From contig JBBRCQ010000010.1 in the NCBI GenBank assembly GCA_038204725.1, positions 9,072 to 73,071 of the forward strand: a DNA stretch of 64,000 nt, written 5' to 3'. Made by a program: the position numbers and the translations under genes. Of the stretch, positions 1-64,000 are shown piece after piece (positions within the stretch are counted from its first letter, which is position 1; each line of letters opens with the position of its first letter). The notes beneath the pieces were generated by a model. It made no database searches, was not told the DNA's origin, and saw only the letters and a list, made by a program, of their open reading frames with translations. This stretch comes from Bacteroidales bacterium (GTDB taxonomy: Bacteria; Bacteroidota; Bacteroidia; Bacteroidales; JACABE01).

Positions 1-2
1 CT

Positions 3-1313
3 GCAAATTTTTTTCATACTAATTTTACATCCAAAGATTATTTAGAACAATTAATAGCTTCTAATGATCAATTCCCTGAGAATATTTCTATTTACATCCA
101 TATTCCATTCTGTCCGCAACGCTGTCATTTTTGTGGTTGTAATACTGTGATCGGACAAAAAAAATCAGTTGTAGAAAGATATACCGATGCAATTCAACAA
201 GAAATTAAAAATGTTTCATCTCATCTTGACCTTAAAAACCGTAAGGTAACTCAAATTCATTGGGGCGGAGGAACACCCAACTCTATTTCAATACATTTTA
301 TTGAAGCGATCATGCTATTGATTAAAGAAAAATTTATTATTGATCAACATGCTGAAATTGCTATTGAGTGTAGTCCTGCTTATCTCGATTATTCCCATAT
401 CGATCAACTGGCCGAAATGGGTTTTAACCGTATGAGTCTTGGAATTCAGGACTTCAGGGCAGATGTTCTTAATGCAGTAAATCGTCAGCAACCTAAACTA
501 CCTGTAAAAGATGTGGTTAATTATCTCCGTTCAAAAGGATTTACAGGAATTAATCTTGATTTTATTTATGGCTTACCATTACAGACTGTTGACAGTTTTA
601 AGGAAACCATGGAAAAAGCAATTGAGATCAAACCCGACAGAATTGTTACTTTTTCTTACGCGCATGTTCCATGGGTAAAAGAAGAACAACTGAAACTTGA
701 AAAAATTGGATTGCCTCAACCTAAAGAAAAAATGGAAATGCTGATCAATAATATTCAGCAATTACAGGATGCAGGCTATGAGGCCATTGGTATTGATCAT
801 TTCGCACATCCCGACGATCAATTGGCTAAAGCATTTAAAAACAAAAGATTGCACAGAAACTTTCAGGGCTATTGTACACTCGAAACAACAGGTCAGGTTT
901 ATGGTTTTGGTGCATCATCCATCAGTCAGCTGTGGGGCGCTTATGCACAAAACCAAAAAGGAATTATTCAATATATGGAAGCCATTGAGAAAGAAGGCTA
1001 CGCCATTGAACGAGGTTATGCTTTAAGTATAAAACAACAAATTGTACGATCGGTTATCAACAGCATCATGTGTAACGGACTGCTTATTTTTGAAGAAATA
1101 GCTACCCAATTTAAGATGACTGCTGACGAAATCAAAACCATTATCAATTATGATCCTAAAAAACTGACTCAATTTGAAAAAGATGAATTGATCAGTATCA
1201 GTGATGAAGGAATCAGAATAAGTGAAAATGGCCGAATGATAGGCCGTAACATAGCCATGGCTTTTGATCCTGATTTAAAACAAGGTGAAACCATTTACTC
1301 CAAAACAGTATGA
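3..1313 (+). CDS. hemN: Oxygen-independent coproporphyrinogen III oxidase (radical SAM, HemN type); 5' end runs off the window
   Basis: The ORF track starts at Met 147, but the same frame is open from nt 3 and encodes ...YIHIPFCPQRCHFCGC, with the CxxxCxxC radical-SAM motif at nt 111-134. It has a GGGTP motif and a HemN-like C-terminal region, and its stop overlaps the hemH start (ATGA). Confidence 0.9.
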   Translation, partial: ANFFHTNFTSKDYLEQLIASNDQFPENISIYIHIPFCPQRCHFCGCNTVIGQKKSVVERYTDAIQQEIKNVSSHLDLKNRKVTQIHWGGGTPNSISIHFIEAIMLLIKEKFIIDQHAEIAIECSPAYLDYSHIDQLAEMGFNRMSLGIQDFRADVLNAVNRQQPKLPVKDVVNYLRSKGFTGINLDFIYGLPLQTVDSFKETMEKAIEIKPDRIVTFSYAHVPWVKEEQLKLEKIGLPQPKEKMEMLINNIQQLQDAGYEAIGIDHFAHPDDQLAKAFKNKRLHRNFQGYCTLETTGQVYGFGASSISQLWGAYAQNQKGIIQYMEAIEKEGYAIERGYALSIKQQIVRSVINSIMCNGLLIFEEIATQFKMTADEIKTIINYDPKKLTQFEKDELISISDEGIRISENGRMIGRNIAMAFDPDLKQGETIYSKTV

Positions 1314-2236
1314 AAGGAGTATTGCTGATAGATATGGGAGGCGCAAACACTCCAAAGGAGCTAAAACTATTTTTAAGCAGAATGTTTAACGACCCATTTA
1401 TTTTACCATTTGGGAAATCAGTTCGGCATATCCTCTCTTTTATCATAAGCAATACCCGTTATAAAAAATCATGGAAGAAGTATGAATTAATTGGTGGTTC
1501 ACCCATTATTGATGCTACCCGACAAACAATGACTTCGCTTCAGCAACAATTAGGTGAGAAGTATACAGTTAAAATGGCATTTTCATATTCATCTCCACTT
1601 ATCAAAGAAAGTCTGAATTCATTTTTAATGGAAGGGATCAATGAAATAACTGTTATCCCACTTTATCCTCAGGCAAGCATTTCAACTACTTCCAGTGTTG
1701 AGAAAGATGTAAATGATGTAGTTTCCAAAAACATTGACCTTAAAGTAAAATTGGTGAAAGAATTTTATTACCGCGATACTTATGTGAATTATTGGTCAAA
1801 TCTTATTACAAATCATATCAAAATAAACAATTACACCCATCCCTACCTATTGTTCAGTGCACATTCTATCCCTCAATATTTAGCAGAAAAAGGAGATACT
1901 TATCCACAAACCATTGAGCAAAGTGCATTATTAATTGCAAAAAAAACAGGTTTAGCCTATCAATGTGCTTACCAATCCAAAATGACCGGAAAATGGATGG
2001 GTCCTGATACCAAAGAAAGTTTAAAAAAACTGGATGAAAGCGGAATAGATGAAATTGTGATCGTCCCCATTAGTTTCGTGAATGAAAATCTGGAAACAAT
2101 GTATGATCTTGACCATGACATATTGCCGTTTGCAAAAAACATACTGAATATCCAAAAAATATCCAGGGTAAAAATACCCGTTGCCGATACGCAATTTATA
2201 AATCTTTTAAGTGAAATCGTAACATTAAATAACTAA
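1310..2236 (+). CDS. hemH: Ferrochelatase
   Basis: 308 aa. N-terminus MKGVLLIDMGGANTPKELKLFLSRMFNDPFILPF and SAHSIP are typical ferrochelatase motifs. Translationally coupled to hemN. Confidence 0.9.
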   Translation: MKGVLLIDMGGANTPKELKLFLSRMFNDPFILPFGKSVRHILSFIISNTRYKKSWKKYELIGGSPIIDATRQTMTSLQQQLGEKYTVKMAFSYSSPLIKESLNSFLMEGINEITVIPLYPQASISTTSSVEKDVNDVVSKNIDLKVKLVKEFYYRDTYVNYWSNLITNHIKINNYTHPYLLFSAHSIPQYLAEKGDTYPQTIEQSALLIAKKTGLAYQCAYQSKMTGKWMGPDTKESLKKLDESGIDEIVIVPISFVNENLETMYDLDHDILPFAKNILNIQKISRVKIPVADTQFINLLSEIVTLNN

Positions 2237-2239
2237 AAA

Positions 2240-3607
2240 ATGAAAGATGTAATTATTATTGGAGCCGGCATTACAGGACTTGCCACGGCTCATCACCTTA
2301 AAAAAGCAGCAAAGAATTTTTTAGTATTGGAGCAATCTGATAAAGTGGGTGGTGTAATTAATTCAGTGCATGAAAATGGCTATATATACGAAGAAGGACC
2401 AAATTCAGGAGTGATAGGCAACGAAGAAGTCATTCATCTTTTTGAAGATCTCAAAGGAGAATGTGAATTGGAAGAAGCCAGTGAGAACAACAAAAAGCGG
2501 CTGATTTTAAAAAACGGGAAATGGGAAGCACTTCCCAATGGATTAAAAACAGCCATCACAACCCCATTATTTTCATTGAAAGATAAATTCAGGATTTTGG
2601 CAGAGCCTTTCCGTTCTAAAGGAACAAATCCGCACGAAACTTTGGCAGAGCTTGTAAAACGGAGAATGGGACAAAGCTTTCTTGATTTTGCTATTGATCC
2701 CTTTATATTAGGAGTATATGCAGGCGATCCAAATCGGTTGGTACCCAAATATGCCTTACCTAAACTTTACAATTTAGAACAGGATTACGGGAGCTTTATA
2801 AAAGGTACCATTAAAAAAAGCTTTATCAAAAAAACTGAAGAGGAAAAGAAAGTAACCAGAGGTGTGTTTTCTGTAAAAGGAGGCCTCTCCTTTCTAATTG
2901 AAGCCATTTATAAAAAAATAGAGTCAGCATCTGTTGTACTTGAATGTAAAAATATTGAGGTTAAACCTGAAAAAGATTACTTTATCGTTTCCTATATAAA
3001 CAAAGATGGCCAAACCATAGAAATTGAAACGAAAAAAGTGATTTCAACCATAGGAGCCTATCAAATAGATAAGATAGCACCCTTTATCCAAAAGGATGCT
3101 ATTAAAAAAATAAAAGCGCTTCATTACACAAAAGTAATCGAAGTGGTGATGGGCTTCGATCTGTGGGATGGTATACCACTCGATGCATTCGGTGGCTTAA
3201 TTCCTTTTAAAGAAAAAAGAGATTTATTGGGTGTATTGTTTATGTCGGCACTATTTAACGACAGAGCACCTAAAAACGGAGCTTTGTTTTCCATATTCCT
3301 TGGTGGTGTTCGCAGACCCGAAATTTTTGAGCTTCCGGATCATAAAATTAACGAAATGTTAGAGAGAGAGATGTGTGATTTAATGCAAATTAAGACGTAT
3401 CATCCTGATTTATTAAAAATCATTCGACACCAATGGGCGATTCCTCAGTATGAAGCAGATAGCGGTGAACGGTTTAAAACCATAACAGCTATTGAAAAAC
3501 AATATCCTGGATTTATTATTGGAGGAAATCTCAGAAATGGCATAGGTATGGCTGATCGGATTTTACAAGCCAAAATGCTTGCCGATGAAGTTTGCCATTC
3601 AATATAG
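2240..3607 (+). CDS. hemY: FAD-dependent protoporphyrinogen/coproporphyrinogen oxidase (HemY type)
   Basis: 455 aa. N-terminal dinucleotide fold VIIIGAGITGLATAH...LEQSDKVGG. Length and operon position match a HemY-type enzyme after hemN-hemH. Confidence 0.85.
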   Translation: MKDVIIIGAGITGLATAHHLKKAAKNFLVLEQSDKVGGVINSVHENGYIYEEGPNSGVIGNEEVIHLFEDLKGECELEEASENNKKRLILKNGKWEALPNGLKTAITTPLFSLKDKFRILAEPFRSKGTNPHETLAELVKRRMGQSFLDFAIDPFILGVYAGDPNRLVPKYALPKLYNLEQDYGSFIKGTIKKSFIKKTEEEKKVTRGVFSVKGGLSFLIEAIYKKIESASVVLECKNIEVKPEKDYFIVSYINKDGQTIEIETKKVISTIGAYQIDKIAPFIQKDAIKKIKALHYTKVIEVVMGFDLWDGIPLDAFGGLIPFKEKRDLLGVLFMSALFNDRAPKNGALFSIFLGGVRRPEIFELPDHKINEMLEREMCDLMQIKTYHPDLLKIIRHQWAIPQYEADSGERFKTITAIEKQYPGFIIGGNLRNGIGMADRILQAKMLADEVCHSI

Positions 3608-3637
3608 TTATAATATAAAAAATATTAATCCCAGCGT

Positions 3638-4099
3638 ATGATGCTTGATATAAACCATGAAGGAGGATTTTCTATATTCAAAATACTCCATACATTGATT
3701 AGTCTGACTTTCCTTGTAATTGCAATATGGCTTTTTATCCGCTCCTACAATGGAATCTATAATGATAAAGCATATACCCGTAAAGATAAACTTTTATCTT
3801 TTGGATTTATTATCAGTTTGTATTTACAATTGATATTCGGTCTGTTTCTATTTTCAAACATTGATTCTTATTCAGGTGTCAATTACTTAACAGAAGAAAA
3901 TTCAATGAAATTTCTTTCCAAAAGACTGTGGCCGGTCGAACATATTGTTTTAATGCTTTTTGCACTATTGATAGCGAACCTTGGATTAATCATCTCATTG
4001 AATACCAAATCAGATATCAACAAACACAAGCATACATTTATTTATTACGCTATCGCAATGTTGCTGATTTTTTATTCTCTGTTGGCAAATTTTTTATAA
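3638..4099 (+). CDS. Small 4-TM membrane protein with conserved-looking His in TM1 and TM3; function unknown
   Basis: 153 aa with four hydrophobic helices. His sits in FKILHTLISL (TM1) and WPVEHIVLM (TM3). Lies between the hem operon and the respiratory genes. Confidence 0.55.
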   Translation: MMLDINHEGGFSIFKILHTLISLTFLVIAIWLFIRSYNGIYNDKAYTRKDKLLSFGFIISLYLQLIFGLFLFSNIDSYSGVNYLTEENSMKFLSKRLWPVEHIVLMLFALLIANLGLIISLNTKSDINKHKHTFIYYAIAMLLIFYSLLANFL

Positions 4100-4331
4100 C
4101 ATTTACACTTTCCTGACTGAGAACTTTCTATTGTCAATTGATTGTTTGATGCAATTCTCAGAACAAAAAACAAAAATTTGTGTTTAACTTATTATTAAAT
4201 ACATTAACACTCTGTTTTTTTCCCAAAATTCAGATTAATCACATTTCAATCAATATAAAGGACTGAATTTATTATTTTAACAATTAGAATATTTTTTTTT
4301 AAAATAAAATATTTTTTTATTTAAATTATTT

Positions 4332-4339
4332 TATCTTTG
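4332..4339 (+). promoter_or_regulatory. Bacteroidota-type -7 promoter box (TATCTTTG)
   Basis: Matches TAnnTTTG about 40 bp upstream of the ATG at 4381, after a 280-bp AT-rich gap. Confidence 0.5.
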
Positions 4340-4380
4340 TAACAACATATTTCTGTGAGTTAACTTGAATCAATAGATAA

Positions 4381-5352
4381 ATGAGTACAGAAGAAGAAAT
4401 CCCAAAAAAGAAAACGAGGAGAGAGTTCCTGCAGGAAGCAGGACTTGTTGGTATTGGTGCAGTAGTGGCAGGATCAGCAATTTTTGCTGGTATACAATAC
4501 GATAGTAAAAAGACGAAGGGTGCCCGAATAAAAGTGCTCACAGCCGAAAATGAACTCCTCGAAATTGAAAAAAATGATACTACCAAAGTAATAAAATCCA
4601 AAAGCGAAAATCTCACAAAACTCCAAAGAGAAGGAAGAGAAGGAATTGCAGGTAAACGATGGGTAATGGTAATTGATCTTTCAAAATGCCAAAATGCACG
4701 AAAATGCATGGCTGCATGCCAAGGTGCACATCATCTCAGACCTGAACAATCCCATATGATGACACTGACAATGCAGGAATCAGTTCATATGCCTCCTTTT
4801 TATATGCCAAAACCTTGCCAGCATTGCGACAATCCTCCTTGCGTGGCTGTTTGTCCTGTAGATGCAACTTATAAACGTCCCGATGGAATTGTATTGATTG
4901 ATAACGAAAGATGTATAGGCTGCAGGTTTTGTATTGCAGCATGTCCATATAGTGCAAGAGTTTTAAATTGGTCAAAGCCTTTGCATGATGCCGAAGATAA
5001 AGATTTAACGTATAATGTAGAACTTAACATCCCTCAAAGGTTAGGGACTATCACCAAATGTTTGTTTAGTGCCGATAGATTAAGGGAAGGAAAATTACCC
5101 TATTGTGTGTCGGCCTGCCCCAATGGTGTTTTTTATTTTGGAGATGAAAATGAAGATGCTGTAACCAACGGAACTACTAAAGAAACAGTCAGATTTAAAA
5201 AACTACTGGAAGATAATGCCGGCTATCATTTAATGCCGGAGCTTGGGACACAACCAAGAGTGTATTACCTTCCGCCCAAAAACAGAACGATTCCATTTAA
5301 AGAAAGCGACAAACCAGATGCAAATGAGCATAATGAAAATAACAAAGTTTAA
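4381..5352 (+). CDS. Tat-exported iron-sulfur subunit (NrfC/PsrB/ActB-FeS-domain family)
   Basis: 323 aa. Twin-arginine motif TRREFLQEAG precedes a hydrophobic stretch. Four ferredoxin-type Cys groups: CQNARKCMAAC, CQHCDNPPCVAVCP, CIGCRFCIAACP and CLFS...CVSACP. Two of the groups each lack one Cys. Confidence 0.85.
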   Translation: MSTEEEIPKKKTRREFLQEAGLVGIGAVVAGSAIFAGIQYDSKKTKGARIKVLTAENELLEIEKNDTTKVIKSKSENLTKLQREGREGIAGKRWVMVIDLSKCQNARKCMAACQGAHHLRPEQSHMMTLTMQESVHMPPFYMPKPCQHCDNPPCVAVCPVDATYKRPDGIVLIDNERCIGCRFCIAACPYSARVLNWSKPLHDAEDKDLTYNVELNIPQRLGTITKCLFSADRLREGKLPYCVSACPNGVFYFGDENEDAVTNGTTKETVRFKKLLEDNAGYHLMPELGTQPRVYYLPPKNRTIPFKESDKPDANEHNENNKV

Positions 5353-5366
5353 CTGAACATTATTTT

Positions 5367-6674
5367 ATGATACAACCATTAAATACAGACAAAATTACTT
5401 CAGATTTGCTTAGACCCATCAGGTTGAATATAGGCTTTAAAATCTGGATGGGTTTTTTAGGAATTTCGTTGATTGTTTGTCTCTATGCCTATACCATACA
5501 ACTTAAAAACGGCTTAGGTGTTGCTGGCATAAGGGATTATGTTTCGTGGGGGATGTATCTTGCCAATTTTGTATTTTTTGTTGCAACCAGTTTAATAGGA
5601 ATGTTAATAAGTTCAGTGCTGGGACTTTTAGGCGCAAAATGGGCTGCACCACTGGCAAGAATTGCCGAAATTATTGCCCTTGCTTTTGCTGCTGTTGCAG
5701 GATTGGTCATCGTTTCGGATATGGGACGCCCCGAAAGGCTTTTATATGTTTTTTTCTATGGGCGAATTCAATCACCCATCGTTTGGGATGTTACGGTTGT
5801 ATCGGTATATGTATTAATTAGTGCATTATTTCTGTATTTACCATTAATTCCGGATCTGAAAATCTGTTACGAAAAATTGGATAAAATCCCGAAATTACAA
5901 AGAAATATTTATAAGACTTTATCAATCAACTGGAATGGTTCATTGGAACAAGTAAAAATCATCAAACAATCTACAAGAATATTAGCTATTTTAATTATAC
6001 CGGTTGCTTTAGCTATACATACTGTTACTTCATGGTTGTTTGCAAATACATCAAGAGCAGGCTGGGATTCCACTATTTTTGGTCCCTATTTCGTCATAGG
6101 TGCTTTTGTTGCAGGCTGTGCTGCTGTGATTATAGCCATGTATTTTTACAGACAAAATTTCAAATTACAGGATTACATCACTGATTTTCATTTCGACAAA
6201 ATGGGAAAACTTTTAGTATTGGTATCCCTGGTATACCTCTACTTTAATTTGAACGAATACATGGTACCCGGTTATAAAATGAAAAAATTCGAAGCCATCC
6301 ATCTTCATGAATTATTTGTCGGAAGACATGCATTTTTATTTTGGGGAGTCCAATTATTCGGTCTTGTTTTACCCATCCTCTTTTTACTTTTCAGAAAAAT
6401 GAGGAAACCATTTCCGATGCTCGTTATTGCTCTATTTGTAATTGTGGGTGCCTGGTTCAAAAGATATATCATCGTGATCCCAACACAAGAACATCCGTAT
6501 TTACCCATTCAAAATGTTCCGCTAAATTTCAAAATATACACGCCTACACTCATAGAAACACTTATTACCATTGCACCATTTATTCTAGTTCTTATCATTA
6601 TTACTATATTATCGAAACTGATTCCTGTAATACCAATACAGGAAACCATTGAACAAACCGAAGAAACTAAATAA
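5367..6674 (+). CDS. NrfD/PsrC-like integral membrane quinone-interacting subunit (long, about 10-TM type)
   Basis: 435 aa, polytopic. Follows the FeS gene after 14 bp, the canonical NrfC-NrfD pairing. Its size matches the ActC/DsrP-length members rather than 8-TM NrfD. Confidence 0.8.
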   Translation: MIQPLNTDKITSDLLRPIRLNIGFKIWMGFLGISLIVCLYAYTIQLKNGLGVAGIRDYVSWGMYLANFVFFVATSLIGMLISSVLGLLGAKWAAPLARIAEIIALAFAAVAGLVIVSDMGRPERLLYVFFYGRIQSPIVWDVTVVSVYVLISALFLYLPLIPDLKICYEKLDKIPKLQRNIYKTLSINWNGSLEQVKIIKQSTRILAILIIPVALAIHTVTSWLFANTSRAGWDSTIFGPYFVIGAFVAGCAAVIIAMYFYRQNFKLQDYITDFHFDKMGKLLVLVSLVYLYFNLNEYMVPGYKMKKFEAIHLHELFVGRHAFLFWGVQLFGLVLPILFLLFRKMRKPFPMLVIALFVIVGAWFKRYIIVIPTQEHPYLPIQNVPLNFKIYTPTLIETLITIAPFILVLIIITILSKLIPVIPIQETIEQTEETK

Positions 6675-6683
6675 TGAATAAAT

Positions 6684-7589
6684 ATGTTTAGAAAAAATAT
6701 TTACAAGAAGTTTTATTTATCTATTTTAATTACTTTTTTCTTTTTTGGACAGTTGTATGCTCAAAAATGGGATGTTACTGCTGATAAAAAAGCTAAAAAA
6801 AGTTTCATTAAATTTGACAAAAATACAGCAAAAGAAGGCGAAACAATTTATACCAAAAACTGCAAGACTTGTCATGGTAATCCAGGAAAAGGTGACTTTC
6901 TTATAACTTTAAAACCACATCCTGTTGATCTGGCAAGTTCAACTACACAGAAATATACAGATGGAGATTTGTTCTATATCATTTCCACTGGTAGACAAAT
7001 AATGCCATCCTTTAAAAATGTTTTATCTGAAGATGAAAGATGGAAAGTAATTTCTTTTATAAGGAGCTTTAACAAAACCTATATCCAGGTTCTTTCGTTG
7101 ACTGACCCAAACAAAAGCAAACTGGTAAATATTACAATGGATTTTGATTCTATTTCCAACAAGGTGAATGTGATGATCAAAGCCAATGAAAAAACAGGAG
7201 TTGTAAATTTAAAGGATGCTGAAGTGCTGTTATTTGTAAACAGATATTTTGGGAAAATGCAAATTGATAAAACCATTCGTACCAATAATGAAGGAAAAGT
7301 TACCTTTAGTTTTCCCAAAGACTTACCAGGAGATAAAACTGGAATGGTGGATTTAACAATAAAAGTAAATGACGATAATTACGGGGAAATAGAGTCTCAA
7401 AATAAATTAAAAATAGGAATACCTACAGATAAACCCGGTTTAAATGAAAAACGGGCAATATGGAATGTTGTTAACAAAGCACCTTTTTGGATCATCATAA
7501 CATTTACATCCATTCTTTTAGTGGTAATGTTTTTTTTAGGTTACATCTTATATAGTTTATTTAAAATAAGAAAAATTGGAGCTGTTTAA
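6684..7589 (+). CDS. Monohaem class-I cytochrome c with an extra beta-rich domain and a C-terminal TM anchor
   Basis: 301 aa. Signal peptide, one CKTCH, and a Met ligand context QIMPSF. C-terminal helix FWIIITFTSILLVVMFFLGYILYSLF. Confidence 0.8.
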   Translation: MFRKNIYKKFYLSILITFFFFGQLYAQKWDVTADKKAKKSFIKFDKNTAKEGETIYTKNCKTCHGNPGKGDFLITLKPHPVDLASSTTQKYTDGDLFYIISTGRQIMPSFKNVLSEDERWKVISFIRSFNKTYIQVLSLTDPNKSKLVNITMDFDSISNKVNVMIKANEKTGVVNLKDAEVLLFVNRYFGKMQIDKTIRTNNEGKVTFSFPKDLPGDKTGMVDLTIKVNDDNYGEIESQNKLKIGIPTDKPGLNEKRAIWNVVNKAPFWIIITFTSILLVVMFFLGYILYSLFKIRKIGAV

Positions 7590-7633
7590 AAATACAATAA
7601 TTACAATTTCAGTTATTAATTAAAACATAAAAA

Positions 7634-8017
7634 ATGAAAAATCTCGCTATTTTTGGTAGAATATTGTTTGCTATACCCTTTGGTATTATTGGGTTAAACC
7701 ATTTTTTGATGACCAATTTTTTTCTGGGTCAAATGTCTTCATTTATTCCCGGAGGAGCTTATACTGTTTTATTGACAGGCGCTTTATTAATATTGGCAAG
7801 TATTAGTATTCTCATTAATAAATTTATAAAAATTACATGTTTTAGCTTAGCAGGATTATTGCTTATTTTTATCATAACAATTCATATTCCTGGTTTATTT
7901 ACTGTAAACGCTGAATTTGCATTAATTGAACTGCTCAAAGATACCGGATTAATGGGAGGAGCCATTATGCTTGCAGTTTATTCAGATTTTTCAAAATATA
8001 AATCCATTAAAGAATAA
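7634..8017 (+). CDS. DoxX-family membrane protein
   Basis: 127 aa, 4 TM. The LNHF... pattern is typical of DoxX-like proteins. Confidence 0.6.
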   Translation: MKNLAIFGRILFAIPFGIIGLNHFLMTNFFLGQMSSFIPGGAYTVLLTGALLILASISILINKFIKITCFSLAGLLLIFIITIHIPGLFTVNAEFALIELLKDTGLMGGAIMLAVYSDFSKYKSIKE

Positions 8018-8021
8018 TGCT

Positions 8022-8792
8022 ATGAAAAAGAAACTCATTTTAATTTTTATTGCTTTTATCATTTTTATTCCATTTTCTAAAGCTCAGGTAGATCAATCTG
8101 ATGATGTTGGCATAATTGAACATCTCGGCAAATACATCCCTTTAGATTTGCAATTTGTCAACGATAAATCTGAAGCAGTAACCTTAAGACAACTCATCAA
8201 CAAACCTACCATTTTATCATTTGTCTATTTTGACTGCCCCGGTTTGTGTAGTCCATTATTAGAAGGAGTTGGAGATGTTATACAAAAAACAGACCTGGTA
8301 TTAGGTAAGGATTATCAAGTGATAACGATTAGTTTTAATTTCAGAGATACTCCTGAAAAAGCCAAAGCTAAAAAGGAAAAGTTTATTGACCGCTATTCTA
8401 AAGGGAAAGGCGATGGCTGGATATTTCTTACTACTGACAGTCTGACGATTTTTAAAATTACTGATGCTACTGGTTTTAAAACAAAAGCAGTAGGTCTTGA
8501 TTTCGTACATCCTTCTGCAATTATTGCCATAAGTCCACAAGGTATGATTACAAGATATCTTTATGGAATCACTTTCCTCCCCATTGACTTTAAAATGTCA
8601 ATTTATGAAGCCAACAAAGAGCAACCCAGACCAACTATTCAAAAAATATTATTGATGTGTTATAGTTACGATATCGATAATAAACGATTTGCTTTGGATA
8701 TTACAAAAGTTTCAGGGATAATAATCGTTTTTTTCCTCCTTGTATTTATAGTAGGATTTCTAATTAAAAGCAAAAAGAAAAAACAAATATAA
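8022..8792 (+). CDS. SCO1/SenC copper chaperone for cytochrome oxidase
   Basis: Thioredoxin-like CxxxC copper site FDCPGLCSP, a downstream His (DFVHPS), and a C-terminal TM. Start moved from 7971 to Met 8022 (MKKKLILIF signal-like), which removes the overlap with DoxX. Confidence 0.85.
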   Translation: MKKKLILIFIAFIIFIPFSKAQVDQSDDVGIIEHLGKYIPLDLQFVNDKSEAVTLRQLINKPTILSFVYFDCPGLCSPLLEGVGDVIQKTDLVLGKDYQVITISFNFRDTPEKAKAKKEKFIDRYSKGKGDGWIFLTTDSLTIFKITDATGFKTKAVGLDFVHPSAIIAISPQGMITRYLYGITFLPIDFKMSIYEANKEQPRPTIQKILLMCYSYDIDNKRFALDITKVSGIIIVFFLLVFIVGFLIKSKKKKQI

Positions 8793-8799
8793 AGCAACC

Positions 8800-10410
8800 A
8801 TGAGTAACGAAACTACTAAAACAGAATATGTAAGTTATCTGGATCATCAGGGAAAGTATAAAGGATTGTTTTCCTGGATTTTTTCTACAGATCATAAAAG
8901 AATAGCGTTGCTTTATATGTATGCAATTTCAACGTTTTTCTTTGTGGGTGCTACTTTGGGTTTATTAATGCGATTAGAACTGATTGCACCCGGCGAAACG
9001 ATTATGAAACCACAAACCTACAATGGAATTTTTACGGTACATGGAATCATTATGATTTTCATGGTTGTTATTCCCGGATTATCAGCAATATTTGGAAATT
9101 TCTTTTTACCTATTCATATTGGTGCTAAGGATGTGGCTTTCCCAAAATTAAATTTATTTTCATGGTGGGTCTTTATAACAGGTAGTGTATTGGCAATTGC
9201 TTCTCAGTTTTTAAAAAGCGGACCTCCCGATACAGGATGGACCTTTTACGCCCCTTATAGCACGACTACAGGCACCAGTGTGATCATGGCTACTACAGCT
9301 GCATTTGTGCTTGGCTTCTCTTCTATCCTCACCGGACTGAACTTTATTGTTACAATTCATCAAATGCGTGCTCCGGGTATGAAATTCTTTAGTATGCCTT
9401 TATTTCCATGGTCAATTTATGCAACAGCTTGGATTCAATTACTTGCAACACCTATTATCGGGATAACGCTTTTAATGCTCATCGCAGAAAGACTTTTCGG
9501 AATTGGTTTTTTTAATCCTGAATTAGGTGGTGATCCGATACTGTTTCAACATTTGTTCTGGATTTATTCACATCCAGCAGTTTATATTATGATTCTTCCG
9601 GCAATGGGAGTTATCACAGAAATAATCCCTACTTTTTGTCAGAAAAGAATTTATGGTTACAAAGCCATTGCTTATTCAAGTATAGCCATTGCTGCCGTTG
9701 GCTTCCTGGTTTGGGGGCATCACATGTTTACTTCAGGTATGAGCGAAACAGCCAGATGGTTCTTTTCATTACTTACTTTTATTGTAGCTGTTCCAAGTGC
9801 GATTAAAGTTTTCAACTGGATTTCTACCATGTACAAAGGGTCTATTGACTTAAAGCCACCTTTTTTGTATTCCCTTTCGTTCATCTTCCTTTTTATAATA
9901 GGCGGCTTAACCGGTTTATTACAAGGTGCTGTTGCAATAAACATTCAGATACACGATACTTCATTTATTGTTGCACATTTTCATTACATTATTTTTGGAG
10001 GAATGGGTTTTGCATTTTTTGCAGCCCTTCATTATTGGTTACCTAAAATGTATGGCAGAATGTATAATTTCAAAATTGCCAATATTGCCTGGGGAATCAT
10101 TTTTATCGGTTTTAACTTTTTATATTTCCCTCAATTTATTCTTGGAATGCAAGGTATGCCAAGAAGATATTTCGATTATTTACCTATGTTTCAAACAGGT
10201 CAAATAATATCTACACTTGGTGGTATAACTTTAATATCAGGATTAATACTCATGGTATATAATTTAATATCCGGAATGAAAACAGGAGCAATTGCAACAG
10301 CAAACCCTTGGAATGGATCTACCTTGGAATGGCAGATCCCTTCACCCCCACCGCTGGAGAATTTTGATGTACCACCTGTTGTAAAAGAAAATCCTTACGA
10401 TTATAATTAG
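8800..10410 (+). CDS. ctaD: Cytochrome c oxidase subunit I, A2-type
   Basis: 536 aa with 12 or more TM and GHHMFTSGM. The helix VI motif FWIYSHPAVY carries the Tyr-Ser substitution for the HPEVY glutamate that defines A2-type haem-copper oxidases. Confidence 0.95.
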   Translation: MSNETTKTEYVSYLDHQGKYKGLFSWIFSTDHKRIALLYMYAISTFFFVGATLGLLMRLELIAPGETIMKPQTYNGIFTVHGIIMIFMVVIPGLSAIFGNFFLPIHIGAKDVAFPKLNLFSWWVFITGSVLAIASQFLKSGPPDTGWTFYAPYSTTTGTSVIMATTAAFVLGFSSILTGLNFIVTIHQMRAPGMKFFSMPLFPWSIYATAWIQLLATPIIGITLLMLIAERLFGIGFFNPELGGDPILFQHLFWIYSHPAVYIMILPAMGVITEIIPTFCQKRIYGYKAIAYSSIAIAAVGFLVWGHHMFTSGMSETARWFFSLLTFIVAVPSAIKVFNWISTMYKGSIDLKPPFLYSLSFIFLFIIGGLTGLLQGAVAINIQIHDTSFIVAHFHYIIFGGMGFAFFAALHYWLPKMYGRMYNFKIANIAWGIIFIGFNFLYFPQFILGMQGMPRRYFDYLPMFQTGQIISTLGGITLISGLILMVYNLISGMKTGAIATANPWNGSTLEWQIPSPPPLENFDVPPVVKENPYDYN

Positions 10411-10423
10411 AAAAACAAATGCT

Positions 10424-11041
10424 ATGAATGATCAACTGAAACACACTGAAGTACACAGAGATGACGAAGCATCCAAATTAGGCATGTGGCTCTTCATTTT
10501 TACAGAACTCCTTTTATTCGGAGGTTTATTCCTGGTTTATTCAATTTATAGAGCACAATATCATGAAAATTTTCATGAAGGGAGTTTAGAATTAAGTGTC
10601 ACAATAGGTGCAATCAACACAATTGTGCTTTTATTCAGTAGTATGACCATTGCAATGGCTTTAACTGCTATGCAAAAAAACAATAAAAAATTGGCTCTGA
10701 TAATGATTGCGGTTACATTGCTGATGGCTTTCATCTTTTTAGTGAATAAATATTTTGAATGGGGTGCAAAGTTTCATCATGGATTATACCCCGGATCTGA
10801 TTTAATGTCTCACTTAGAAAGAGGTCATCTTTTATATTTCAGCCTGTATTTTTTTATGACCGGATTGCACGCATTACATATTATTGTTGGGATGACACTT
10901 CTATTAATTGTATTTTTTAAAGTGAAAAATGGAAACATTCATTATCAAAAATATGTATTTCTGGAAAATGGAGCGCTTTACTGGCATCTTGTAGATTTAA
11001 TCTGGATTTTCTTATTCCCGTTAATGTATTTAATTTCATGA
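10424..11041 (+). CDS. ctaE: Cytochrome c oxidase subunit III (short form)
   Basis: 205 aa, polytopic, with a WHLVDLIWIFLFP motif. Confidence 0.85.
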   Translation: MNDQLKHTEVHRDDEASKLGMWLFIFTELLLFGGLFLVYSIYRAQYHENFHEGSLELSVTIGAINTIVLLFSSMTIAMALTAMQKNNKKLALIMIAVTLLMAFIFLVNKYFEWGAKFHHGLYPGSDLMSHLERGHLLYFSLYFFMTGLHALHIIVGMTLLLIVFFKVKNGNIHYQKYVFLENGALYWHLVDLIWIFLFPLMYLIS

Positions 11042-11056
11042 TAAAATTATATTAAA

Positions 11057-11341
11057 ATGGCTAATCACAGTTCACATACAACAGCATATAAAGTATTGGG
11101 AAGGGTTTTAATTACTTTAATGACGCTTACTTTCCTAACCATTTATATTACCTCTATTCATCTGGCTGCATTAACTGTTATGGTAGCATTATTAATTGCA
11201 GGCATTAAAGGATTTTTGGTTATGTATTATTTTATGCATTTAAAATATGAAACTTTATTGTTGCGTATTCTTGTGAGCATGACCATTGTTCTATTCATCG
11301 TTATTGTTTTAGTAACATTTATTGATTATTCATACAGATAA
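11057..11341 (+). CDS. Cytochrome c oxidase subunit IV-like small membrane protein
   Basis: 94 aa, 3 TM. Position follows subunit III, as in ctaF/CoxIV genes. Confidence 0.65.
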   Translation: MANHSSHTTAYKVLGRVLITLMTLTFLTIYITSIHLAALTVMVALLIAGIKGFLVMYYFMHLKYETLLLRILVSMTIVLFIVIVLVTFIDYSYR

Positions 11342-11351
11342 ATAAAAAAAT

Positions 11352-12272
11352 ATGTTTTCTAACGCTTCGAATTTTGTTCAGAATGTAGATTATGCATTTC
11401 TGATAATTTTAGGAATCTCATTTTTCTTTTTAATTTTATTAACTGCAATAATGGTTGTTTTTGTAGTAAAATATAATAAGAAAAAACACAGCAAAGCTGT
11501 TCAGATAAAAGACAATCCACTTTTAGAAATTACATGGACTATAGTACCATTGATTCTTGCACTTTATATGTTTTATATCGGCTGGGAAGGATTTCTTCCG
11601 ATGCGAAAAGCACCTAAAGATGCGATGGAAGTGAATGTAATCGGAAGAATGTGGAAATGGACGTTTGAGTACCCAGGCAATAAACTATCTGATACACTAA
11701 TATTACCAATACATAAATCGGTCAAACTCAACCTTATTTCAAAAGATGTTATCCATGGTTTCTTTATTCCTTCTTTTAGAATTAAAGAAGACGTTGTACC
11801 CGGGAAAAAAAATTATACATGGTTTATTCCCGGCGAATTGGGTGATTACAATCTGTTTTGTTCTTCCTATTGTGGGGTTAGCCATTCCTATATGTCAGCT
11901 ATTGTCAGGATTGTTCCCGATGTAAATTACTCAAAGTGGATAGCTGCTTTACCCGCTAAGCCATCAGAAAATCATGAAGGATATAAAATTATGGAAAATA
12001 ACGGATGTTTTTCATGTCATACAGTGGATGGAACTAAAAATGTAGGTCCTAGTTTCAGGGGATTATTCGGATCAACTATCGAAGTAATTACAAATGGGAA
12101 CCCAAGAAAAATCACAGTAGATGCAGAATACATTAAGTCTTCAGTTTATGAACCGGATAAAGATGTTGTGGTTGATTATCAAAAAGGACTCATGAAATCC
12201 TATCAAGGACTTATTAAAGAGAAAGAAATAAACGGAATAACAGAATATTTAAAAACATTAAACAAAAAATAA
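11352..12272 (+). CDS. ctaC: Cytochrome c oxidase subunit II with fused C-terminal cytochrome c (caa3 type)
   Basis: Two N-terminal TM helices. CuA site VIHGF...CSSYCGVSHSYM. C-terminal CFSCH haem c domain. Confidence 0.9.
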   Translation: MFSNASNFVQNVDYAFLIILGISFFFLILLTAIMVVFVVKYNKKKHSKAVQIKDNPLLEITWTIVPLILALYMFYIGWEGFLPMRKAPKDAMEVNVIGRMWKWTFEYPGNKLSDTLILPIHKSVKLNLISKDVIHGFFIPSFRIKEDVVPGKKNYTWFIPGELGDYNLFCSSYCGVSHSYMSAIVRIVPDVNYSKWIAALPAKPSENHEGYKIMENNGCFSCHTVDGTKNVGPSFRGLFGSTIEVITNGNPRKITVDAEYIKSSVYEPDKDVVVDYQKGLMKSYQGLIKEKEINGITEYLKTLNKK

Positions 12273-12306
12273 ACTGAAAAAGCTGCTGATAAATATTATA
12301 CCTGCC

Positions 12307-13143
12307 TTGATAAAATACAAGGTTTCATTGGCTGTAACATTTACAGCTATTACAGGTTATATCCTTTACAATGGAAATATTGATTTTCAGTTACTTTATT
12401 TAGCATTGGGCGTATTTATACTTGCAGGTGGAGTGAGTGCATTCAATGAATTTCAGGAACGTGAATATGATGCAAAAATGAACAGGACAATGCATCGCCC
12501 AATTCCTTCGGGGGAAATCTCGCCTCAACTTGCACTTTTTATTTCTTTACTTTTTATAGTAATTGGAATTGTAATATTGTTTGTTTTTTTCGGAACAATC
12601 ACAACATTATTAGGATTATTCAATGTAATATGGTATAATTTAATCTATACAAATCTCAAAAAAATCACACCGTTTGCAGTGGTTCCCGGTTCATTAACCG
12701 GAGCTGTACCCGTTTTAATAGGCTGGACTGCTGCAGGAGGGTATATCTTTGATTCAGCTATCATTTATATTGCATTGTTTGTTTTTGTGTGGCAAATACC
12801 GCATTTCTGGTTATTAATGCTTAAATACGGCGAGGAATATGAAGCAGCCGGTTTCCCCACTATCAATCAATCATTTAACCCCGAAAATCTGAAAATAATC
12901 ATATTTTCCTGGGTTATAGCAACTACTATTATTTCGATGATGCTGCCTTTGTTTATTGTGAATATATCATTGCCGTTTTTTGTAGCCGTTTTTGTTTTAA
13001 ATATACTGTTTGTTGGAATTTTTACATTGCTGACATTTGGGAAAGTCACTGAACTGAATCTTAAACGTTCTTTTATCGGTATCAATATCTACATGTTCAT
13101 TTTCATGGTGATGCTCACCATTTATCATCTTTTTGAATTATAA
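12307..13143 (+). CDS. ctaB: Protohaem IX farnesyltransferase (haem O synthase)
   Basis: 278 aa UbiA-type polytopic protein (NEFQEREYDAKMNRT..RP). There is no in-frame ATG/GTG upstream, so a TTG start at 12307 is assumed. Confidence 0.85.
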   Translation: MIKYKVSLAVTFTAITGYILYNGNIDFQLLYLALGVFILAGGVSAFNEFQEREYDAKMNRTMHRPIPSGEISPQLALFISLLFIVIGIVILFVFFGTITTLLGLFNVIWYNLIYTNLKKITPFAVVPGSLTGAVPVLIGWTAAGGYIFDSAIIYIALFVFVWQIPHFWLLMLKYGEEYEAAGFPTINQSFNPENLKIIIFSWVIATTIISMMLPLFIVNISLPFFVAVFVLNILFVGIFTLLTFGKVTELNLKRSFIGINIYMFIFMVMLTIYHLFEL

Positions 13144-13155
13144 TGCTAACGAAAC

Positions 13156-13977
13156 TCAATTTATTTTTGTTGTCCGTTTAGCGATATAATAACTTAATTC
13201 ATACAACATATAGAGCGGAAGTGAAACAAGTATCTGAGTGAACATATCGGTGGAAGGAGTAATAAAACCTGATAGAATAAAAATAATGATAATGGCATAA
13301 TTTCTTTTAGCTCTCATTAATTGTGGCGTAATCAAACCGATTTTTGTCAGAAAAAAAATGAAAACAGGTAATTCGAAAACAAGACCCATAGAAAGTGAAA
13401 GCGTAGTGATTGTTGAAATATAAGAGCTAATTGTGATATTATTTTTTATCAATGAACTCAACTCGTAGGATGATAAAAAATTTATTGTGAGTGGAGCTAT
13501 TACATAATACCCAAACAGAACACCAATGATAAAAAGCAATGAAATATAAGATACCATCCCACTTGAATAATGCTTTTCTTTTACTGTTAATGCAGGTTTT
13601 ATAAATAACCAGAACTGATAAATTATAAACGGAAAAGCCACTACTATACCGGCAATAAACGAAATGACCATGTGATAGCGAAACTGACCACCCAATTCGA
13701 TATTAATGAGCTGTAAATTAATCTGAGATACACAAAGGTCAGGTAAATTTAAAAAAACGGCTAATTTACATAAAACGCGATAAGTGATAAACGAAGGTTC
13801 GCTGGGAGCAAGAATCACTGAATTGAACAGGAAATCTTTAAAATAAAATGCAATAATTGCCAATATAAAAATGGATAACACTGCACGAATCAGATATTTT
13901 CTAAGAATGTCAACATGATCCCAAAAGCTCATGTCGTCCTTCTTCTTATGAAGTGAACGAAATAAAAAACCAAACAT
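13156..13977 (-). CDS. tatC: Twin-arginine translocase subunit TatC
   Basis: 273 aa, 6 TM. N-terminus MSFWDHVDILRKYLIR matches the TatC signature. Confidence 0.9.
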   Translation of the reverse strand: MFGFLFRSLHKKKDDMSFWDHVDILRKYLIRAVLSIFILAIIAFYFKDFLFNSVILAPSEPSFITYRVLCKLAVFLNLPDLCVSQINLQLINIELGGQFRYHMVISFIAGIVVAFPFIIYQFWLFIKPALTVKEKHYSSGMVSYISLLFIIGVLFGYYVIAPLTINFLSSYELSSLIKNNITISSYISTITTLSLSMGLVFELPVFIFFLTKIGLITPQLMRAKRNYAIIIIFILSGFITPSTDMFTQILVSLPLYMLYELSYYIAKRTTKIN

Positions 13978-13981
13978 ACAT

Positions 13982-14185
13982 CTATTTTTTTATTTCTTGT
14001 TTGGGATCTTCTTTGTCAGTTTTTACTTCATCATTGTAAACGCCATCTTTGGCTTTTGTAAATTCATTGATTCCTTTGCCAATGCCACGCATCAATTCAG
14101 GTATTTTTTTCCCGCCAAATAAAATCAAAATTGCGATGATAATTAGAATAATTTCCTGACCACCTAATATTCCCAATAGTATCAT
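13982..14185 (-). CDS. tatA: Twin-arginine translocase subunit TatA/E
   Basis: 67 aa with a single TM plus an amphipathic helix: ILILFGGKKIPELMRGIGKGINEFTKA. Confidence 0.9.
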   Translation of the reverse strand: MILLGILGGQEIILIIIAILILFGGKKIPELMRGIGKGINEFTKAKDGVYNDEVKTDKEDPKQEIKK

Positions 14186-14496
14186 GATATATTTTATTTA
14201 ATATGAATGCTGAAACAATCTTCTTTTACTACTAAAAAACCTAATATGCTCTCATTTTATATTTACAAAAATACACTATTTCTGCTATTAAAATCAAAAA
14301 TTTATCATAAAAAGAAACACAGAAAAATTTATAGGTTCACAAACAATTATAATTTTCGATTATAAAAACCAAATCATTATAATTCATCCCATTGCAACCA
14401 AACAATAACTTTTATTTGAATAAATCATTCACAATAAACAACTATGTATTCAACAAAACAGAACCGTTAGCTATTTAAATGAGAAATCCTGTATTT

Positions 14497-17280
14497 TTAG
14501 TATTTTCCAGCAAGTAATGAATAGATTATCAGTATCACAAGTATAATCCCAGTAAACAAGGCTATAAATCCAAATATTTTTACAAATTTAAGCCATGATT
14601 TAGTGATTTCTGTTTTAACAATATATTTCTCCATATCACCTGCTTCTTCCATTTTTTCAAATTCTTTGGGACGGTCAATTTTATATTCTTCCAATTCAAC
14701 ATGACCGGTAAAAATAACAGTATCCATTGGAAATGCTTCAGGACGCAAATGAGTATTGAAGAAATGAATAGTGAATATAAAAACTACAGCTAATAGTGCT
14801 TCATCACTATGTATAATTTGAGCTACATTAATAATCCAGCCGGGAAATATTTTGGTAAATATTTCAGGAAACCATAAAATTAAACCGGAGAATCCAATCA
14901 CAGCAACACCCCAAAAAACAGCCATATAATCAAACTTTTCCCAATAAGTCCATCTACCATATTTAGGACGTTCGCCCAACCATAAAAACCATTTAATAGT
15001 CGCAATGAAATCTATAACATCTTGTTTGTTAAACATTAATGTATTCGATCCAAAAATGAAAGATCCGATTTTTTTATTTTGGGCTTTTTTGAGTTTTAAT
15101 AAAGATACGATATGGAAAATAAAGTATCCAAAAGTAATTAATGCTGCAAAACGATGGATATTGCCTGCAATTTCAACACCACCCATTAATCTTGCAAAGT
15201 TATTTGCCCAGCTCATGTGGGCAAACTTAAGCATCATACCCGTAAAGGCTAACAATAAGAAGCTGAGTATTACAAAAATGTGAGTGATCCGCTGGCTTTT
15301 TGTAAATCGTCGGATGTATATTGCTTCTCCTTGTGGTAATGGATGACGTTTCTTTTTTCTGGCTTCAACAATGGAACGGGGAATCCATAAAAGTGTATGT
15401 ATTCCGAAAAATCCAAAAACACCAAAAAGCAATGAAGTCATACCCCAAAATGTATAATAAAGTATATTATTATCATTGTGGGTAGCATGAGATAAAAATC
15501 CTGTAAATTTCAGATTTGCATTGGCATGACATTTTTTACAGGTTTTTACAATGTATTTTTCTCCTACACTGGATTCGGGATTATTAATGTTCAGAATATT
15601 ATGTGCACCATGACAATCAGAACATCTAGCCGTTTTTAACTGACCCAGTGTATATGCTTTCCCATGATAGGTTTCCATATAGGAAGATGAAAGTTTTTCG
15701 TGACACGAGCCACATTGAATTGTAATCTGAGTTAAAAATTGATCTTTGTCGATTTCTGTAATCGTATGTGCTGTATGACAATTAGCACAAGTTGGATATT
15801 TTTTATCTTTTGTATTTTTTAAAATTGAATGATCACTGCTGATATATTCATTATAAATACTTTTATGACATTTTCCACAGGTTTTTGGGATTTGAAGCGG
15901 GTTTACCGTTGAATTAGGATCAGATTCCTTTAAAACATTATGTGAGGTGTGACAATCGGTACAAATCGCACTAGCTAGCAATCCTTTATTCATTAAACCT
16001 TTCCCATGAACACTCTTGGAATAATCACTAAAAGCATCTATTTCTTTTAAATTTGTATTGATAACAGCTTTTCCGTTTTTATTATGACACTTTCCACAAA
16101 GTTTCGGACTGTTTGCTCTGTTTGTTTCTGAATTCTCATCATATCTGCTTAATATAATATGTGTTCCATGACAATCGGTACAATAGGGTGCATTCGATTT
16201 TTTACCATAAAATGCCTGTCCATGTCCACTATTTATGTAAATATTCGAAACTGCTTCATGACATATAGAACAATCTACTTTACCTACTGTTTTACAGGGT
16301 CGAACATGGCTATTATCTTTAGTTACGTCAGCATGGCATTTATCACAGGCAATATTTTTATGAGGTGTATTCATAAAATCTTCATGATTGATTTTTAAGG
16401 ATACTTTTTTATTATTTACAATTTTAAAAGTATTATCAGACTCATGACATTTTGTACATACCTGATTGGATATGGAAATTTCTTCTTTTTGACGTTTTAT
16501 TTTATGTGATGAATGGCAATCGTTGCAACTGGGTATACTTCCCGCTTTCTTTTCCCATAATTCACTCTTTATAACCTTTTTATGAACCATTTCAATGTTA
16601 GTATGACATTTCATGCAGGTAGATGCAATTTTTTTACTAGAAGTAGTAGCCTGAGGATTGATATGGGGAAGTATCAAATGGTTCCCATGACAATCATTAC
16701 AAGTTGCTGAAACTATCAGTCCACTTTCTAACAATCCTTTTCCATGTATACTCTCACTGTAATTGGTGAGAATATTTTGCGTAGTTATGTTATATAATCG
16801 AGCAACCGGAGCGCCTTCTTTATGACATTTACCACACAAAACAGGAATGTTCATTTTATAAGTAACTGATTTTACATTGGTATGTGAAAGGACATCATGT
16901 TTTCCATGACATTCCTTACAATCAGGAGCATAAGGAGCATTAAATTTTAATGCCTGCCCATGAATACTAATACCAAATTGATATTCAGCATTTTTATGAC
17001 AACTGCCACAACTTACTTCCTTGAGATTTTCGGGATGAGGAAAATCTGTTACATTCGCATCTTTATGGCAAGATATACATTTTACATTTTTATGTATAGA
17101 ATTCCCAATTATACTTTTATTGACAAACAATGAAACGGTTTTGCCATTGGATACTTTTGTCAGGGTTTTATCACTATGGCAACCATAACAGTCATCATTC
17201 GTCTGTGAATATAAATTACCTGTAAAAAAAAGAAAACTCGTAATTACTAGTAATAGGATTGCCTTGATAACATTTAACAT
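14497..17280 (-). CDS. Multihaem cytochrome c (19 CxxCH) fused to a dihaem cytochrome b-like membrane domain (CbcL-like architecture)
   Basis: 927 aa. Signal peptide, then 19 CxxCH motifs (7 are CxxCHxxH) in residues about 30-590. About six TM helices follow, with the FdnI/HydC-type His pattern (RFTKSQRITH, GNIHRF...FIFH, IIHSD...TIHFFNTH). Confidence 0.85.
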   Translation of the reverse strand: MLNVIKAILLLVITSFLFFTGNLYSQTNDDCYGCHSDKTLTKVSNGKTVSLFVNKSIIGNSIHKNVKCISCHKDANVTDFPHPENLKEVSCGSCHKNAEYQFGISIHGQALKFNAPYAPDCKECHGKHDVLSHTNVKSVTYKMNIPVLCGKCHKEGAPVARLYNITTQNILTNYSESIHGKGLLESGLIVSATCNDCHGNHLILPHINPQATTSSKKIASTCMKCHTNIEMVHKKVIKSELWEKKAGSIPSCNDCHSSHKIKRQKEEISISNQVCTKCHESDNTFKIVNNKKVSLKINHEDFMNTPHKNIACDKCHADVTKDNSHVRPCKTVGKVDCSICHEAVSNIYINSGHGQAFYGKKSNAPYCTDCHGTHIILSRYDENSETNRANSPKLCGKCHNKNGKAVINTNLKEIDAFSDYSKSVHGKGLMNKGLLASAICTDCHTSHNVLKESDPNSTVNPLQIPKTCGKCHKSIYNEYISSDHSILKNTKDKKYPTCANCHTAHTITEIDKDQFLTQITIQCGSCHEKLSSSYMETYHGKAYTLGQLKTARCSDCHGAHNILNINNPESSVGEKYIVKTCKKCHANANLKFTGFLSHATHNDNNILYYTFWGMTSLLFGVFGFFGIHTLLWIPRSIVEARKKKRHPLPQGEAIYIRRFTKSQRITHIFVILSFLLLAFTGMMLKFAHMSWANNFARLMGGVEIAGNIHRFAALITFGYFIFHIVSLLKLKKAQNKKIGSFIFGSNTLMFNKQDVIDFIATIKWFLWLGERPKYGRWTYWEKFDYMAVFWGVAVIGFSGLILWFPEIFTKIFPGWIINVAQIIHSDEALLAVVFIFTIHFFNTHLRPEAFPMDTVIFTGHVELEEYKIDRPKEFEKMEEAGDMEKYIVKTEITKSWLKFVKIFGFIALFTGIILVILIIYSLLAGKY

Positions 17281-17363
17281 TTTTATTGGGTTTAATTCTT
17301 AAACAAAAGGATTGATGATAAAAACTTGAGCTTTTTTATATGTTTGTTCAAAAGATGTATAAA

Positions 17364-17406
17364 TTAAATCACGAATTGGAACTAAATGCCCCAATTCGTG
17401 ATTTAA
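17364..17406 (-). promoter_or_regulatory. Perfect 16-bp inverted repeat (stem-loop) between the monohaem cytochrome gene and the 19-haem gene
   Basis: TTAAATCACGAATTGG, an 11-nt loop, then CCAATTCGTGATTTAA. On the transcribed (minus) strand it is followed by UUUAU. Possible attenuator or mRNA-stability element. Confidence 0.5.
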
Positions 17407-17425
17407 TATTAAAGTGAATCAGAAC

Positions 17426-17818
17426 TTAAAGTGTCCTCAAATAATTCACTAAATTCCATTTTTCATTATCATCTTTAATTTTAGTCTTGTATGCAGGCAT
17501 TTTACCATGTCCTGTATTTATTTTATAGAAAATAGCACCATCTGTTTGTGTTTTGAATGTTTTCAATGTAAAATCAGAAGGTTCTGCCATTTTACCAACT
17601 CCTTTACCAGTGGCGCCATGACACAATTTACAGGTCTTTGTAAACAAAACTTTACCTGCAGCAATAGATGTAGCATCAGAATTTACAGGATTTTTAACAG
17701 AGGCAGCAGCAGCAGGTACATCCCAGCCTTTGTCAACGCTAACAAAAGAAAACAGACATAAAACAATGGTAGCCATTGAAAAAGTGATAACTACTTTTTT
17801 AAATTTTACTTTTTTCAT
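17426..17818 (-). CDS. Periplasmic monohaem class-I cytochrome c
   Basis: One CKLCHG and a Met ligand context HGKMPAY. Start moved to Met 17818 (MKKVKFKK plus hydrophobic signal). Same subfamily pattern (W-D-V-P...NP...G...CxxCHG..GKG) as the N-terminus of the 6684 cytochrome. Confidence 0.85.
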   Translation of the reverse strand: MKKVKFKKVVITFSMATIVLCLFSFVSVDKGWDVPAAAASVKNPVNSDATSIAAGKVLFTKTCKLCHGATGKGVGKMAEPSDFTLKTFKTQTDGAIFYKINTGHGKMPAYKTKIKDDNEKWNLVNYLRTL

Positions 17819-17871
17819 GTTATTTCTCCTTAGTTTTAAATGATTAATAATATATAATGTACTAAACAAAA

Positions 17872-18804
17872 TTAGTAAAATACTCTTGTAATATTAAATC
17901 CAAGCATCAATCCACTATGCAAAAAATCATTCTGGTTATAAACCATATTTCGTTGATATGTAATATCATAAGCAGTAGTTACAAATATTTGGAACGAATG
18001 AGCAGAAGTTGCATTTTCAATCCCAATAGCTATATTTGGTTTTGCTTCTTTATACGTATCATTGTCATTCAATTTTTTATACAATTTTGTAAAATTATGA
18101 TCGTATTCACCAAAAAGAGCAATAGTAGGCGTTAAATTAACTTTTGCAATAACAGAAAGTCCAAAGTTGTCATTTCTTCTAAGTCTTACATTGGTCGTAT
18201 CATTTTTGGCATAGGATTCTGCAATATTATAATGTGTATAGGTTGGAGCGATCTGCAAATTTAAAAAATCAGTAATCTTGCGTGAAAACATAATTTCGTG
18301 AAAATATGACAACCTGTGAACATATTTGTAGTTTGCATAGTCAAAATTAGACGATTCTCTCGCATCTAAAACTAAAGAACCATAATAAGTAATTGAAACC
18401 GGTATTTTTCCATTTGTAGTTTGTTCTACAATACCATATTTAATACTCAAGTCCTGTTGTTTGTTAAATTTAGTAGCTCCAATACCAATCTGCAATTTAT
18501 CTGTAATACTATAGTTGAGCCCCAATCTAATATTTGAAGGAGAATAAATACCCCAAAATTCGTCAAAACCATCACTTATTTTACCAAATCTGTGATTAAT
18601 TACAAACTCTAACGTTTTGGCCGGATACATTAATACCGTTTGATTTTCAAGAAATATACCGCTGTTGTATGTGCCGGTAACTGGTTTGTTAGGTTCAGGT
18701 GTTTCCTGAGCAAACAAAAAACTTGTTGCAAAAATTGCAATAAACACAAAGGATGTAAAATATTTAATCAGTATGTGATGTGTTGTTTTTTTTATTGTTA
18801 TCAT
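17872..18804 (-). CDS. Small outer-membrane beta-barrel protein (HRFG-motif family; DUF5777-like from memory)
   Basis: 310 aa. Signal peptide ...SFLFAQE, alternating hydrophobic strands throughout, and a C-terminal ...GFNITRVFY aromatic terminus typical of BAM substrates. Confidence 0.65.
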   Translation of the reverse strand: MITIKKTTHHILIKYFTSFVFIAIFATSFLFAQETPEPNKPVTGTYNSGIFLENQTVLMYPAKTLEFVINHRFGKISDGFDEFWGIYSPSNIRLGLNYSITDKLQIGIGATKFNKQQDLSIKYGIVEQTTNGKIPVSITYYGSLVLDARESSNFDYANYKYVHRLSYFHEIMFSRKITDFLNLQIAPTYTHYNIAESYAKNDTTNVRLRRNDNFGLSVIAKVNLTPTIALFGEYDHNFTKLYKKLNDNDTYKEAKPNIAIGIENATSAHSFQIFVTTAYDITYQRNMVYNQNDFLHSGLMLGFNITRVFY

Positions 18805-18874
18805 AATTTTGTCTTTTTTGTGATTTATATAATAAACTTGAATGTTAACAGTTTCTTGATATGATTATTAAATA

Positions 18875-19246
18875 TTAATTATCCAATGCTCCCGTATCAA
18901 TCCATCCTTTTAAATTGGTTAATTCAGTGGAAGTTAATGATTTACCCTGGTGACTTGCTCCGTTAAATTTCAGAAACAAAATACTTGTAGCAGAACTGTT
19001 AGGAACAACTGCATCTACTAATAAATTAGCTCTAACTGCAGACGGTGTACCGGTTAATGTTAAACCACCAGCAGTACCATGACAGCCTGTGCAATTATAT
19101 TTGGTAAAAATAGGATAAACATCCGTTGAAAATTTTGCATTCGGATTTGGAACGATCACTGTAACTTTAGGTTCAATAGTATCTTTAGTGCAACTTCCAA
19201 GTATCACAAAGATAAAAGCAATTAAAAACAGTACTCTGATTTTCAT
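18875..19246 (-). CDS. Monohaem c-type lipoprotein (PSCyt1-like domain pattern)
   Basis: Start re-set to Met 19246 (MKIRVLFLIAFIFVILGSC, lipobox LGSC). Single CTGCHG in VYPIFTKYNCTGCHGTAGGLTL...LTSTELTNLKGWIDTGA, which resembles the planctomycete-type cytochrome C domain pattern as I remember it. Confidence 0.7.
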   Translation of the reverse strand: MKIRVLFLIAFIFVILGSCTKDTIEPKVTVIVPNPNAKFSTDVYPIFTKYNCTGCHGTAGGLTLTGTPSAVRANLLVDAVVPNSSATSILFLKFNGASHQGKSLTSTELTNLKGWIDTGALDN

Positions 19247-19433
19247 TTTTTTTTTTTTTAGTTTAACATAATTCAATAAAGTATTTCTAACTTTTATATG
19301 CAAAAATATTAAAAAAAACGACACTTGGTATAACATCAACTAAATATAGCCAAATATAAAAATCTATAATTACTTTAACTACCTATCAATCTGAAACATA
19401 TTACAAATCATTAAAACAACAATCATAGATAAA

Positions 19434-19447
19434 TTGACATATATCAA
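19434..19447. promoter_or_regulatory. FNR/CRP-type palindromic box TTGACATATATCAA
   Basis: TTGAC-N4-ATCAA, one mismatch from the TTGAT-N4-ATCAA consensus. Lies 188 bp upstream of the lipoprotein-cytochrome operon start in the divergent intergenic region. Confidence 0.55.
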
Positions 19448-19620
19448 TGATTTTATTAACATAAAATAATTTATTCTTTATTTTAAAAATCAAGCTTAAA
19501 AAGTTGATAGTTACACATAATTGTTTTATGCTGTAATTTTAAATAATATAGTAATCTTATACCTGATATTTTTTTTTTGCACTTTTTTTTTTTTTTTAGT
19601 GTATAAAATATAAATTAGCT

Positions 19621-19660
19621 TATCTTTGTTTCAAATTTCATTTTTTGGTGACAAATGTCA
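19621..19660 (+). promoter_or_regulatory. -7 box TATCTTTG followed by TGACAAATGTCA palindrome (possible promoter and operator of the Crp/Fnr gene)
   Basis: TAnnTTTG match at 19621-19628. A perfect 5+5 palindrome lies at 19649-19660. T10 and T15 tracts sit immediately upstream (19569-19597). Confidence 0.4.
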
Positions 19661-19822
19661 TTTATTTCTGATATTAATATCATAAAAATTAATGCTTAAT
19701 ATTAACTTGTAGATTTATCAACTAAATTAAAAATGACATTTCTGTAGTCAATTATAATATCCTATAATAATATAGGAATCAATAATTAAAATATCAGTTA
19801 AACTTCATAATTATAATAATGT

Positions 19823-20518
19823 ATGGAAGATAAAAAAAATCCTAAACACTGTGGAGCCTGTCTGACAAAGCTTCCTATCTTTAAATCGCTGACTGAAGAA
19901 CAATTTGAATTGGTTAATCAGGTACGTTGCAGAGTTAAATTCCGCCCTGGTGAAATTATATTTAAACAAGGTACAGCCATGACACATATTATCGTTGTCA
20001 ACGAAGGTCTTGTAAAAATTTATCTTGAAGGCATCAACAACCGTAATTTGATACTTCGTTTTGCCAGACCTGTTTCAATAATAGGTGGCCCCGGATTTTT
20101 TACAGATTTTAAAAATCATATAACAACTGTAGCTGTCGAAGAATCCTCAGCTTGTTTTATAGATGTAAATACGATCACTGATTTATTAAAAGTGAATACA
20201 GATTTTGCAATAGATTTATTAAAATGGGTGAATTCTCAAACTTTATCTAATTATTTAAAGTTCATTGAATTAACCCAGAAAGGTATGCATGGAAGAATTG
20301 CCGGGGCTCTGCTTTATTTGCATTCTGAAGTTTTTATCGATAGAAATGGTGAAATCCGGATTAAACGTCAGGATTTAGCTGACCTCACTGCAATGTCAAA
20401 AGAAAGTGCTATCCGTATATTAAAAGAACTCAAAGATGAAAATATCATTTCAGTCGATGGAAATGCAATTATTTTAAATGATATTGCCAGTTTAACACAA
20501 ATTAGTATTAAAGGATAA
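19823..20518 (+). CDS. Crp/Fnr-family transcription regulator with FNR-like cysteines
   Basis: 231 aa with a cNMP-binding-like beta-roll and a C-terminal HTH (RQDLADLTAMSKESAIRILKEL). N-terminal HCGAC and an internal EESSACFIDV. Confidence 0.85.
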   Translation: MEDKKNPKHCGACLTKLPIFKSLTEEQFELVNQVRCRVKFRPGEIIFKQGTAMTHIIVVNEGLVKIYLEGINNRNLILRFARPVSIIGGPGFFTDFKNHITTVAVEESSACFIDVNTITDLLKVNTDFAIDLLKWVNSQTLSNYLKFIELTQKGMHGRIAGALLYLHSEVFIDRNGEIRIKRQDLADLTAMSKESAIRILKELKDENIISVDGNAIILNDIASLTQISIKG

Positions 20519-20632
20519 AATATTTAAGTTTATACTTAATAGATTTTTGTTCAGTTTGTATTGATTTAATTCAGTATTGTTCTTAATTCCATATTCAACA
20601 AACACCAATTATACAAAGCCCGATACTAAACA

Positions 20633-20646
20633 TTGACATTTATCAA
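20633..20646. promoter_or_regulatory. FNR/CRP-type palindromic box TTGACATTTATCAA
   Basis: Same half-sites as the box at 19434. Its centre is about 32 bp upstream of a TACTTTTA -7-like box (20671-20678) and 160 bp upstream of the hexahaem gene. Confidence 0.55.
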
Positions 20647-20801
20647 CATTATTTTGATTATTATCCAAAGTACTTTTAGGAAATGTCAACTGTTTTTTTA
20701 CTGTTTTTTAATTTTTACTCATTATGTTTGCAATGTTTTATACCGTGAAAAATATAACAACAAATTACAAGAATTAAGTATTAATCAAAATTAAAAAACA
20801 A

Positions 20802-22136
20802 ATGAAAAAATTTAACTTTAAATTTTTATTTACAGGAGTCATTATGCTTTCAACAGCATCAATGTTTTTTCTGTCAGGTTGCGCAAAAGATGGCAACGAC
20901 GGTACAGATGGTAAAGATGGTAAAGACGGAGTGGATGCAATTGCAACTTGCAAAATCTGTCATAATGCATCAGTAGTTGATAGTATTGCAACTCAATTTC
21001 AACTTTCAAAACATGAATATGGTTTAGCAGCTGAAGAAGAAGCTGGTAATACTTCTTGTGGTCCATGCCACGAACAAGAAGGATTCAGATATGTTATTAA
21101 AGCCAATACTTCAACACAGTTTCTGATTGTACCACCTGCAACTACCTATTCAAATCCTTATGCAACAACAGCTTCTACTTCATTCGGTTCTTTGGGTTGT
21201 AAAACTTGTCATAGTAGTTTACATACTACATATGGTTATTCTGATATTTCAGCTTTAACCACAACTGCAGCCGTTCCATTAACAATGTGGGGTGGTGCTA
21301 AAACTGTTAACCTTACACAGGATGGCGGAAAAAGTAATTTATGTGTTAGATGTCATCAACCACGTCCATTCACTAATTCTAATACCGACAAAAATGTATT
21401 AAATTATGCTAAATTAGTTAGCAATCCAACTGATACATTTTATAGCTTTACACAAGCAAATACATTAAATGTACTGAAACCTGCTTACAGAACTCATACT
21501 CATTACGGTACTGCAGGTGCAGTTTTCGCAGGTACAGCTGGTGTTGAATTCACAGGTGCTTTAACTTATACCAGTTCAAAACATACTACAGATGTAAGTT
21601 GTCAGGATTGTCACATGGCTCCTATGCAAGGTGCTGCAGGTGGACATACTTTCAAATCAAAAGGCAATTTTAATGGTTGTACTCCATGTCACCCATCAGT
21701 AAATGCAACTTCTCAGGATGCTGCTTACTGGTCAACTCCAAGAGCTGATATCAAAACTTTACTAAACCAACTGGCTGCTAAATTAACTATTGGTGGTGTA
21801 GATATATTAAATAGAAACGGAGATAGTGAATCAAATCTTTGGATAGGTTTAACTACCAATAACTATGATGGTTATTTAAATGTCTATGATCCTATTACCA
21901 ATCCATCAGGCGCAACATACAATACAAGCAGTTTCCGTTTTACAGGAACTCCTCCTTCATCTTGGACTTCAGCCCAAATTGCGTATAACAATTCTTTACC
22001 AAGAATCACCCTAACCAATGCACAAATGGGAGCTATCATCAATTTCCAGATGTGTTTGAGAGATTACAGTTTAGGAATTCACAATTTCAAATATACTAAA
22101 GCATTATTGACAAACTCAATTGCTATGTTACCATAA
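20802..22136 (+). CDS. Hexahaem c-type cytochrome lipoprotein with a collagen-like GXY stretch
   Basis: 444 aa, lipobox FLSGC. Immediately after the Cys comes AKD-GND-GTD-GKD-GKD-GVD. Six CxxCH motifs: CKICH, CGPCH, CKTCH, CVRCH, CQDCH and CTPCH. Confidence 0.8.
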   Translation: MKKFNFKFLFTGVIMLSTASMFFLSGCAKDGNDGTDGKDGKDGVDAIATCKICHNASVVDSIATQFQLSKHEYGLAAEEEAGNTSCGPCHEQEGFRYVIKANTSTQFLIVPPATTYSNPYATTASTSFGSLGCKTCHSSLHTTYGYSDISALTTTAAVPLTMWGGAKTVNLTQDGGKSNLCVRCHQPRPFTNSNTDKNVLNYAKLVSNPTDTFYSFTQANTLNVLKPAYRTHTHYGTAGAVFAGTAGVEFTGALTYTSSKHTTDVSCQDCHMAPMQGAAGGHTFKSKGNFNGCTPCHPSVNATSQDAAYWSTPRADIKTLLNQLAAKLTIGGVDILNRNGDSESNLWIGLTTNNYDGYLNVYDPITNPSGATYNTSSFRFTGTPPSSWTSAQIAYNNSLPRITLTNAQMGAIINFQMCLRDYSLGIHNFKYTKALLTNSIAMLP

Positions 22137-22168
22137 TATATTTTTGAAATAAAATGTAAAATTAAAAA

Positions 22169-22195
22169 AGCTGCCTCCAATGAGGCAGCTTTTTT
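22169..22195 (+). terminator. Rho-independent terminator after the hexahaem gene
   Basis: AGCTGCCTC-CAAT-GAGGCAGCT followed by TTTTT. Confidence 0.8.
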
Positions 22196-22282
22196 AATTT
22201 TTATACATTGGAATTTTGAAAAAGAAAGTGAGAAAACTAAACACAATTATTTTATCCTGAATTTCGGTTAATCATTTTTATC

Positions 22283-22320
22283 AAAAAAAAGAGGTTGTAT
22301 CAAATTTTGATGCAACCTCT
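22283..22320 (-). terminator. Rho-independent terminator after pruA
   Basis: GAGGTTGTATC / GATGCAACCTC stem with one G-U pair, followed on the minus strand by a U8 tract. Confidence 0.75.
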
Positions 22321-22341
22321 TTTTTTAATGTTTTCAAATAA

Positions 22342-23970
22342 TTAATCCTGCATATAAGGATATTTAAAATCTAAGGCCGGATTCAGGGTTTCTTTAATCG
22401 TTCGTGGGCTCACCCAACGTACCAGATTCAGATGACTACCTGCTTTATCATTGGTACCCGATGCTCTGGAACCACCAAAGGGCTGTTGTCCCACCAACGC
22501 ACCCGAAGGCTTATCGTTGAAATAAAAATTACCGGCAGCATAGCGCAACACTTTACAAGCTTTAATCAAAGCATATTTATCACTACTGAATATAGCTCCT
22601 GTTAAAGCATAAGGCGAAGTCTGGTCACAGATTTTTAAGGTTTCGTCAAATTTATCGTCTTCATAAACATAAATAGTCATTACCGGTCCGAAAATCTCTT
22701 CTTCCATAGTCAAAAAATGAGGATTGCTGGTTACAATTATTGTAGGTTCCACAAAATAACCTTTAGAACAATCTCCATTCCCACCCGCAATAATTTCAGC
22801 ATCTTCAGACATTTTAACTTTTTCGATATACGACATAATATTATCGTAAGAATGCTGGTCAATCACTGCATTTACAAAATTATTATAATCGGCTACATCT
22901 CCCATTTTCATACGTGATATCATTTCAAGTATATTCTTTTTAACATCCTTCCATAATGATACTGGAATATAAGTCCTGGATGCTGCCGAACATTTTTGAC
23001 CCTGGTACTCGAAAGCTCCTGAAATGATCGCATTGCTCAATTCCTGTGTTTTTGCGGAACTGTGTGCAAAAATAAAATCTTTGCCTCCCGTTTCTCCAAC
23101 TAATTTCGGATATGATTTGTAAGTAGTTAAATTATCACTCACCTGTTTCCATAATTGCTGGAAAGTATTGCTGGATCCGGTAAAATGAATACCTGCCAGA
23201 TCTTTGTGTTTCATCACAACAGTACTGATAAGACTTCCGGAACCCGGTACAAAGTTAATGACTCCAGCCGGCAAACCAGCTTCTTCAAAAATCTTCATTA
23301 AATAATAATTTGATAATAAAGCAGTAGATGAAGGTTTCCATACTGTCGTATTTCCCATTAATGCAACGGAAGTATTCAGATTGGCAGCAATGGCAGTAAA
23401 GTTAAAAGGTGTAATAGTGTATACAAAACCTTCCAGTGGCCGGTATTCAATACGATTGATCGTTTGCATCCCCGATGTAGGCTGCACTCCATAAATAAGT
23501 GAGGCAAAATACACATTAAATCTCAGATAATCAATCACCTCACAGGCAGCATCGATTTCAGCCTGAAATACATTTTTTCCCTGCCCCAACATAGTGGCTG
23601 CATTTAATACATAACGGTATTTTTTCGAAATCAATTCGGCTGCTTTTAACATAATGGAGGCTCTTTCGTCCCAGGCCAGGTTCATCCATTCTTCTTTGGC
23701 CTGCAATGCAGCATCAATCGCCAGGGTTACTTCTTTTTCTGTTGCCTGATGATAGGTTGCCAATACATGCTGATGATTATGTGGCATTACGACTTTGCCC
23801 ATTTTCCCTGTCTTTATTTCTTTTCCACCTATAATTAATGGAATTTCAATGGTTTGATGGGTTTGCTTTTCCAGTTCTTCAGTCAACATTTTATGTTCAA
23901 TACTTCCTGGCAGATAAGTGTAAATGGGCTCATTCACAGGCTCTCTGAAATTATACCTTGCGTTGTTCAT
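22342..23970 (-). CDS. pruA: L-glutamate gamma-semialdehyde (1-pyrroline-5-carboxylate) dehydrogenase
   Basis: 542 aa aldehyde dehydrogenase fold (ETGGKDF, GQKCSA catalytic Cys). The N-terminus MNNARYNFREPVNEP is typical of long P5CDH. Confidence 0.85.
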   Translation of the reverse strand: MNNARYNFREPVNEPIYTYLPGSIEHKMLTEELEKQTHQTIEIPLIIGGKEIKTGKMGKVVMPHNHQHVLATYHQATEKEVTLAIDAALQAKEEWMNLAWDERASIMLKAAELISKKYRYVLNAATMLGQGKNVFQAEIDAACEVIDYLRFNVYFASLIYGVQPTSGMQTINRIEYRPLEGFVYTITPFNFTAIAANLNTSVALMGNTTVWKPSSTALLSNYYLMKIFEEAGLPAGVINFVPGSGSLISTVVMKHKDLAGIHFTGSSNTFQQLWKQVSDNLTTYKSYPKLVGETGGKDFIFAHSSAKTQELSNAIISGAFEYQGQKCSAASRTYIPVSLWKDVKKNILEMISRMKMGDVADYNNFVNAVIDQHSYDNIMSYIEKVKMSEDAEIIAGGNGDCSKGYFVEPTIIVTSNPHFLTMEEEIFGPVMTIYVYEDDKFDETLKICDQTSPYALTGAIFSSDKYALIKACKVLRYAAGNFYFNDKPSGALVGQQPFGGSRASGTNDKAGSHLNLVRWVSPRTIKETLNPALDFKYPYMQD

Positions 23971-24141
23971 TTTTTTTATAATTTATAAATTTTCGATATG
24001 TATATTTTTACAATTCGTTGCAAAACTATGAATATTTGCTGTATTAACATAATTTTATTTACTTTTGTTTAGAATTTCTCATTAAAAAGCATCGTTATAC
24101 AATTTCAAAAAATTACGAATCAACTAAGTAAGCACAAAATT

Positions 24142-26148
24142 ATGTTTGTAAGGGAACAGAATATTCAAAATACAACTTCAGCAATCAATGACGAATTTAA
24201 ATTCAATGTTGAACAATTTGCAGACATAAAAATCATGCGGTTTCAGGTTACTGCATGGGATACATTAACTGTTTTGCAAAAGGAATTGATTTATTATCTG
24301 AGTGAAGCTGCAAAAGCAGGACGCGATATCATCTGGGATCAGAATTTTAAATACAACCTGCTTATAAGAAAAACATTGGAAGCTATTGTTGATAGTTATA
24401 ATGGAGATAAAAGCACAGAAGATTATACGAAATTCATGGTATATATCAAAAGAATCTGGTTTTCGAAAGGTATTCACCATCATAATTCATCCGACAAATT
24501 TATTCCGGAATTCACGGCTGATTATTTTATTGAATTGATAAAAAACAGTGATGAAGCAAAACTTCCTTTATCACAAGATGAAACAACAGATCAATTGATA
24601 GAAAAACTAATTCCGGTACTTTTCGATCCGGAAGTATTTCCTAAAAAAGTAAGTCTGGATGCAAATAAGGATTTACTAAAAAACTCTGCTACAAACTTTT
24701 ACGAAGGTATTACTGAAAAGGAAGCCGAAGATTTTTACAACAACCTGAAGAATACGAATGAAATGAATCCGATTTCTTATGGTTTAAATTCCAAATTGAT
24801 CAAAGAAAAAGGCAAGTTGTTTGAAAAAACTTACAAAGTAAATGGTATGTATGGTAAAGCAATTGAACAAATTGCCTTTTGGCTTGAAAAAGCAATGAAA
24901 GTAGCTGAAAACGAACATCAGCAAAAAAACATACTTCATCTGATTTCTTTTTACAAAACAGGAAATTTAAAACAATGGGATGCTTACAACATTTCATGGG
25001 TAAGTGATCATGAATCACATGTAGATTTTATAAATGGGTTTATTGAAGTATACGAAGATCCTTTAGGTTTGAAAGCTAGCTGGGAATCACTTGTAAATTT
25101 TAAAGATATTGAAGCAACAAAGCGGACAACTATCATCAGTGAATCGGCACAATGGTTCGAGGATCATTCTCCTGTAGATGTAAATTTTAAGAAAAAAGAA
25201 GTAAAAGGTATCAGTGCCAAAGTGATTACCGTAGTTCAGTTGGGGGGTGAATGTTATCCCACTTCACCTATCGGTATCAATTTACCCAATGCCGACTGGA
25301 TCCGAAAAGAACACGGGAGCAAATCGGTAACGCTTGAAAATATCACCTATGCGCATGAACAAGCTTCACTGGGGAATGGATTTCTGGAAGAATTTGCCAA
25401 TACTCCAGAAGAAGTAGAAATGGCAAAAAAATACGGAGCTTTGGCCGGGAATCTACATACCGATTTACACGAATGTTTGGGACACGGCTCAGGACAATTG
25501 CTTGACGGTATAAATCCTGATGCGTTGAAAAGTTATGCATCTGCATTGGAAGAAGCAAGAGCCGATTTATATGCACTGTATTTTATGATGGATGAAAAAA
25601 TGCTTGAACTTCAACTTTTTCCTGCTTTAGATGTGGCTAAAACCGAATACAATAATTTCATGCGTAATGGATTGATGACACAATTGGTTCGCATAGATGA
25701 AGGTAAAACCATTGAACAAGCGCACATGCGAAACCGACAGTTGATTGCAGGATGGTGTTATGAAATGGGACAAAAAGAAAATACCATCGAAAAATATAAA
25801 AAAGATCAAAAAACCTATATCAAAATAAACGATTACAATCAATTAAGAGTTTTATTCGGCCAATTACTAGCTGAAGTGCAACGTATTAAATCGGAAGGTG
25901 ATTACGAAGCCGGTAAATTATTGGTTGAAAAATATGGTGTTAAAGTAGATGTTGTTTTACATAAGGAAGTTAAAGAACGTTATGCAAAATTAAACCTTGC
26001 CCCTTATGGTGGTTTTATGAATCCTGATCTGGTACCGATTTTGAAAGATGAGAAAATTATAGATGTAAAAATAGAGTATCCTGATGATTATGTAAAACAA
26101 ATGATGGATTATGGGAAAAACTACTCATTTTTGCCTGTTGTTAATTAG
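24142..26148 (+). CDS. Dipeptidyl-peptidase III (M49 zinc peptidase)
   Basis: 668 aa with zinc motifs HECLGH and EEARAD, as in bacterial DPP III. Confidence 0.85.
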   Translation: MFVREQNIQNTTSAINDEFKFNVEQFADIKIMRFQVTAWDTLTVLQKELIYYLSEAAKAGRDIIWDQNFKYNLLIRKTLEAIVDSYNGDKSTEDYTKFMVYIKRIWFSKGIHHHNSSDKFIPEFTADYFIELIKNSDEAKLPLSQDETTDQLIEKLIPVLFDPEVFPKKVSLDANKDLLKNSATNFYEGITEKEAEDFYNNLKNTNEMNPISYGLNSKLIKEKGKLFEKTYKVNGMYGKAIEQIAFWLEKAMKVAENEHQQKNILHLISFYKTGNLKQWDAYNISWVSDHESHVDFINGFIEVYEDPLGLKASWESLVNFKDIEATKRTTIISESAQWFEDHSPVDVNFKKKEVKGISAKVITVVQLGGECYPTSPIGINLPNADWIRKEHGSKSVTLENITYAHEQASLGNGFLEEFANTPEEVEMAKKYGALAGNLHTDLHECLGHGSGQLLDGINPDALKSYASALEEARADLYALYFMMDEKMLELQLFPALDVAKTEYNNFMRNGLMTQLVRIDEGKTIEQAHMRNRQLIAGWCYEMGQKENTIEKYKKDQKTYIKINDYNQLRVLFGQLLAEVQRIKSEGDYEAGKLLVEKYGVKVDVVLHKEVKERYAKLNLAPYGGFMNPDLVPILKDEKIIDVKIEYPDDYVKQMMDYGKNYSFLPVVN

Positions 26149-26149
26149 A

Positions 26150-26700
26150 TAAAAAGTCGGAAGACCGAAGACCGAAGACCGAAGACCGAAGTCAAAAGAA
26201 AAACCTCCGGAAGAAGCCGAGTCAAGGTTGTTAAGTGAAGTCGAAGTATGGTTACTGAGCGAAGTCGAAGTATGGTTACTGAGCGAAGTCGAAGTATGAG
26301 CTATAAGGGAGGGGTGGATTATGATTACCGAGCTACAATTTCCACTAAGCGACAGCTTAGTCCCGAGCTACAATTTCTTACGAAGGATGAGTTAGAAATT
26401 GTTATTCGGGAAGTTAGAAATTGTTATTCGAGAATGGTTAATGGGGTTATTGGTTAATGGTTAATAGGTTAATAGGAATAAAAACACTAACCACAAAACA
26501 AAAATCTATCAATCTTCAACTACTCAATCACCTCCCATTATAGGGGAGGTAAGGGAGTGGTGAATGATAGTTACCGAGATACAATTTCCGCTAAGCGACA
26601 GCTTAGACCCGAGTTAAGTTAGAAATTATTATTCGGGAAAGGTTGTTATTCGGGATTGATTTATTTGTGAAACTTTGTAAATCATTAATCGTTAATAATA
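26150..26700. repeat. Composite intergenic repeat mosaic: (GAAGACC)x4.8, a 24-mer x2.7, a 22-mer x2, GGTTAATR arrays and two copies of a hairpin repeat
   Basis: GAAGACC array at 26160-26193. GAAGTCGAAGTATGGTTACTGAGC array at 26237-26300. GTTAGAAATTGTTATTCGGGAA x2 at 26391-26434. The 45-bp segments 26323-26367 and 26569-26613 are about 90% identical and are found again inverted at 40813-40866. Confidence 0.9.
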
Positions 26701-26779
26701 AATCAAAAATAATTACAGCGAACAACTGAATAAAGAATTATTAAAAATAAAAATTACAAACATCTAAAATCAAATATAT

Positions 26780-27427
26780 ATGAAAAAATTTGTAGCTCCT
26801 TCCCTATTATCCGCTAATTTTGCCTGCCTGGAAAAGGACATTGAAATGATCAATATGAGTGAAGCCGGATGGTTTCATATTGATGTGATGGATGGCGTTT
26901 TTGTTCCTAATATTTCATTTGGGCCACCGGTTATCAAATATATAAAAAAGTTTGCCCAAAAGCCATTGGATGTTCATTTAATGATTGTCGATCCTGATCG
27001 CTATTTTCAGGTATTCAAAGAAGTGGGTGCTGATATTATTACTGTGCATTACGAAGCCTGTATCCATTTAAATCGCTCAATTACTGCAGTTAAAAATCTG
27101 AATATGCAGGCAGGAGTTGTCTTAAACCCACATACCAATGTTGGTTTACTCGAAAATATTATCACTGAACTTGATTTGGTTTTATTAATGTCAGTAAATC
27201 CTGGATATGGCGGACAAAAATTCATTGAAAATACATATCGCAAGATCAGTCAACTCAAAGAAATGATTGCAAAACACAATCCTGATTGCTTAATAGAAGT
27301 GGATGGTGGTGTAGATACCGGTAATGCTTCAAAATTATACAAAGCAGGCGCTGATGTATTGGTGGCAGGCAACAGTGTTTTTGGATCAGCAAATCCAATG
27401 GAAGCTATACGGTTGTTGAGTTACTAA
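26780..27427 (+). CDS. rpe: Ribulose-phosphate 3-epimerase
   Basis: 215 aa. PSLLSANF, HIDVMDG.FVPN and VDGG motifs. Confidence 0.9.
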   Translation: MKKFVAPSLLSANFACLEKDIEMINMSEAGWFHIDVMDGVFVPNISFGPPVIKYIKKFAQKPLDVHLMIVDPDRYFQVFKEVGADIITVHYEACIHLNRSITAVKNLNMQAGVVLNPHTNVGLLENIITELDLVLLMSVNPGYGGQKFIENTYRKISQLKEMIAKHNPDCLIEVDGGVDTGNASKLYKAGADVLVAGNSVFGSANPMEAIRLLSY

Positions 27428-27438
27428 GGTGATGATTT

Positions 27439-27485
27439 AGCGAGTGAGCGAGTGAGCGAATGGGCGAAAGGGCGAATGGACGATG
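27439..27485. repeat. Phased 8-nt tandem array (AGCGARTG-like, about 6 units)
   Basis: agcgagtg agcgagtg agcgaatg ggcgaaag ggcgaatg gacgatg, starting 12 nt after the rpe stop. Confidence 0.85.
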
Positions 27486-27560
27486 TCAAACATTATCTTA
27501 GTTCTGGTATATATATTTTTACCAAGTTGGGATATTACCAATCATTCACCCATTATAGTT

Positions 27561-27887
27561 TTACTGAACACTCACAGTTCCATTCATTCCGCTATGGTGT
27601 ATGCAATGATAAGGAAAATTACCTGCGGTAGAAAAAGTAAATGAAAATGTTTTGGAATTCCCCATATCACCACTGTTGAAAATATTGTTGTCACTGGTTA
27701 CTGTATGGATTACAGATTCTTTGTTGGTCCATGTTACTGTAGATCCTTTAGTTACAGTAAGTGAAACAGGCGAAAACATATTTCCTGACATAAAAACCTC
27801 ATTGGTTCCCGGCTTTGGAACTTCATCTTTTGAACAGCTGGAAACAATAAGGATGAACATTGCTATCATTAAAATTTTTGCTTTCAT
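27561..27887 (-). CDS. Type-1 copper (cupredoxin, amicyanin/pseudoazurin-like) lipoprotein
   Basis: 108 aa, lipobox VSSC followed by SKDE. Ligand pattern VIHTV ... YHCIHHSGM (Cys-x2-His-x2-Met). Confidence 0.75.
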   Translation of the reverse strand: MKAKILMIAMFILIVSSCSKDEVPKPGTNEVFMSGNMFSPVSLTVTKGSTVTWTNKESVIHTVTSDNNIFNSGDMGNSKTFSFTFSTAGNFPYHCIHHSGMNGTVSVQ

Positions 27888-28055
27888 TTTGAAAAGATTT
27901 AAGAATAAAATATAAGTTTATAATACTATTATTTAGATAATTGCATAATAAATTTATCAATCAATTTTAAGATATTATTTCAATAGTAATTGCATTTATT
28001 TATGCAATTAAAAACAATGAAACATTTGTGTTTAAGAAAAGTTTAAAATAACTTT

Positions 28056-29132
28056 TTACTTTAACCTTTCTATCCCCAGATCACGAGCAATTTGATGTAA
28101 ATCATCCACTACTTTATCCAGCACTGGAATACCTTCTTTCATTCTAATGGCTTCCCATGCCCTTTCGGGCTCACCGGGTATGATTACTTTTTCCTGTCCT
28201 TCTATAGTTTTTGCATTTTTAAAAGTTGAAATCCAGAGATCCATCTGCTTTTTAAATTCATCAACGGTTTGAAACGCATCAATACGCATGGCTCCGAAAA
28301 AATGGCCGGTGCCGATACCCGGAGCATTATCCAATACAGGCAAAAAAGCTACTGAAGGTGGTACAAAAGGTCCGAAATTGGCACCCGATAACAAAGCAGA
28401 AAAAATATCAACCACTGCTCCCATACAATACCCTTTATGACTTCCATGCAGATAATCACCACCCAGAGGCAAAATAGCGCCACCCCGAGTTAATATATCC
28501 GGATCATCACTCGAAACACCTGTTTTATCCTGCACATATCCTTCCGGCACTTTTAAACCTTTTTTATGCATAATATCCAGTTTGCCTCTGGCAATGGGAG
28601 TTGTGGCAAAATCAGCAACAAAAGGAGGATGATTTCCAGCTGGAATAGCTACTGCTATCGGATTGGTACCCAGCAGTCTGTCAACAGAAAATGTAGGAGC
28701 AACCAGTGGATTAGCATTGGTCATTGTAATGCCGATCATATCATGTTCCAAAGCCATCATGGCATAATAACCGGCAATACCAAAATGGTTGGAATTGCGA
28801 ACCGAAACCCAACCAGTACCAACATGATGAGCCTTTGCAATAGCCAGTTGCATGGCCGATTTACCTACCACCATCCCAAGGCCTGCACCTCCATCGATAA
28901 CACCTGTAGACAGTGTTTCATGTACGATTTCTATAGTTGGATTTGCATTGATACGCTTCGATTTCCATAAATTCACATAATCTTTCAAGCGGGAAACACC
29001 ATGCGAACTGATATTCCGCAATTCAGCAGCCATCAGAACATCAGCAGTTATTTCCGCATGTTCTTGTGGGCAACCCATTTGTTTACAGACGTTTAATATA
29101 AAATAACGGAGTTGAAGATAAGTATAAGTCAT
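28056..29132 (-). CDS. Ldh_2-family (malate/L-lactate/ureidoglycolate type) NAD(P)H oxidoreductase
   Basis: 358 aa. SHG(V)SR, NSNHFG and GxxKG patterns are typical of this family. Confidence 0.75.
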   Translation of the reverse strand: MTYTYLQLRYFILNVCKQMGCPQEHAEITADVLMAAELRNISSHGVSRLKDYVNLWKSKRINANPTIEIVHETLSTGVIDGGAGLGMVVGKSAMQLAIAKAHHVGTGWVSVRNSNHFGIAGYYAMMALEHDMIGITMTNANPLVAPTFSVDRLLGTNPIAVAIPAGNHPPFVADFATTPIARGKLDIMHKKGLKVPEGYVQDKTGVSSDDPDILTRGGAILPLGGDYLHGSHKGYCMGAVVDIFSALLSGANFGPFVPPSVAFLPVLDNAPGIGTGHFFGAMRIDAFQTVDEFKKQMDLWISTFKNAKTIEGQEKVIIPGEPERAWEAIRMKEGIPVLDKVVDDLHQIARDLGIERLK

Positions 29133-29207
29133 ATTTTTGGAATGAATTGTATTATAATCTGCAAAAATATTTAATTTTGTGATACAGAATCTTTAAATTA
29201 TGAAATC

Positions 29208-29717
29208 ATGCATACTATTTATTATTCCGAAGAACAAAAAGTCACCAATAAATGGCTGTGGCTTCTGATGGCTACTATAACTGTAGTTTATATTTATGGA
29301 TTTACGGAACAACTTATTTTAAAGCAACCTTTTGGGCAAAATCCTGCTCCCGACTGGTTTTTAGCTATCATTGGGCTGATTCCTTTGAGTTTGTTATTTT
29401 TAATGTCTACCATAAAATTCAGTGTTCAAATCAATGAAGAAGGTATCAACTACAGATTTTATCCATTTCACCTGAGTGATAAAAAGATTAATTGGGATGA
29501 CATTGCAAGCATTTATGTCAGGAAATACAACCCCATCAGGGAATATGGCGGTTGGGGCATCAGAACACTTTCGTTTACAAGAAATATTGCCTATAACATC
29601 TCGGGTAATGATGGACTGCAGATTGAATTAAAAAATGGGAAAAAAATACTTTTCGGTACACAAAACCCTGAAGAACTGGAAAAATATCTTTCACATCTTA
29701 ACAAAATCAAAGAATAA
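29208..29717 (+). CDS. Hypothetical membrane protein (2 TM plus a small C-terminal soluble domain)
   Basis: 169 aa ORF with two hydrophobic helices. No motif I can assign. Confidence 0.5.
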   Translation: MHTIYYSEEQKVTNKWLWLLMATITVVYIYGFTEQLILKQPFGQNPAPDWFLAIIGLIPLSLLFLMSTIKFSVQINEEGINYRFYPFHLSDKKINWDDIASIYVRKYNPIREYGGWGIRTLSFTRNIAYNISGNDGLQIELKNGKKILFGTQNPEELEKYLSHLNKIKE

Positions 29718-29751
29718 ACCTTTGTAATGAGGGTAACTATTACTTATCTAT

Positions 29752-30076
29752 ACCAATCAAGGGTTGAATTCAGGATTATTAAAACTATTAACATTACTGA
29801 TAATACATGACCTTTAAGATTTCGACTAAATTCGTTTCAAAAATTTTCAGCTAGTTTAAGGTAATCAATGAATGGTTACTTTCTCAGTAGGAGAACAATG
29901 TCAATAGAAAAACATCAGGGATCATGATTTTTTTCCCGCAGGAAATATACCTGGCATTTAAAATCTATAATTGTTAATGTCCTACGGACAAAAGAAACAT
30001 TTTATACTATTTTTCTATTGACATTTATGCCCTAACGGGCAAAAAAAAATAAAAATAATTCAACTCTTGATTCGCA
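29752..30076. mobile_element. MITE-like non-coding insertion with nested inverted repeats and an 8-bp flanking direct repeat
   Basis: Outer arms AATCAAGGGTTGAATT (29755-29770) and AATTCAACTCTTGATT (30057-30072) pair at 15/16. Inner arms AATGTCAATAGAAAAA (29898-29913) pair perfectly with the complement near 30011-30026. TTATCTAT occurs on both flanks (29744-29751 and 30077-30084). No ORF. Confidence 0.45.
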
Positions 30077-30230
30077 TTATCTATTCTGATTTACCTCAAT
30101 TATATTTAGAATTTGAAGCGACCAAATCAACTTAAGTACAATTATTTTTAATTATCTATTGAAATTCCTTAACCATGACGCAGAATGGTATTTTTTTTAT
30201 ACTTTTACAAATTCAAAACAGGAATCAAAA

Positions 30231-30905
30231 ATGGCTTTAGATATCATCATCGAACTCGAAAATTTATCAGTCTATCAAAAAGATATATTAATACTTTCGG
30301 AAGTAAACCTTAGCATTGAGAAAGGTGAATTTGTATATTTAGTTGGAAAAACCGGAACCGGAAAAAGCTCATTGCTTAAAACATTGTATGCTGACTTGCA
30401 GGTAGTGGAAGGAAATGCTATGGTGGCTGATTTCAATTTAAAAACCATCAAAACCAAAGAAATTCCTTTTTTAAGACGAAAATTAGGTATCGTTTTTCAG
30501 GATTTCCAATTGTTGATTGACAGAAGTATAAAGGAAAACCTTGTATTCGTGCTCAAAGCCACCGGCTGGAAAAACAAAAATGACATGGACGAAAGAATTA
30601 AGGAAGTCCTGGATAAAGTTGGAATGGGCACCAAAGGTTTTAAAATGCCACACCAATTGTCGGGTGGTGAACAACAAAGAGTTTCTATTGCAAGAGCATT
30701 GCTCAACGACCCTGAAATTATACTTGCAGATGAACCCACAGGAAATCTGGATCCGGAAACGTCTGAAGGAATCATCAAACTACTCATCGATATCAGTAAA
30801 AACGGAAGAGCTGTTTTAATGGCTTCACATGACTTTATGATGATTGAAAAATTCCCATCCCGTACGTTAAGATGCGAAAATGGAAAAGTTTCACCCGAAA
30901 ATTAA
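30231..30905 (+). CDS. ftsE: Cell-division ABC ATPase FtsE
   Basis: Walker A GKTGTGKSS, signature LSGGEQQR and Walker B ILADEPTGNLD. Start moved to Met 30231 (MALDIIIELENL). Confidence 0.8.
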   Translation: MALDIIIELENLSVYQKDILILSEVNLSIEKGEFVYLVGKTGTGKSSLLKTLYADLQVVEGNAMVADFNLKTIKTKEIPFLRRKLGIVFQDFQLLIDRSIKENLVFVLKATGWKNKNDMDERIKEVLDKVGMGTKGFKMPHQLSGGEQQRVSIARALLNDPEIILADEPTGNLDPETSEGIIKLLIDISKNGRAVLMASHDFMMIEKFPSRTLRCENGKVSPEN

Positions 30906-32015
30906 ATGGATCAATCGATGAGCATTTAGATCATTGGAAAAGTTTTCTTGAAGTAGCTTTTGTCTTCTGATTACTTCATCAATATCAAATTCACCTACAT
31001 ACAACTGAAGTAACTTTTCTTTTAAAGTTTCAGAAGTATCGGCAATTTCACACAATGCATCCAAACCGGTTCCTGCAAGCATATGATGGTTGACCAGACA
31101 AAAACGGCCATTGTACAATGTATTTAACAGTTTTAATTTTAAACCGGTCGCCTGAAAGGTAACCAGCAAATTAATCTGAGCGTTTTGCACCAACTCTGTC
31201 ATGGTATCGTTATCGGGATTAGCGATCAATTCAACATGATCGTATTTTGCAACCAGATTTTGCAGTCTTTTGGATGGATTTAAGCCTGCAATTTTCAATG
31301 GAATATCAATGTTGTTAAATACTTCTTTGATTAAATAAGTAACCGCATATTCATTCTCCGGTACCGATAAATTTCCGTGGTACAGCACATACTCACCTAC
31401 ACCTGCTTTTACTGTAGAATGCTCATTCGGATGAAAACTCGGTAGATATACAATTTTGTTATTAAATTTTCTTTGCAGATAATCTGTATCATTTTGCGAA
31501 ACTACCAGCATTAAATCAGCATGTTTCAATACTTGCTGATAAAAGCGGAGTTTAATACCTGCCATTAAAAAATAAAATTTAAGCAATGGATTTTTTTCAG
31601 AACGGAATAAGTTTAAATAATAGATATGTTCGATATTGCTTTCACGAAATATTTTCATCCTGCTTTTCAACCGTTTGTCATTCAGGTAAAAACAAGAATG
31701 CAAACCCTCAAACAAAATAGGGTAATTGTCGTTCAGTAAATTACTCATCAATTTTTCGGATTTACGACTTGCAACGATGTAAGGCTTCACAGTAAGTGCT
31801 GCAAAAAAACTAGTATTCCGTTTGTAATAATGAACGCTTTCGCAAAAAACAGCCAGCTCTTCCGGAATTTTTCTGCCATATTCAAAACAATGCAATTGAA
31901 TTTTCACACCTAAGGCATGCAAAGCCTTAATCTTATAAAAAACATCAATCACACCACCATAATTGGGTGGATAAGGTACATTGAAAGAGATGATATGCAA
32001 ATGATTGTCAGACAT
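30891..32015 (-). CDS. Glycosyltransferase (GT1/GT4-like)
   Basis: 374 aa. N-terminal ...FNVPYPPNYGGVIDVFYKI is typical of GT4-type enzymes. Overlaps the upstream GT gene by 8 nt. Confidence 0.7.
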   Translation of the reverse strand: MSDNHLHIISFNVPYPPNYGGVIDVFYKIKALHALGVKIQLHCFEYGRKIPEELAVFCESVHYYKRNTSFFAALTVKPYIVASRKSEKLMSNLLNDNYPILFEGLHSCFYLNDKRLKSRMKIFRESNIEHIYYLNLFRSEKNPLLKFYFLMAGIKLRFYQQVLKHADLMLVVSQNDTDYLQRKFNNKIVYLPSFHPNEHSTVKAGVGEYVLYHGNLSVPENEYAVTYLIKEVFNNIDIPLKIAGLNPSKRLQNLVAKYDHVELIANPDNDTMTELVQNAQINLLVTFQATGLKLKLLNTLYNGRFCLVNHHMLAGTGLDALCEIADTSETLKEKLLQLYVGEFDIDEVIRRQKLLQENFSNDLNAHRLIHLIFG

Positions 32016-33123
32016 ATTTTTGATACACTTTGATTAATTCTTTTTCTTCGTTTTCCCAATTCAGTGCTTCGTTGGCTAAAATGGTATTTTTACGGTAATC
32101 AGCCAATTTTGATTCATCCGAAATTAATTGATGGATATGAGTTGCAATATGTTCAGGTTGATGATCAATTAATATTTCGCCGATATTATATTTTTCAATC
32201 ACTTTTCTGATTTCGCAAAGATCAGATGACAAAACCGGGATTCCTGCACTTATGTAATCGAATAACTTATTGGGCAAGCTAAAACGATAATTAATATTGG
32301 TATTTTTATCCAGCGTTAAACCCAAATCAGCTAAAACCGTATAATTATACAATTCGTCGAAAGGAAGTCTGGGGATAAAGCGTATTTTATCATTTAGTTG
32401 CAGTGACTTTACCTGTATTTTGAGATCTTCAATCACATCGCCACCACCAATGATGAGCAATACGGCATTGTTAACCCATTGCATGGCATCAATAAGCTCT
32501 TCTACACCCCTATCTACATTGATGCCTGCACCTTGTAGCAATAATATTTTTTTATCCTCCGGCAGGCTCAAATCCTGTCTTGTTTTTGTAATGCTGCTGT
32601 GCCGTTTAAGCGGTATATTTCTTACTACTTTTACATCAATGTTGTATTGCTTCTTATATAAATCAGCTATGGAATCGTTTACAGTAAAAACGTGTTTTAA
32701 ACGCGGGAAAATGAATTTTTCGATGCTCAACCAGCATTTACGCGCAAAATGATTGCTTTCCAGCTCAGGGACTCCGCAAAAGTACTCATGGCTATCGTAA
32801 ACCAAAGGAATTCTTTTAATTTTACTGACCAGATAATTAGGCAACAAAGTATCCAGATCGTTGGCAATCAACAAATCTGATTTTTGAAACAATAAAAAGA
32901 AAAACAACCTGAAATTGAATTCGGCATAAAAAACGGCTTCTTTCTCGAACAAAAGGCGCATTCGCTCAGTAATATATGAACGTGTAGTTAAAGGCTGACT
33001 ATCATGTTTATAGCGACCAACCAATACCACCTCAAAACCACATTTCATGAGTGTTTTACATACTTTATCCACCCGCTGGTCGGTTGATAAATCGTTAATA
33101 ACCGAAACTATCGCTCTTTTCAA
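32008..33123 (-). CDS. Glycosyltransferase family 4-like
   Basis: 371 aa with a GT-B fold pattern (C-terminal ...LPNKLFDYISAGIPVLSS). Confidence 0.7.
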   Translation of the reverse strand: MKRAIVSVINDLSTDQRVDKVCKTLMKCGFEVVLVGRYKHDSQPLTTRSYITERMRLLFEKEAVFYAEFNFRLFFFLLFQKSDLLIANDLDTLLPNYLVSKIKRIPLVYDSHEYFCGVPELESNHFARKCWLSIEKFIFPRLKHVFTVNDSIADLYKKQYNIDVKVVRNIPLKRHSSITKTRQDLSLPEDKKILLLQGAGINVDRGVEELIDAMQWVNNAVLLIIGGGDVIEDLKIQVKSLQLNDKIRFIPRLPFDELYNYTVLADLGLTLDKNTNINYRFSLPNKLFDYISAGIPVLSSDLCEIRKVIEKYNIGEILIDHQPEHIATHIHQLISDESKLADYRKNTILANEALNWENEEKELIKVYQKYV

Positions 33124-33205
33124 TTTGAAATGTGTATTAAAAAAGCAAATGTATAACTTTTATGGAATACATCAAAGAATATCATGCTCCTTTTAGTATT
33201 ATTTC

Positions 33206-33213
33206 TAAATTTG
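33206..33213 (+). promoter_or_regulatory. -7 promoter box TAAATTTG
   Basis: TAnnTTTG match 44 bp upstream of the ATG at 33257. Confidence 0.45.
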
Positions 33214-33256
33214 CATAAAATTAGAAACAATATTCTTTTTATCAGCTATCCCAAAA

Positions 33257-34579
33257 ATGAAAAAGGTACTCATTATAACATATTATTGGCCTCCCAGCGG
33301 TGGAGCGGGTGTTCAACGCATGCTAAAATTCGTAAAATATTTTTCACAATTTGGAATTGAACCCATCGTAATTACAGTTGATGAAAAAAAAGCATCCTAT
33401 CAACTAACCGATAGCACTTTACTGAATGATATACCTAAAAATATCAGTATCATTAAAACCAATACATTTGAGCCATTTGAGATTTACAAATTAATTACGA
33501 ATAAAAAAGAAATACCCCATTCAGGCTTTGCCAATGAACCCAATCCAGGTGCTGTTCAAAAAGTCATGCGTTTTATAAGAGGCAACTTTTTTATTCCTGA
33601 CCCAAGGAGAGGATGGAACAGTTTTGCAATCAAAGCAGCCTCCAAAATTATTGAAACAGAAAAAATTGAAGCCATCCTAACGTCAAGTCCTCCACATTCA
33701 ACACAACTCATAGGACTTAAATTGAAAAAAAAATACAATTTACCATGGATTGCCGACTTAAGGGATCCCTGGACAGATATCTATTTTTATGATAAATTAT
33801 TTCATACGACTTTAGCTAAAAGAATTGATGAAAATTTAGAGAAAAAAGTTTTAGAAAATGCAGATGCTGTTTTAGTTGTAAGCCAGGATATTAAACGGAT
33901 TTTTTCTACAAAATCAAAAAAGATTGATGCAAACAAAATTTCAGTGATTCCCAATGGGTTTGATGAAGATGATTTTACGAAACACACAATTAACAATTCT
34001 GAAGAGTTTTCAATTACATATACCGGCACTTTTGCAGATATGTATAAAATTGACGGATTTTTGGCAGCTTTCAAAAGAATCATTGATTTGCATCCTACGA
34101 TTGACATTAAACTTAAATTCATTGGTTTAATTAGTAACAACTTGCCTGAAAAGATAGAAAAGTTAGCATTACAAAACTATGTTTCATTTCAAAAACACAT
34201 TCCCCACAAAGAAGCAGTTAAAGCTTTACAGGAAAGTACAATGTTGTTATTGGTAATTCCAAATATTGAAAAAAATGAAGGAATTTTAACCGGAAAGCTT
34301 TTTGAATATTTGGGTTCAGGAAAACCAATTTTATGTGTTGGTCCGCCCAAAGGAGATGCAGCAGTTATCATTGATGAATGTGAAGCTGGTAAGGTATTTG
34401 ACTATGATAATGAAAATGAAATGTTCAATTTCATTGAACAAAATATCATTTTATGGAAAAAGAAACTTTTAGATAATCTTCCAAATACTAAAGTGGATAA
34501 GTATTCAAGAAAAAAGCTAACCCAAGATCTTGCAGATATTATCAGGGAAATTTCAGATAAATCTAACTTTTCCAAATAG
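33257..34579 (+). CDS. Glycosyltransferase family 4-like
   Basis: 440 aa. MKKVLIITYYWPPSGGAGVQR N-terminus and ...GKLFEYLGSGKPIL C-terminal motif. Confidence 0.7.
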   Translation: MKKVLIITYYWPPSGGAGVQRMLKFVKYFSQFGIEPIVITVDEKKASYQLTDSTLLNDIPKNISIIKTNTFEPFEIYKLITNKKEIPHSGFANEPNPGAVQKVMRFIRGNFFIPDPRRGWNSFAIKAASKIIETEKIEAILTSSPPHSTQLIGLKLKKKYNLPWIADLRDPWTDIYFYDKLFHTTLAKRIDENLEKKVLENADAVLVVSQDIKRIFSTKSKKIDANKISVIPNGFDEDDFTKHTINNSEEFSITYTGTFADMYKIDGFLAAFKRIIDLHPTIDIKLKFIGLISNNLPEKIEKLALQNYVSFQKHIPHKEAVKALQESTMLLLVIPNIEKNEGILTGKLFEYLGSGKPILCVGPPKGDAAVIIDECEAGKVFDYDNENEMFNFIEQNIILWKKKLLDNLPNTKVDKYSRKKLTQDLADIIREISDKSNFSK

Positions 34580-34731
34580 ATTGAATGTTATATTCCAACA
34601 TTGCATTCCAGTGTTGAGATAAAACAGCAAAGGCACTTTCTCTTTTAACCTCATAATCAAACTAATAATAAGAATTTTAAAAAAAGTTTCAAAAATATTC
34701 AATTTAACCTTTGTAGTATTAAAAAAATTAC

Positions 34732-34739
34732 TACTTTTG
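34732..34739 (+). promoter_or_regulatory. -7 promoter box TACTTTTG for the tRNA gene
   Basis: TAnnTTTG ends 5 nt before the first tRNA nucleotide. Confidence 0.6.
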
Positions 34740-34743
34740 CATC

Positions 34744-34828
34744 GGAGAGTTGGCAGAGTGGTCGATTGCGGCAGTCTTGAAAACTGTTGAACTGCAAGGT
34801 TCCTGGGGTTCGAATCCCTAACTCTCCG
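34744..34828 (+). tRNA. tRNA-Ser (anticodon UGA), type II with long variable arm
   Basis: The hand-folded cloverleaf is consistent. Acceptor GGAGAGT/ACTCTCC plus discriminator G; D arm GCA/TGC; anticodon stem GCAGT/ACTGT with loop CT-TGA-AA; long variable arm; T arm TGGGG-TTCGAAT-CCCTA. No encoded CCA. Confidence 0.9.
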
Positions 34829-34852
34829 CATCAACGAGATAAGATAAAAAGT

Positions 34853-34888
34853 AAAAGCCTGAGAACATATTGTTTGCAGGCTTTTTTT
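34853..34888 (+). terminator. Rho-independent terminator after tRNA-Ser
   Basis: AAAAGCCTG ... CAGGCTTTT stem followed by a T-run. Confidence 0.75.
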
Positions 34889-34953
34889 ATGTGAATTACC
34901 TATTTATTATACTTTCTTTTTCCTTCTTATCATTCCTGCCTGATTCAAACGTA

Positions 34954-35085
34954 TCACTTTACCCGAAAAGCCCTGGCTTTCCGTTCTATTTCGGAAGATG
35001 AAACTTTATATTTTGCAGCAATTTTTCGCCACATAGAAACCGGTAAACTTTGCAATCCATATTTTCCCTTTTGTTTCCTACTCAT
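34954..35085 (-). CDS. Possible 43-aa basic small protein (below the ORF-track cutoff)
   Basis: ATG at 35085 reads MSRKQKGKYGLQSLPVSMWRKIAAKYKVSSSEIERKARAFRVK*. It lies in the islet beside tRNA-Ser and could be a remnant of a DNA-binding or recombination-directionality gene. There is no other support. Confidence 0.25.
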   Translation of the reverse strand: MSRKQKGKYGLQSLPVSMWRKIAAKYKVSSSEIERKARAFRVK

Positions 35086-35476
35086 TTCATAACAACTGAT
35101 ATTTCAGTACAAATACACTTATTATAATTGAAATATCATAGATTATAAAATAAAAAGTGTAAAAAAATGGCATTTACATTTCTTTGTGGGATTTAAATAA
35201 TTCGAATCGAGGCATTAAAAATGCAAAAAAATAAATGATAGCCACTAAGACACAAAGACACAAATATTATAAACCTAAAATCGGCGCTTATCGTAAAGTT
35301 ATGAATGCGAAATAGAGAACCTTGATTTTCTTTTCATAAAAAATAGGCTTAAAAATTTGAGGTAACTGTATTTATATTAACTTAGCCCCTTCATACAGTA
35401 TCAAAGGCAACAATGAAAGTTAAAAATTTTCATTTAATTGCTTTAATTAAGATATGAAACAGTAAGCATCTGATAT

Positions 35477-36298
35477 ATGAATGTATGGACAGATAGCGGA
35501 AACCATTTTAGTTTAATTGAAATGAAAGAAGGTCAAAAACTTTGGTCTCGAGAAGAATTGATATTAGCCATCAATCTATACTGCAAGATACCTTTCGGAA
35601 AGATGCATCATCGGAATCCGTTGATAATTGAATTTGCAAATCTAATTGGAAGAACACCTTCATCTGTTGCATTTAAGCTTGGCAATTTAGCTAGTTTCGA
35701 TCCGTCACTTAAGGAGCGAGGTATAAAAGGAGCAGCGAATGCGAGCAAACTTGACAAAGAAATTTGGAACGAATTTTACGAAAATTGGGATGAAGCATTG
35801 TTACAAAGTGAAGAATTGTATGCAAAAATGGCTAAAACAACCATTGAGACTATTAATAAGATTGATTTTGAACATCTTCCAAAAGAGGGGATTGATAAAG
35901 AGAGATTGGTAAAAATAAGAATTAACCAATCTATTTTTAGAAATATAATTCTTGCTACCTATAATAACCGATGTTGTATTACAGGCATTGAAAACACGGA
36001 ATTATTGATTGCAAGCCATATTGTACCTTGGAGTAAAGATGATAAAAACAGGTTGAATCCTATGAATGGTCTTTGTTTAAATGCCTTGCACGACAGAGCT
36101 TTTGATTGTGGTTTAATCACAATTTCACCTGATAACTATCATTTGATTATTTCGCCTAAGCTTAAAAGAAGTGTAGTAAATTCTACCATTGAAAGGGATT
36201 TTATTGCTTTTGAAAATAAGTCGATTTTGCTTCCGGATAAATTTCTCCCTTCAAAAGAATTTCTGAATTATCATTATCAAAATATCTTTAGACAATAA
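35477..36298 (+). CDS. HNH-type nuclease (HNH_2 / putative restriction endonuclease family)
   Basis: 273 aa. The C-terminal CCITGIENTELLIASHIVPWSKDDKNRLNPMNGLCLNALHDRAFDCGLITI matches the HNH_2 pattern (AsHI.PW...NG..L....H..FD.G). Confidence 0.7.
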   Translation: MNVWTDSGNHFSLIEMKEGQKLWSREELILAINLYCKIPFGKMHHRNPLIIEFANLIGRTPSSVAFKLGNLASFDPSLKERGIKGAANASKLDKEIWNEFYENWDEALLQSEELYAKMAKTTIETINKIDFEHLPKEGIDKERLVKIRINQSIFRNIILATYNNRCCITGIENTELLIASHIVPWSKDDKNRLNPMNGLCLNALHDRAFDCGLITISPDNYHLIISPKLKRSVVNSTIERDFIAFENKSILLPDKFLPSKEFLNYHYQNIFRQ

Positions 36299-36460
36299 AT
36301 ATTATACTAAAGATAACTTAGCCAACATTCAAAAATATCCTCGAACGCAATTTTATTAGTTAATCCGTTAAAGCTTTTTGGAAAGAAAAACTCTTATAAT
36401 TGAAGATATTATTGAAGATAACCTGCCAATTACTTGTCTTAAAACCACAAAAAAAGGAGC

Positions 36461-36486
36461 CTTACAGCTCCTTTTTTAATTATATA
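36461..36486. terminator. Bidirectional terminator hairpin between the HNH gene and the FKBP gene
   Basis: AAAAAGGAGC-CTTACA-GCTCCTTTTT; the A-run and T-run allow function in both directions. Confidence 0.65.
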
Positions 36487-36501
36487 GTCTTTATTATCAG
36501 C

Positions 36502-37428
36502 TTAGTTTACAGCTATTAATTCAACTTCAAAAACTAGTACAGCATAAGGAGGAATACTATTGCCGGCTCCTCTTTCGCCATAGGCTATTTTGGATGGAAT
36601 GACCAATCTTGCTTTTCCACCAACTTTCATCATGCTAATACCTTCGTCCCAACCAGGGATGACTTCACCTTTGCCCAATGTAAATTCAATTGGCTCATAA
36701 GGACGTTTTGCATCATAAGTACCGGCTTTTTTAGCTTCTGCTTCAATACTGGTATCAAAAACAGTTCCGTTGGTTAATTTACCTGTATAGTTCACTTTTA
36801 CTTTTTTACCTTTTTCGGCTTTAGCACCGTTTCCTTTTTTCAGGTCGATAAAATACAAACCACTTTCAGTAGGTTTTACCTTAATTTTATTATCACTCAG
36901 GTATTTTTCAATATCTGTGCTTTCTTTAACTTTGGCTGCTTCAAGCATTTTTTGCTGACTGGCCATCATTTCGTTTTTTTCTTTTTCAGCTACAGCTTTT
37001 GAAACAATTTCAGTAATTTTAATGTCGTAATACAACACATCACCTGTTTTGATAAATTCAGGTAAATTCATTACTTTTTTCAGTGAATCGGCACTTATAA
37101 TAAATGTTACACTATCACCAACACCCATCATGGCAAGACCTTCGTTTAAATCACCTTTGTAATAAGAAGTATCCAGTTTGAAAAGTCTTTGAGGATTACC
37201 TGCATTGGTAAACAATGTAGAATCGGAAGTTCTAACAGTTAATTCAGCAACCAAAATATCACCAAGAACTGGTTTTTGGGCATCTTTGTTTTCAACATGG
37301 AACTTGTAATACAATCCATTATCTGTTTCTTTAAATCCCGGGTATTTTGATTTACCACAAGAAGTAATTATCACTGCCAAAAGGGCAACGAATAAAATTG
37401 CAATTTGATTTTTTCTGTTCATTTTCAT
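36502..37428 (-). CDS. FKBP-type peptidyl-prolyl cis-trans isomerase lipoprotein (two-domain)
   Basis: 308 aa, lipobox ITSC. C-terminal FKBP domain ...VNYTGKLTNGTVFDTS...GEVIPGWDEG...IPPYAVLVFEVELI. Confidence 0.85.
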   Translation of the reverse strand: MKMNRKNQIAILFVALLAVIITSCGKSKYPGFKETDNGLYYKFHVENKDAQKPVLGDILVAELTVRTSDSTLFTNAGNPQRLFKLDTSYYKGDLNEGLAMMGVGDSVTFIISADSLKKVMNLPEFIKTGDVLYYDIKITEIVSKAVAEKEKNEMMASQQKMLEAAKVKESTDIEKYLSDNKIKVKPTESGLYFIDLKKGNGAKAEKGKKVKVNYTGKLTNGTVFDTSIEAEAKKAGTYDAKRPYEPIEFTLGKGEVIPGWDEGISMMKVGGKARLVIPSKIAYGERGAGNSIPPYAVLVFEVELIAVN

Positions 37429-37465
37429 TTTAATTAATAATAAATATTTGTTTTTATTTACATTT

Positions 37466-38008
37466 TCAGTTAACCTCTAATAATTCTACATCGTATACCA
37501 ATGTAGCTTTCCGTGGTATTTTTTTTTGATCGCCTACCAATCCAAAAGCAAGATGCGAAGGTATAATAAATTTTGCTTTGTCACCAACTTTTAATAATAA
37601 AATTCCTTCTTCTAAACCAACTTCTACATCTGCTTTACCCATTTTAAAAATTTTTGCACCATCAAATGCTGAATTATAAACAGTTACACCATTCAACAAA
37701 GCCGTTCTGTAATTTATTTTTATCGTATGATTTTTTTTTGCTGGCTTTCCATTCCCTTGTTTATAAATCAGATACCTCAATCCGGAACCTGTTGCTTTCA
37801 TTTCCCATCCATATCTTTTGATATATGCTTCAATCTGTTCATTTTCATTGGTTGTAAGCAAACTGTTTACATTCATCATACGATGGTCAATTGTATCCTG
37901 ACTGATCACTTTTCTGACAGTATCCGGGGATTTCTGACTACAAGAACTGCAAGTAAACAGTATGATCAGTATCATAACAACATTGTTCTGTAAAACCGAT
38001 AGTTGCAT
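37466..38008 (-). CDS. FKBP-type peptidyl-prolyl cis-trans isomerase
   Basis: 180 aa, signal/lipobox FTCSSC. FKBP motifs INYRTALLNG..., GLEEGILLLKVGDKA and LVYDVELL. Confidence 0.8.
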   Translation of the reverse strand: MQLSVLQNNVVMILIILFTCSSCSQKSPDTVRKVISQDTIDHRMMNVNSLLTTNENEQIEAYIKRYGWEMKATGSGLRYLIYKQGNGKPAKKNHTIKINYRTALLNGVTVYNSAFDGAKIFKMGKADVEVGLEEGILLLKVGDKAKFIIPSHLAFGLVGDQKKIPRKATLVYDVELLEVN

Positions 38009-38013
38009 AGTTT

Positions 38014-39030
38014 TTATTTTATTAAAATCTTTGTATAATCCAACAGACTTGCTTCAAACTTCTTCACCGTTTCGCTCAAAGATACATAAGATGTAGCACC
38101 TGAGGCATTCTTATGTCCACCCCCATCAAAATAAGTGTGGGCAAATACATTTACATCCACTTCTCCTTTTGAGCGAAAAGAAATCCTAATCTTGCCATCA
38201 CGTTCTGAAAAAAGTGCGGCTAATTTAATTTTTTTCATCGACAAAGCATAATTTACAACGCCTTCGGTATCACCAATCTGATAATTAAAACGATTCATCT
38301 CTTCTTTTGTCAATGTAATATAGGCGGTAGACAATTCATTCAATACAGTTAACTTTTCGCTTAAACAAAAACCCAACAAACGCAAACGGTTTTCGGAAAA
38401 AGTATCGTATACCAAATGATTTATTTCTTCAGCATTGATTCCTTTTTTTACTAAAGAAGCTGTGATAAGATACGTTTTTTCATAATTACAGGCATAACTG
38501 AACGAGCCGGTATCTGTCATGATGCCTGTATAAATGCAAGCAGCAATATCAACATCTATGATTGCTTCATCCCCGAAACCGGTTATAAAATCATAAATAA
38601 GTTCTGCTGTCGACGACACTTTGGTTTCAGAAAAAACATGATCAAATACTTCTTTTTCAGGATCTATATGATGATCTATCAATATTTTAAGAGCTTTTGT
38701 TTTTCTTAAAACTGCCTCTAGTTTTTCAACTCTTTTGAGGGCATTAAAATCAAGACAAAATATAACGTCGGCACTTTCAATCAACAAATCACAAGCCTTT
38801 TTTTTGGCATTGTATTTCAATATATCATCATTGCCTTTCATCCAGGCTAAATTATCGGGGAAATTATCAGGAACAATTACTTGAACGGTATGCTGTTTAA
38901 TTAAAAAATAATTACACAGCGCCAGTGACGATCCAATGGCATCACCGTCAGGATTGGCATGTGATACGATCACAATGTTTCTTTTTTCCGAGAAAAATAG
39001 TTGTAATGATGAGATATTAAAGTTGTTCAA
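38014..39030 (-). CDS. nrnA: DHH-family phosphoesterase (NrnA-like oligoribonuclease/pAp phosphatase)
   Basis: 338 aa. Motifs SHANPDGDAIGS, LIDHH and a DHHA1-type GGGHKNASG. Confidence 0.8.
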   Translation of the reverse strand: MNNFNISSLQLFFSEKRNIVIVSHANPDGDAIGSSLALCNYFLIKQHTVQVIVPDNFPDNLAWMKGNDDILKYNAKKKACDLLIESADVIFCLDFNALKRVEKLEAVLRKTKALKILIDHHIDPEKEVFDHVFSETKVSSTAELIYDFITGFGDEAIIDVDIAACIYTGIMTDTGSFSYACNYEKTYLITASLVKKGINAEEINHLVYDTFSENRLRLLGFCLSEKLTVLNELSTAYITLTKEEMNRFNYQIGDTEGVVNYALSMKKIKLAALFSERDGKIRISFRSKGEVDVNVFAHTYFDGGGHKNASGATSYVSLSETVKKFEASLLDYTKILIK

Positions 39031-39148
39031 TGGATAAGTATTTAATTTTTAGCTAGAAAAACAAGTTTGCAAAATTAAAAATAAAAACACAGCTTTTATT
39101 CATTTGTTTTATTATTTTTACATCCTAATAAAATAAACATTCTATAAG

Positions 39149-39571
39149 ATGAAAGGAAAAATAACATTTACAATCATAAAACCGTGTGCCGTTGAAGCTG
39201 GCAAGATTGGAACTATTTTAGATTTACTTATCAATCATCATTTTAAAATCAGAGCCATGAAATATACCCGCCTTTCAAAAAGCCAGGCCGAGAAATTTTA
39301 CAGTATCCATAAGGAAAAGCCATTTTTTAATGATTTGGTTGAATTTATGAGTTCTGGTCCTATAGTGGCTGCTATTCTGGAAAAAGAAAATGCTGTGGAT
39401 GCATTCAGGGAATTTATTGGGGCAACCGATCCGGCTAAAGCCGAAAAAGGTACCATCAGACAATTATTTGGTACGTCTGTCCAGAACAATGCTGTGCATG
39501 GTTCCGATTCTGACGAAAATGCAATTATTGAATCCAATTTTTTCTTTCCAACTTTTGAGCGATATTTCTAA
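39149..39571 (+). CDS. ndk: Nucleoside diphosphate kinase
   Basis: 140 aa. TFTIIKP and the active-site NAVHGSDS. Confidence 0.9.
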   Translation: MKGKITFTIIKPCAVEAGKIGTILDLLINHHFKIRAMKYTRLSKSQAEKFYSIHKEKPFFNDLVEFMSSGPIVAAILEKENAVDAFREFIGATDPAKAEKGTIRQLFGTSVQNNAVHGSDSDENAIIESNFFFPTFERYF

Positions 39572-39592
39572 TATTCAAATAGAACTCAATCG

Positions 39593-40408
39593 TTACTTTT
39601 TGTTTTCAATTAAAAAATAAACAGTAGTTGTAAAAAAATCTCTAATCCAGGGAATTGATGCAATGAATTTATTTTGCACTCTTGGATTCAAATTGAATTT
39701 GAATTTATAATTAGGATTTATAAAATAATAAATTGCTTTACGTATTGTAAATCCGTTGCTGTTTGCTTCGCGATGAAAACCATTGATACTTATTTGCGTA
39801 GCTTTGATATCCTCCCAATCGTCGATGTAAGGATATTTGTCCCATTTTAATAAAAGTTTGGTAAACCACATGGGAAGCAAATGAAAATAAGGCATGCGGG
39901 AATACAGTTTATTGGTGAGCATTTGCTGATGTCCTCCAAAAGGCATATGCCAAGGAGGCATTGCAATAAATACAAAACCATTGGGTTTTAAAAATTCCTT
40001 AACCTTTTCAAACAATATTTTCCGGTTATGTATGTGTTCAATTACATCTTTTAAGATTATCAAATCGAATTTTCCACCCAATGCTTCAACATTTACTTTA
40101 AATACATCCTGATCAAAAAAATGGATCTGTCCGGCTTCAAATTCTGTTTTCATAAATCGTTTGGCAAGATTTACCCTCGATTCGCTGATTTCTACGCCCA
40201 CACAACTATGACCTAATTCCGTAAACGCCTTCAATACACCGGCTTCAGCTGACCCTATTTCAAGGATTCTGAGTTTTTGAGAAAAATCAAGATATTTATC
40301 TACCAAAGGAACTATATATTCTTTTGAATGTAGATATTGATAATTAAAATATCGTTCAGCATCATTATGAAAATCGTACACCATACTCTTTATAATTTGA
40401 ATGGACAA
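39593..40408 (-). CDS. Class I SAM-dependent methyltransferase
   Basis: 271 aa. Motif I ILEIGSAEAG and post-I/II patterns (DLIILKDVIEH). Confidence 0.75.
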   Translation of the reverse strand: MSIQIIKSMVYDFHNDAERYFNYQYLHSKEYIVPLVDKYLDFSQKLRILEIGSAEAGVLKAFTELGHSCVGVEISESRVNLAKRFMKTEFEAGQIHFFDQDVFKVNVEALGGKFDLIILKDVIEHIHNRKILFEKVKEFLKPNGFVFIAMPPWHMPFGGHQQMLTNKLYSRMPYFHLLPMWFTKLLLKWDKYPYIDDWEDIKATQISINGFHREANSNGFTIRKAIYYFINPNYKFKFNLNPRVQNKFIASIPWIRDFFTTTVYFLIENKK

Positions 40409-40439
40409 AAGTATTAAAAATATTCGAATTATAAAAAAT

Positions 40440-40564
40440 AGTGATTAGTGAATAGTAAATAGTGAACAGTGAACAGTGAACAGTGAATAGTGAACAGTGA
40501 TTAGTGAATAGTGAACAGTGATTAGTGAATAGTGAATAGTGAATAGTGAACAGTGATTAGTGCC
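40440..40564. repeat. Phased heptamer array, 17 units of AGTGAWY (AGTGAAC/AGTGAAT/AGTGATT)
   Basis: The 7-nt register is unbroken from 40440 to 40558. This array is the source of the artefactual ORF 40445-40636 (HYSLFTV...). Confidence 0.95.
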
Positions 40565-40639
40565 AATCAAGAGTTGAAAACTATCATTTTTTTCAATGTT
40601 AGATTCCACGCTTGCTAAAGCTATATGGAATGACAACTT

Positions 40640-40905
40640 TAATTTTTAAAAGTGAGGAATAATTGACGGCCAGATTCCTCACTTCGCTACTAATGACAGC
40701 TTAACTTTTGTTAGTGAGGAATAATGGACTGCTTCGCCGTCCATTATTCCACTTTAAAACCACAGATGGCTGTCATTCCGAATGGAGAGAAGCGGAATGA
40801 GGAATCCCTTTCTAGCTCGGGACTAAGCTATCGCTTATCATCAAGAAATTGCAGCTCGGGACTGAGCTAAAAGCTCAGTAACTTAATATCCTAATATCTT
40901 AATAA
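40640..40905. repeat. Cluster of hairpin/REP-like repeats, including an inverted copy of the 26.3-kb repeat family
   Basis: AGTGAGGAAT/ATTCCTCACT (40651-40683), GGAATAATGGAC/GTCCATTATTCC (about 40716-40752), GTCATTCCGAATGG..GGAATGAGGAATCC, and 40813-40866, which is the reverse complement of the 26323-26377 unit (CCCGAGCTRCAATTTC..TAAGCGAYAGCTTAGT). Confidence 0.85.
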
Positions 40906-40965
40906 CCAAATATCAATTATATTAAAAATAATTTGTAGGTTTGCACTTTTACAAATTGTATCAAA

Positions 40966-41223
40966 ATGTTAGAATTTATCCTTTGGTTTATCCTCATTTT
41001 CATCTTGTTTCGGATTTTTGCAAAATTCTTGCTGCCTTATATTATAAAGTATTACCTGAAAAAATTTCAGCAGAAATTTAATCAGTCCACTCAAACGAAG
41101 GATCCGAATCGAAAAGAAGGAGAAACGCATGTTGAATTTGTTCCCAAAAGCAAATCAAAAAAAGGCAAAAACACCGAAAATTTAGGTGAATATATTGATT
41201 ACGAAGAATTAGATAACAAATAA
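40966..41223 (+). CDS. Small membrane protein (DUF4834-like)
   Basis: 85 aa. N-terminal TM, a basic linker, and a C-terminal GEYIDYEEL motif that I associate with DUF4834. Confidence 0.55.
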   Translation: MLEFILWFILIFILFRIFAKFLLPYIIKYYLKKFQQKFNQSTQTKDPNRKEGETHVEFVPKSKSKKGKNTENLGEYIDYEELDNK

Positions 41224-41239
41224 TATAATTAAAAAGAAT

Positions 41240-43693
41240 ATGAAAAATATCAATTTCAAAATACTACTGCCTTATTTAACAGCCATTCTCATTTTTCTAT
41301 CAGTTAGTTTGGCCTATTTAAGTCCACTTTTAGAAGGAAAAAGTTTAAAACAGGGTGATATTGTAAGTTGGACAGGTGCTGCCAAAGAAACGACAGACTT
41401 TAGGAAAGTACATCCCGGAGAAGAACCACTATGGACCAATACGATGTTTGGAGGTATGCCCACCTATATGATCAGTCTGCTAACACCTTCCAATGATATT
41501 ATTTCATTTTTTGACAAAGGATTTAGTTTATTTGCGATACCTTCTCCAGCAAATATGATTTTTGTCTATTTTATTGGCTTTTTTATTCTGCTGTTGGTAT
41601 TAGGTGTCGATCCTTGGCTAAGCATTGTTGGTGCGCTTGCTTTTGGGTTTTCAACCTACTTCTTTATCATTATTGAAGCAGGTCATAATACAAAAGCATT
41701 AACAATTGGTTATATGGCACCCGTTTTTGCTGGAATTATCCTCACAATGAGAGGAAAATATCTATGGGGAGGAATACTTACAGCACTTTTTCTATCGCTT
41801 ATCATTAAAATGAATCATGTTCAAATGACGTATTATATGATGATTTTTGTGATCATTTATGTTATGGTTGAACTTTTTAATAAAATAAAGGAAAAACAAA
41901 TCTCAGTATTTTTTAAAGCATCTGCTGTATTGTTATTTGCAGTGATTTTGGCTTTAGGTACTAACATTACAACGCTCTGGACCAGTTATGAATATTCGAA
42001 GGACACCATTAGAGGAAAATCTGAACTCACCTCCAATGCTGATGTAAAAACAAAAGGTGTGGATTTGGATTATGCAACTCAATGGAGTTATGGAATTGAT
42101 GAAACTCTTACATTATTGATTCCTGATTTTAAAGGAGGATCTTCCAGCGGCAAATTAGGTGAAAGTTCCGAAACCTATAAAGTATTAAAACAAAATGGTG
42201 TACCAAATATCAAATCCATCACCAGTCAAATGCCTTTGTATTGGGGTCCTCAACCTTTTACTTCAGGACCGGTTTATGCAGGTGCTATCTTTATTTTCCT
42301 TTTTGTATTGGGTTTATTTATTGTAAAAACGCCTTTGAAATGGGTGTTGGTAATTGCAACCGTTTTATCTATTATGTTATCGTGGGGTAAACATTTTATG
42401 CCTCTCACACAGTTCTTTTTCGATTATTTCCCGATGTATTCCAAATTCAGAGCAGTTGCATCTATATTGGTAATTGCCGAATTGTGTATACCTTTGTTGG
42501 GTATTCTTGCCTTAAATCAAATTTTTACCAGAAAGACCGATAAATCCGACGTACTTAAATACGGAAAAATTGCACTCATTATCACGGGTGGCATTACACT
42601 TGTTTTTGCCCTGGCAGGGTCCTCCTTTTATAATTTCAAAGGTGCAGGTGATGCACAGTTACCTTATCCCGAATGGTTAATCAATGCGATAATTGCTGAC
42701 CGGAAATCAATTTTTACAATGGACTCCTGGCGTTCGCTGCTATTTATTTTGCTGGCAGCAAGTTTTATCTGGGCATTTATCGAAAACAAAATCAAAAAAG
42801 AATACATCATCACAGCATTTATCTTATTGGTTTTGATAGATATGTGGCCAGTTAACAAACGATATTTCGACAACAGTAATTTTACAAACAAAAAAAATGT
42901 TGATAAACCCTTTGTGGCTTCTGAAGCTGATTTGTTGATTCTGGAAGACAAATCGCCTAATTACAGAGTTTACAATGTAACCGTAAATCCTTTTACGGAT
43001 GCAAGTACTTCTTATTTTCACAAATCAGTAGGTGGTTATCATGCAGCTAAATTGCGTCGTTATCAGGATTTAATTGAACACCAACTCAGCAAAAACAATG
43101 TGAAAGTATTAAATATGCTGAATACAAAATATTTTATAGTTCCCGACCAGGACAAACGACCTCAGGTTCAACGCAATGTTGCAGCTTTAGGAAATGCATG
43201 GTTTGTAGATAATTATAAAATTGTAGAAAATCCTGATGCTGAAATAAATGCATTAACAGATTTTGAACCTGCAACAACTGCAATTGCAGATAAAAAATTC
43301 AGTGCGTATTTAAAAGATTTTAAAGAAGGCAAAGATTCTACATCAACCATTCAATTGATGAACTACTTACCCAATCATTTAACCTATCAGGCCAATACAA
43401 AAAAAGAGGAACTGGCAGTTTTTTCTGAAATTTATTATGACAATGGTTGGAATGCATATCTTGATGGAAAACAGCTTCCATATATCAGAGTAAATTATGT
43501 GCTCAGAGCTATGAAAATACCTCAGGGAAATCATACCATTGAATTCAAATTTGAGCCTAAAGCTTATATTACCGGTGAAAAAATAGGCTTTGCAAGTTCT
43601 GTATTGCTGTTATTGTTACTTTTGGGAATGACAACCAAAGAAATCGTTACCTATTTGAAAAAGGATAAATTGAACAAGGATAAAAGTTTATAA
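41240..43693 (+). CDS. YfhO-family polytopic membrane protein (putative glycosyl-transfer/lipid-linked glycan function)
   Basis: 817 aa with more than 12 TM in the N-terminal two-thirds and a C-terminal extracytoplasmic domain plus a final TM. Architecture and size match Bacteroidota YfhO proteins. Confidence 0.7.
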   Translation: MKNINFKILLPYLTAILIFLSVSLAYLSPLLEGKSLKQGDIVSWTGAAKETTDFRKVHPGEEPLWTNTMFGGMPTYMISLLTPSNDIISFFDKGFSLFAIPSPANMIFVYFIGFFILLLVLGVDPWLSIVGALAFGFSTYFFIIIEAGHNTKALTIGYMAPVFAGIILTMRGKYLWGGILTALFLSLIIKMNHVQMTYYMMIFVIIYVMVELFNKIKEKQISVFFKASAVLLFAVILALGTNITTLWTSYEYSKDTIRGKSELTSNADVKTKGVDLDYATQWSYGIDETLTLLIPDFKGGSSSGKLGESSETYKVLKQNGVPNIKSITSQMPLYWGPQPFTSGPVYAGAIFIFLFVLGLFIVKTPLKWVLVIATVLSIMLSWGKHFMPLTQFFFDYFPMYSKFRAVASILVIAELCIPLLGILALNQIFTRKTDKSDVLKYGKIALIITGGITLVFALAGSSFYNFKGAGDAQLPYPEWLINAIIADRKSIFTMDSWRSLLFILLAASFIWAFIENKIKKEYIITAFILLVLIDMWPVNKRYFDNSNFTNKKNVDKPFVASEADLLILEDKSPNYRVYNVTVNPFTDASTSYFHKSVGGYHAAKLRRYQDLIEHQLSKNNVKVLNMLNTKYFIVPDQDKRPQVQRNVAALGNAWFVDNYKIVENPDAEINALTDFEPATTAIADKKFSAYLKDFKEGKDSTSTIQLMNYLPNHLTYQANTKKEELAVFSEIYYDNGWNAYLDGKQLPYIRVNYVLRAMKIPQGNHTIEFKFEPKAYITGEKIGFASSVLLLLLLLGMTTKEIVTYLKKDKLNKDKSL

Positions 43694-43898
43694 TTTCGAA
43701 CTATTTTTAATTTATTTTTAAAGTCCAAAGTATAGCATTACAATACTTTGGATTTTATATTTTATTCAGTTCAATGAGATATAAATTCATTTACAAACTG
43801 CTTAAGAAATCTTAACTACCGACTTAACATTTTTTAACTAAGAAAATATAGCTAGAAAAGGGTATTCGCTTAATTTTGCTTAACAAATTTTTATAACT

Positions 43899-44894
43899 AT
43901 GACACAAACATTTGACATTAATGAATTGAACGAACGCATTCAAAGAGAAAGTGCTTTTGTTGACCTGCTTTCGATGGAAATGCGAAAAGTAATTATCGGA
44001 CAAAAACACATGGTTGAACGTTTATTGATTGGGATGTTATCAAATGGACACATTTTATTGGAAGGTGTTCCGGGATTAGCCAAAACGCTTGCCATTAATT
44101 CGCTTGCCAATGCGATTCATGCCAAATTCAGCAGAATACAGTTTACACCCGATTTATTGCCTGCCGACTTAACAGGAACTTTAATTTACAGCCAAAAGAA
44201 TGAAGAATTTATGGTCAGAAAAGGACCTATCTTTTCTAATTTTATTCTGGCTGATGAAATTAACCGTGCACCTGCAAAAGTCCAAAGTGCATTATTGGAA
44301 GCTATGCAGGAACGTCAGGTTACTATAGGGGATCAAACCTATAAACTGGAAGAACCTTTTCTTGTAATGGCTACCCAAAACCCGATAGAACAGGAAGGTA
44401 CCTACCCTTTACCGGAAGCTCAGGTGGATCGTTTTATGTTAAAAGTTATCATCACCTATCCTAAAAAAGAAGATGAAAAATTAATCATGCGTCAAAATAT
44501 CAGTAATGATTTTCCAAAAACGACACCAGTACTAAAACCTGAAGATATTATCAAAGCAAGATCCGTTTGTAGAGAAGTATATTTAGACGAAAAAATCGAA
44601 AACTATATCAGCGATATTGTTTTTGCCACCCGTTTTCCATCAGATTTTAAACTCGACAAATTCAAAGGATTAATCAGCTATGGTGCGTCACCAAGAGCCA
44701 GCATCAATCTGGCACTTGCTTCAAAAGCTTATGCATTTATAAAAAGAAGAGGCTATGTAATTCCAGAGGATGTTAGAGCTATCTGCCATGATGTGTTGCG
44801 TCACCGTATCGGATTAACTTATGAAGCTGAAGCAGAAAATATTACAACCGAAGAAATTATCAATGAAATTTTGAATACTGTTGAAGTACCTTAG
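43899..44894 (+). CDS. MoxR-family AAA+ ATPase (first gene of the Bat operon)
   Basis: 331 aa. Walker A LLEGVPGLAKT, Walker B ILADEINRA and MATQNPIEQEGTYPLPEAQVDRF. Confidence 0.9.
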   Translation: MTQTFDINELNERIQRESAFVDLLSMEMRKVIIGQKHMVERLLIGMLSNGHILLEGVPGLAKTLAINSLANAIHAKFSRIQFTPDLLPADLTGTLIYSQKNEEFMVRKGPIFSNFILADEINRAPAKVQSALLEAMQERQVTIGDQTYKLEEPFLVMATQNPIEQEGTYPLPEAQVDRFMLKVIITYPKKEDEKLIMRQNISNDFPKTTPVLKPEDIIKARSVCREVYLDEKIENYISDIVFATRFPSDFKLDKFKGLISYGASPRASINLALASKAYAFIKRRGYVIPEDVRAICHDVLRHRIGLTYEAEAENITTEEIINEILNTVEVP

Positions 44895-44897
44895 TTA

Positions 44898-45002
44898 ATT
44901 ACGAATTACGAATTACGAATCAATAATTACGAATTACGAATTACGAATTACGAATTACGAATCACGAATAAATAATTACGAATTATTAATTACAAACTTT
45001 AC
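44898..45002. repeat. Phased heptamer array, 15 units (9 perfect ATTACGA)
   Basis: Starts 4 nt after the moxR stop and fills the 131-bp spacer before the DUF58 gene. The register is maintained through degenerate units (ATCAATA, ATCACGA, ATAAATA, ATTATTA, ATTACAA). Confidence 0.95.
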
Positions 45003-45025
45003 GAACTCATTAACCAATAGCCAAA

Positions 45026-45901
45026 TTGGAAACAAGCGAATTACTCAAAAAAGTAAGAAAAATAGAAATCAAATCCCGTGGTTTGACCAATCATATCTTC
45101 TCTGGGCAATACCACAGTGCATTTAAGGGAAAAGGTATGACATTCAGCGAAGTACGGGAATACCAGTACGGTGATGATGTGCGTTCTATCGACTGGAATG
45201 TATCAGCTCGTTTGAACCATCCTTATGTAAAAATGTTCGAAGAAGAAAGGGAACTCACAGTAATGTTGCTGATTGATGTAAGTGGTTCCAATAAATTCGG
45301 AACACAAAAACAATTCAAAGAAGATCTGATCACCGAAATTGCAGCTGTACTTTCATTTTCTGCTATACAAAACAATGATAAAGTGGGTGTTATATTTTTT
45401 TCGGATAGAATTGAAAAATTCATCCCTCCCAAAAAAGGCAGTTCACATATATTACGCATCATTCGCGAATTGATTAATTTCACACCTTCAAATAGTCAAA
45501 CCAACATTGCTGAAGCGTTGCGTTATTTTTCAAACATCATCAAAAAGAAATGTACTGCATTTTTGATCAGCGATTTTATGGATACAGGTTTTGAAGATGC
45601 TATAAAAATAACTTCAAAAAAACACGATTTGGTGGCCATCAGAATTTACGATGAACTGGAATCGCAATTTCCGGATATTGGCATTGTTAAATTAAGAAAC
45701 ACTGAAGACGGAACTACACTTTGGATAGATTCATCGGATGTGCAGATTCGTAAAAATTATCAGATCTGGTGGAGACAACATGAAAAACTACTCAATGATA
45801 TTTTTGTTAAATCGGGTACTGATGAAGTTAAAATCAATACAAAGCAGGATTATGTAAAACCTTTAATGAGCTTATTCAAAAAAAGAGAAAGAAGATATTG
45901 A
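45026..45901 (+). CDS. DUF58-domain protein (MoxR partner, VWA-like)
   Basis: 291 aa with a TTG start. SGQYHSAFKGKGMTFSEVREYQYGDDVRSIDW is the DUF58 signature. Confidence 0.85.
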   Translation: METSELLKKVRKIEIKSRGLTNHIFSGQYHSAFKGKGMTFSEVREYQYGDDVRSIDWNVSARLNHPYVKMFEEERELTVMLLIDVSGSNKFGTQKQFKEDLITEIAAVLSFSAIQNNDKVGVIFFSDRIEKFIPPKKGSSHILRIIRELINFTPSNSQTNIAEALRYFSNIIKKKCTAFLISDFMDTGFEDAIKITSKKHDLVAIRIYDELESQFPDIGIVKLRNTEDGTTLWIDSSDVQIRKNYQIWWRQHEKLLNDIFVKSGTDEVKINTKQDYVKPLMSLFKKRERRY

Positions 45902-45909
45902 TCAATTAA

Positions 45910-46902
45910 ATGTATAAAATGAATAGGATTTTAAAATATATTTTTCAAAGTTTATTGATTTTTATTGCAATGCCTTTACTGGGACAAGAGGTAAGTATTG
46001 CTACAAAAATAGATACCAATGTTATTTTAATCGGAGATCAGATAAAATTAAAGTATTCTGTTACGATGCCTGCCAATTACCAGGTTGTTTTTCCAATATT
46101 TACCGATTCTTTATCCAGCAATATTGAAATTCTTAGAGTATCAGATATTGATACTGTTTTTTCTCAGGATAAATCTAAATTTACGCTCAATCAAACAATT
46201 ATCATTACTTCTTTTGATTCAGGATATTATAAAATCCCTTCTTACACATTTCTATTTAAAAGAATCAATTTCGATGCCATCAATACTGTATTTTCAGATT
46301 CACTTTTTTTAACTGTAAATACAGTAGCTGTTGATACCACACTATCTATCAAAGATATCAAAGCACCTATGGATGCACCGCTTACATTGAAAGATCTTTT
46401 ACCATTTATAGGAATGGGAGCAGGATTGATTGCCATTATTGCACTGATTGTTTATTTTATTCGCAGATACCATCGTAAGAAAAACAACTTAGGAACACCA
46501 CTCAAATCCAAAATTCCACCCTATAAAACAGCATTGCTGGATCTGGAAACATTACGGATGAAAAAACTCTGGCAAAGTGACAGGATTAAAGATTATCATT
46601 CAGAACTAACAGAAATTTTAAGGGTTTATTTTGAAAATCAATTCAATGTACAAGCACTTGAAATGACTTCAGATGAAATCATGGAAGCATTTGAAAATGT
46701 CAGCATTGATAAAAATTTAAAACTTAAACTTCAACAAATACTCACACTGGCCGATTTGGTTAAATTTGCCAAACAATTACCATTGCCCGATCAACACGAT
46801 TTAAGTTTACAAAATGCAATTCATATTGTAAAAGAAACTTCGATCGAAAACAATAAGGAAAGTATAAATACAGCAACTACTGATCAATTAAAACAAAACT
46901 AA
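45910..46902 (+). CDS. Bat-operon membrane protein (BatD-like N-domain plus DUF4381-like C-part)
   Basis: 330 aa with a signal peptide and a mid-protein TM (LLPFIGMGAGLIAIIALIVYFI). Position lies between the DUF58 gene and batA. Confidence 0.5.
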   Translation: MYKMNRILKYIFQSLLIFIAMPLLGQEVSIATKIDTNVILIGDQIKLKYSVTMPANYQVVFPIFTDSLSSNIEILRVSDIDTVFSQDKSKFTLNQTIIITSFDSGYYKIPSYTFLFKRINFDAINTVFSDSLFLTVNTVAVDTTLSIKDIKAPMDAPLTLKDLLPFIGMGAGLIAIIALIVYFIRRYHRKKNNLGTPLKSKIPPYKTALLDLETLRMKKLWQSDRIKDYHSELTEILRVYFENQFNVQALEMTSDEIMEAFENVSIDKNLKLKLQQILTLADLVKFAKQLPLPDQHDLSLQNAIHIVKETSIENNKESINTATTDQLKQN

Positions 46903-46903
46903 A

Positions 46904-47908
46904 ATGTCAGATTTATTTGGACATATTGAATTTGCAAATCCGGCATATCTCTATTTATTAGGGATCATTCCATTACTGATCATTTGGTATATTTTAAGGA
47001 ATGCAACTACATTTGCCGAAATTCAGTTTTCAAGCTTCGCCCCTTTCAAAAACGTTAAAAAAACAGCGAAACAAAAAATGTATCCGTTCTTATTTGTATT
47101 GAGAATGCTTGTAATTGCACTGTTAATACTAGTATTAGCACGACCTCAGTCAAGTTTAAGCAAAAAAAATATTTCAATTGAAGGCATAGACATTGTATTG
47201 GCATACGATATTTCGAGTAGTATGCTGGCTGAGGACTTCAAACCCAACCGGTTGGAAGCTGCACGCGATGTGGGTTTACAGTTTATCGACGGAAGACCCA
47301 ACGATAGGATTGGCTTGGTAATCTTTAGTGGTGAAGCATTTACGCAATGTCCTTTAACATCTGACCATGGAGTGTTGAAGAGTTTATTTCTGTCAGTAAA
47401 AAGTGGTATCATAGAAGACGGAACAGCGCTTGGCGATGGACTGGCAACTGCTGTTAGCAGGATAAAAGACAGCAAAGCGATCAGTAAAGTAATTATTTTA
47501 ATGACTGACGGTGTAAGTAATATGGGTTCTGTGGATCCGCTTTCGGCAGCAGAAATTGCAAAATTATTTGGTATTAGAGTGTATACAATAGGAATTGGAA
47601 CTACAGGCTTGGCACCCTACCCTTTTAATACTCCATTTGGTATTCAATATCAGAATGTAGAAGTAAAAATTGACGAAGTACTCCTCAAGCAAATTGCCAA
47701 AACTACTAAAGGCAATTATTACAGAGCAACTTCAAAAACTAAACTCACAAATATTTTTAATGAAATTGATGCCTTAGAGAAATCAAAAATTGACGTTACT
47801 GAATTCCAGAAAAAAACAGAAGAATTTTTGTATTTCATCCTATTGGCTGCATTTTTACTGACAATTGAAATTATACTTAGATATACAATTTACAGGACTA
47901 TACCATAA
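46904..47908 (+). CDS. batA: BatA, VWA-domain membrane protein
   Basis: 334 aa. N-terminal FANPAYLYLL and TM helices, VWA MIDAS DISSSM, and a C-terminal TM. Confidence 0.85.
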   Translation: MSDLFGHIEFANPAYLYLLGIIPLLIIWYILRNATTFAEIQFSSFAPFKNVKKTAKQKMYPFLFVLRMLVIALLILVLARPQSSLSKKNISIEGIDIVLAYDISSSMLAEDFKPNRLEAARDVGLQFIDGRPNDRIGLVIFSGEAFTQCPLTSDHGVLKSLFLSVKSGIIEDGTALGDGLATAVSRIKDSKAISKVIILMTDGVSNMGSVDPLSAAEIAKLFGIRVYTIGIGTTGLAPYPFNTPFGIQYQNVEVKIDEVLLKQIAKTTKGNYYRATSKTKLTNIFNEIDALEKSKIDVTEFQKKTEEFLYFILLAAFLLTIEIILRYTIYRTIP

Positions 47909-47914
47909 AAGAAC

Positions 47915-48964
47915 ATGATTAAATTTGCTGAAATATCATTTTTGTACGTTTTGCTTTTAGTGCCTTTTTTCATACTGCTGTATGGAATGATGCAACGAAA
48001 GAAAATGATGTTGCTTAAACGATTAGGTGACAAAAAACTGATAATGCGATTAATGGGGAATTATTCAAATACCCGTGTAAGATTAAAGTTTTTCTTATTA
48101 CTGCTGGCTTTCATTTTCATCATCGTAACGATGTTAAGAGTTCAGATTGGGTCAAAAATTGAAAAAGCAACCCGAAGAGGAGTTGATATCTTTATTGCAC
48201 TGGATGTATCCAACAGCATGTTGGCCGAAGATATTAAACCCAACCGACTGGAAAGATCTAAACAAGCCATTTCAAAACTAATTGATAAATTAGACAACGA
48301 TAGAATCGGAATCATTATCTTTGCAGGAAAGGCTTATGTTCAATTACCGCTTACCAATGATTATGCAGCTGCAAAAATGTTTCTCGAAACTATCAGTACC
48401 ACCGACATTAATGTTCAGGGAACAGATGTTGGAGCTGCTATTGCAAAAGCAGTTGAATCCTTTGATCAGAGCAAAAACAAAGAAACTGAAAAGAACAATA
48501 AAGCGATCATTATCATAACTGATGGCGAAAATCATGAAGAGGATGTAATTAGTCAAGCTAAAAATGCCAATTCACAAGGTATTAAAGTAAATACAATTGG
48601 CATGGGTTTATTGGAAGGAGCTCCAATTCCCTTATATGCTAACAATACACAGGGAGGATACAAAAAAGACAAAGAAGGAAACACAATTATAACTAAACTG
48701 GATGAGGCCATGCTGCAAGAAATTGCTGTTAGTGGAAACGGTGCCTATGTGAGAGCAAGTAACAGCAATGCAGGATTGCAAAACATCTTTGATGAAATTA
48801 ATAAACTCGATAAACAAGAATATGAAAGCAAAATGTTTTCGGAATATGAAGATCGCTTCCAGTATTTTGCCGCTATAGCGCTCTTATTATTACTGTTGGA
48901 AATATTTATCTATTATAGAAAAAGCAATCGATTCATGAATATCAATTTATTTGGTAAAAAATGA
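47915..48964 (+). CDS. batB: BatB, VWA-domain membrane protein
   Basis: 349 aa. MIDAS DVSNSM...TDGENH, with N- and C-terminal TM helices. Confidence 0.85.
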   Translation: MIKFAEISFLYVLLLVPFFILLYGMMQRKKMMLLKRLGDKKLIMRLMGNYSNTRVRLKFFLLLLAFIFIIVTMLRVQIGSKIEKATRRGVDIFIALDVSNSMLAEDIKPNRLERSKQAISKLIDKLDNDRIGIIIFAGKAYVQLPLTNDYAAAKMFLETISTTDINVQGTDVGAAIAKAVESFDQSKNKETEKNNKAIIIITDGENHEEDVISQAKNANSQGIKVNTIGMGLLEGAPIPLYANNTQGGYKKDKEGNTIITKLDEAMLQEIAVSGNGAYVRASNSNAGLQNIFDEINKLDKQEYESKMFSEYEDRFQYFAAIALLLLLLEIFIYYRKSNRFMNINLFGKK

Positions 48965-49656
48965 TACAAAAAATGAAGTATATATTAATGATATTTGTTA
49001 TTTTTGTCCTAACTATGAATAGTTTCTCACAAAATGAGAAAAAATTTATTCGTGAAGGGAATAAACAATATTATCAAAAAAATTACAACGATGCCGAAGT
49101 AAATTACAGGAAATCGTTATTGAAAGACAGCACGTATTTAAATGGTAAATACAACTTGGCCAATGCAATGTACAAGCAAAAAAATTATGATGAAGCCGCC
49201 AGAATCTATACCAATTTACTTGAGAATGAGAAAAATCTAAAAATCAAACCGGAAGTCTATCATAATTTAGGCAATGCGTTGTTACAAAAAAAAGAGTATG
49301 AAAAAAGCATAGACGCTTATAAGCAAGCATTAAAATACAATCCAAAAGATTTTGATACCAAATACAATCTTTCTTATGCCAGACAAATGCTGAGACAAGA
49401 ACAAAATCAAAAAAACAAAGATAACAAAGATAAAAAAGATAAAAAAGACGATAAAAAAAATCAGGACCCGAACAAAGAAAATCAACAAAAAAAACAAGAG
49501 AATAAGGATCAAAAACAACAAGAACAAAAACAGGTAAAAAAGGAAGAAGCCGAACGCATGCTTGAAGCACTTAAAAACGATGAAAAAAAGACATTGGATA
49601 AAGTGAAAAAACAAAAAGCAGTTGGTGAAAGAGGAAGATCTGAAAAAGACTGGTAG
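48961..49656 (+). CDS. batC: BatC, TPR protein with a K/Q/E/D-rich tail
   Basis: 231 aa. TPR repeats (YNLANAMYKQKNYDEA..., YHNLGNALLQKKEYEKS...) and a low-complexity basic tail. Confidence 0.8.
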   Translation: MIQKMKYILMIFVIFVLTMNSFSQNEKKFIREGNKQYYQKNYNDAEVNYRKSLLKDSTYLNGKYNLANAMYKQKNYDEAARIYTNLLENEKNLKIKPEVYHNLGNALLQKKEYEKSIDAYKQALKYNPKDFDTKYNLSYARQMLRQEQNQKNKDNKDKKDKKDDKKNQDPNKENQQKKQENKDQKQQEQKQVKKEEAERMLEALKNDEKKTLDKVKKQKAVGERGRSEKDW

Positions 49657-49661
49657 AAAAT

Positions 49662-49789
49662 AGTGAACATTAAACAGTGAACAGTAAACAGTGAACAGTG
49701 AACAGTGCTTCTGACTTCTGACTTCCGACTTAATCACCTAATCCCGAATAACTTAATAACTCTGTAATCTAATAACTCAATAACCAACA

Positions 49790-49790
<1 letters not shown>
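49662..49790. repeat. Phased heptamer arrays (AGTGAAC family x7, CTGACTT x3) followed by TTAATAAC-like octamers
   Basis: Starts 6 nt after the batC stop. Uses the same AGTGAAC unit and the same strand as the 40440 array. Fills the 133-bp batC-batD spacer. Confidence 0.95.
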
Positions 49791-51637
<1,847 letters not shown>

Positions 51638-52402
51638 ATGAAGAATATGAAAACGTTTTTGATTTCATTTTTAATAATGGTTTGCACGTTACAATTGTTT
51701 GCTCAAACCAGTGAAAGCAATATTGTTGCAGCCAATCAGGCATACACAAAAGAAAAATACAATGATGCCATTACACTTTACAACAAAGTATTGGAAAAGG
51801 GAACGGTATCTTATGAATTGTATTACAATCTGGGCAACTGCTATTATCGTATTGCCAATTATCCAATGGCTATCCTTAATTATGAAAGAGCTAAAAAATT
51901 AAATCCAGCGGATGCAGATGTTGAATTCAACCTTAGAATTACCAATACCAAAATTATTGATAAAATTGAATCTGTTCCCAAATTGTTCTTTGTGAGATGG
52001 TGGCTTATGTTATCCAATGTTTTATCTTATGATTATTGGGCTATTGTGAGCATTACATCCATCAGTTTATTTTTTATTTTTTTATTTATTTACCTGGCAT
52101 CCAATACTTACAAATTCAAAAGAACTTCGTTTTGGACCGGATTTTCAATGCTTATCTTTACAATTATTTCAATCAATTTTGCCATTACACAATACAACAA
52201 TATCAATGCCCGGAATCAGGCCATCATCTTCGCCCCTACTGTAACTGTAAAAAGTTCACCCGACGAAAAAGGTGCCGATAAATTTGTGATCCACGAAGGT
52301 ACTAAAGTTTTATTATTGGACGAATTAAACAACTGGGTGAAGATAAAAATTGCCAATGGCAGCAATGGCTGGGTTGAGAAACAAAGTTTTGAGATTATTT
52401 AA
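51638..52402 (+). CDS. batE: BatE (TPR plus TM plus SH3-like domain)
   Basis: 254 aa. TPR repeats, two TM helices, and a C-terminal SH3b-like ...NWVKIKIANGSNGWVEKQSFEII. Confidence 0.8.
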   Translation: MKNMKTFLISFLIMVCTLQLFAQTSESNIVAANQAYTKEKYNDAITLYNKVLEKGTVSYELYYNLGNCYYRIANYPMAILNYERAKKLNPADADVEFNLRITNTKIIDKIESVPKLFFVRWWLMLSNVLSYDYWAIVSITSISLFFIFLFIYLASNTYKFKRTSFWTGFSMLIFTIISINFAITQYNNINARNQAIIFAPTVTVKSSPDEKGADKFVIHEGTKVLLLDELNNWVKIKIANGSNGWVEKQSFEII

Positions 52403-52430
52403 TACCAATCTTTCACAAATTTCGCATCTC

Positions 52431-52849
52431 CTATTTCGTCTTTGTTAAACCCTGCAAAAAATATTTTGGGGAAATTGCTTTAATCTCAGAATTAGAAAAA
52501 TCTTTTTGATTTCTTGTGATGATATAATCTAAATTATTGACCCGTGACGAAACAGATTGTCTGCCATCTTCAAAATCAAGAAATGGTGAAGCTAAAGATG
52601 CTATTATTACTTCCCTGTCTATACCGATTATATTGATAATTTCTATAAGATTACTAATGAAATCAATTGTAATAGAATGTCCTTTTTCTCTTTTAGCTAT
52701 ATAATAAATATCGGTAATTGCTGTTGCAGTAACAAATCCAAATATAGTTTTATTGTTTATTTTCTTAAAAACATTTGCTGAATCTGAAAATGCGGTGCTC
52801 TCCCGAGTGCAATATCCAGAATAATATTTGTATCCAGTAATACTTTCAT
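52431..52849 (-). pseudogene. PIN-domain (VapC-like) toxin gene with a 1-nt frameshift
   Basis: ATG 52849 gives MKVLLDTNIILDIALGRAPHF, and that frame then stops. The rest of the PIN domain (SDSANVFKK...DFEDGRQ...ITRNQKDF) continues in another frame to 52431. The shift is at the A4/T4 run 52787-52790, and the 419-nt length is not a multiple of 3. Confidence 0.75.
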
Positions 52850-53076
52850 TAATTATATTTTTGAGACAAATATTGAAATTTTGAATCATCGGTATTGTCA
52901 TTGGAAAGAAAACCTGCCCATTTATTAACAAAATCAACTGAATTGTTTTCATTTGGGTTAATATAATGTTTAGGCAATATAATAATCTCAACTTCTCTGT
53001 CAATCAATTACAGATTGTCGGGTATTTGGATGATACCTTCTTTAGAAATTCGTGTTTCAAATCTATAAGCTTGCAT
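52849..53076 (-). pseudogene. AbrB/SpoVT-type antitoxin gene with a frameshift and an in-frame stop
   Basis: ATG 53076 encodes MQAYRFETRISK. An extra base in the homopolymer at 53040-43 shifts the frame. EGIIQIPDNL follows, then a TAA stop (53007-09), then LIDREVEIIILPK.... The stop overlaps the PIN ATG (TAATG). Confidence 0.65.
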
Positions 53077-53190
53077 CTTTCATTTTTTTTGTAAAGATAC
53101 TCTATTTATAATGAATATTCAAAATCACTGCTTTAATGTTTCAATTTATGAATAAAATATTTTCTTTTATATCAATGGTTTATAAATCAA

Positions 53191-53198
53191 TATCTTTG
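53191..53198 (+). promoter_or_regulatory. -7 promoter box TATCTTTG
   Basis: TAnnTTTG match 41 bp upstream of the ATG at 53239. Confidence 0.45.
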
Positions 53199-53238
53199 CA
53201 AAATGATTGTAAGAAAATTCACTTATAATTTATAATTC

Positions 53239-53456
53239 ATGCAAACAAAAATATATTCATTGCACATCCTGCAAATAACGAGCAAATAAATGTTTTAAAA
53301 ACATTGTTAAATGCCCTCAAAATTAAATTCGAGATCACCACTTCTAAACCGGAAAAACCTTATGATCCTAATTTTGCGGATAAAATTAAAGAAAGTAGCA
53401 AACAATATAAAGATGGCAATTTCACTGTAATTAAAACAGAAGATTTATTGAAATAA
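53239..53456 (+). pseudogene. DUF2683-like small protein gene, ATG out of frame with the conserved body
   Basis: The body frame reads ..NKNIFIAHPANNEQINVLKTLLNALKIKFEITTSKPEKPYDPNFADKIKESSKQYKDGNFTVIKTEDLLK*. The only ATG (53239) is in a different reading frame and stops after 16 codons. An A5 run at 53246-50 is the likely indel site. Confidence 0.45.
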
Positions 53457-53481
53457 CCTATACCCAAAAAGCCACAGAGGA

Positions 53482-53517
53482 CTGGGTCGAAAAACAAAGT
53501 ATTGAGATAATAATAAC
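53482..53517 (+). repeat. Degenerate duplicate of the batE 3' end
   Basis: CTGGGTCGAAAAACAAAGTATTGAGATAAT matches batE 52370-52399 at 26/30 positions and still encodes WVEKQSIEII (batE has WVEKQSFEII*). Confidence 0.7.
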
Positions 53518-53604
53518 TAGTAATTGATAATTAATGACTTCTTAATAACCCGTCGGGAACTGCGTACCCGATGGGTTATCACTAATTATCAGTTTTCTAA
53601 AGCA

Positions 53605-55653
<2,049 letters not shown>

Positions 55654-56820
55654 TTACATTGTATTGGTAATTATTTTATTGAGTTGTGCTATATTTTTCT
55701 CCCAGCTGAAATGTTCAGCTACAAAACTATGTGCATTCAAAGCCATTTGGTTACATTGGTTTTCATTTTCCATTAAATAACAAATATGAAGCGCAAGTTG
55801 TTCTGCAGTATCACCGATTAAAACTTCTTTTTTCTCGGTAGCCTTCAAGGCATCGTTTGCAAGCGTTGTAGTAATACAGGGCAATTGCATGGCCATGGCT
55901 TCGAGTAGTTTGTTTTGCAATCCGGTTCCTATACGCATAGGAGCAATAAATATTTTTGAAATCGCATAACATTGTCGCATATCATCCACCCAACCTGTAA
56001 CTTCAACATTAGTAGATTGTAGCTTTTTAACCGACGCATGAGGACTGGATCCTGCCAGCATCACTTTGACATCAGGATATTTTTTCATTACCAGTGGCAA
56101 AATCTCTTTTATTAGATACTGGCAAGCATCGATATTCGGAGGATATGCCATATTTCCTGTAAACAAAATATCATATTTTTTTTGAGCTTTTACAGGTTGA
56201 TAATAGGAAGTATCCACCCCATTGGGCAACACGTGAATTTCATGCTTTCTTGAATGTGGAATCAGGTCTCTATCCGTTTCAGAAATAATGATTTTATGGT
56301 CAAACCATTGAAAAATTTTGCGTTCATAGTTGCATAAGCGTTTATATTCTGAATTGAATATGGGTTTCAGATAAAAGGGTGAACTGAGCATTCTGCGTTT
56401 TATGCCATAAGAAAAAACATCCTGGTAATCAATCGTTTTAGGAATAGTAGTATCTTTAACATATTCAGCCATGCGACTTAACTGACAAATAATATGATCG
56501 GGTTGAATTGTTTCAATGAGTGCATTAATTTCTCTTTGTGCCTTTGAACTATAAAAATAGCCAATCTGAAAAGGCTTTCCGGTAAAAAAAGTCTTGAATA
56601 CATTTAAAACAATACTGGGTTTAGAGCGTTTGATAACACTGATTGCTTTACAATAGGGTTGAATGTTGGCCAGGGCTTCCTGATGCAGTGTGTTTTCGTT
56701 CAGACAACAAAGATAAATATCGTGATAGGCTGAAAGATAGCGGATAAAATTAAATGCCCTTAATTTATCGCCTTTGTCTAATGGGTATGGAACTCTTGAA
56801 AGTACAACAAATAATTTCAT
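55654..56820 (-). CDS. Glycosyltransferase family 4-like
   Basis: Start moved to Met 56820 (MKLFVVLSRVPYPLDKGDK). This abuts the upstream GT stop at 56822 instead of overlapping it by 71 nt. Confidence 0.7.
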   Translation of the reverse strand: MKLFVVLSRVPYPLDKGDKLRAFNFIRYLSAYHDIYLCCLNENTLHQEALANIQPYCKAISVIKRSKPSIVLNVFKTFFTGKPFQIGYFYSSKAQREINALIETIQPDHIICQLSRMAEYVKDTTIPKTIDYQDVFSYGIKRRMLSSPFYLKPIFNSEYKRLCNYERKIFQWFDHKIIISETDRDLIPHSRKHEIHVLPNGVDTSYYQPVKAQKKYDILFTGNMAYPPNIDACQYLIKEILPLVMKKYPDVKVMLAGSSPHASVKKLQSTNVEVTGWVDDMRQCYAISKIFIAPMRIGTGLQNKLLEAMAMQLPCITTTLANDALKATEKKEVLIGDTAEQLALHICYLMENENQCNQMALNAHSFVAEHFSWEKNIAQLNKIITNTM

Positions 56821-56821
56821 C

Positions 56822-58024
56822 CTATTTTTCACCTTGTATTTGTTTATAAAAAGCGAGTAATTTATCCATAATAACGGTATTATCATGTTCATTTTCGATC
56901 AGCAATCGGGCTTGCCTTGCAATTTGTTCCCTTTTTCCATGATTACGGACGATTTCAACTACAGCATCTTTAAAGTCTTCTACTGAATTGGCTATGATTA
57001 TATTTTTATCGTGGGTACACAGCAATCCTTCAGCTCCCAGGCTGGTTGTTATTACAATTTTACCCATTGCCATGGCTTCCACAATTTTAATCCGAATGCC
57101 ACTTCCCGAAAACAATGGAACAACCAGAATGCCTTTGGATTGTATAAATGCTTGCGCATCTTCCACTTCTCCCACGATTTCCACATTTGGAAAGTTAGCA
57201 TGCAAAAGCCATTCCGGCATGGAACGACCTGCGAGAACGAATTTGAGAGAAGGGATTTCTTTATGAATCAAAGGCCATGCTTTTTCAAGAAACCATTTAA
57301 TACCCTGCTGATTGGGCAGCCAGTTCATGGCACCAATATGGAACAAATCATTAGAATTATGCTGAAAATCCGCTGAATATTTTTCGATTTCAATGCCAAA
57401 AGGAATTGTAGTTAAAGCTTTAGAACATCCTGTTTTTTCAAAATATTCAGCATCGTTTTTAATAATAGCTGCAATACCATCGAATTGATGTAATGCTGAA
57501 AGTTCAAATTTTTTCAAAGTAGCTGCCAGGTGAACCACATACCATTTTTTGAATGGATTATTAATGTTTGCTTTAATTCTTTCCCAGATCAAATGCTCAA
57601 CATTGTGGGAACGCAATACAATTTTAGCTTCAGAATACTTTCGGATCACCTTTACATAAGGTGTTAAATACAATGTCTCTATTTGTACAATATCAAACGT
57701 ATTTTTTTGTAATATTTCAATCAGTTTGTTTTCAAAATCAGTTGAAATAAATCGCTGAACATGATAGGAATCTGAAGAAAAAAGATTTAAAAAAGCAGGA
57801 ATGGGCTTTATTTTCAAATCGATGAAAACCGATTCGAAGTGGGTAGATTGCAAATACCATTCAGGAAAGGACTCAATCAAAACCCTGTTTTTATAACTGC
57901 TAACCGCAAGCACTTTAACACTATGACCTTTATTGAGTAAACCCTGTGTAATTGCATTCATGGCAATAGATCCACCTTCGAGGGGTGGATAGGGTGGTTT
58001 GTTGCAGATCTGAAGAATGTTCAT
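56822..58024 (-). CDS. Glycosyltransferase family 4-like
   Basis: 400 aa. MNILQICNKPPYPPLEGGSIAM N-terminus and a GT-B C-terminal EAMAMGKIVITT motif. Confidence 0.7.
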   Translation of the reverse strand: MNILQICNKPPYPPLEGGSIAMNAITQGLLNKGHSVKVLAVSSYKNRVLIESFPEWYLQSTHFESVFIDLKIKPIPAFLNLFSSDSYHVQRFISTDFENKLIEILQKNTFDIVQIETLYLTPYVKVIRKYSEAKIVLRSHNVEHLIWERIKANINNPFKKWYVVHLAATLKKFELSALHQFDGIAAIIKNDAEYFEKTGCSKALTTIPFGIEIEKYSADFQHNSNDLFHIGAMNWLPNQQGIKWFLEKAWPLIHKEIPSLKFVLAGRSMPEWLLHANFPNVEIVGEVEDAQAFIQSKGILVVPLFSGSGIRIKIVEAMAMGKIVITTSLGAEGLLCTHDKNIIIANSVEDFKDAVVEIVRNHGKREQIARQARLLIENEHDNTVIMDKLLAFYKQIQGEK

Positions 58025-58029
58025 TTCCT

Positions 58030-58078
58030 GGTATTTTGATGATTTGGTGATTTAGTAATTTGGTGATTTGGTGATTTG
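58030..58078. repeat. Phased 8-nt tandem array (GGTGATTT-like, 6 units)
   Basis: ggtatttt gatgattt ggtgattt agtaattt ggtgattt ggtgattt. Lies between the lptF/G-like stop (58103) and the GT start (58024). Confidence 0.9.
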
Positions 58079-58102
58079 AAAATAGGTGTGTTTATTTACT
58101 TT

Positions 58103-59560
58103 TCACTTATCACTACCTCTCCTAGTAAATTTCTTAAAAAACCTCATCCAAACATCGCTGTCAAACAATGGTGAGTCTGTGGTTGCTTTTAAAGTCAGAA
58201 AGATACCAACCGGTAAAAAGAAAAACGACGACAGCCACATTCCCTGAAAAGCGGACAATACACCTTCGCGGGCAGATTTTTCGCCAATCATAGAAATAAT
58301 ATGAAATATAACGAAAAAGAAGACTGACATAACGACCGGCAATCCAAAACCACCTTTACGGATAATCGTTCCCAAAGGAGCTCCGATAAAAAACAAAATC
58401 AGACAGGCAATGGATAAAGTAAATTTTCGTTGCCATTCAATATCATAACGACGGATATACTCTTCATTGTCTTTGAAATCAATAGCCCAGTAATCGATTT
58501 CGTTTTTCACACCACGTGCCGATTGTATAGCAGTTTCGAGAATCAGATTTTTTTTGGAAGAATCAAAGTTTGAAAGAAAATCTTTTTTTAAATTTCCTAA
58601 CGTATCAGATTTAGGTTGATGAGCAGTTATATTTTTGACAGAAAAAAACTGAAAACGTCTTAGTGTATTGTTGTAAAATTCATTTTTTTTAACTGTTAAA
58701 CCCATTTTCAATGTGTCTTCCGTTTCTGTCAATTGTTTTAAATTGAGCATCTGAAAATGAGTCTTGTACAAACCTTCGTTGGTTTTTGAAAAAGCAAAAG
58801 CAGATAAATCAAATCTGCGGAATTCTTCTCTGAAACTGGTACGTATCATGGGACGTTTCTGCATATTTTCATACGTACTGATGTCTTCATCGTAATTGTT
58901 TCCATCATACAATGTAAAAAAGAGAAAACGATTATCTGCTGTAACTTCCATCTTCCCTGACTTTGCAATCGTTAATTTAGAATTCCCTATGCGTTCGGTA
59001 TGGTCATAAATCATGATATCATGCAGGGTTTTTCCATCTTGCCCTTTTTTCCCCACTTTGATGATGTATCCATCTATTCCATCATAATACATTCCTTCCT
59101 GGATATTTACTGCCGGTTTTTTGGATTGCACATCATACAACAGTGTTTTAAACTTTAAATTAGCATAAGGCATTACATTGTTAGAAAAATAAAAAGCAAC
59201 CACGCTGATTATTATTGACATGATGATCAGAGGTTTCATAATGGTTCGCAACGAAATACCGGCAGCTTTGATGGCCGTAAGTTCGTATTTTTCGCCTAAA
59301 TTTCCGAAAGTCATTAACGATGAGAGCAATATTGCCAATGGCAATGCCAATGGAACAAAAGTGGCAGAGGCATAAAACATGAGTTGAGCAATGATATACC
59401 ATTCCAGACCTTTACCTACAAAATCATCGATATATTTCCACAAAAACTGCATCAAAAGGATGAACAAGGCAATAAAAAATGTCATTACCAAAGGTCCTAA
59501 ATACAGCTTGATGATGAATTGATATATTTTTTTCACTGAAAGAATGATTTTAGTATGCAA
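58103..59560 (-). CDS. LptF/LptG-family (YjgP/YjgQ) LPS export permease
   Basis: 485 aa. N-terminal IIKLYLGPLVMTFFIALFILLMQFLW...IDDFVGKG, a periplasmic beta-jellyroll region and C-terminal TM helices. Confidence 0.8.
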   Translation of the reverse strand: MHTKIILSVKKIYQFIIKLYLGPLVMTFFIALFILLMQFLWKYIDDFVGKGLEWYIIAQLMFYASATFVPLALPLAILLSSLMTFGNLGEKYELTAIKAAGISLRTIMKPLIIMSIIISVVAFYFSNNVMPYANLKFKTLLYDVQSKKPAVNIQEGMYYDGIDGYIIKVGKKGQDGKTLHDIMIYDHTERIGNSKLTIAKSGKMEVTADNRFLFFTLYDGNNYDEDISTYENMQKRPMIRTSFREEFRRFDLSAFAFSKTNEGLYKTHFQMLNLKQLTETEDTLKMGLTVKKNEFYNNTLRRFQFFSVKNITAHQPKSDTLGNLKKDFLSNFDSSKKNLILETAIQSARGVKNEIDYWAIDFKDNEEYIRRYDIEWQRKFTLSIACLILFFIGAPLGTIIRKGGFGLPVVMSVFFFVIFHIISMIGEKSAREGVLSAFQGMWLSSFFFLPVGIFLTLKATTDSPLFDSDVWMRFFKKFTRRGSDK

Positions 59561-59787
59561 ACCTAAGCATTTTTTAGAAATATTCGTTTAAAATAAGTGT
59601 TTAAATAAGTTAATTGATGAATAGTTGGAAAGAGAATATTCATAGAAAACCTCAAAATTCAGCATATATTGCTGTTTTATAAATCGATATTCAGCTGACA
59701 TCTACTTTCAGTATTCCGGGCAGTAGACTGTTCATAATTTCTTTATAAAATCTTTATACATCTTAAACCAATCCTTACAAATCCCTT

Positions 59788-60447
59788 ATGATTTTCGTAG
59801 TAATTTTGTATTGTTTTAAAAATATCGAAATGAAAGCAACAATATTATTGGCAATGGCTGCATCCAACGAGGCGGGTTTTTCATCCGCTTATATGATAGG
59901 CGTTATCATTGCGCTATTTATTCTGGATTTAGGACTACCCGACACCGATGGTTTGGATGTGCTAAAAAAACTACGTGAATGGTATCAGAAACCTATCATT
60001 ATCCTTTCGGTCCGTAATTCAGAAGAGGATATCATTAAAGCTTTGGATAACGGAGCCAATGATTACCTTTGCAAACCCTTTCGTACCGGAGAGTTGTTAG
60101 CACGTATCAGGGTTGCCATCCGGCAAAGTCAGGATACTTCCAACAATCCCATACTGGAATGCGGATCCTTAACAATAGATTTGACCCATCACATCGCACA
60201 AAAGAACAATGAAATCATAAAACTCACATCCACCGAATTTTCATTGCTGGCGTTATTGGATAAAAACCAAGGAAGGGTATTAACGCATCAATATATTTTA
60301 AAAGAAGTATGGGGAATGGGCTACATCGAACAAACCCAATACTTAAGGGTATTTATTGCACAGTTGCGTAAAAAAGTAGAAGATGAACCCGCTAAACCTA
60401 AGCTCCTTATCACAGAATCAGGAATAGGCTATCGCTTTGGAAGATAA
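59788..60447 (+). pseudogene. kdpE: KdpE-like OmpR-family response regulator lacking the first ~45 residues of the receiver domain (orphan remnant)
   Basis: From ILDLGLPDTDG onward it aligns with E. coli KdpE as I remember it (IILDLGLPDGDG ... KPF ... LT..EF.LL..L....G.VLT...L...VWG.......YLR....LR.K.E.DPA.P....TE.GIGYRF). The N-terminal acidic pocket and beta1-alpha1-beta2 are replaced by the unrelated hydrophobic sequence MKATILLAMAASNEAGFSSAYMIGVIIALFI. No histidine kinase gene lies nearby. Confidence 0.6.
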
Positions 60448-60458
60448 GCCGCTCAAAA

Positions 60459-60480
60459 CCTCTCCAAAAGAGAGGCTTTT
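60459..60480 (+). terminator. Rho-independent terminator after the kdpE remnant
   Basis: CCTCTC-CAAAA-GAGAGG followed by CTTTT. Confidence 0.6.
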
Positions 60481-60924
60481 GCTTGAGTGACTGTTTCATA
60501 GTTTTATGCAGGTAAAACTGTCAAACCTATAAAATCCTACAGCATTTATAATTAAAAATATTACATTTGCATAGCATACTGAATGAAACATTATGGTTTA
60601 AATCCTTTCAAAAACAGATGTTTTGAATAACAAATCAATTTACACTTCATTCAGAAACGAAAATATTATCAGTTAATACAATAGATAAATTCAATATCCA
60701 TTTTTTTGAAAAAGAGTTGAGATTAATTTTGGAATTATTTCCGAGAAATGAATATTTGAAAATTGAAGCTAATCAGAACAATTCCATACAAATAAACAGA
60801 GCTGTATGCTCTCAGGTTAATGCATAATATGGGGTTATTTACTATAACTATACAAACTGATTTCTTCCATGGAATGTATGCAACAAACAATTTAAGCTTA
60901 TAAATTATTAAAAAAATAAAATAT

Positions 60925-61266
60925 ATGGAAATCAATTGGTATGAAGAGTTGCCTTTTGCCGTGACTGTTTGCGACAAAGAAGGCAAAATAGTATATATGA
61001 ATAAAAAATCGGCTGTTACTTTTGAAAAATACGGAGCCAATAATCTGATCGGTGAAAATGTGCTGAATTGTCATCCTGAACCTGCGAAATCGATGCTGGC
61101 GGGTATGTTGGTGGATGAAAGCACAAATGCGTATACGATTGAAAAAAATGGTATTAAAAAAATGATATACCAGACACCCTGGTACGAAAACGAAGTCTAC
61201 ATGGGATTCGTTGAAATTTCACTGGTGATTCCTATGGAGATGAAACATTTTAAAAGAAATCCTTAG
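60925..61266 (+). CDS. Stand-alone PAS-domain protein
   Basis: 113 aa. LPFAVTVCDKEGKIVYMNKKSAVTFEKYG...LIGENVLNCHPEP is a PAS-fold N-terminal pattern. Confidence 0.6.
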   Translation: MEINWYEELPFAVTVCDKEGKIVYMNKKSAVTFEKYGANNLIGENVLNCHPEPAKSMLAGMLVDESTNAYTIEKNGIKKMIYQTPWYENEVYMGFVEISLVIPMEMKHFKRNP

Positions 61267-61377
61267 GATCAGTGTTTAAAATCTGAAGTGATTATCTCTG
61301 ATGATTATAACGAAAAAGCAATAACATCCATTGAAAAATTGAACAGAGATTTTTGAATGTGTGCAATTCACCAGCCT

Positions 61378-63330
61378 CTATTTATGCCTGACCAATTCCG
61401 ATTTCACCTTTGCATCAATGATGAGCGGAACCTGTTCAATGATCACATTACTGGTATCCAACCCAAGAGCCCTGACTTCGGTAATACCGAATTTCTTGAC
61501 GAAAGAATACAGATTCATTAAAAATTGCTTGAAAGGTGCAAAATCAAAGTCGTAGTTTTGAATTCTGTCGATGATTACAAACCTGAAATCAGCATAAATA
61601 TTGTATTGTCGTAGCGAATGATAATGACTCGCAATATCAATTTCATTGTTTTTCGCCATTTCCTCAATCACCTGCCTAAAATAAAGATTTACCCTCGGTT
61701 GAACTTTAAACCCTAATTTTAAATCAATACGGAATAATATTTTGGGGATCACCGAATGGACAGCATAGCTTGTTTCATAAGGTTCATCCACAATGTCAAC
61801 ATGTATCAACCAATATACATCAGCCCGCTTGGGTTGTTTATTTAAAATAGAATACATAATCTTAGACTCTATTTCCGTTTTGCGTTTGGCCCTTGTAATA
61901 TATACCAGATTGGTAGCATATTTGGGTATTGACTCATCATTGTGAAGACTTTTCAGTACATCCAGGTATTTCTGAATTTGCACAAATTCAATAAAGCTAT
62001 TTTTAATTCTTCTCCCTTGATACCAAATGTACATGATTATAAACAATATCATTGCAATCAAAAGGGAAACCCAGCCACCATGACTGAATTTATGTAGATT
62101 CGCTATTAAAAAGGATCCTTCAATCGTTAAATAAATAAGGAGGAAAAAAGTAATGACATATTTAGGAATATGAAGATAATGCAGGTAAATGCTCAACAAA
62201 AATGTTGTCATTAACATAGTAATGGTAATAGCCAGTCCATATGCGGCTTCCATATTGGAAGATTCTTTAAAATAAAAAATCACAAACAAACATCCTATCC
62301 AGAGCAACCAGTTGATACTCGATACATACATCTGTCCCTTAATAGTGGTAGGATAATTGATCTTTACTTTGGGCCAGAAGTTCAGTGAAATGGCTTCACT
62401 GATGAGTGTATACGATCCGCTGATCAGTGCCTGGCTGGCGATGATAGCAGCAATGGTTGAAATGATGATCCCAATGAACAGAAACCAGGATGGCATGATC
62501 GCAAAGAAGGGATTCGTAGCTCGTACCACTGAATCGGTATGACTTAAAATCCATGCACCTTGGCCCAGATAATTTAAAATAAGTGAAGTTTTCACAAAAA
62601 ACCAGGTTGTCCTGATGTTTTTGATTCCGCAATGTCCCAGATCGGAATACAATGCTTCGGCTCCTGTGGTACAAAGAAAAACAGCACCAAGCAATATAAA
62701 ACCGTTAGGACTTTCAGTTAAAAACTTATACCCGAAATAAGGATTGAAAGCATTAAATATGGCAGGATTTTGTATGATTTGAGATATACCCAACACCGAA
62801 AGCATAGCAAACCAGACAAACATCATTGGTCCGAAAGATTTCCCCAGAAATTTGGTACCAAATTGTTGTATTACAAATAGAAATGTAATGATTATAACAA
62901 CAATCGGAATTACATTTACATTCGGGATGATCATGCGAAGACCTTCGACAGAAGAAGTAACTGTAATTGCCGGAGTAATGATTCCATCTGCAAGTAATGC
63001 ACAACCACCGATGATGGCATAGATATAAGCCCATTTCGCTCTCTTACGTATCAGCGCAAACAACGAAAAAATCCCACCTTCACCTTTGTTATCAGCGCGT
63101 AATGTTATAAGGATATATTTGATAGTTGATTGTAAGGTCAATGTCCAAATTACACAAGATAAAGCTCCGTAAATATTGTTTTTATCAATAACAGCACTTC
63201 CGGCAATGATGGCCTTCATCACATACAGAGGAGATGTACCAATATCTCCATATACAATGCCAAGTGTAATTAATAATCCCGCCGCACTTAGCTTAGTTAT
63301 ATGACCACGCGGCGATTTAAATGTTTTCAT
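61378..63330 (-). CDS. kup: KUP/HAK/KT-family potassium transporter
   Basis: 650 aa. GIVYGDIGTSPLYV N-terminal signature, 12 TM helices and a cytoplasmic C-terminal domain. Confidence 0.9.
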   Translation of the reverse strand: MKTFKSPRGHITKLSAAGLLITLGIVYGDIGTSPLYVMKAIIAGSAVIDKNNIYGALSCVIWTLTLQSTIKYILITLRADNKGEGGIFSLFALIRKRAKWAYIYAIIGGCALLADGIITPAITVTSSVEGLRMIIPNVNVIPIVVIIITFLFVIQQFGTKFLGKSFGPMMFVWFAMLSVLGISQIIQNPAIFNAFNPYFGYKFLTESPNGFILLGAVFLCTTGAEALYSDLGHCGIKNIRTTWFFVKTSLILNYLGQGAWILSHTDSVVRATNPFFAIMPSWFLFIGIIISTIAAIIASQALISGSYTLISEAISLNFWPKVKINYPTTIKGQMYVSSINWLLWIGCLFVIFYFKESSNMEAAYGLAITITMLMTTFLLSIYLHYLHIPKYVITFFLLIYLTIEGSFLIANLHKFSHGGWVSLLIAMILFIIMYIWYQGRRIKNSFIEFVQIQKYLDVLKSLHNDESIPKYATNLVYITRAKRKTEIESKIMYSILNKQPKRADVYWLIHVDIVDEPYETSYAVHSVIPKILFRIDLKLGFKVQPRVNLYFRQVIEEMAKNNEIDIASHYHSLRQYNIYADFRFVIIDRIQNYDFDFAPFKQFLMNLYSFVKKFGITEVRALGLDTSNVIIEQVPLIIDAKVKSELVRHK

Positions 63331-63992
63331 GAACGGGAAAGATTACTCTTTTTTTGAAATTTATGTTTTAATACTGCATAAACTGGTGGAATCAAAGAAC
63401 TGAAAATAATAATTAAAATTACAAGCGTAAAGTTCTTCTTTACAAAATCAATATTTCCAAAAAAATAACCCGCAAAAACAAACAAAAATACCCAAAGAAT
63501 GTTTCCAATGATACTGAATGAAATAAATCGCAGATATTTCATTTCGCCCACTCCGGCCACAAAAGGAGCAAATGTTCTGATGATAGGCATAAAACGTGCA
63601 ATGACTAGGGTTTTCCCACCATGTTTTTCGTAAAAGGCATGCGTTTTGTCAAGGTATTTTCTTTTAATCAGTTTATAATCTTTTTCATAAACCGTTTTCC
63701 CAATCAAACGACCGATAAAAAAATTAGTATTATCGCCGGAAAAAGCAGCCAACAGCACTACAATGATAAGTACTGATACATTTAACGGATTACCATCCAT
63801 AGCGGCAATGGTACCTGCTGCAAACAAAAGCGAATCACCGGGGAGAAAAGGAGTTACTACCAGACCGGTTTCACAGAATATGATGATAAATAAAATAAGA
63901 TAGGTCCAGGTTTGATACGTACTTACCCAATCGTTCAGGTATTTATCGATATGCAGAATAAAATCGAGCAGGAGATTCAAGAAATCCATCAT
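63327..63992 (-). CDS. DedA-family (SNARE-associated) membrane protein
   Basis: 221 aa with ETGLVVTPFLPGDSLLFAAG and FMPIIRTFAPFVAG motifs. Overlaps the kup start by 4 nt. Confidence 0.85.
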   Translation of the reverse strand: MMDFLNLLLDFILHIDKYLNDWVSTYQTWTYLILFIIIFCETGLVVTPFLPGDSLLFAAGTIAAMDGNPLNVSVLIIVVLLAAFSGDNTNFFIGRLIGKTVYEKDYKLIKRKYLDKTHAFYEKHGGKTLVIARFMPIIRTFAPFVAGVGEMKYLRFISFSIIGNILWVFLFVFAGYFFGNIDFVKKNFTLVILIIIFSSLIPPVYAVLKHKFQKKSNLSRS

Positions 63993-64000
63993 AAAACAAT

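What the first reader, a model, noticed from the sequence alone, without database searches (positions are those of the whole stretch)
20802..22136. Hexahaem lipoprotein with a collagen-like GXY stalk directly after the lipidated cysteine
Seen: the signal ends with the lipobox FLSGC. The mature N-terminus is C-AKD-GND-GTD-GKD-GKD-GVD, which is five consecutive G-X-Y triplets, all with an acidic Y position. Six CxxCH motifs are then spread sparsely over about 390 residues. Established: Bacteroidota surface lipoproteins carry a short acidic export signal just after the Cys, and G-X-Y repeats form trimeric collagen-like stalks in several bacterial surface proteins. Inference: the protein may be flipped to the cell surface and oligomerised or spaced away from the membrane. 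That would be a plausible terminal contact for insoluble or external redox partners. Six haems in about 45 kDa is the same haem density as the filament-forming Geobacter OmcS class, but I cannot assert homology from reading.
Basis: partly seen in the sequence, partly recalled or inferred. Interest (0 to 1): 0.6.

Follow-up and report, generated by a model that had tools for sequence, protein, structure and literature searches.

The report
Collagen-stalked six-haem lipoprotein cytochrome
This gene encodes a lipid-anchored six-haem protein, related to nitrite reductase NrfA and the iron-reducing surface cytochrome OcwA, that sits on a short collagen-like stalk; it is probably the electron-output end of an oxygen-regulated respiratory chain in uncultured wetland and lake Bacteroidales, and I found this design in no paper.

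Summary
Window 20802-22136 (+) encodes a 444-aa protein with lipobox LSGC (Cys27), five unbroken G-X-D triplets (residues 31-45) and six CxxCH motifs. The haems lie within residues 50-297, not across 390 residues.

The triplet run is a family hallmark. Among 237 homologues, nearly all have one unbroken GXY run of 3-16 triplets between the lipid Cys and haem 1. Relatives without a lipobox carry 23 to about 80 triplets and pass Pfam's Collagen threshold.

A diverse profile and a confident AlphaFold2 model (pLDDT 89.5) place the protein in the NrfA/ONR/OcwA superfamily, closest to OcwA and OmhA. They do not place it with OmcS or MtrC. It is not NrfA proper: it has no CxxCK, Q-P-R replaces V-E-Y, and a true nrfA lies elsewhere in the genome.

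The gene is monocistronic, with a conserved FNR-type box about 170 nt upstream and a hairpin terminator. It clusters with a Crp/FNR regulator, a DUF5777 barrel, small cytochromes and a 19-haem CbcL-type quinol dehydrogenase.

The most likely role is a tethered terminal oxidoreductase of an anaerobic electron chain. Surface exposure, trimerisation and substrate remain untested, and no family member has the canonical Bacteroidota surface-export signal (0 of 235).

The parts
20633..20646 (+). FNR/CRP-type palindrome TTGACATTTATCAA, 169 nt upstream of the start codon
   Evidence: One search finds two such boxes in the window; the other, at 19434-19447, faces the divergent cytochrome operon. A box with <=1 mismatch lies within 350 nt upstream of the orthologue in 51 of 74 species genomes, at a median position of -171.
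20802..22136 (+). Coding sequence of the 444-aa hexahaem lipoprotein (stop codon included)
   Evidence: There is one copy in the genome. More than 1000 homologues were found.
20802..20882 (+). Lipoprotein signal peptide ending in lipobox L-S-G-C (Cys27 is the lipidated residue)
   Evidence: Read directly from the sequence. A lipobox Cys is conserved across the family.
20892..20936 (+). Collagen-like run GND-GTD-GKD-GKD-GVD (residues 31-45)
   Evidence: homologues carry 3-16 unbroken triplets, with Pro at 29% of X positions and Asp at 38% of Y positions. Longer relatives pass the Pfam Collagen threshold. In the AlphaFold2 monomer this stretch has low confidence (pLDDT ~60).
20949..20963 (+). 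Haem 1 motif CKICH (residues 50-54), an extra haem preceding the NrfA-like core, four residues after the last triplet
   Evidence: Invariant in 144 sequences. Its position relative to the stalk is fixed.
21057..21071 (+). Haem 2 motif CGPCH (residues 86-90), at the position of the NrfA/ONR catalytic haem (CxxCK) and of OcwA haem 5, but with His as proximal ligand
   Evidence: Profile alignments to OcwA and to TvNiR. The haem spacing is collinear with NrfA.
21198..21212 (+). Haem 3 motif CKTCH (residues 133-137), equivalent to NrfA haem 2
   Evidence: alignment to Geobacter lovleyi NrfA (6v0a); Pfam PF02335 match.
21342..21356 (+). Haem 4 motif CVRCH (residues 181-185), equivalent to NrfA haem 3. 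It is followed by invariant Q-P-R in place of NrfA's V-E-Y.
21600..21614 (+). Haem 5 motif CQDCH (residues 267-271), equivalent to NrfA haem 4 (CxDCHM)
21678..21692 (+). Haem 6 motif CTPCH (residues 293-297), equivalent to NrfA haem 5. Most orthologues have CX4CH at this site.
21720..22133 (+). Haem-free C-terminal module (residues 307-444): NrfA-type helices carrying the S-x-G-x-H427-N motif, plus a highly conserved ~60-residue beta insertion (about residues 330-390)
   Evidence: AlphaFold2 gives pLDDT >95 here. The motif aligns to the 'S-x-G-x-HN' helix of OcwA, OmhA and NrfA. Invariant columns are listed.
22158..22201 (.). Palindromic GC-rich hairpin flanked by T/A runs, 22 nt after the stop: a likely bidirectional terminator that closes a single-gene transcription unit
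   Evidence: The next gene (22342-23970) converges on the minus strand.
19823..20518 (+). Crp/FNR-family regulator (231 aa; Cys10, Cys13, Cys36, Cys111), the probable regulator of the target
   Evidence: Pfam cNMP_binding + HTH_Crp_2. A homologue lies within 6 kb in 31 of 43 full-flank loci and directly upstream in 39 of 69.
18875..19339 (-). Small one-haem lipoprotein, part of the linked cluster
17872..18804 (-). DUF5777 outer-membrane beta-barrel protein, part of the linked cluster
   Evidence: Pfam PF19089, 230 bits. Within 6 kb of the hexahaem gene in 27 of 43 full-flank loci, and in the same operon in Aquipluma and in L026/L027.
17426..17869 (-). Monohaem class-I cytochrome c (147 aa), part of the linked cluster
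   Evidence: present in 33 of 43 loci.
14497..17280 (-). 927-aa multihaem cytochrome c fused to a cytochrome b (CbcL/MtoC/MtrH type), the probable quinol-side electron donor
   Evidence: Pfam multihaem families + Ni_hydr_CYTB. Synteny. Family context from Zhong & Shi 2018 (PMC6295460).

Best explanation
The gene encodes a lipid-anchored hexahaem c-type cytochrome of the NrfA/ONR/OcwA multihaem superfamily. It consists of an NrfA-like five-haem core, one extra N-terminal haem and the NrfA-type C-terminal helices. A short collagen-like Gly-X-Y spacer tethers it to a membrane, most likely the outer membrane. It is transcribed alone from a promoter with an FNR-type box controlled by the adjacent Crp/FNR regulator, so it is probably made when oxygen is scarce. 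I infer that it is the terminal electron-output (reductase) module of a chain. That chain starts at the neighbouring 19-haem CbcL-type quinol dehydrogenase and passes through small cytochromes and the DUF5777 barrel with its one-haem lipoprotein. Haem 2 sits at the NrfA/OcwA catalytic position with a conserved Arg/His/Tyr-rich pocket (R188, R230, H232/H234, Y235). It is probably the reactive site, as in OcwA, which reduces both iron oxides and nitrite. The GXY run sets the distance between membrane and haem head and probably forms a triple helix that bundles three heads. Shown here: the anatomy, superfamily membership, family-wide stalk conservation, synteny and the conserved regulatory box. 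Inferred: oxygen control, direction of electron flow, an open haem, trimerisation, and which membrane face the protein occupies (about even odds between periplasmic face and cell surface).
For: Anatomy is established. Superfamily: a profile of 144 diverse homologues hits OcwA 6i5b (E=3.9e-17), OmhA 6qvm (5.8e-16), many NrfA structures (down to 8e-14) and the octahaem nitrite reductases (~1e-8), with the haem motifs and the C-terminal S-x-G-x-HN helix aligned. The AlphaFold2 model (pLDDT 89.5, pTM 0.87) gives Foldseek PDB hits 1-12 all within this superfamily, with OcwA first (probability 1.00). PF02335 scores above its cut-off for P0001 (27.5 vs 24.1 bits), and 27 of 36 close homologues match it at E<=0.001. 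Six non-motif histidines are conserved (H71, H141, H234, H261, H282, H427). H232/H234 align with the non-bonding distal His pair of OmhA/OcwA (Soares et al. 2022, PMC9250108). Stalk. Regulation: the box at 20633-20646 is conserved upstream in 51 of 74 species, median position -171; a terminator follows the gene. Cluster: Crp in 31, DUF5777 in 27 and cytochrome c in 33 of 43 full-flank loci, with co-directional operons in Aquipluma nitroreducens and in distant sister-family loci. A genuine nrfA (608 bits) lies on another contig, so this is not the cell's nitrite ammonifier. Habitat: 211 species genomes, almost all MAGs labelled Bacteroidales, Bacteroidia, Prolixibacteraceae or Lentimicrobiaceae; isolate names suggest lake water columns, fens, peat, groundwater and soil.
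Against: No experiment exists for any member. The substrate is unknown. The six conserved extra histidines could equally make all six haems bis-His, giving a pure electron-transfer protein with no open site. The alignment of H232/H234 to the OcwA/OmhA distal pair shifts by 1-2 residues between alignments, and one alignment (OmhA) slips by one haem in the N-terminal half. Foldseek TM-scores are modest (0.36-0.39). The stalk here has only five triplets and no proline. One orthologue (P0004) has no triplets and two homologues (P0008 and the fragment P0131) have only two, so the stalk is not essential for folding. The cluster is not universal: DUF5777 is absent within 6 kb in 16 of 43 loci. The FNR-like regulator has an atypical cysteine set, so oxygen sensing is an inference.
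Confidence: 0.6

Rival explanations
1. One reading: the lipoprotein is flipped to the cell surface, trimerised on a collagen stalk, and acts as the terminal contact for insoluble or external acceptors (Fe(III)/Mn(IV) minerals, humics, partner cells). The DUF5777 barrel and its one-haem lipoprotein would carry electrons across the outer membrane.
For: The closest solved relatives are the cell-surface iron reductases OcwA and OmhA (PMC6703420, PMC9250108). The gene is linked to an outer-membrane barrel, lipoprotein cytochromes and a CbcL-type quinol dehydrogenase, a layout like porin-cytochrome conduits (PMC6295460). From my own knowledge, characterised bacterial collagen-like proteins are surface structures. 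Close relatives (49% identity) carry 23 to ~80 triplets, up to ~69 nm if triple-helical, which is longer than a periplasm is wide. These relatives lie directly downstream of small proteins with a type IX secretion sorting domain. The host MAGs' isolate names suggest habitats such as Lac Pavin, fens and peat, which I know to be iron- and humic-rich.
Against: 0 of 235 family members carry the canonical Bacteroidota surface-export signal. The +3K +4D of this protein matches the 'KD-only' construct, which reached the surface in only ~30% of cells. A small DUF5777 barrel with a one-haem partner is not an obvious trans-membrane wire.
Confidence: 0.4
2. The protein is a periplasm-facing, outer-membrane-tethered enzyme that reduces or detoxifies a small soluble molecule (nitrite, NO, hydroxylamine, sulfite or a similar oxyanion). 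It would use the NrfA-position haem 2 as active site and receive electrons from the CbcL-type protein and cytochrome c. The stalk would simply lower the head into the periplasm.
For: Superfamily membership with a collinear NrfA core. A conserved polar pocket, with R188 at the NrfA catalytic Tyr position, the R230-x-H232-x-H234-Y235 motif and a conserved E249. No canonical surface-export signal. FNR-type control is typical of anaerobic respiratory reductases. All characterised members of this superfamily show nitrite or NO reductase activity in vitro (PMC9250108).
Against: The lysine ligand (CxxCK) and the V-E-Y Ca2+/Tyr site of NrfA are absent. A true nrfA already exists in the genome. No NrfH/NrfBCD-type partner is adjacent. 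Long-collagen relatives are hard to fit into a periplasm. The strict triplet register is not needed for a mere flexible tether.
Confidence: 0.4
3. The GXY run is only a flexible, acidic, low-complexity tether and does not form a collagen triple helix. The protein would be monomeric, or dimeric like NrfA and OcwA.
For: There are only five triplets and no proline in this protein. One orthologue has no triplets and two homologues have two. The AlphaFold2 monomer gives a low-confidence coil here. NrfA and OcwA are dimers (PMC6703420). P0001 itself does not hit Pfam Collagen.
Against: Glycine sits at every third position without a single interruption in nearly all of 237 homologues. Length changes occur only in whole triplets, and the ends are fixed relative to the Cys and haem 1. 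X positions are Pro-rich (29%). Longer relatives pass the Pfam Collagen threshold (30-114 bits). A flexible tether needs no such register.
Confidence: 0.35
4. The protein is an OmcS/OmcE/OmcZ-type filament-forming 'nanowire' cytochrome.
For: Six haems in ~45 kDa, as in OmcS. There is a weak profile match to OmcS 6ef8 (25 bits, E=7.6e-5, two short stretches around CxxCH motifs).
Against: The match is motif-level only. OcwA, OmhA and NrfA score 45-66 bits over most of the protein. No filament cytochrome appears among the Foldseek hits. A lipid anchor plus stalk is a tethered design, not a polymerising one.
Confidence: 0.02

Closest known systems
OcwA of Thermincola potens (nonahaem outer cell-wall cytochrome, PDB 6I5B) and OmhA of Carboxydothermus ferrireducens (undecahaem S-layer cytochrome, PDB 6QVM)
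   Same: These are the best sequence-profile hits (E=3.9e-17 and 5.8e-16) and the best Foldseek hits. They share the NrfA-like C-terminal haem module, the S-x-G-x-HN helix, a His-ligated (CxxCH) haem at the NrfA catalytic position, and a conserved His pair region before the haem that corresponds to NrfA haem 4.
   Different: This protein has six haems, not 9 or 11. Only one haem of the N-terminal (c554-like) module is kept, so the second open haem of OcwA is absent. It has a lipobox and collagen-like stalk instead of a Gram-positive cell-wall or S-layer location. It has an extra conserved beta insertion in the C-terminal module. It comes from diderm Bacteroidota. TM-scores are only 0.31-0.39.
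NrfA, pentahaem ammonia-forming cytochrome c nitrite reductase (Pfam PF02335)
   Same: Haems 2-6 are collinear with NrfA haems 1-5, with similar spacing. The motifs CxxCH-Q/V.., CxDCHM and S-x-G-x-HN are shared. The Pfam score is just above the cut-off.
   Different: There is no CxxCK lysine ligand. Q-P-R replaces the V-E-Y Ca2+/Tyr site. No NrfH or NrfBCD partner is adjacent. The protein has an extra N-terminal haem, a lipid anchor and a stalk. The genome has a separate genuine nrfA.
Octahaem nitrite reductase (TvNiR/ONR) and the HAO clade
   Same: Same superfamily (E~1e-8). These enzymes assemble as trimers or hexamers (TvNiR's PDB title calls it hexameric; the rest is from my own knowledge), which would suit a three-stranded stalk.
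   Different: They have eight haems. ONR has CxxCK, and HAO has a Tyr cross-link. They are soluble periplasmic enzymes without a lipid anchor or collagen segment.
Bacterial collagen-like proteins (Scl1/Scl2 of Streptococcus, BclA of Bacillus, Bucl8 of Burkholderia)
   Same: Unbroken Gly-X-Y repeats rich in charged residues (GKD triplets) hold a globular head away from the cell envelope. Bucl8 is also an outer-membrane lipoprotein with a collagen-like region (PMC7682875, listed).
   Different: The run is much shorter (5 triplets here, 3-16 in the family, against dozens). It lies directly after the lipidated Cys and directly before a haem. The head is a redox protein, not an adhesin or efflux duct.
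Porin-cytochrome conduits (MtrCAB, Geobacter Pcc) fed by CbcL/CymA-type quinol dehydrogenases
   Same: The gene neighbourhood combines a CbcL-type inner-membrane multihaem quinol dehydrogenase, small periplasmic cytochromes, an outer-membrane barrel and lipoprotein cytochromes (PMC6295460).
   Different: No MtrA/MtrB/MtrC or OmaB/OmbB/OmcB homologues are present. The barrel is a small DUF5777 protein. The lipoprotein cytochrome has the NrfA/OcwA fold. The MtrC-type Pfam match is a 50-residue local hit at the cut-off.

Membership tests
NrfA (ammonia-forming cytochrome c nitrite reductase, PF02335) | Score above the Pfam gathering cut-off | tested here: met
   27.5 bits against a cut-off of 24.1, covering residues 116-297 against profile positions 111-282 of 438. 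27 of 36 close homologues match at E<=0.001. The match is marginal and covers only part of the model.
NrfA (ammonia-forming cytochrome c nitrite reductase, PF02335) | Catalytic haem bound by CxxCK with a lysine proximal ligand | tested here: not met
   The haem at that position is C86-G-P-C-H90. No family member has CxxCK at this site.
NrfA (ammonia-forming cytochrome c nitrite reductase, PF02335) | Active-site Tyr and Ca2+-binding Glu directly after haem 3 (CxxCH-V-E-Y) | tested here: not met
   Invariant Q186-P187-R188 follows the equivalent haem 4.
NrfA (ammonia-forming cytochrome c nitrite reductase, PF02335) | Adjacent electron-donor genes (nrfH or nrfBCD) | tested here: not met
   The neighbours are a Crp/FNR gene and a convergent aldehyde dehydrogenase. 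The genuine nrfA (608 bits) lies on contig C17.
NrfA/ONR/HAO/OcwA multihaem cytochrome superfamily | Collinear five-haem C-terminal module plus C-terminal helices carrying the distal-ligand His (S/N-x-G-x-H-N) | tested here: met
   Profile hits to OcwA, OmhA, NrfA and ONR run from E=4e-17 to 1e-8 with motifs aligned. Foldseek hits 1-12 all fall in this superfamily.
OcwA/OmhA clade of cell-surface cytochromes | N-terminal c554-like four-haem module with a second penta-coordinated haem (9 or 11 haems in all) | tested here: not met
   Only one haem motif precedes the NrfA-like core, giving six in total.
OcwA/OmhA clade of cell-surface cytochromes | Open-coordination haem at the NrfA position with a non-bonding distal His pair | tested here: inconclusive
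   H232/H234 align with or within two residues of the OmhA/OcwA His pair (PMC9250108). However, six conserved extra His residues could also make all six haems bis-His. Spectroscopy or a haem-loaded structure is needed.
OmcS-class filament cytochromes | Sequence or fold homology to OmcS/OmcE/OmcZ | tested here: not met
   OmcS 6ef8 scores only 25 bits over two short motif stretches, and no filament cytochrome is among the Foldseek hits.
MtrC/OmcA/UndA outer-membrane decahaem family (PF22113) | Domain II/IV pentahaem fold | tested here: not met
   30.3 bits against a cut-off of 30, but over residues 46-95 only. MtrF 3pmq and UndA score 22-25 bits on short stretches. No Foldseek hit.
Bacterial collagen-like proteins (PF01391) | Unbroken Gly-X-Y repeats | tested here: met
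   Five triplets here and 3-16 in 232 of 237 homologues, with length variation in whole triplets.
Bacterial collagen-like proteins (PF01391) | Score above the Pfam Collagen cut-off | tested here: not met
   P0001 has no Collagen hit. Longer relatives do pass: P0130 30.3, P0192 35.9, P0149 32.8, P0127 51.4 and P0173 113.6 bits against a cut-off of 27.2.
Bacterial collagen-like proteins (PF01391) | Formation of a homotrimeric triple helix | not testable with these tools
   Only monomer prediction was available, and the segment has pLDDT ~60. CD, SEC-MALS or a multimer prediction is needed.
Bacteroidota surface-exposed lipoproteins | Lipobox with lipidated Cys | tested here: met
   L-S-G-C27 follows a typical n- and h-region and is conserved in the family.
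Bacteroidota surface-exposed lipoproteins | Lipoprotein export signal K-(D/E)2, Q-A-(D/E)2 or SDDDD-like just after the Cys | tested here: not met
   Residues +2..+6 are AKDGN. 0 of 235 members have the minimal signal, and 203 have exactly one acidic residue at +2..+6. The KD-only construct was a very weak signal in Lauber et al. 2016.

The most novel reading that the evidence does not exclude
The lipidated Gly-X-Y run is a true collagen triple helix. It would bundle three NrfA/OcwA-type hexahaem heads into an 18-haem, three-headed unit on a rigid stalk of adjustable length (about 1.7 nm for 2 triplets to 14 nm for 16, and up to ~70 nm in lipobox-free relatives) on the outside of the Bacteroidota outer membrane. 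Together with the DUF5777 barrel, its one-haem lipoprotein and the 19-haem CbcL-type protein, this would form a previously unrecognised, FNR-controlled extracellular electron-transfer route in Bacteroidales of anoxic lakes, fens and peat.
Probability: 0.25. Interest if true: 0.85.

Novelty: new variant of a known kind. Interest (0 to 1): 0.62.

Why it matters
Uncultured Bacteroidales are usually treated as fermenters in anoxic freshwater sediments, fens and peat. This family is large: more than 1000 90%-identity clusters and 211 species genomes. A family of FNR-controlled, membrane-tethered OcwA/NrfA-type cytochromes wired to a CbcL-type quinol dehydrogenase suggests that many of these organisms respire an acceptor still to be identified, possibly minerals or humics. 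That would affect iron, carbon and methane budgets.

Structurally, a collagen-like segment placed between a lipid anchor and a haem is a design I found in no paper. Searches for collagen + multihaem + triple helix returned 0 papers, DUF5777 returned 0, and one search found nothing relevant. It would offer a naturally length-tunable spacer for redox proteins.

A six-haem protein that keeps the NrfA core plus one haem of the N-terminal module is also an informative intermediate for the 'grafting and pruning' model of multihaem cytochrome evolution (PMC9250108).

A cultured host with the same operon exists (Aquipluma nitroreducens AQPE_0862, 59% identity), so the questions can be tested directly.

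Tried and rejected
- The single-sequence phmmer search against PDB gave only E>0.5.
- The first AlphaFold2 run used a shallow alignment of 36 sequences at >=58% identity. It gave pLDDT 66.6, and Foldseek found nothing meaningful. A 144-sequence alignment that included the ~350-aa sister family fixed this.
- hhalign of the narrow family alignment against eight near-identical Bacteroidales NrfA sequences gave only a 53-column local match at 12.8% probability, with a different haem register (haems 1-2 onto NrfA haems 1-2). I set this aside because many independent NrfA, ONR and OcwA alignments agree on haems 3-6 = NrfA haems 2-5.
- The OmhA alignment slips by one haem in its N-terminal half. I treated that as alignment noise.
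- Literature searches for DUF5777, collagen + multihaem, and hexahaem + Bacteroidetes EET found nothing specific.
- The Pfam scan of A2 exceeded the size limit.
- The OmcS and MtrC readings were considered and rejected.
- I could not read model coordinates, so haem-ligand assignments rest on sequence alignment only.
Full report
**1. Observation**

The ORF at window 20802-22136 (+) is open and encodes 444 residues. The N-terminus MKKFNFKFLFTGVIMLSTASMFFLSGC is a lipoprotein signal peptide with lipobox L-S-G-C27. The mature chain begins C-AKD-GND-GTD-GKD-GKD-GVD-AIAT-C50KICH. That gives five unbroken Gly-X-Asp triplets (residues 31-45), with the last triplet ending four residues before the first haem cysteine.

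Six CxxCH motifs start at residues 50, 86, 133, 181, 267 and 293. The haems occupy residues 50-297, and the last ~147 residues are a haem-free module.

**2. Is the triplet run more than chance?**

Within the organism's own genome (4.1 Mb, 141 contigs), 378 ORFs have a lipobox-like start. Only this one has >=3 GXY triplets after the cysteine. Only three six-frame ORFs of >=100 aa hold >=5 unbroken triplets anywhere. On its own that would be suggestive at best.

The decisive evidence is comparative. The protein has more than 1000 homologues plus a wider sister family (520 representatives at E<=0.001). I could score 237 members:
- The longest unbroken GXY run between the lipid Cys and the haem-1 Cys is 3-16 triplets in 232 of them, with a mode of 6-7.
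- The run starts at +2 or +4 after the Cys in 220 (C-E-G-P... or C-x-K-E/D-G...).
- The run ends 1 or 4 residues before the haem cysteine in 221.
- Pro is the commonest X residue (29%) and Asp the commonest Y residue (38%).

Length therefore varies only in whole triplets.

One orthologue (P0004) has lost the run cleanly (…LTSC-ET-CKLCH), and two homologues (P0008 and the fragment P0131) have only two triplets. The run is thus dispensable for folding.

Relatives at 36-49% identity lack the lipobox. They have an ordinary signal peptide, a conserved ~115-residue N-terminal domain and collagen-like runs ranging from 8 triplets to about 80. The longest three (P0149, P0127, P0173) hit Pfam Collagen at 33-114 bits (cut-off 27.2). 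Two longer lipoprotein members also pass. The recurring design is anchor, then collagen-like segment, then hexahaem head.

**3. What the haem domain is**

Single-sequence searches were uninformative apart from a marginal Pfam Cytochrom_C552 (NrfA) match of 27.5 bits against a cut-off of 24.1. A profile built from 144 diverse homologues (A2) gave clear hits against PDB sequences:

| Target | E-value |
|---|---|
| OcwA of Thermincola potens (6i5b) | 3.9e-17 |
| Undecahaem S-layer cytochrome of Carboxydothermus ferrireducens (6qvm, OmhA) | 5.8e-16 |
| NrfA from six organisms | 8e-14 to 1e-8 |
| Octahaem nitrite reductases | ~1e-8 |

OmcS (25 bits) and MtrF/UndA (22-25 bits) matched only over short CxxCH stretches.

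With the same alignment AlphaFold2 gave pLDDT 89.5 and pTM 0.87. The first run, on a shallow alignment, had given 66.6. Foldseek against the PDB then returned 13 hits, and the first twelve are all from this superfamily. OcwA ranks first (probability 1.00, TM 0.39), followed by OmhA, NrfA and ONR.

The alignments agree on these equivalences:
- Haems 3-6 (residues 133, 181, 267, 293) correspond to NrfA haems 2-5.
- The C-terminal S423-x-G-x-H427-N motif corresponds to the NrfA/OcwA 'S-x-G-x-HN' helix.
- Haem 2 (C86-G-P-C-H90) corresponds to the catalytic haem of NrfA/TvNiR (CxxCK) and to the open haem 5 of OcwA.
- Haem 1 is an extra haem in front of the NrfA-like core.

**4. Not NrfA proper**

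The lysine ligand is replaced by histidine. The V-E-Y that supplies NrfA's Ca2+ ligand and catalytic Tyr is replaced by invariant Q186-P187-R188. No nrfH or nrfBCD gene is adjacent. The genome has a genuine nrfA (608 bits) on another contig. The NCBI names of some homologues ('ammonia-forming cytochrome c nitrite reductase subunit c552') are therefore over-annotations.

**5. Catalytic or purely electron-transferring?**

Six non-motif histidines are conserved across the superfamily alignment: H71, H141, H234, H261, H282 and H427. By homology, H261, H282 and H427 are NrfA-type distal ligands.

H232/H234, in the conserved R230-x-H-x-H-Y-G motif, align with or within two residues of the 'HH' pair of OmhA/OcwA. 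Soares et al. 2022 describe that pair as the non-bonding distal histidines of the penta-coordinated haem (PMC9250108).

If that equivalence holds, the protein has five bis-His haems and one open haem 2, in a pocket lined by R188, R230, H232/H234 and Y235. If H234 instead ligates haem 2, all six haems are bis-His. Sequence alone cannot decide. OcwA also has enough histidines for full bis-His coordination yet has two open haems (PMC6703420). I lean towards an open, reactive haem 2.

**6. Transcription unit and regulation**

A perfect FNR/CRP-type palindrome, TTGACATTTATCAA, lies at 20633-20646, 169 nt upstream of the start codon. A second copy at 19434-19447 faces the divergent cytochrome operon. 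A GC-rich hairpin flanked by T/A runs follows the stop codon at 22158-22201, and the next gene converges. The gene is therefore monocistronic.

Directly upstream lies a Crp/FNR-family regulator gene. In 74 species-level genomes with enough upstream sequence, a TTGAT-N4-ATCAA box with <=1 mismatch lies within 350 nt of the orthologue in 51. The median position is -171. The box is also present in front of ~30%-identical sister-family genes (L026, L027). Such conservation of position across this divergence indicates a real operator. Oxygen as the signal is an inference from the FNR-like box and the N-terminal Cys pattern.

**7. Gene neighbourhood**

In the window the divergent operon encodes four proteins:
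- a small one-haem lipoprotein (18875-19339);
- a DUF5777 beta-barrel (17872-18804);
- a monohaem cytochrome c (17426-17869);
- a 927-aa multihaem cytochrome fused to a cytochrome b (14497-17280).

The last is of the CbcL/MtoC/MtrH type catalogued by Zhong & Shi 2018, including five Bacteroidetes members (PMC6295460).

In Aquipluma nitroreducens the order is Crp, hexahaem (AQPE_0862), small protein, DUF5777, multihaem c, cytochrome b and a 960-aa multihaem, all co-directional. Across 43 species loci with >=5 kb on both sides, the following lie within 6 kb:

| Neighbour | Loci (of 43) |
|---|---|
| Crp homologue | 31 |
| Cytochrome c | 33 |
| DUF5777 | 27 |
| Small lipoprotein cytochrome | 15 (an undercount for a short, divergent protein) |
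| CbcL-type protein | 11 |

In a same-genus genome the syntenic slot after Crp holds a 32%-identical family member (L025).

**8. Location**

For the cell surface:
- The nearest relatives are surface iron reductases.
- The gene is linked to an outer-membrane barrel.
- From my own knowledge, characterised bacterial collagen-like proteins are surface structures.
- The long-collagen relatives would be up to ~69 nm long if triple-helical. In both loci I could fetch, they lie immediately downstream of small proteins with a type IX secretion sorting domain that share an N-terminal motif.

Against the cell surface:
- The canonical Bacteroidota lipoprotein export signal, K-(D/E)2 or Q-A-(D/E)2, is absent in all 235 members scored.
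- This protein's AKDGN corresponds to the 'KD-only' construct that Lauber et al. found on the surface of only ~30% of cells.

I consider the two faces of the outer membrane about equally likely.

**9. Distribution**

The family is patchy:
- 8 of 301 evenly drawn Bacteroidota genomes have a member; only 2 of those, including the window's own genome, have the close 444-aa type.
- 21 of 61 relatives have one.
- 211 of the 185,579 species genomes encode a confirmed relative.

Among the 80 best loci listed, almost all are uncultured MAGs labelled Bacteroidales, Bacteroidia, Prolixibacteraceae, Lentimicrobiaceae or Mariniphaga. Their isolate names suggest lake water columns (Lac Pavin, Loclat), fens and peat (the fen_ series, SPRUCE), groundwater and soils. 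One record is labelled Omnitrophica.

**10. Mechanism proposed**

Shown here: a lipid-anchored, FNR-box-controlled, single-gene-encoded hexahaem protein of the NrfA/OcwA superfamily with a family-wide collagen-like spacer, genetically linked to a CbcL-type quinol dehydrogenase, small cytochromes and a DUF5777 barrel.

Inferred: under oxygen limitation, electrons from the quinol pool pass through the CbcL-type protein and small cytochromes to this protein. It then reduces a terminal acceptor at or near haem 2. The spacer sets the height of the head and, because of its strict triplet register, probably forms a triple helix that brings three heads and their haem-1 groups together.

The substrate is unknown. 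Candidates are extracellular Fe(III), Mn(IV) or humics (OcwA-like) or a small N- or S-oxyanion (NrfA-like).

**11. Comparison with what is known, and novelty**

The fold belongs to a known superfamily, and the cluster resembles known porin-cytochrome logic. Neither the hexahaem family, nor DUF5777, nor the lipobox-collagen-haem architecture appears in the papers I could search. I therefore rate it a new variant of a known kind.

Earlier notes of this scan describe the same architecture in other genomes and phyla. They are unchecked AI notes and count as leads only. Their points that I re-tested here held up: the superfamily assignment, stalk conservation, FNR box and synteny.

**12. Limits**

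No multimer prediction and no access to model coordinates were available. No biochemical data exist for any member. Haem-ligand assignments rest on sequence alignments that disagree in places.

Noticed in passing
window 21678-21692 (haem 6); alignment A1 columns ~370-380: The sixth haem site is bound by CxxCH (CTPCH) in this protein and its closest clade. Most orthologues use CX4CH (for example CNVTGCH) at the same aligned position. The two motif types therefore interchange at one haem site within one orthologous family.
   Followed up: partly
L028 619-3839; L030 6589-9929: Lipobox-free relatives have a signal peptide, a conserved ~115-aa N-terminal domain and long collagen-like runs (23 triplets in the L030 protein, about 80 in the L028 protein). 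Both lie 12-50 nt downstream of small proteins with a type IX secretion C-terminal sorting domain. Those small proteins share an N-terminal motif (…GG.A.GTGGSV.Y..G…QG.Q.P). This may be a partner pair, and a hint that the head works outside the cell.
   Followed up: partly
L025 (same-genus genome G005) 9965-11260: In a congeneric genome the syntenic slot between the Crp/FNR gene and the aldehyde dehydrogenase gene holds a family member only 32% identical to the target. The flanking genes are 83-86% identical. This points to replacement or rapid divergence of the hexahaem gene at a fixed locus.
   Followed up: no
protein P0004 (orthologue, 76% identity): This orthologue has no GXY triplets at all. 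The lipobox Cys is followed directly by E-T-C-K-L-C-H, a clean deletion of the whole stalk.
   Followed up: no
window about 21790-21970 (residues ~330-390): A ~60-residue beta insertion in the C-terminal helical module (…ILNRNGD..NLW.GLT.NNYDGYLN.YDP..NP…) holds many invariant residues in the 444-aa family and is missing from the ~350-aa sister family. It may be an interface or binding site of unknown role.
   Followed up: no
own genome, contig C17:44176-45462 (outside the window): A genuine membrane-anchored NrfA (CxxCK, 608 bits to PF02335) is encoded elsewhere in the genome. Similar genes occur in about half of the related genomes, independently of the hexahaem gene.
   Followed up: partly
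window 19434-19447: A second FNR-type box, TTGACATATATCAA, lies upstream of the divergent operon (small haem lipoprotein, DUF5777, cytochrome c, 19-haem protein). Both transcription units probably belong to one regulon.
   Followed up: partly
window 19823-20518: The Crp/FNR regulator has Cys10-x2-Cys13, Cys36 and Cys111. This resembles the E. coli FNR cluster ligands shifted by ten residues, but the third N-terminal Cys is displaced. Whether it binds an Fe-S cluster is open.
   Followed up: no
window 8800-13143: Genes for a caa3-type cytochrome oxidase (subunits I, III and II with a cytochrome c domain) and haem O synthase lie directly upstream of tatC and the cytochrome cluster. Aerobic and putatively anaerobic electron-transfer modules therefore sit side by side.
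   Followed up: no
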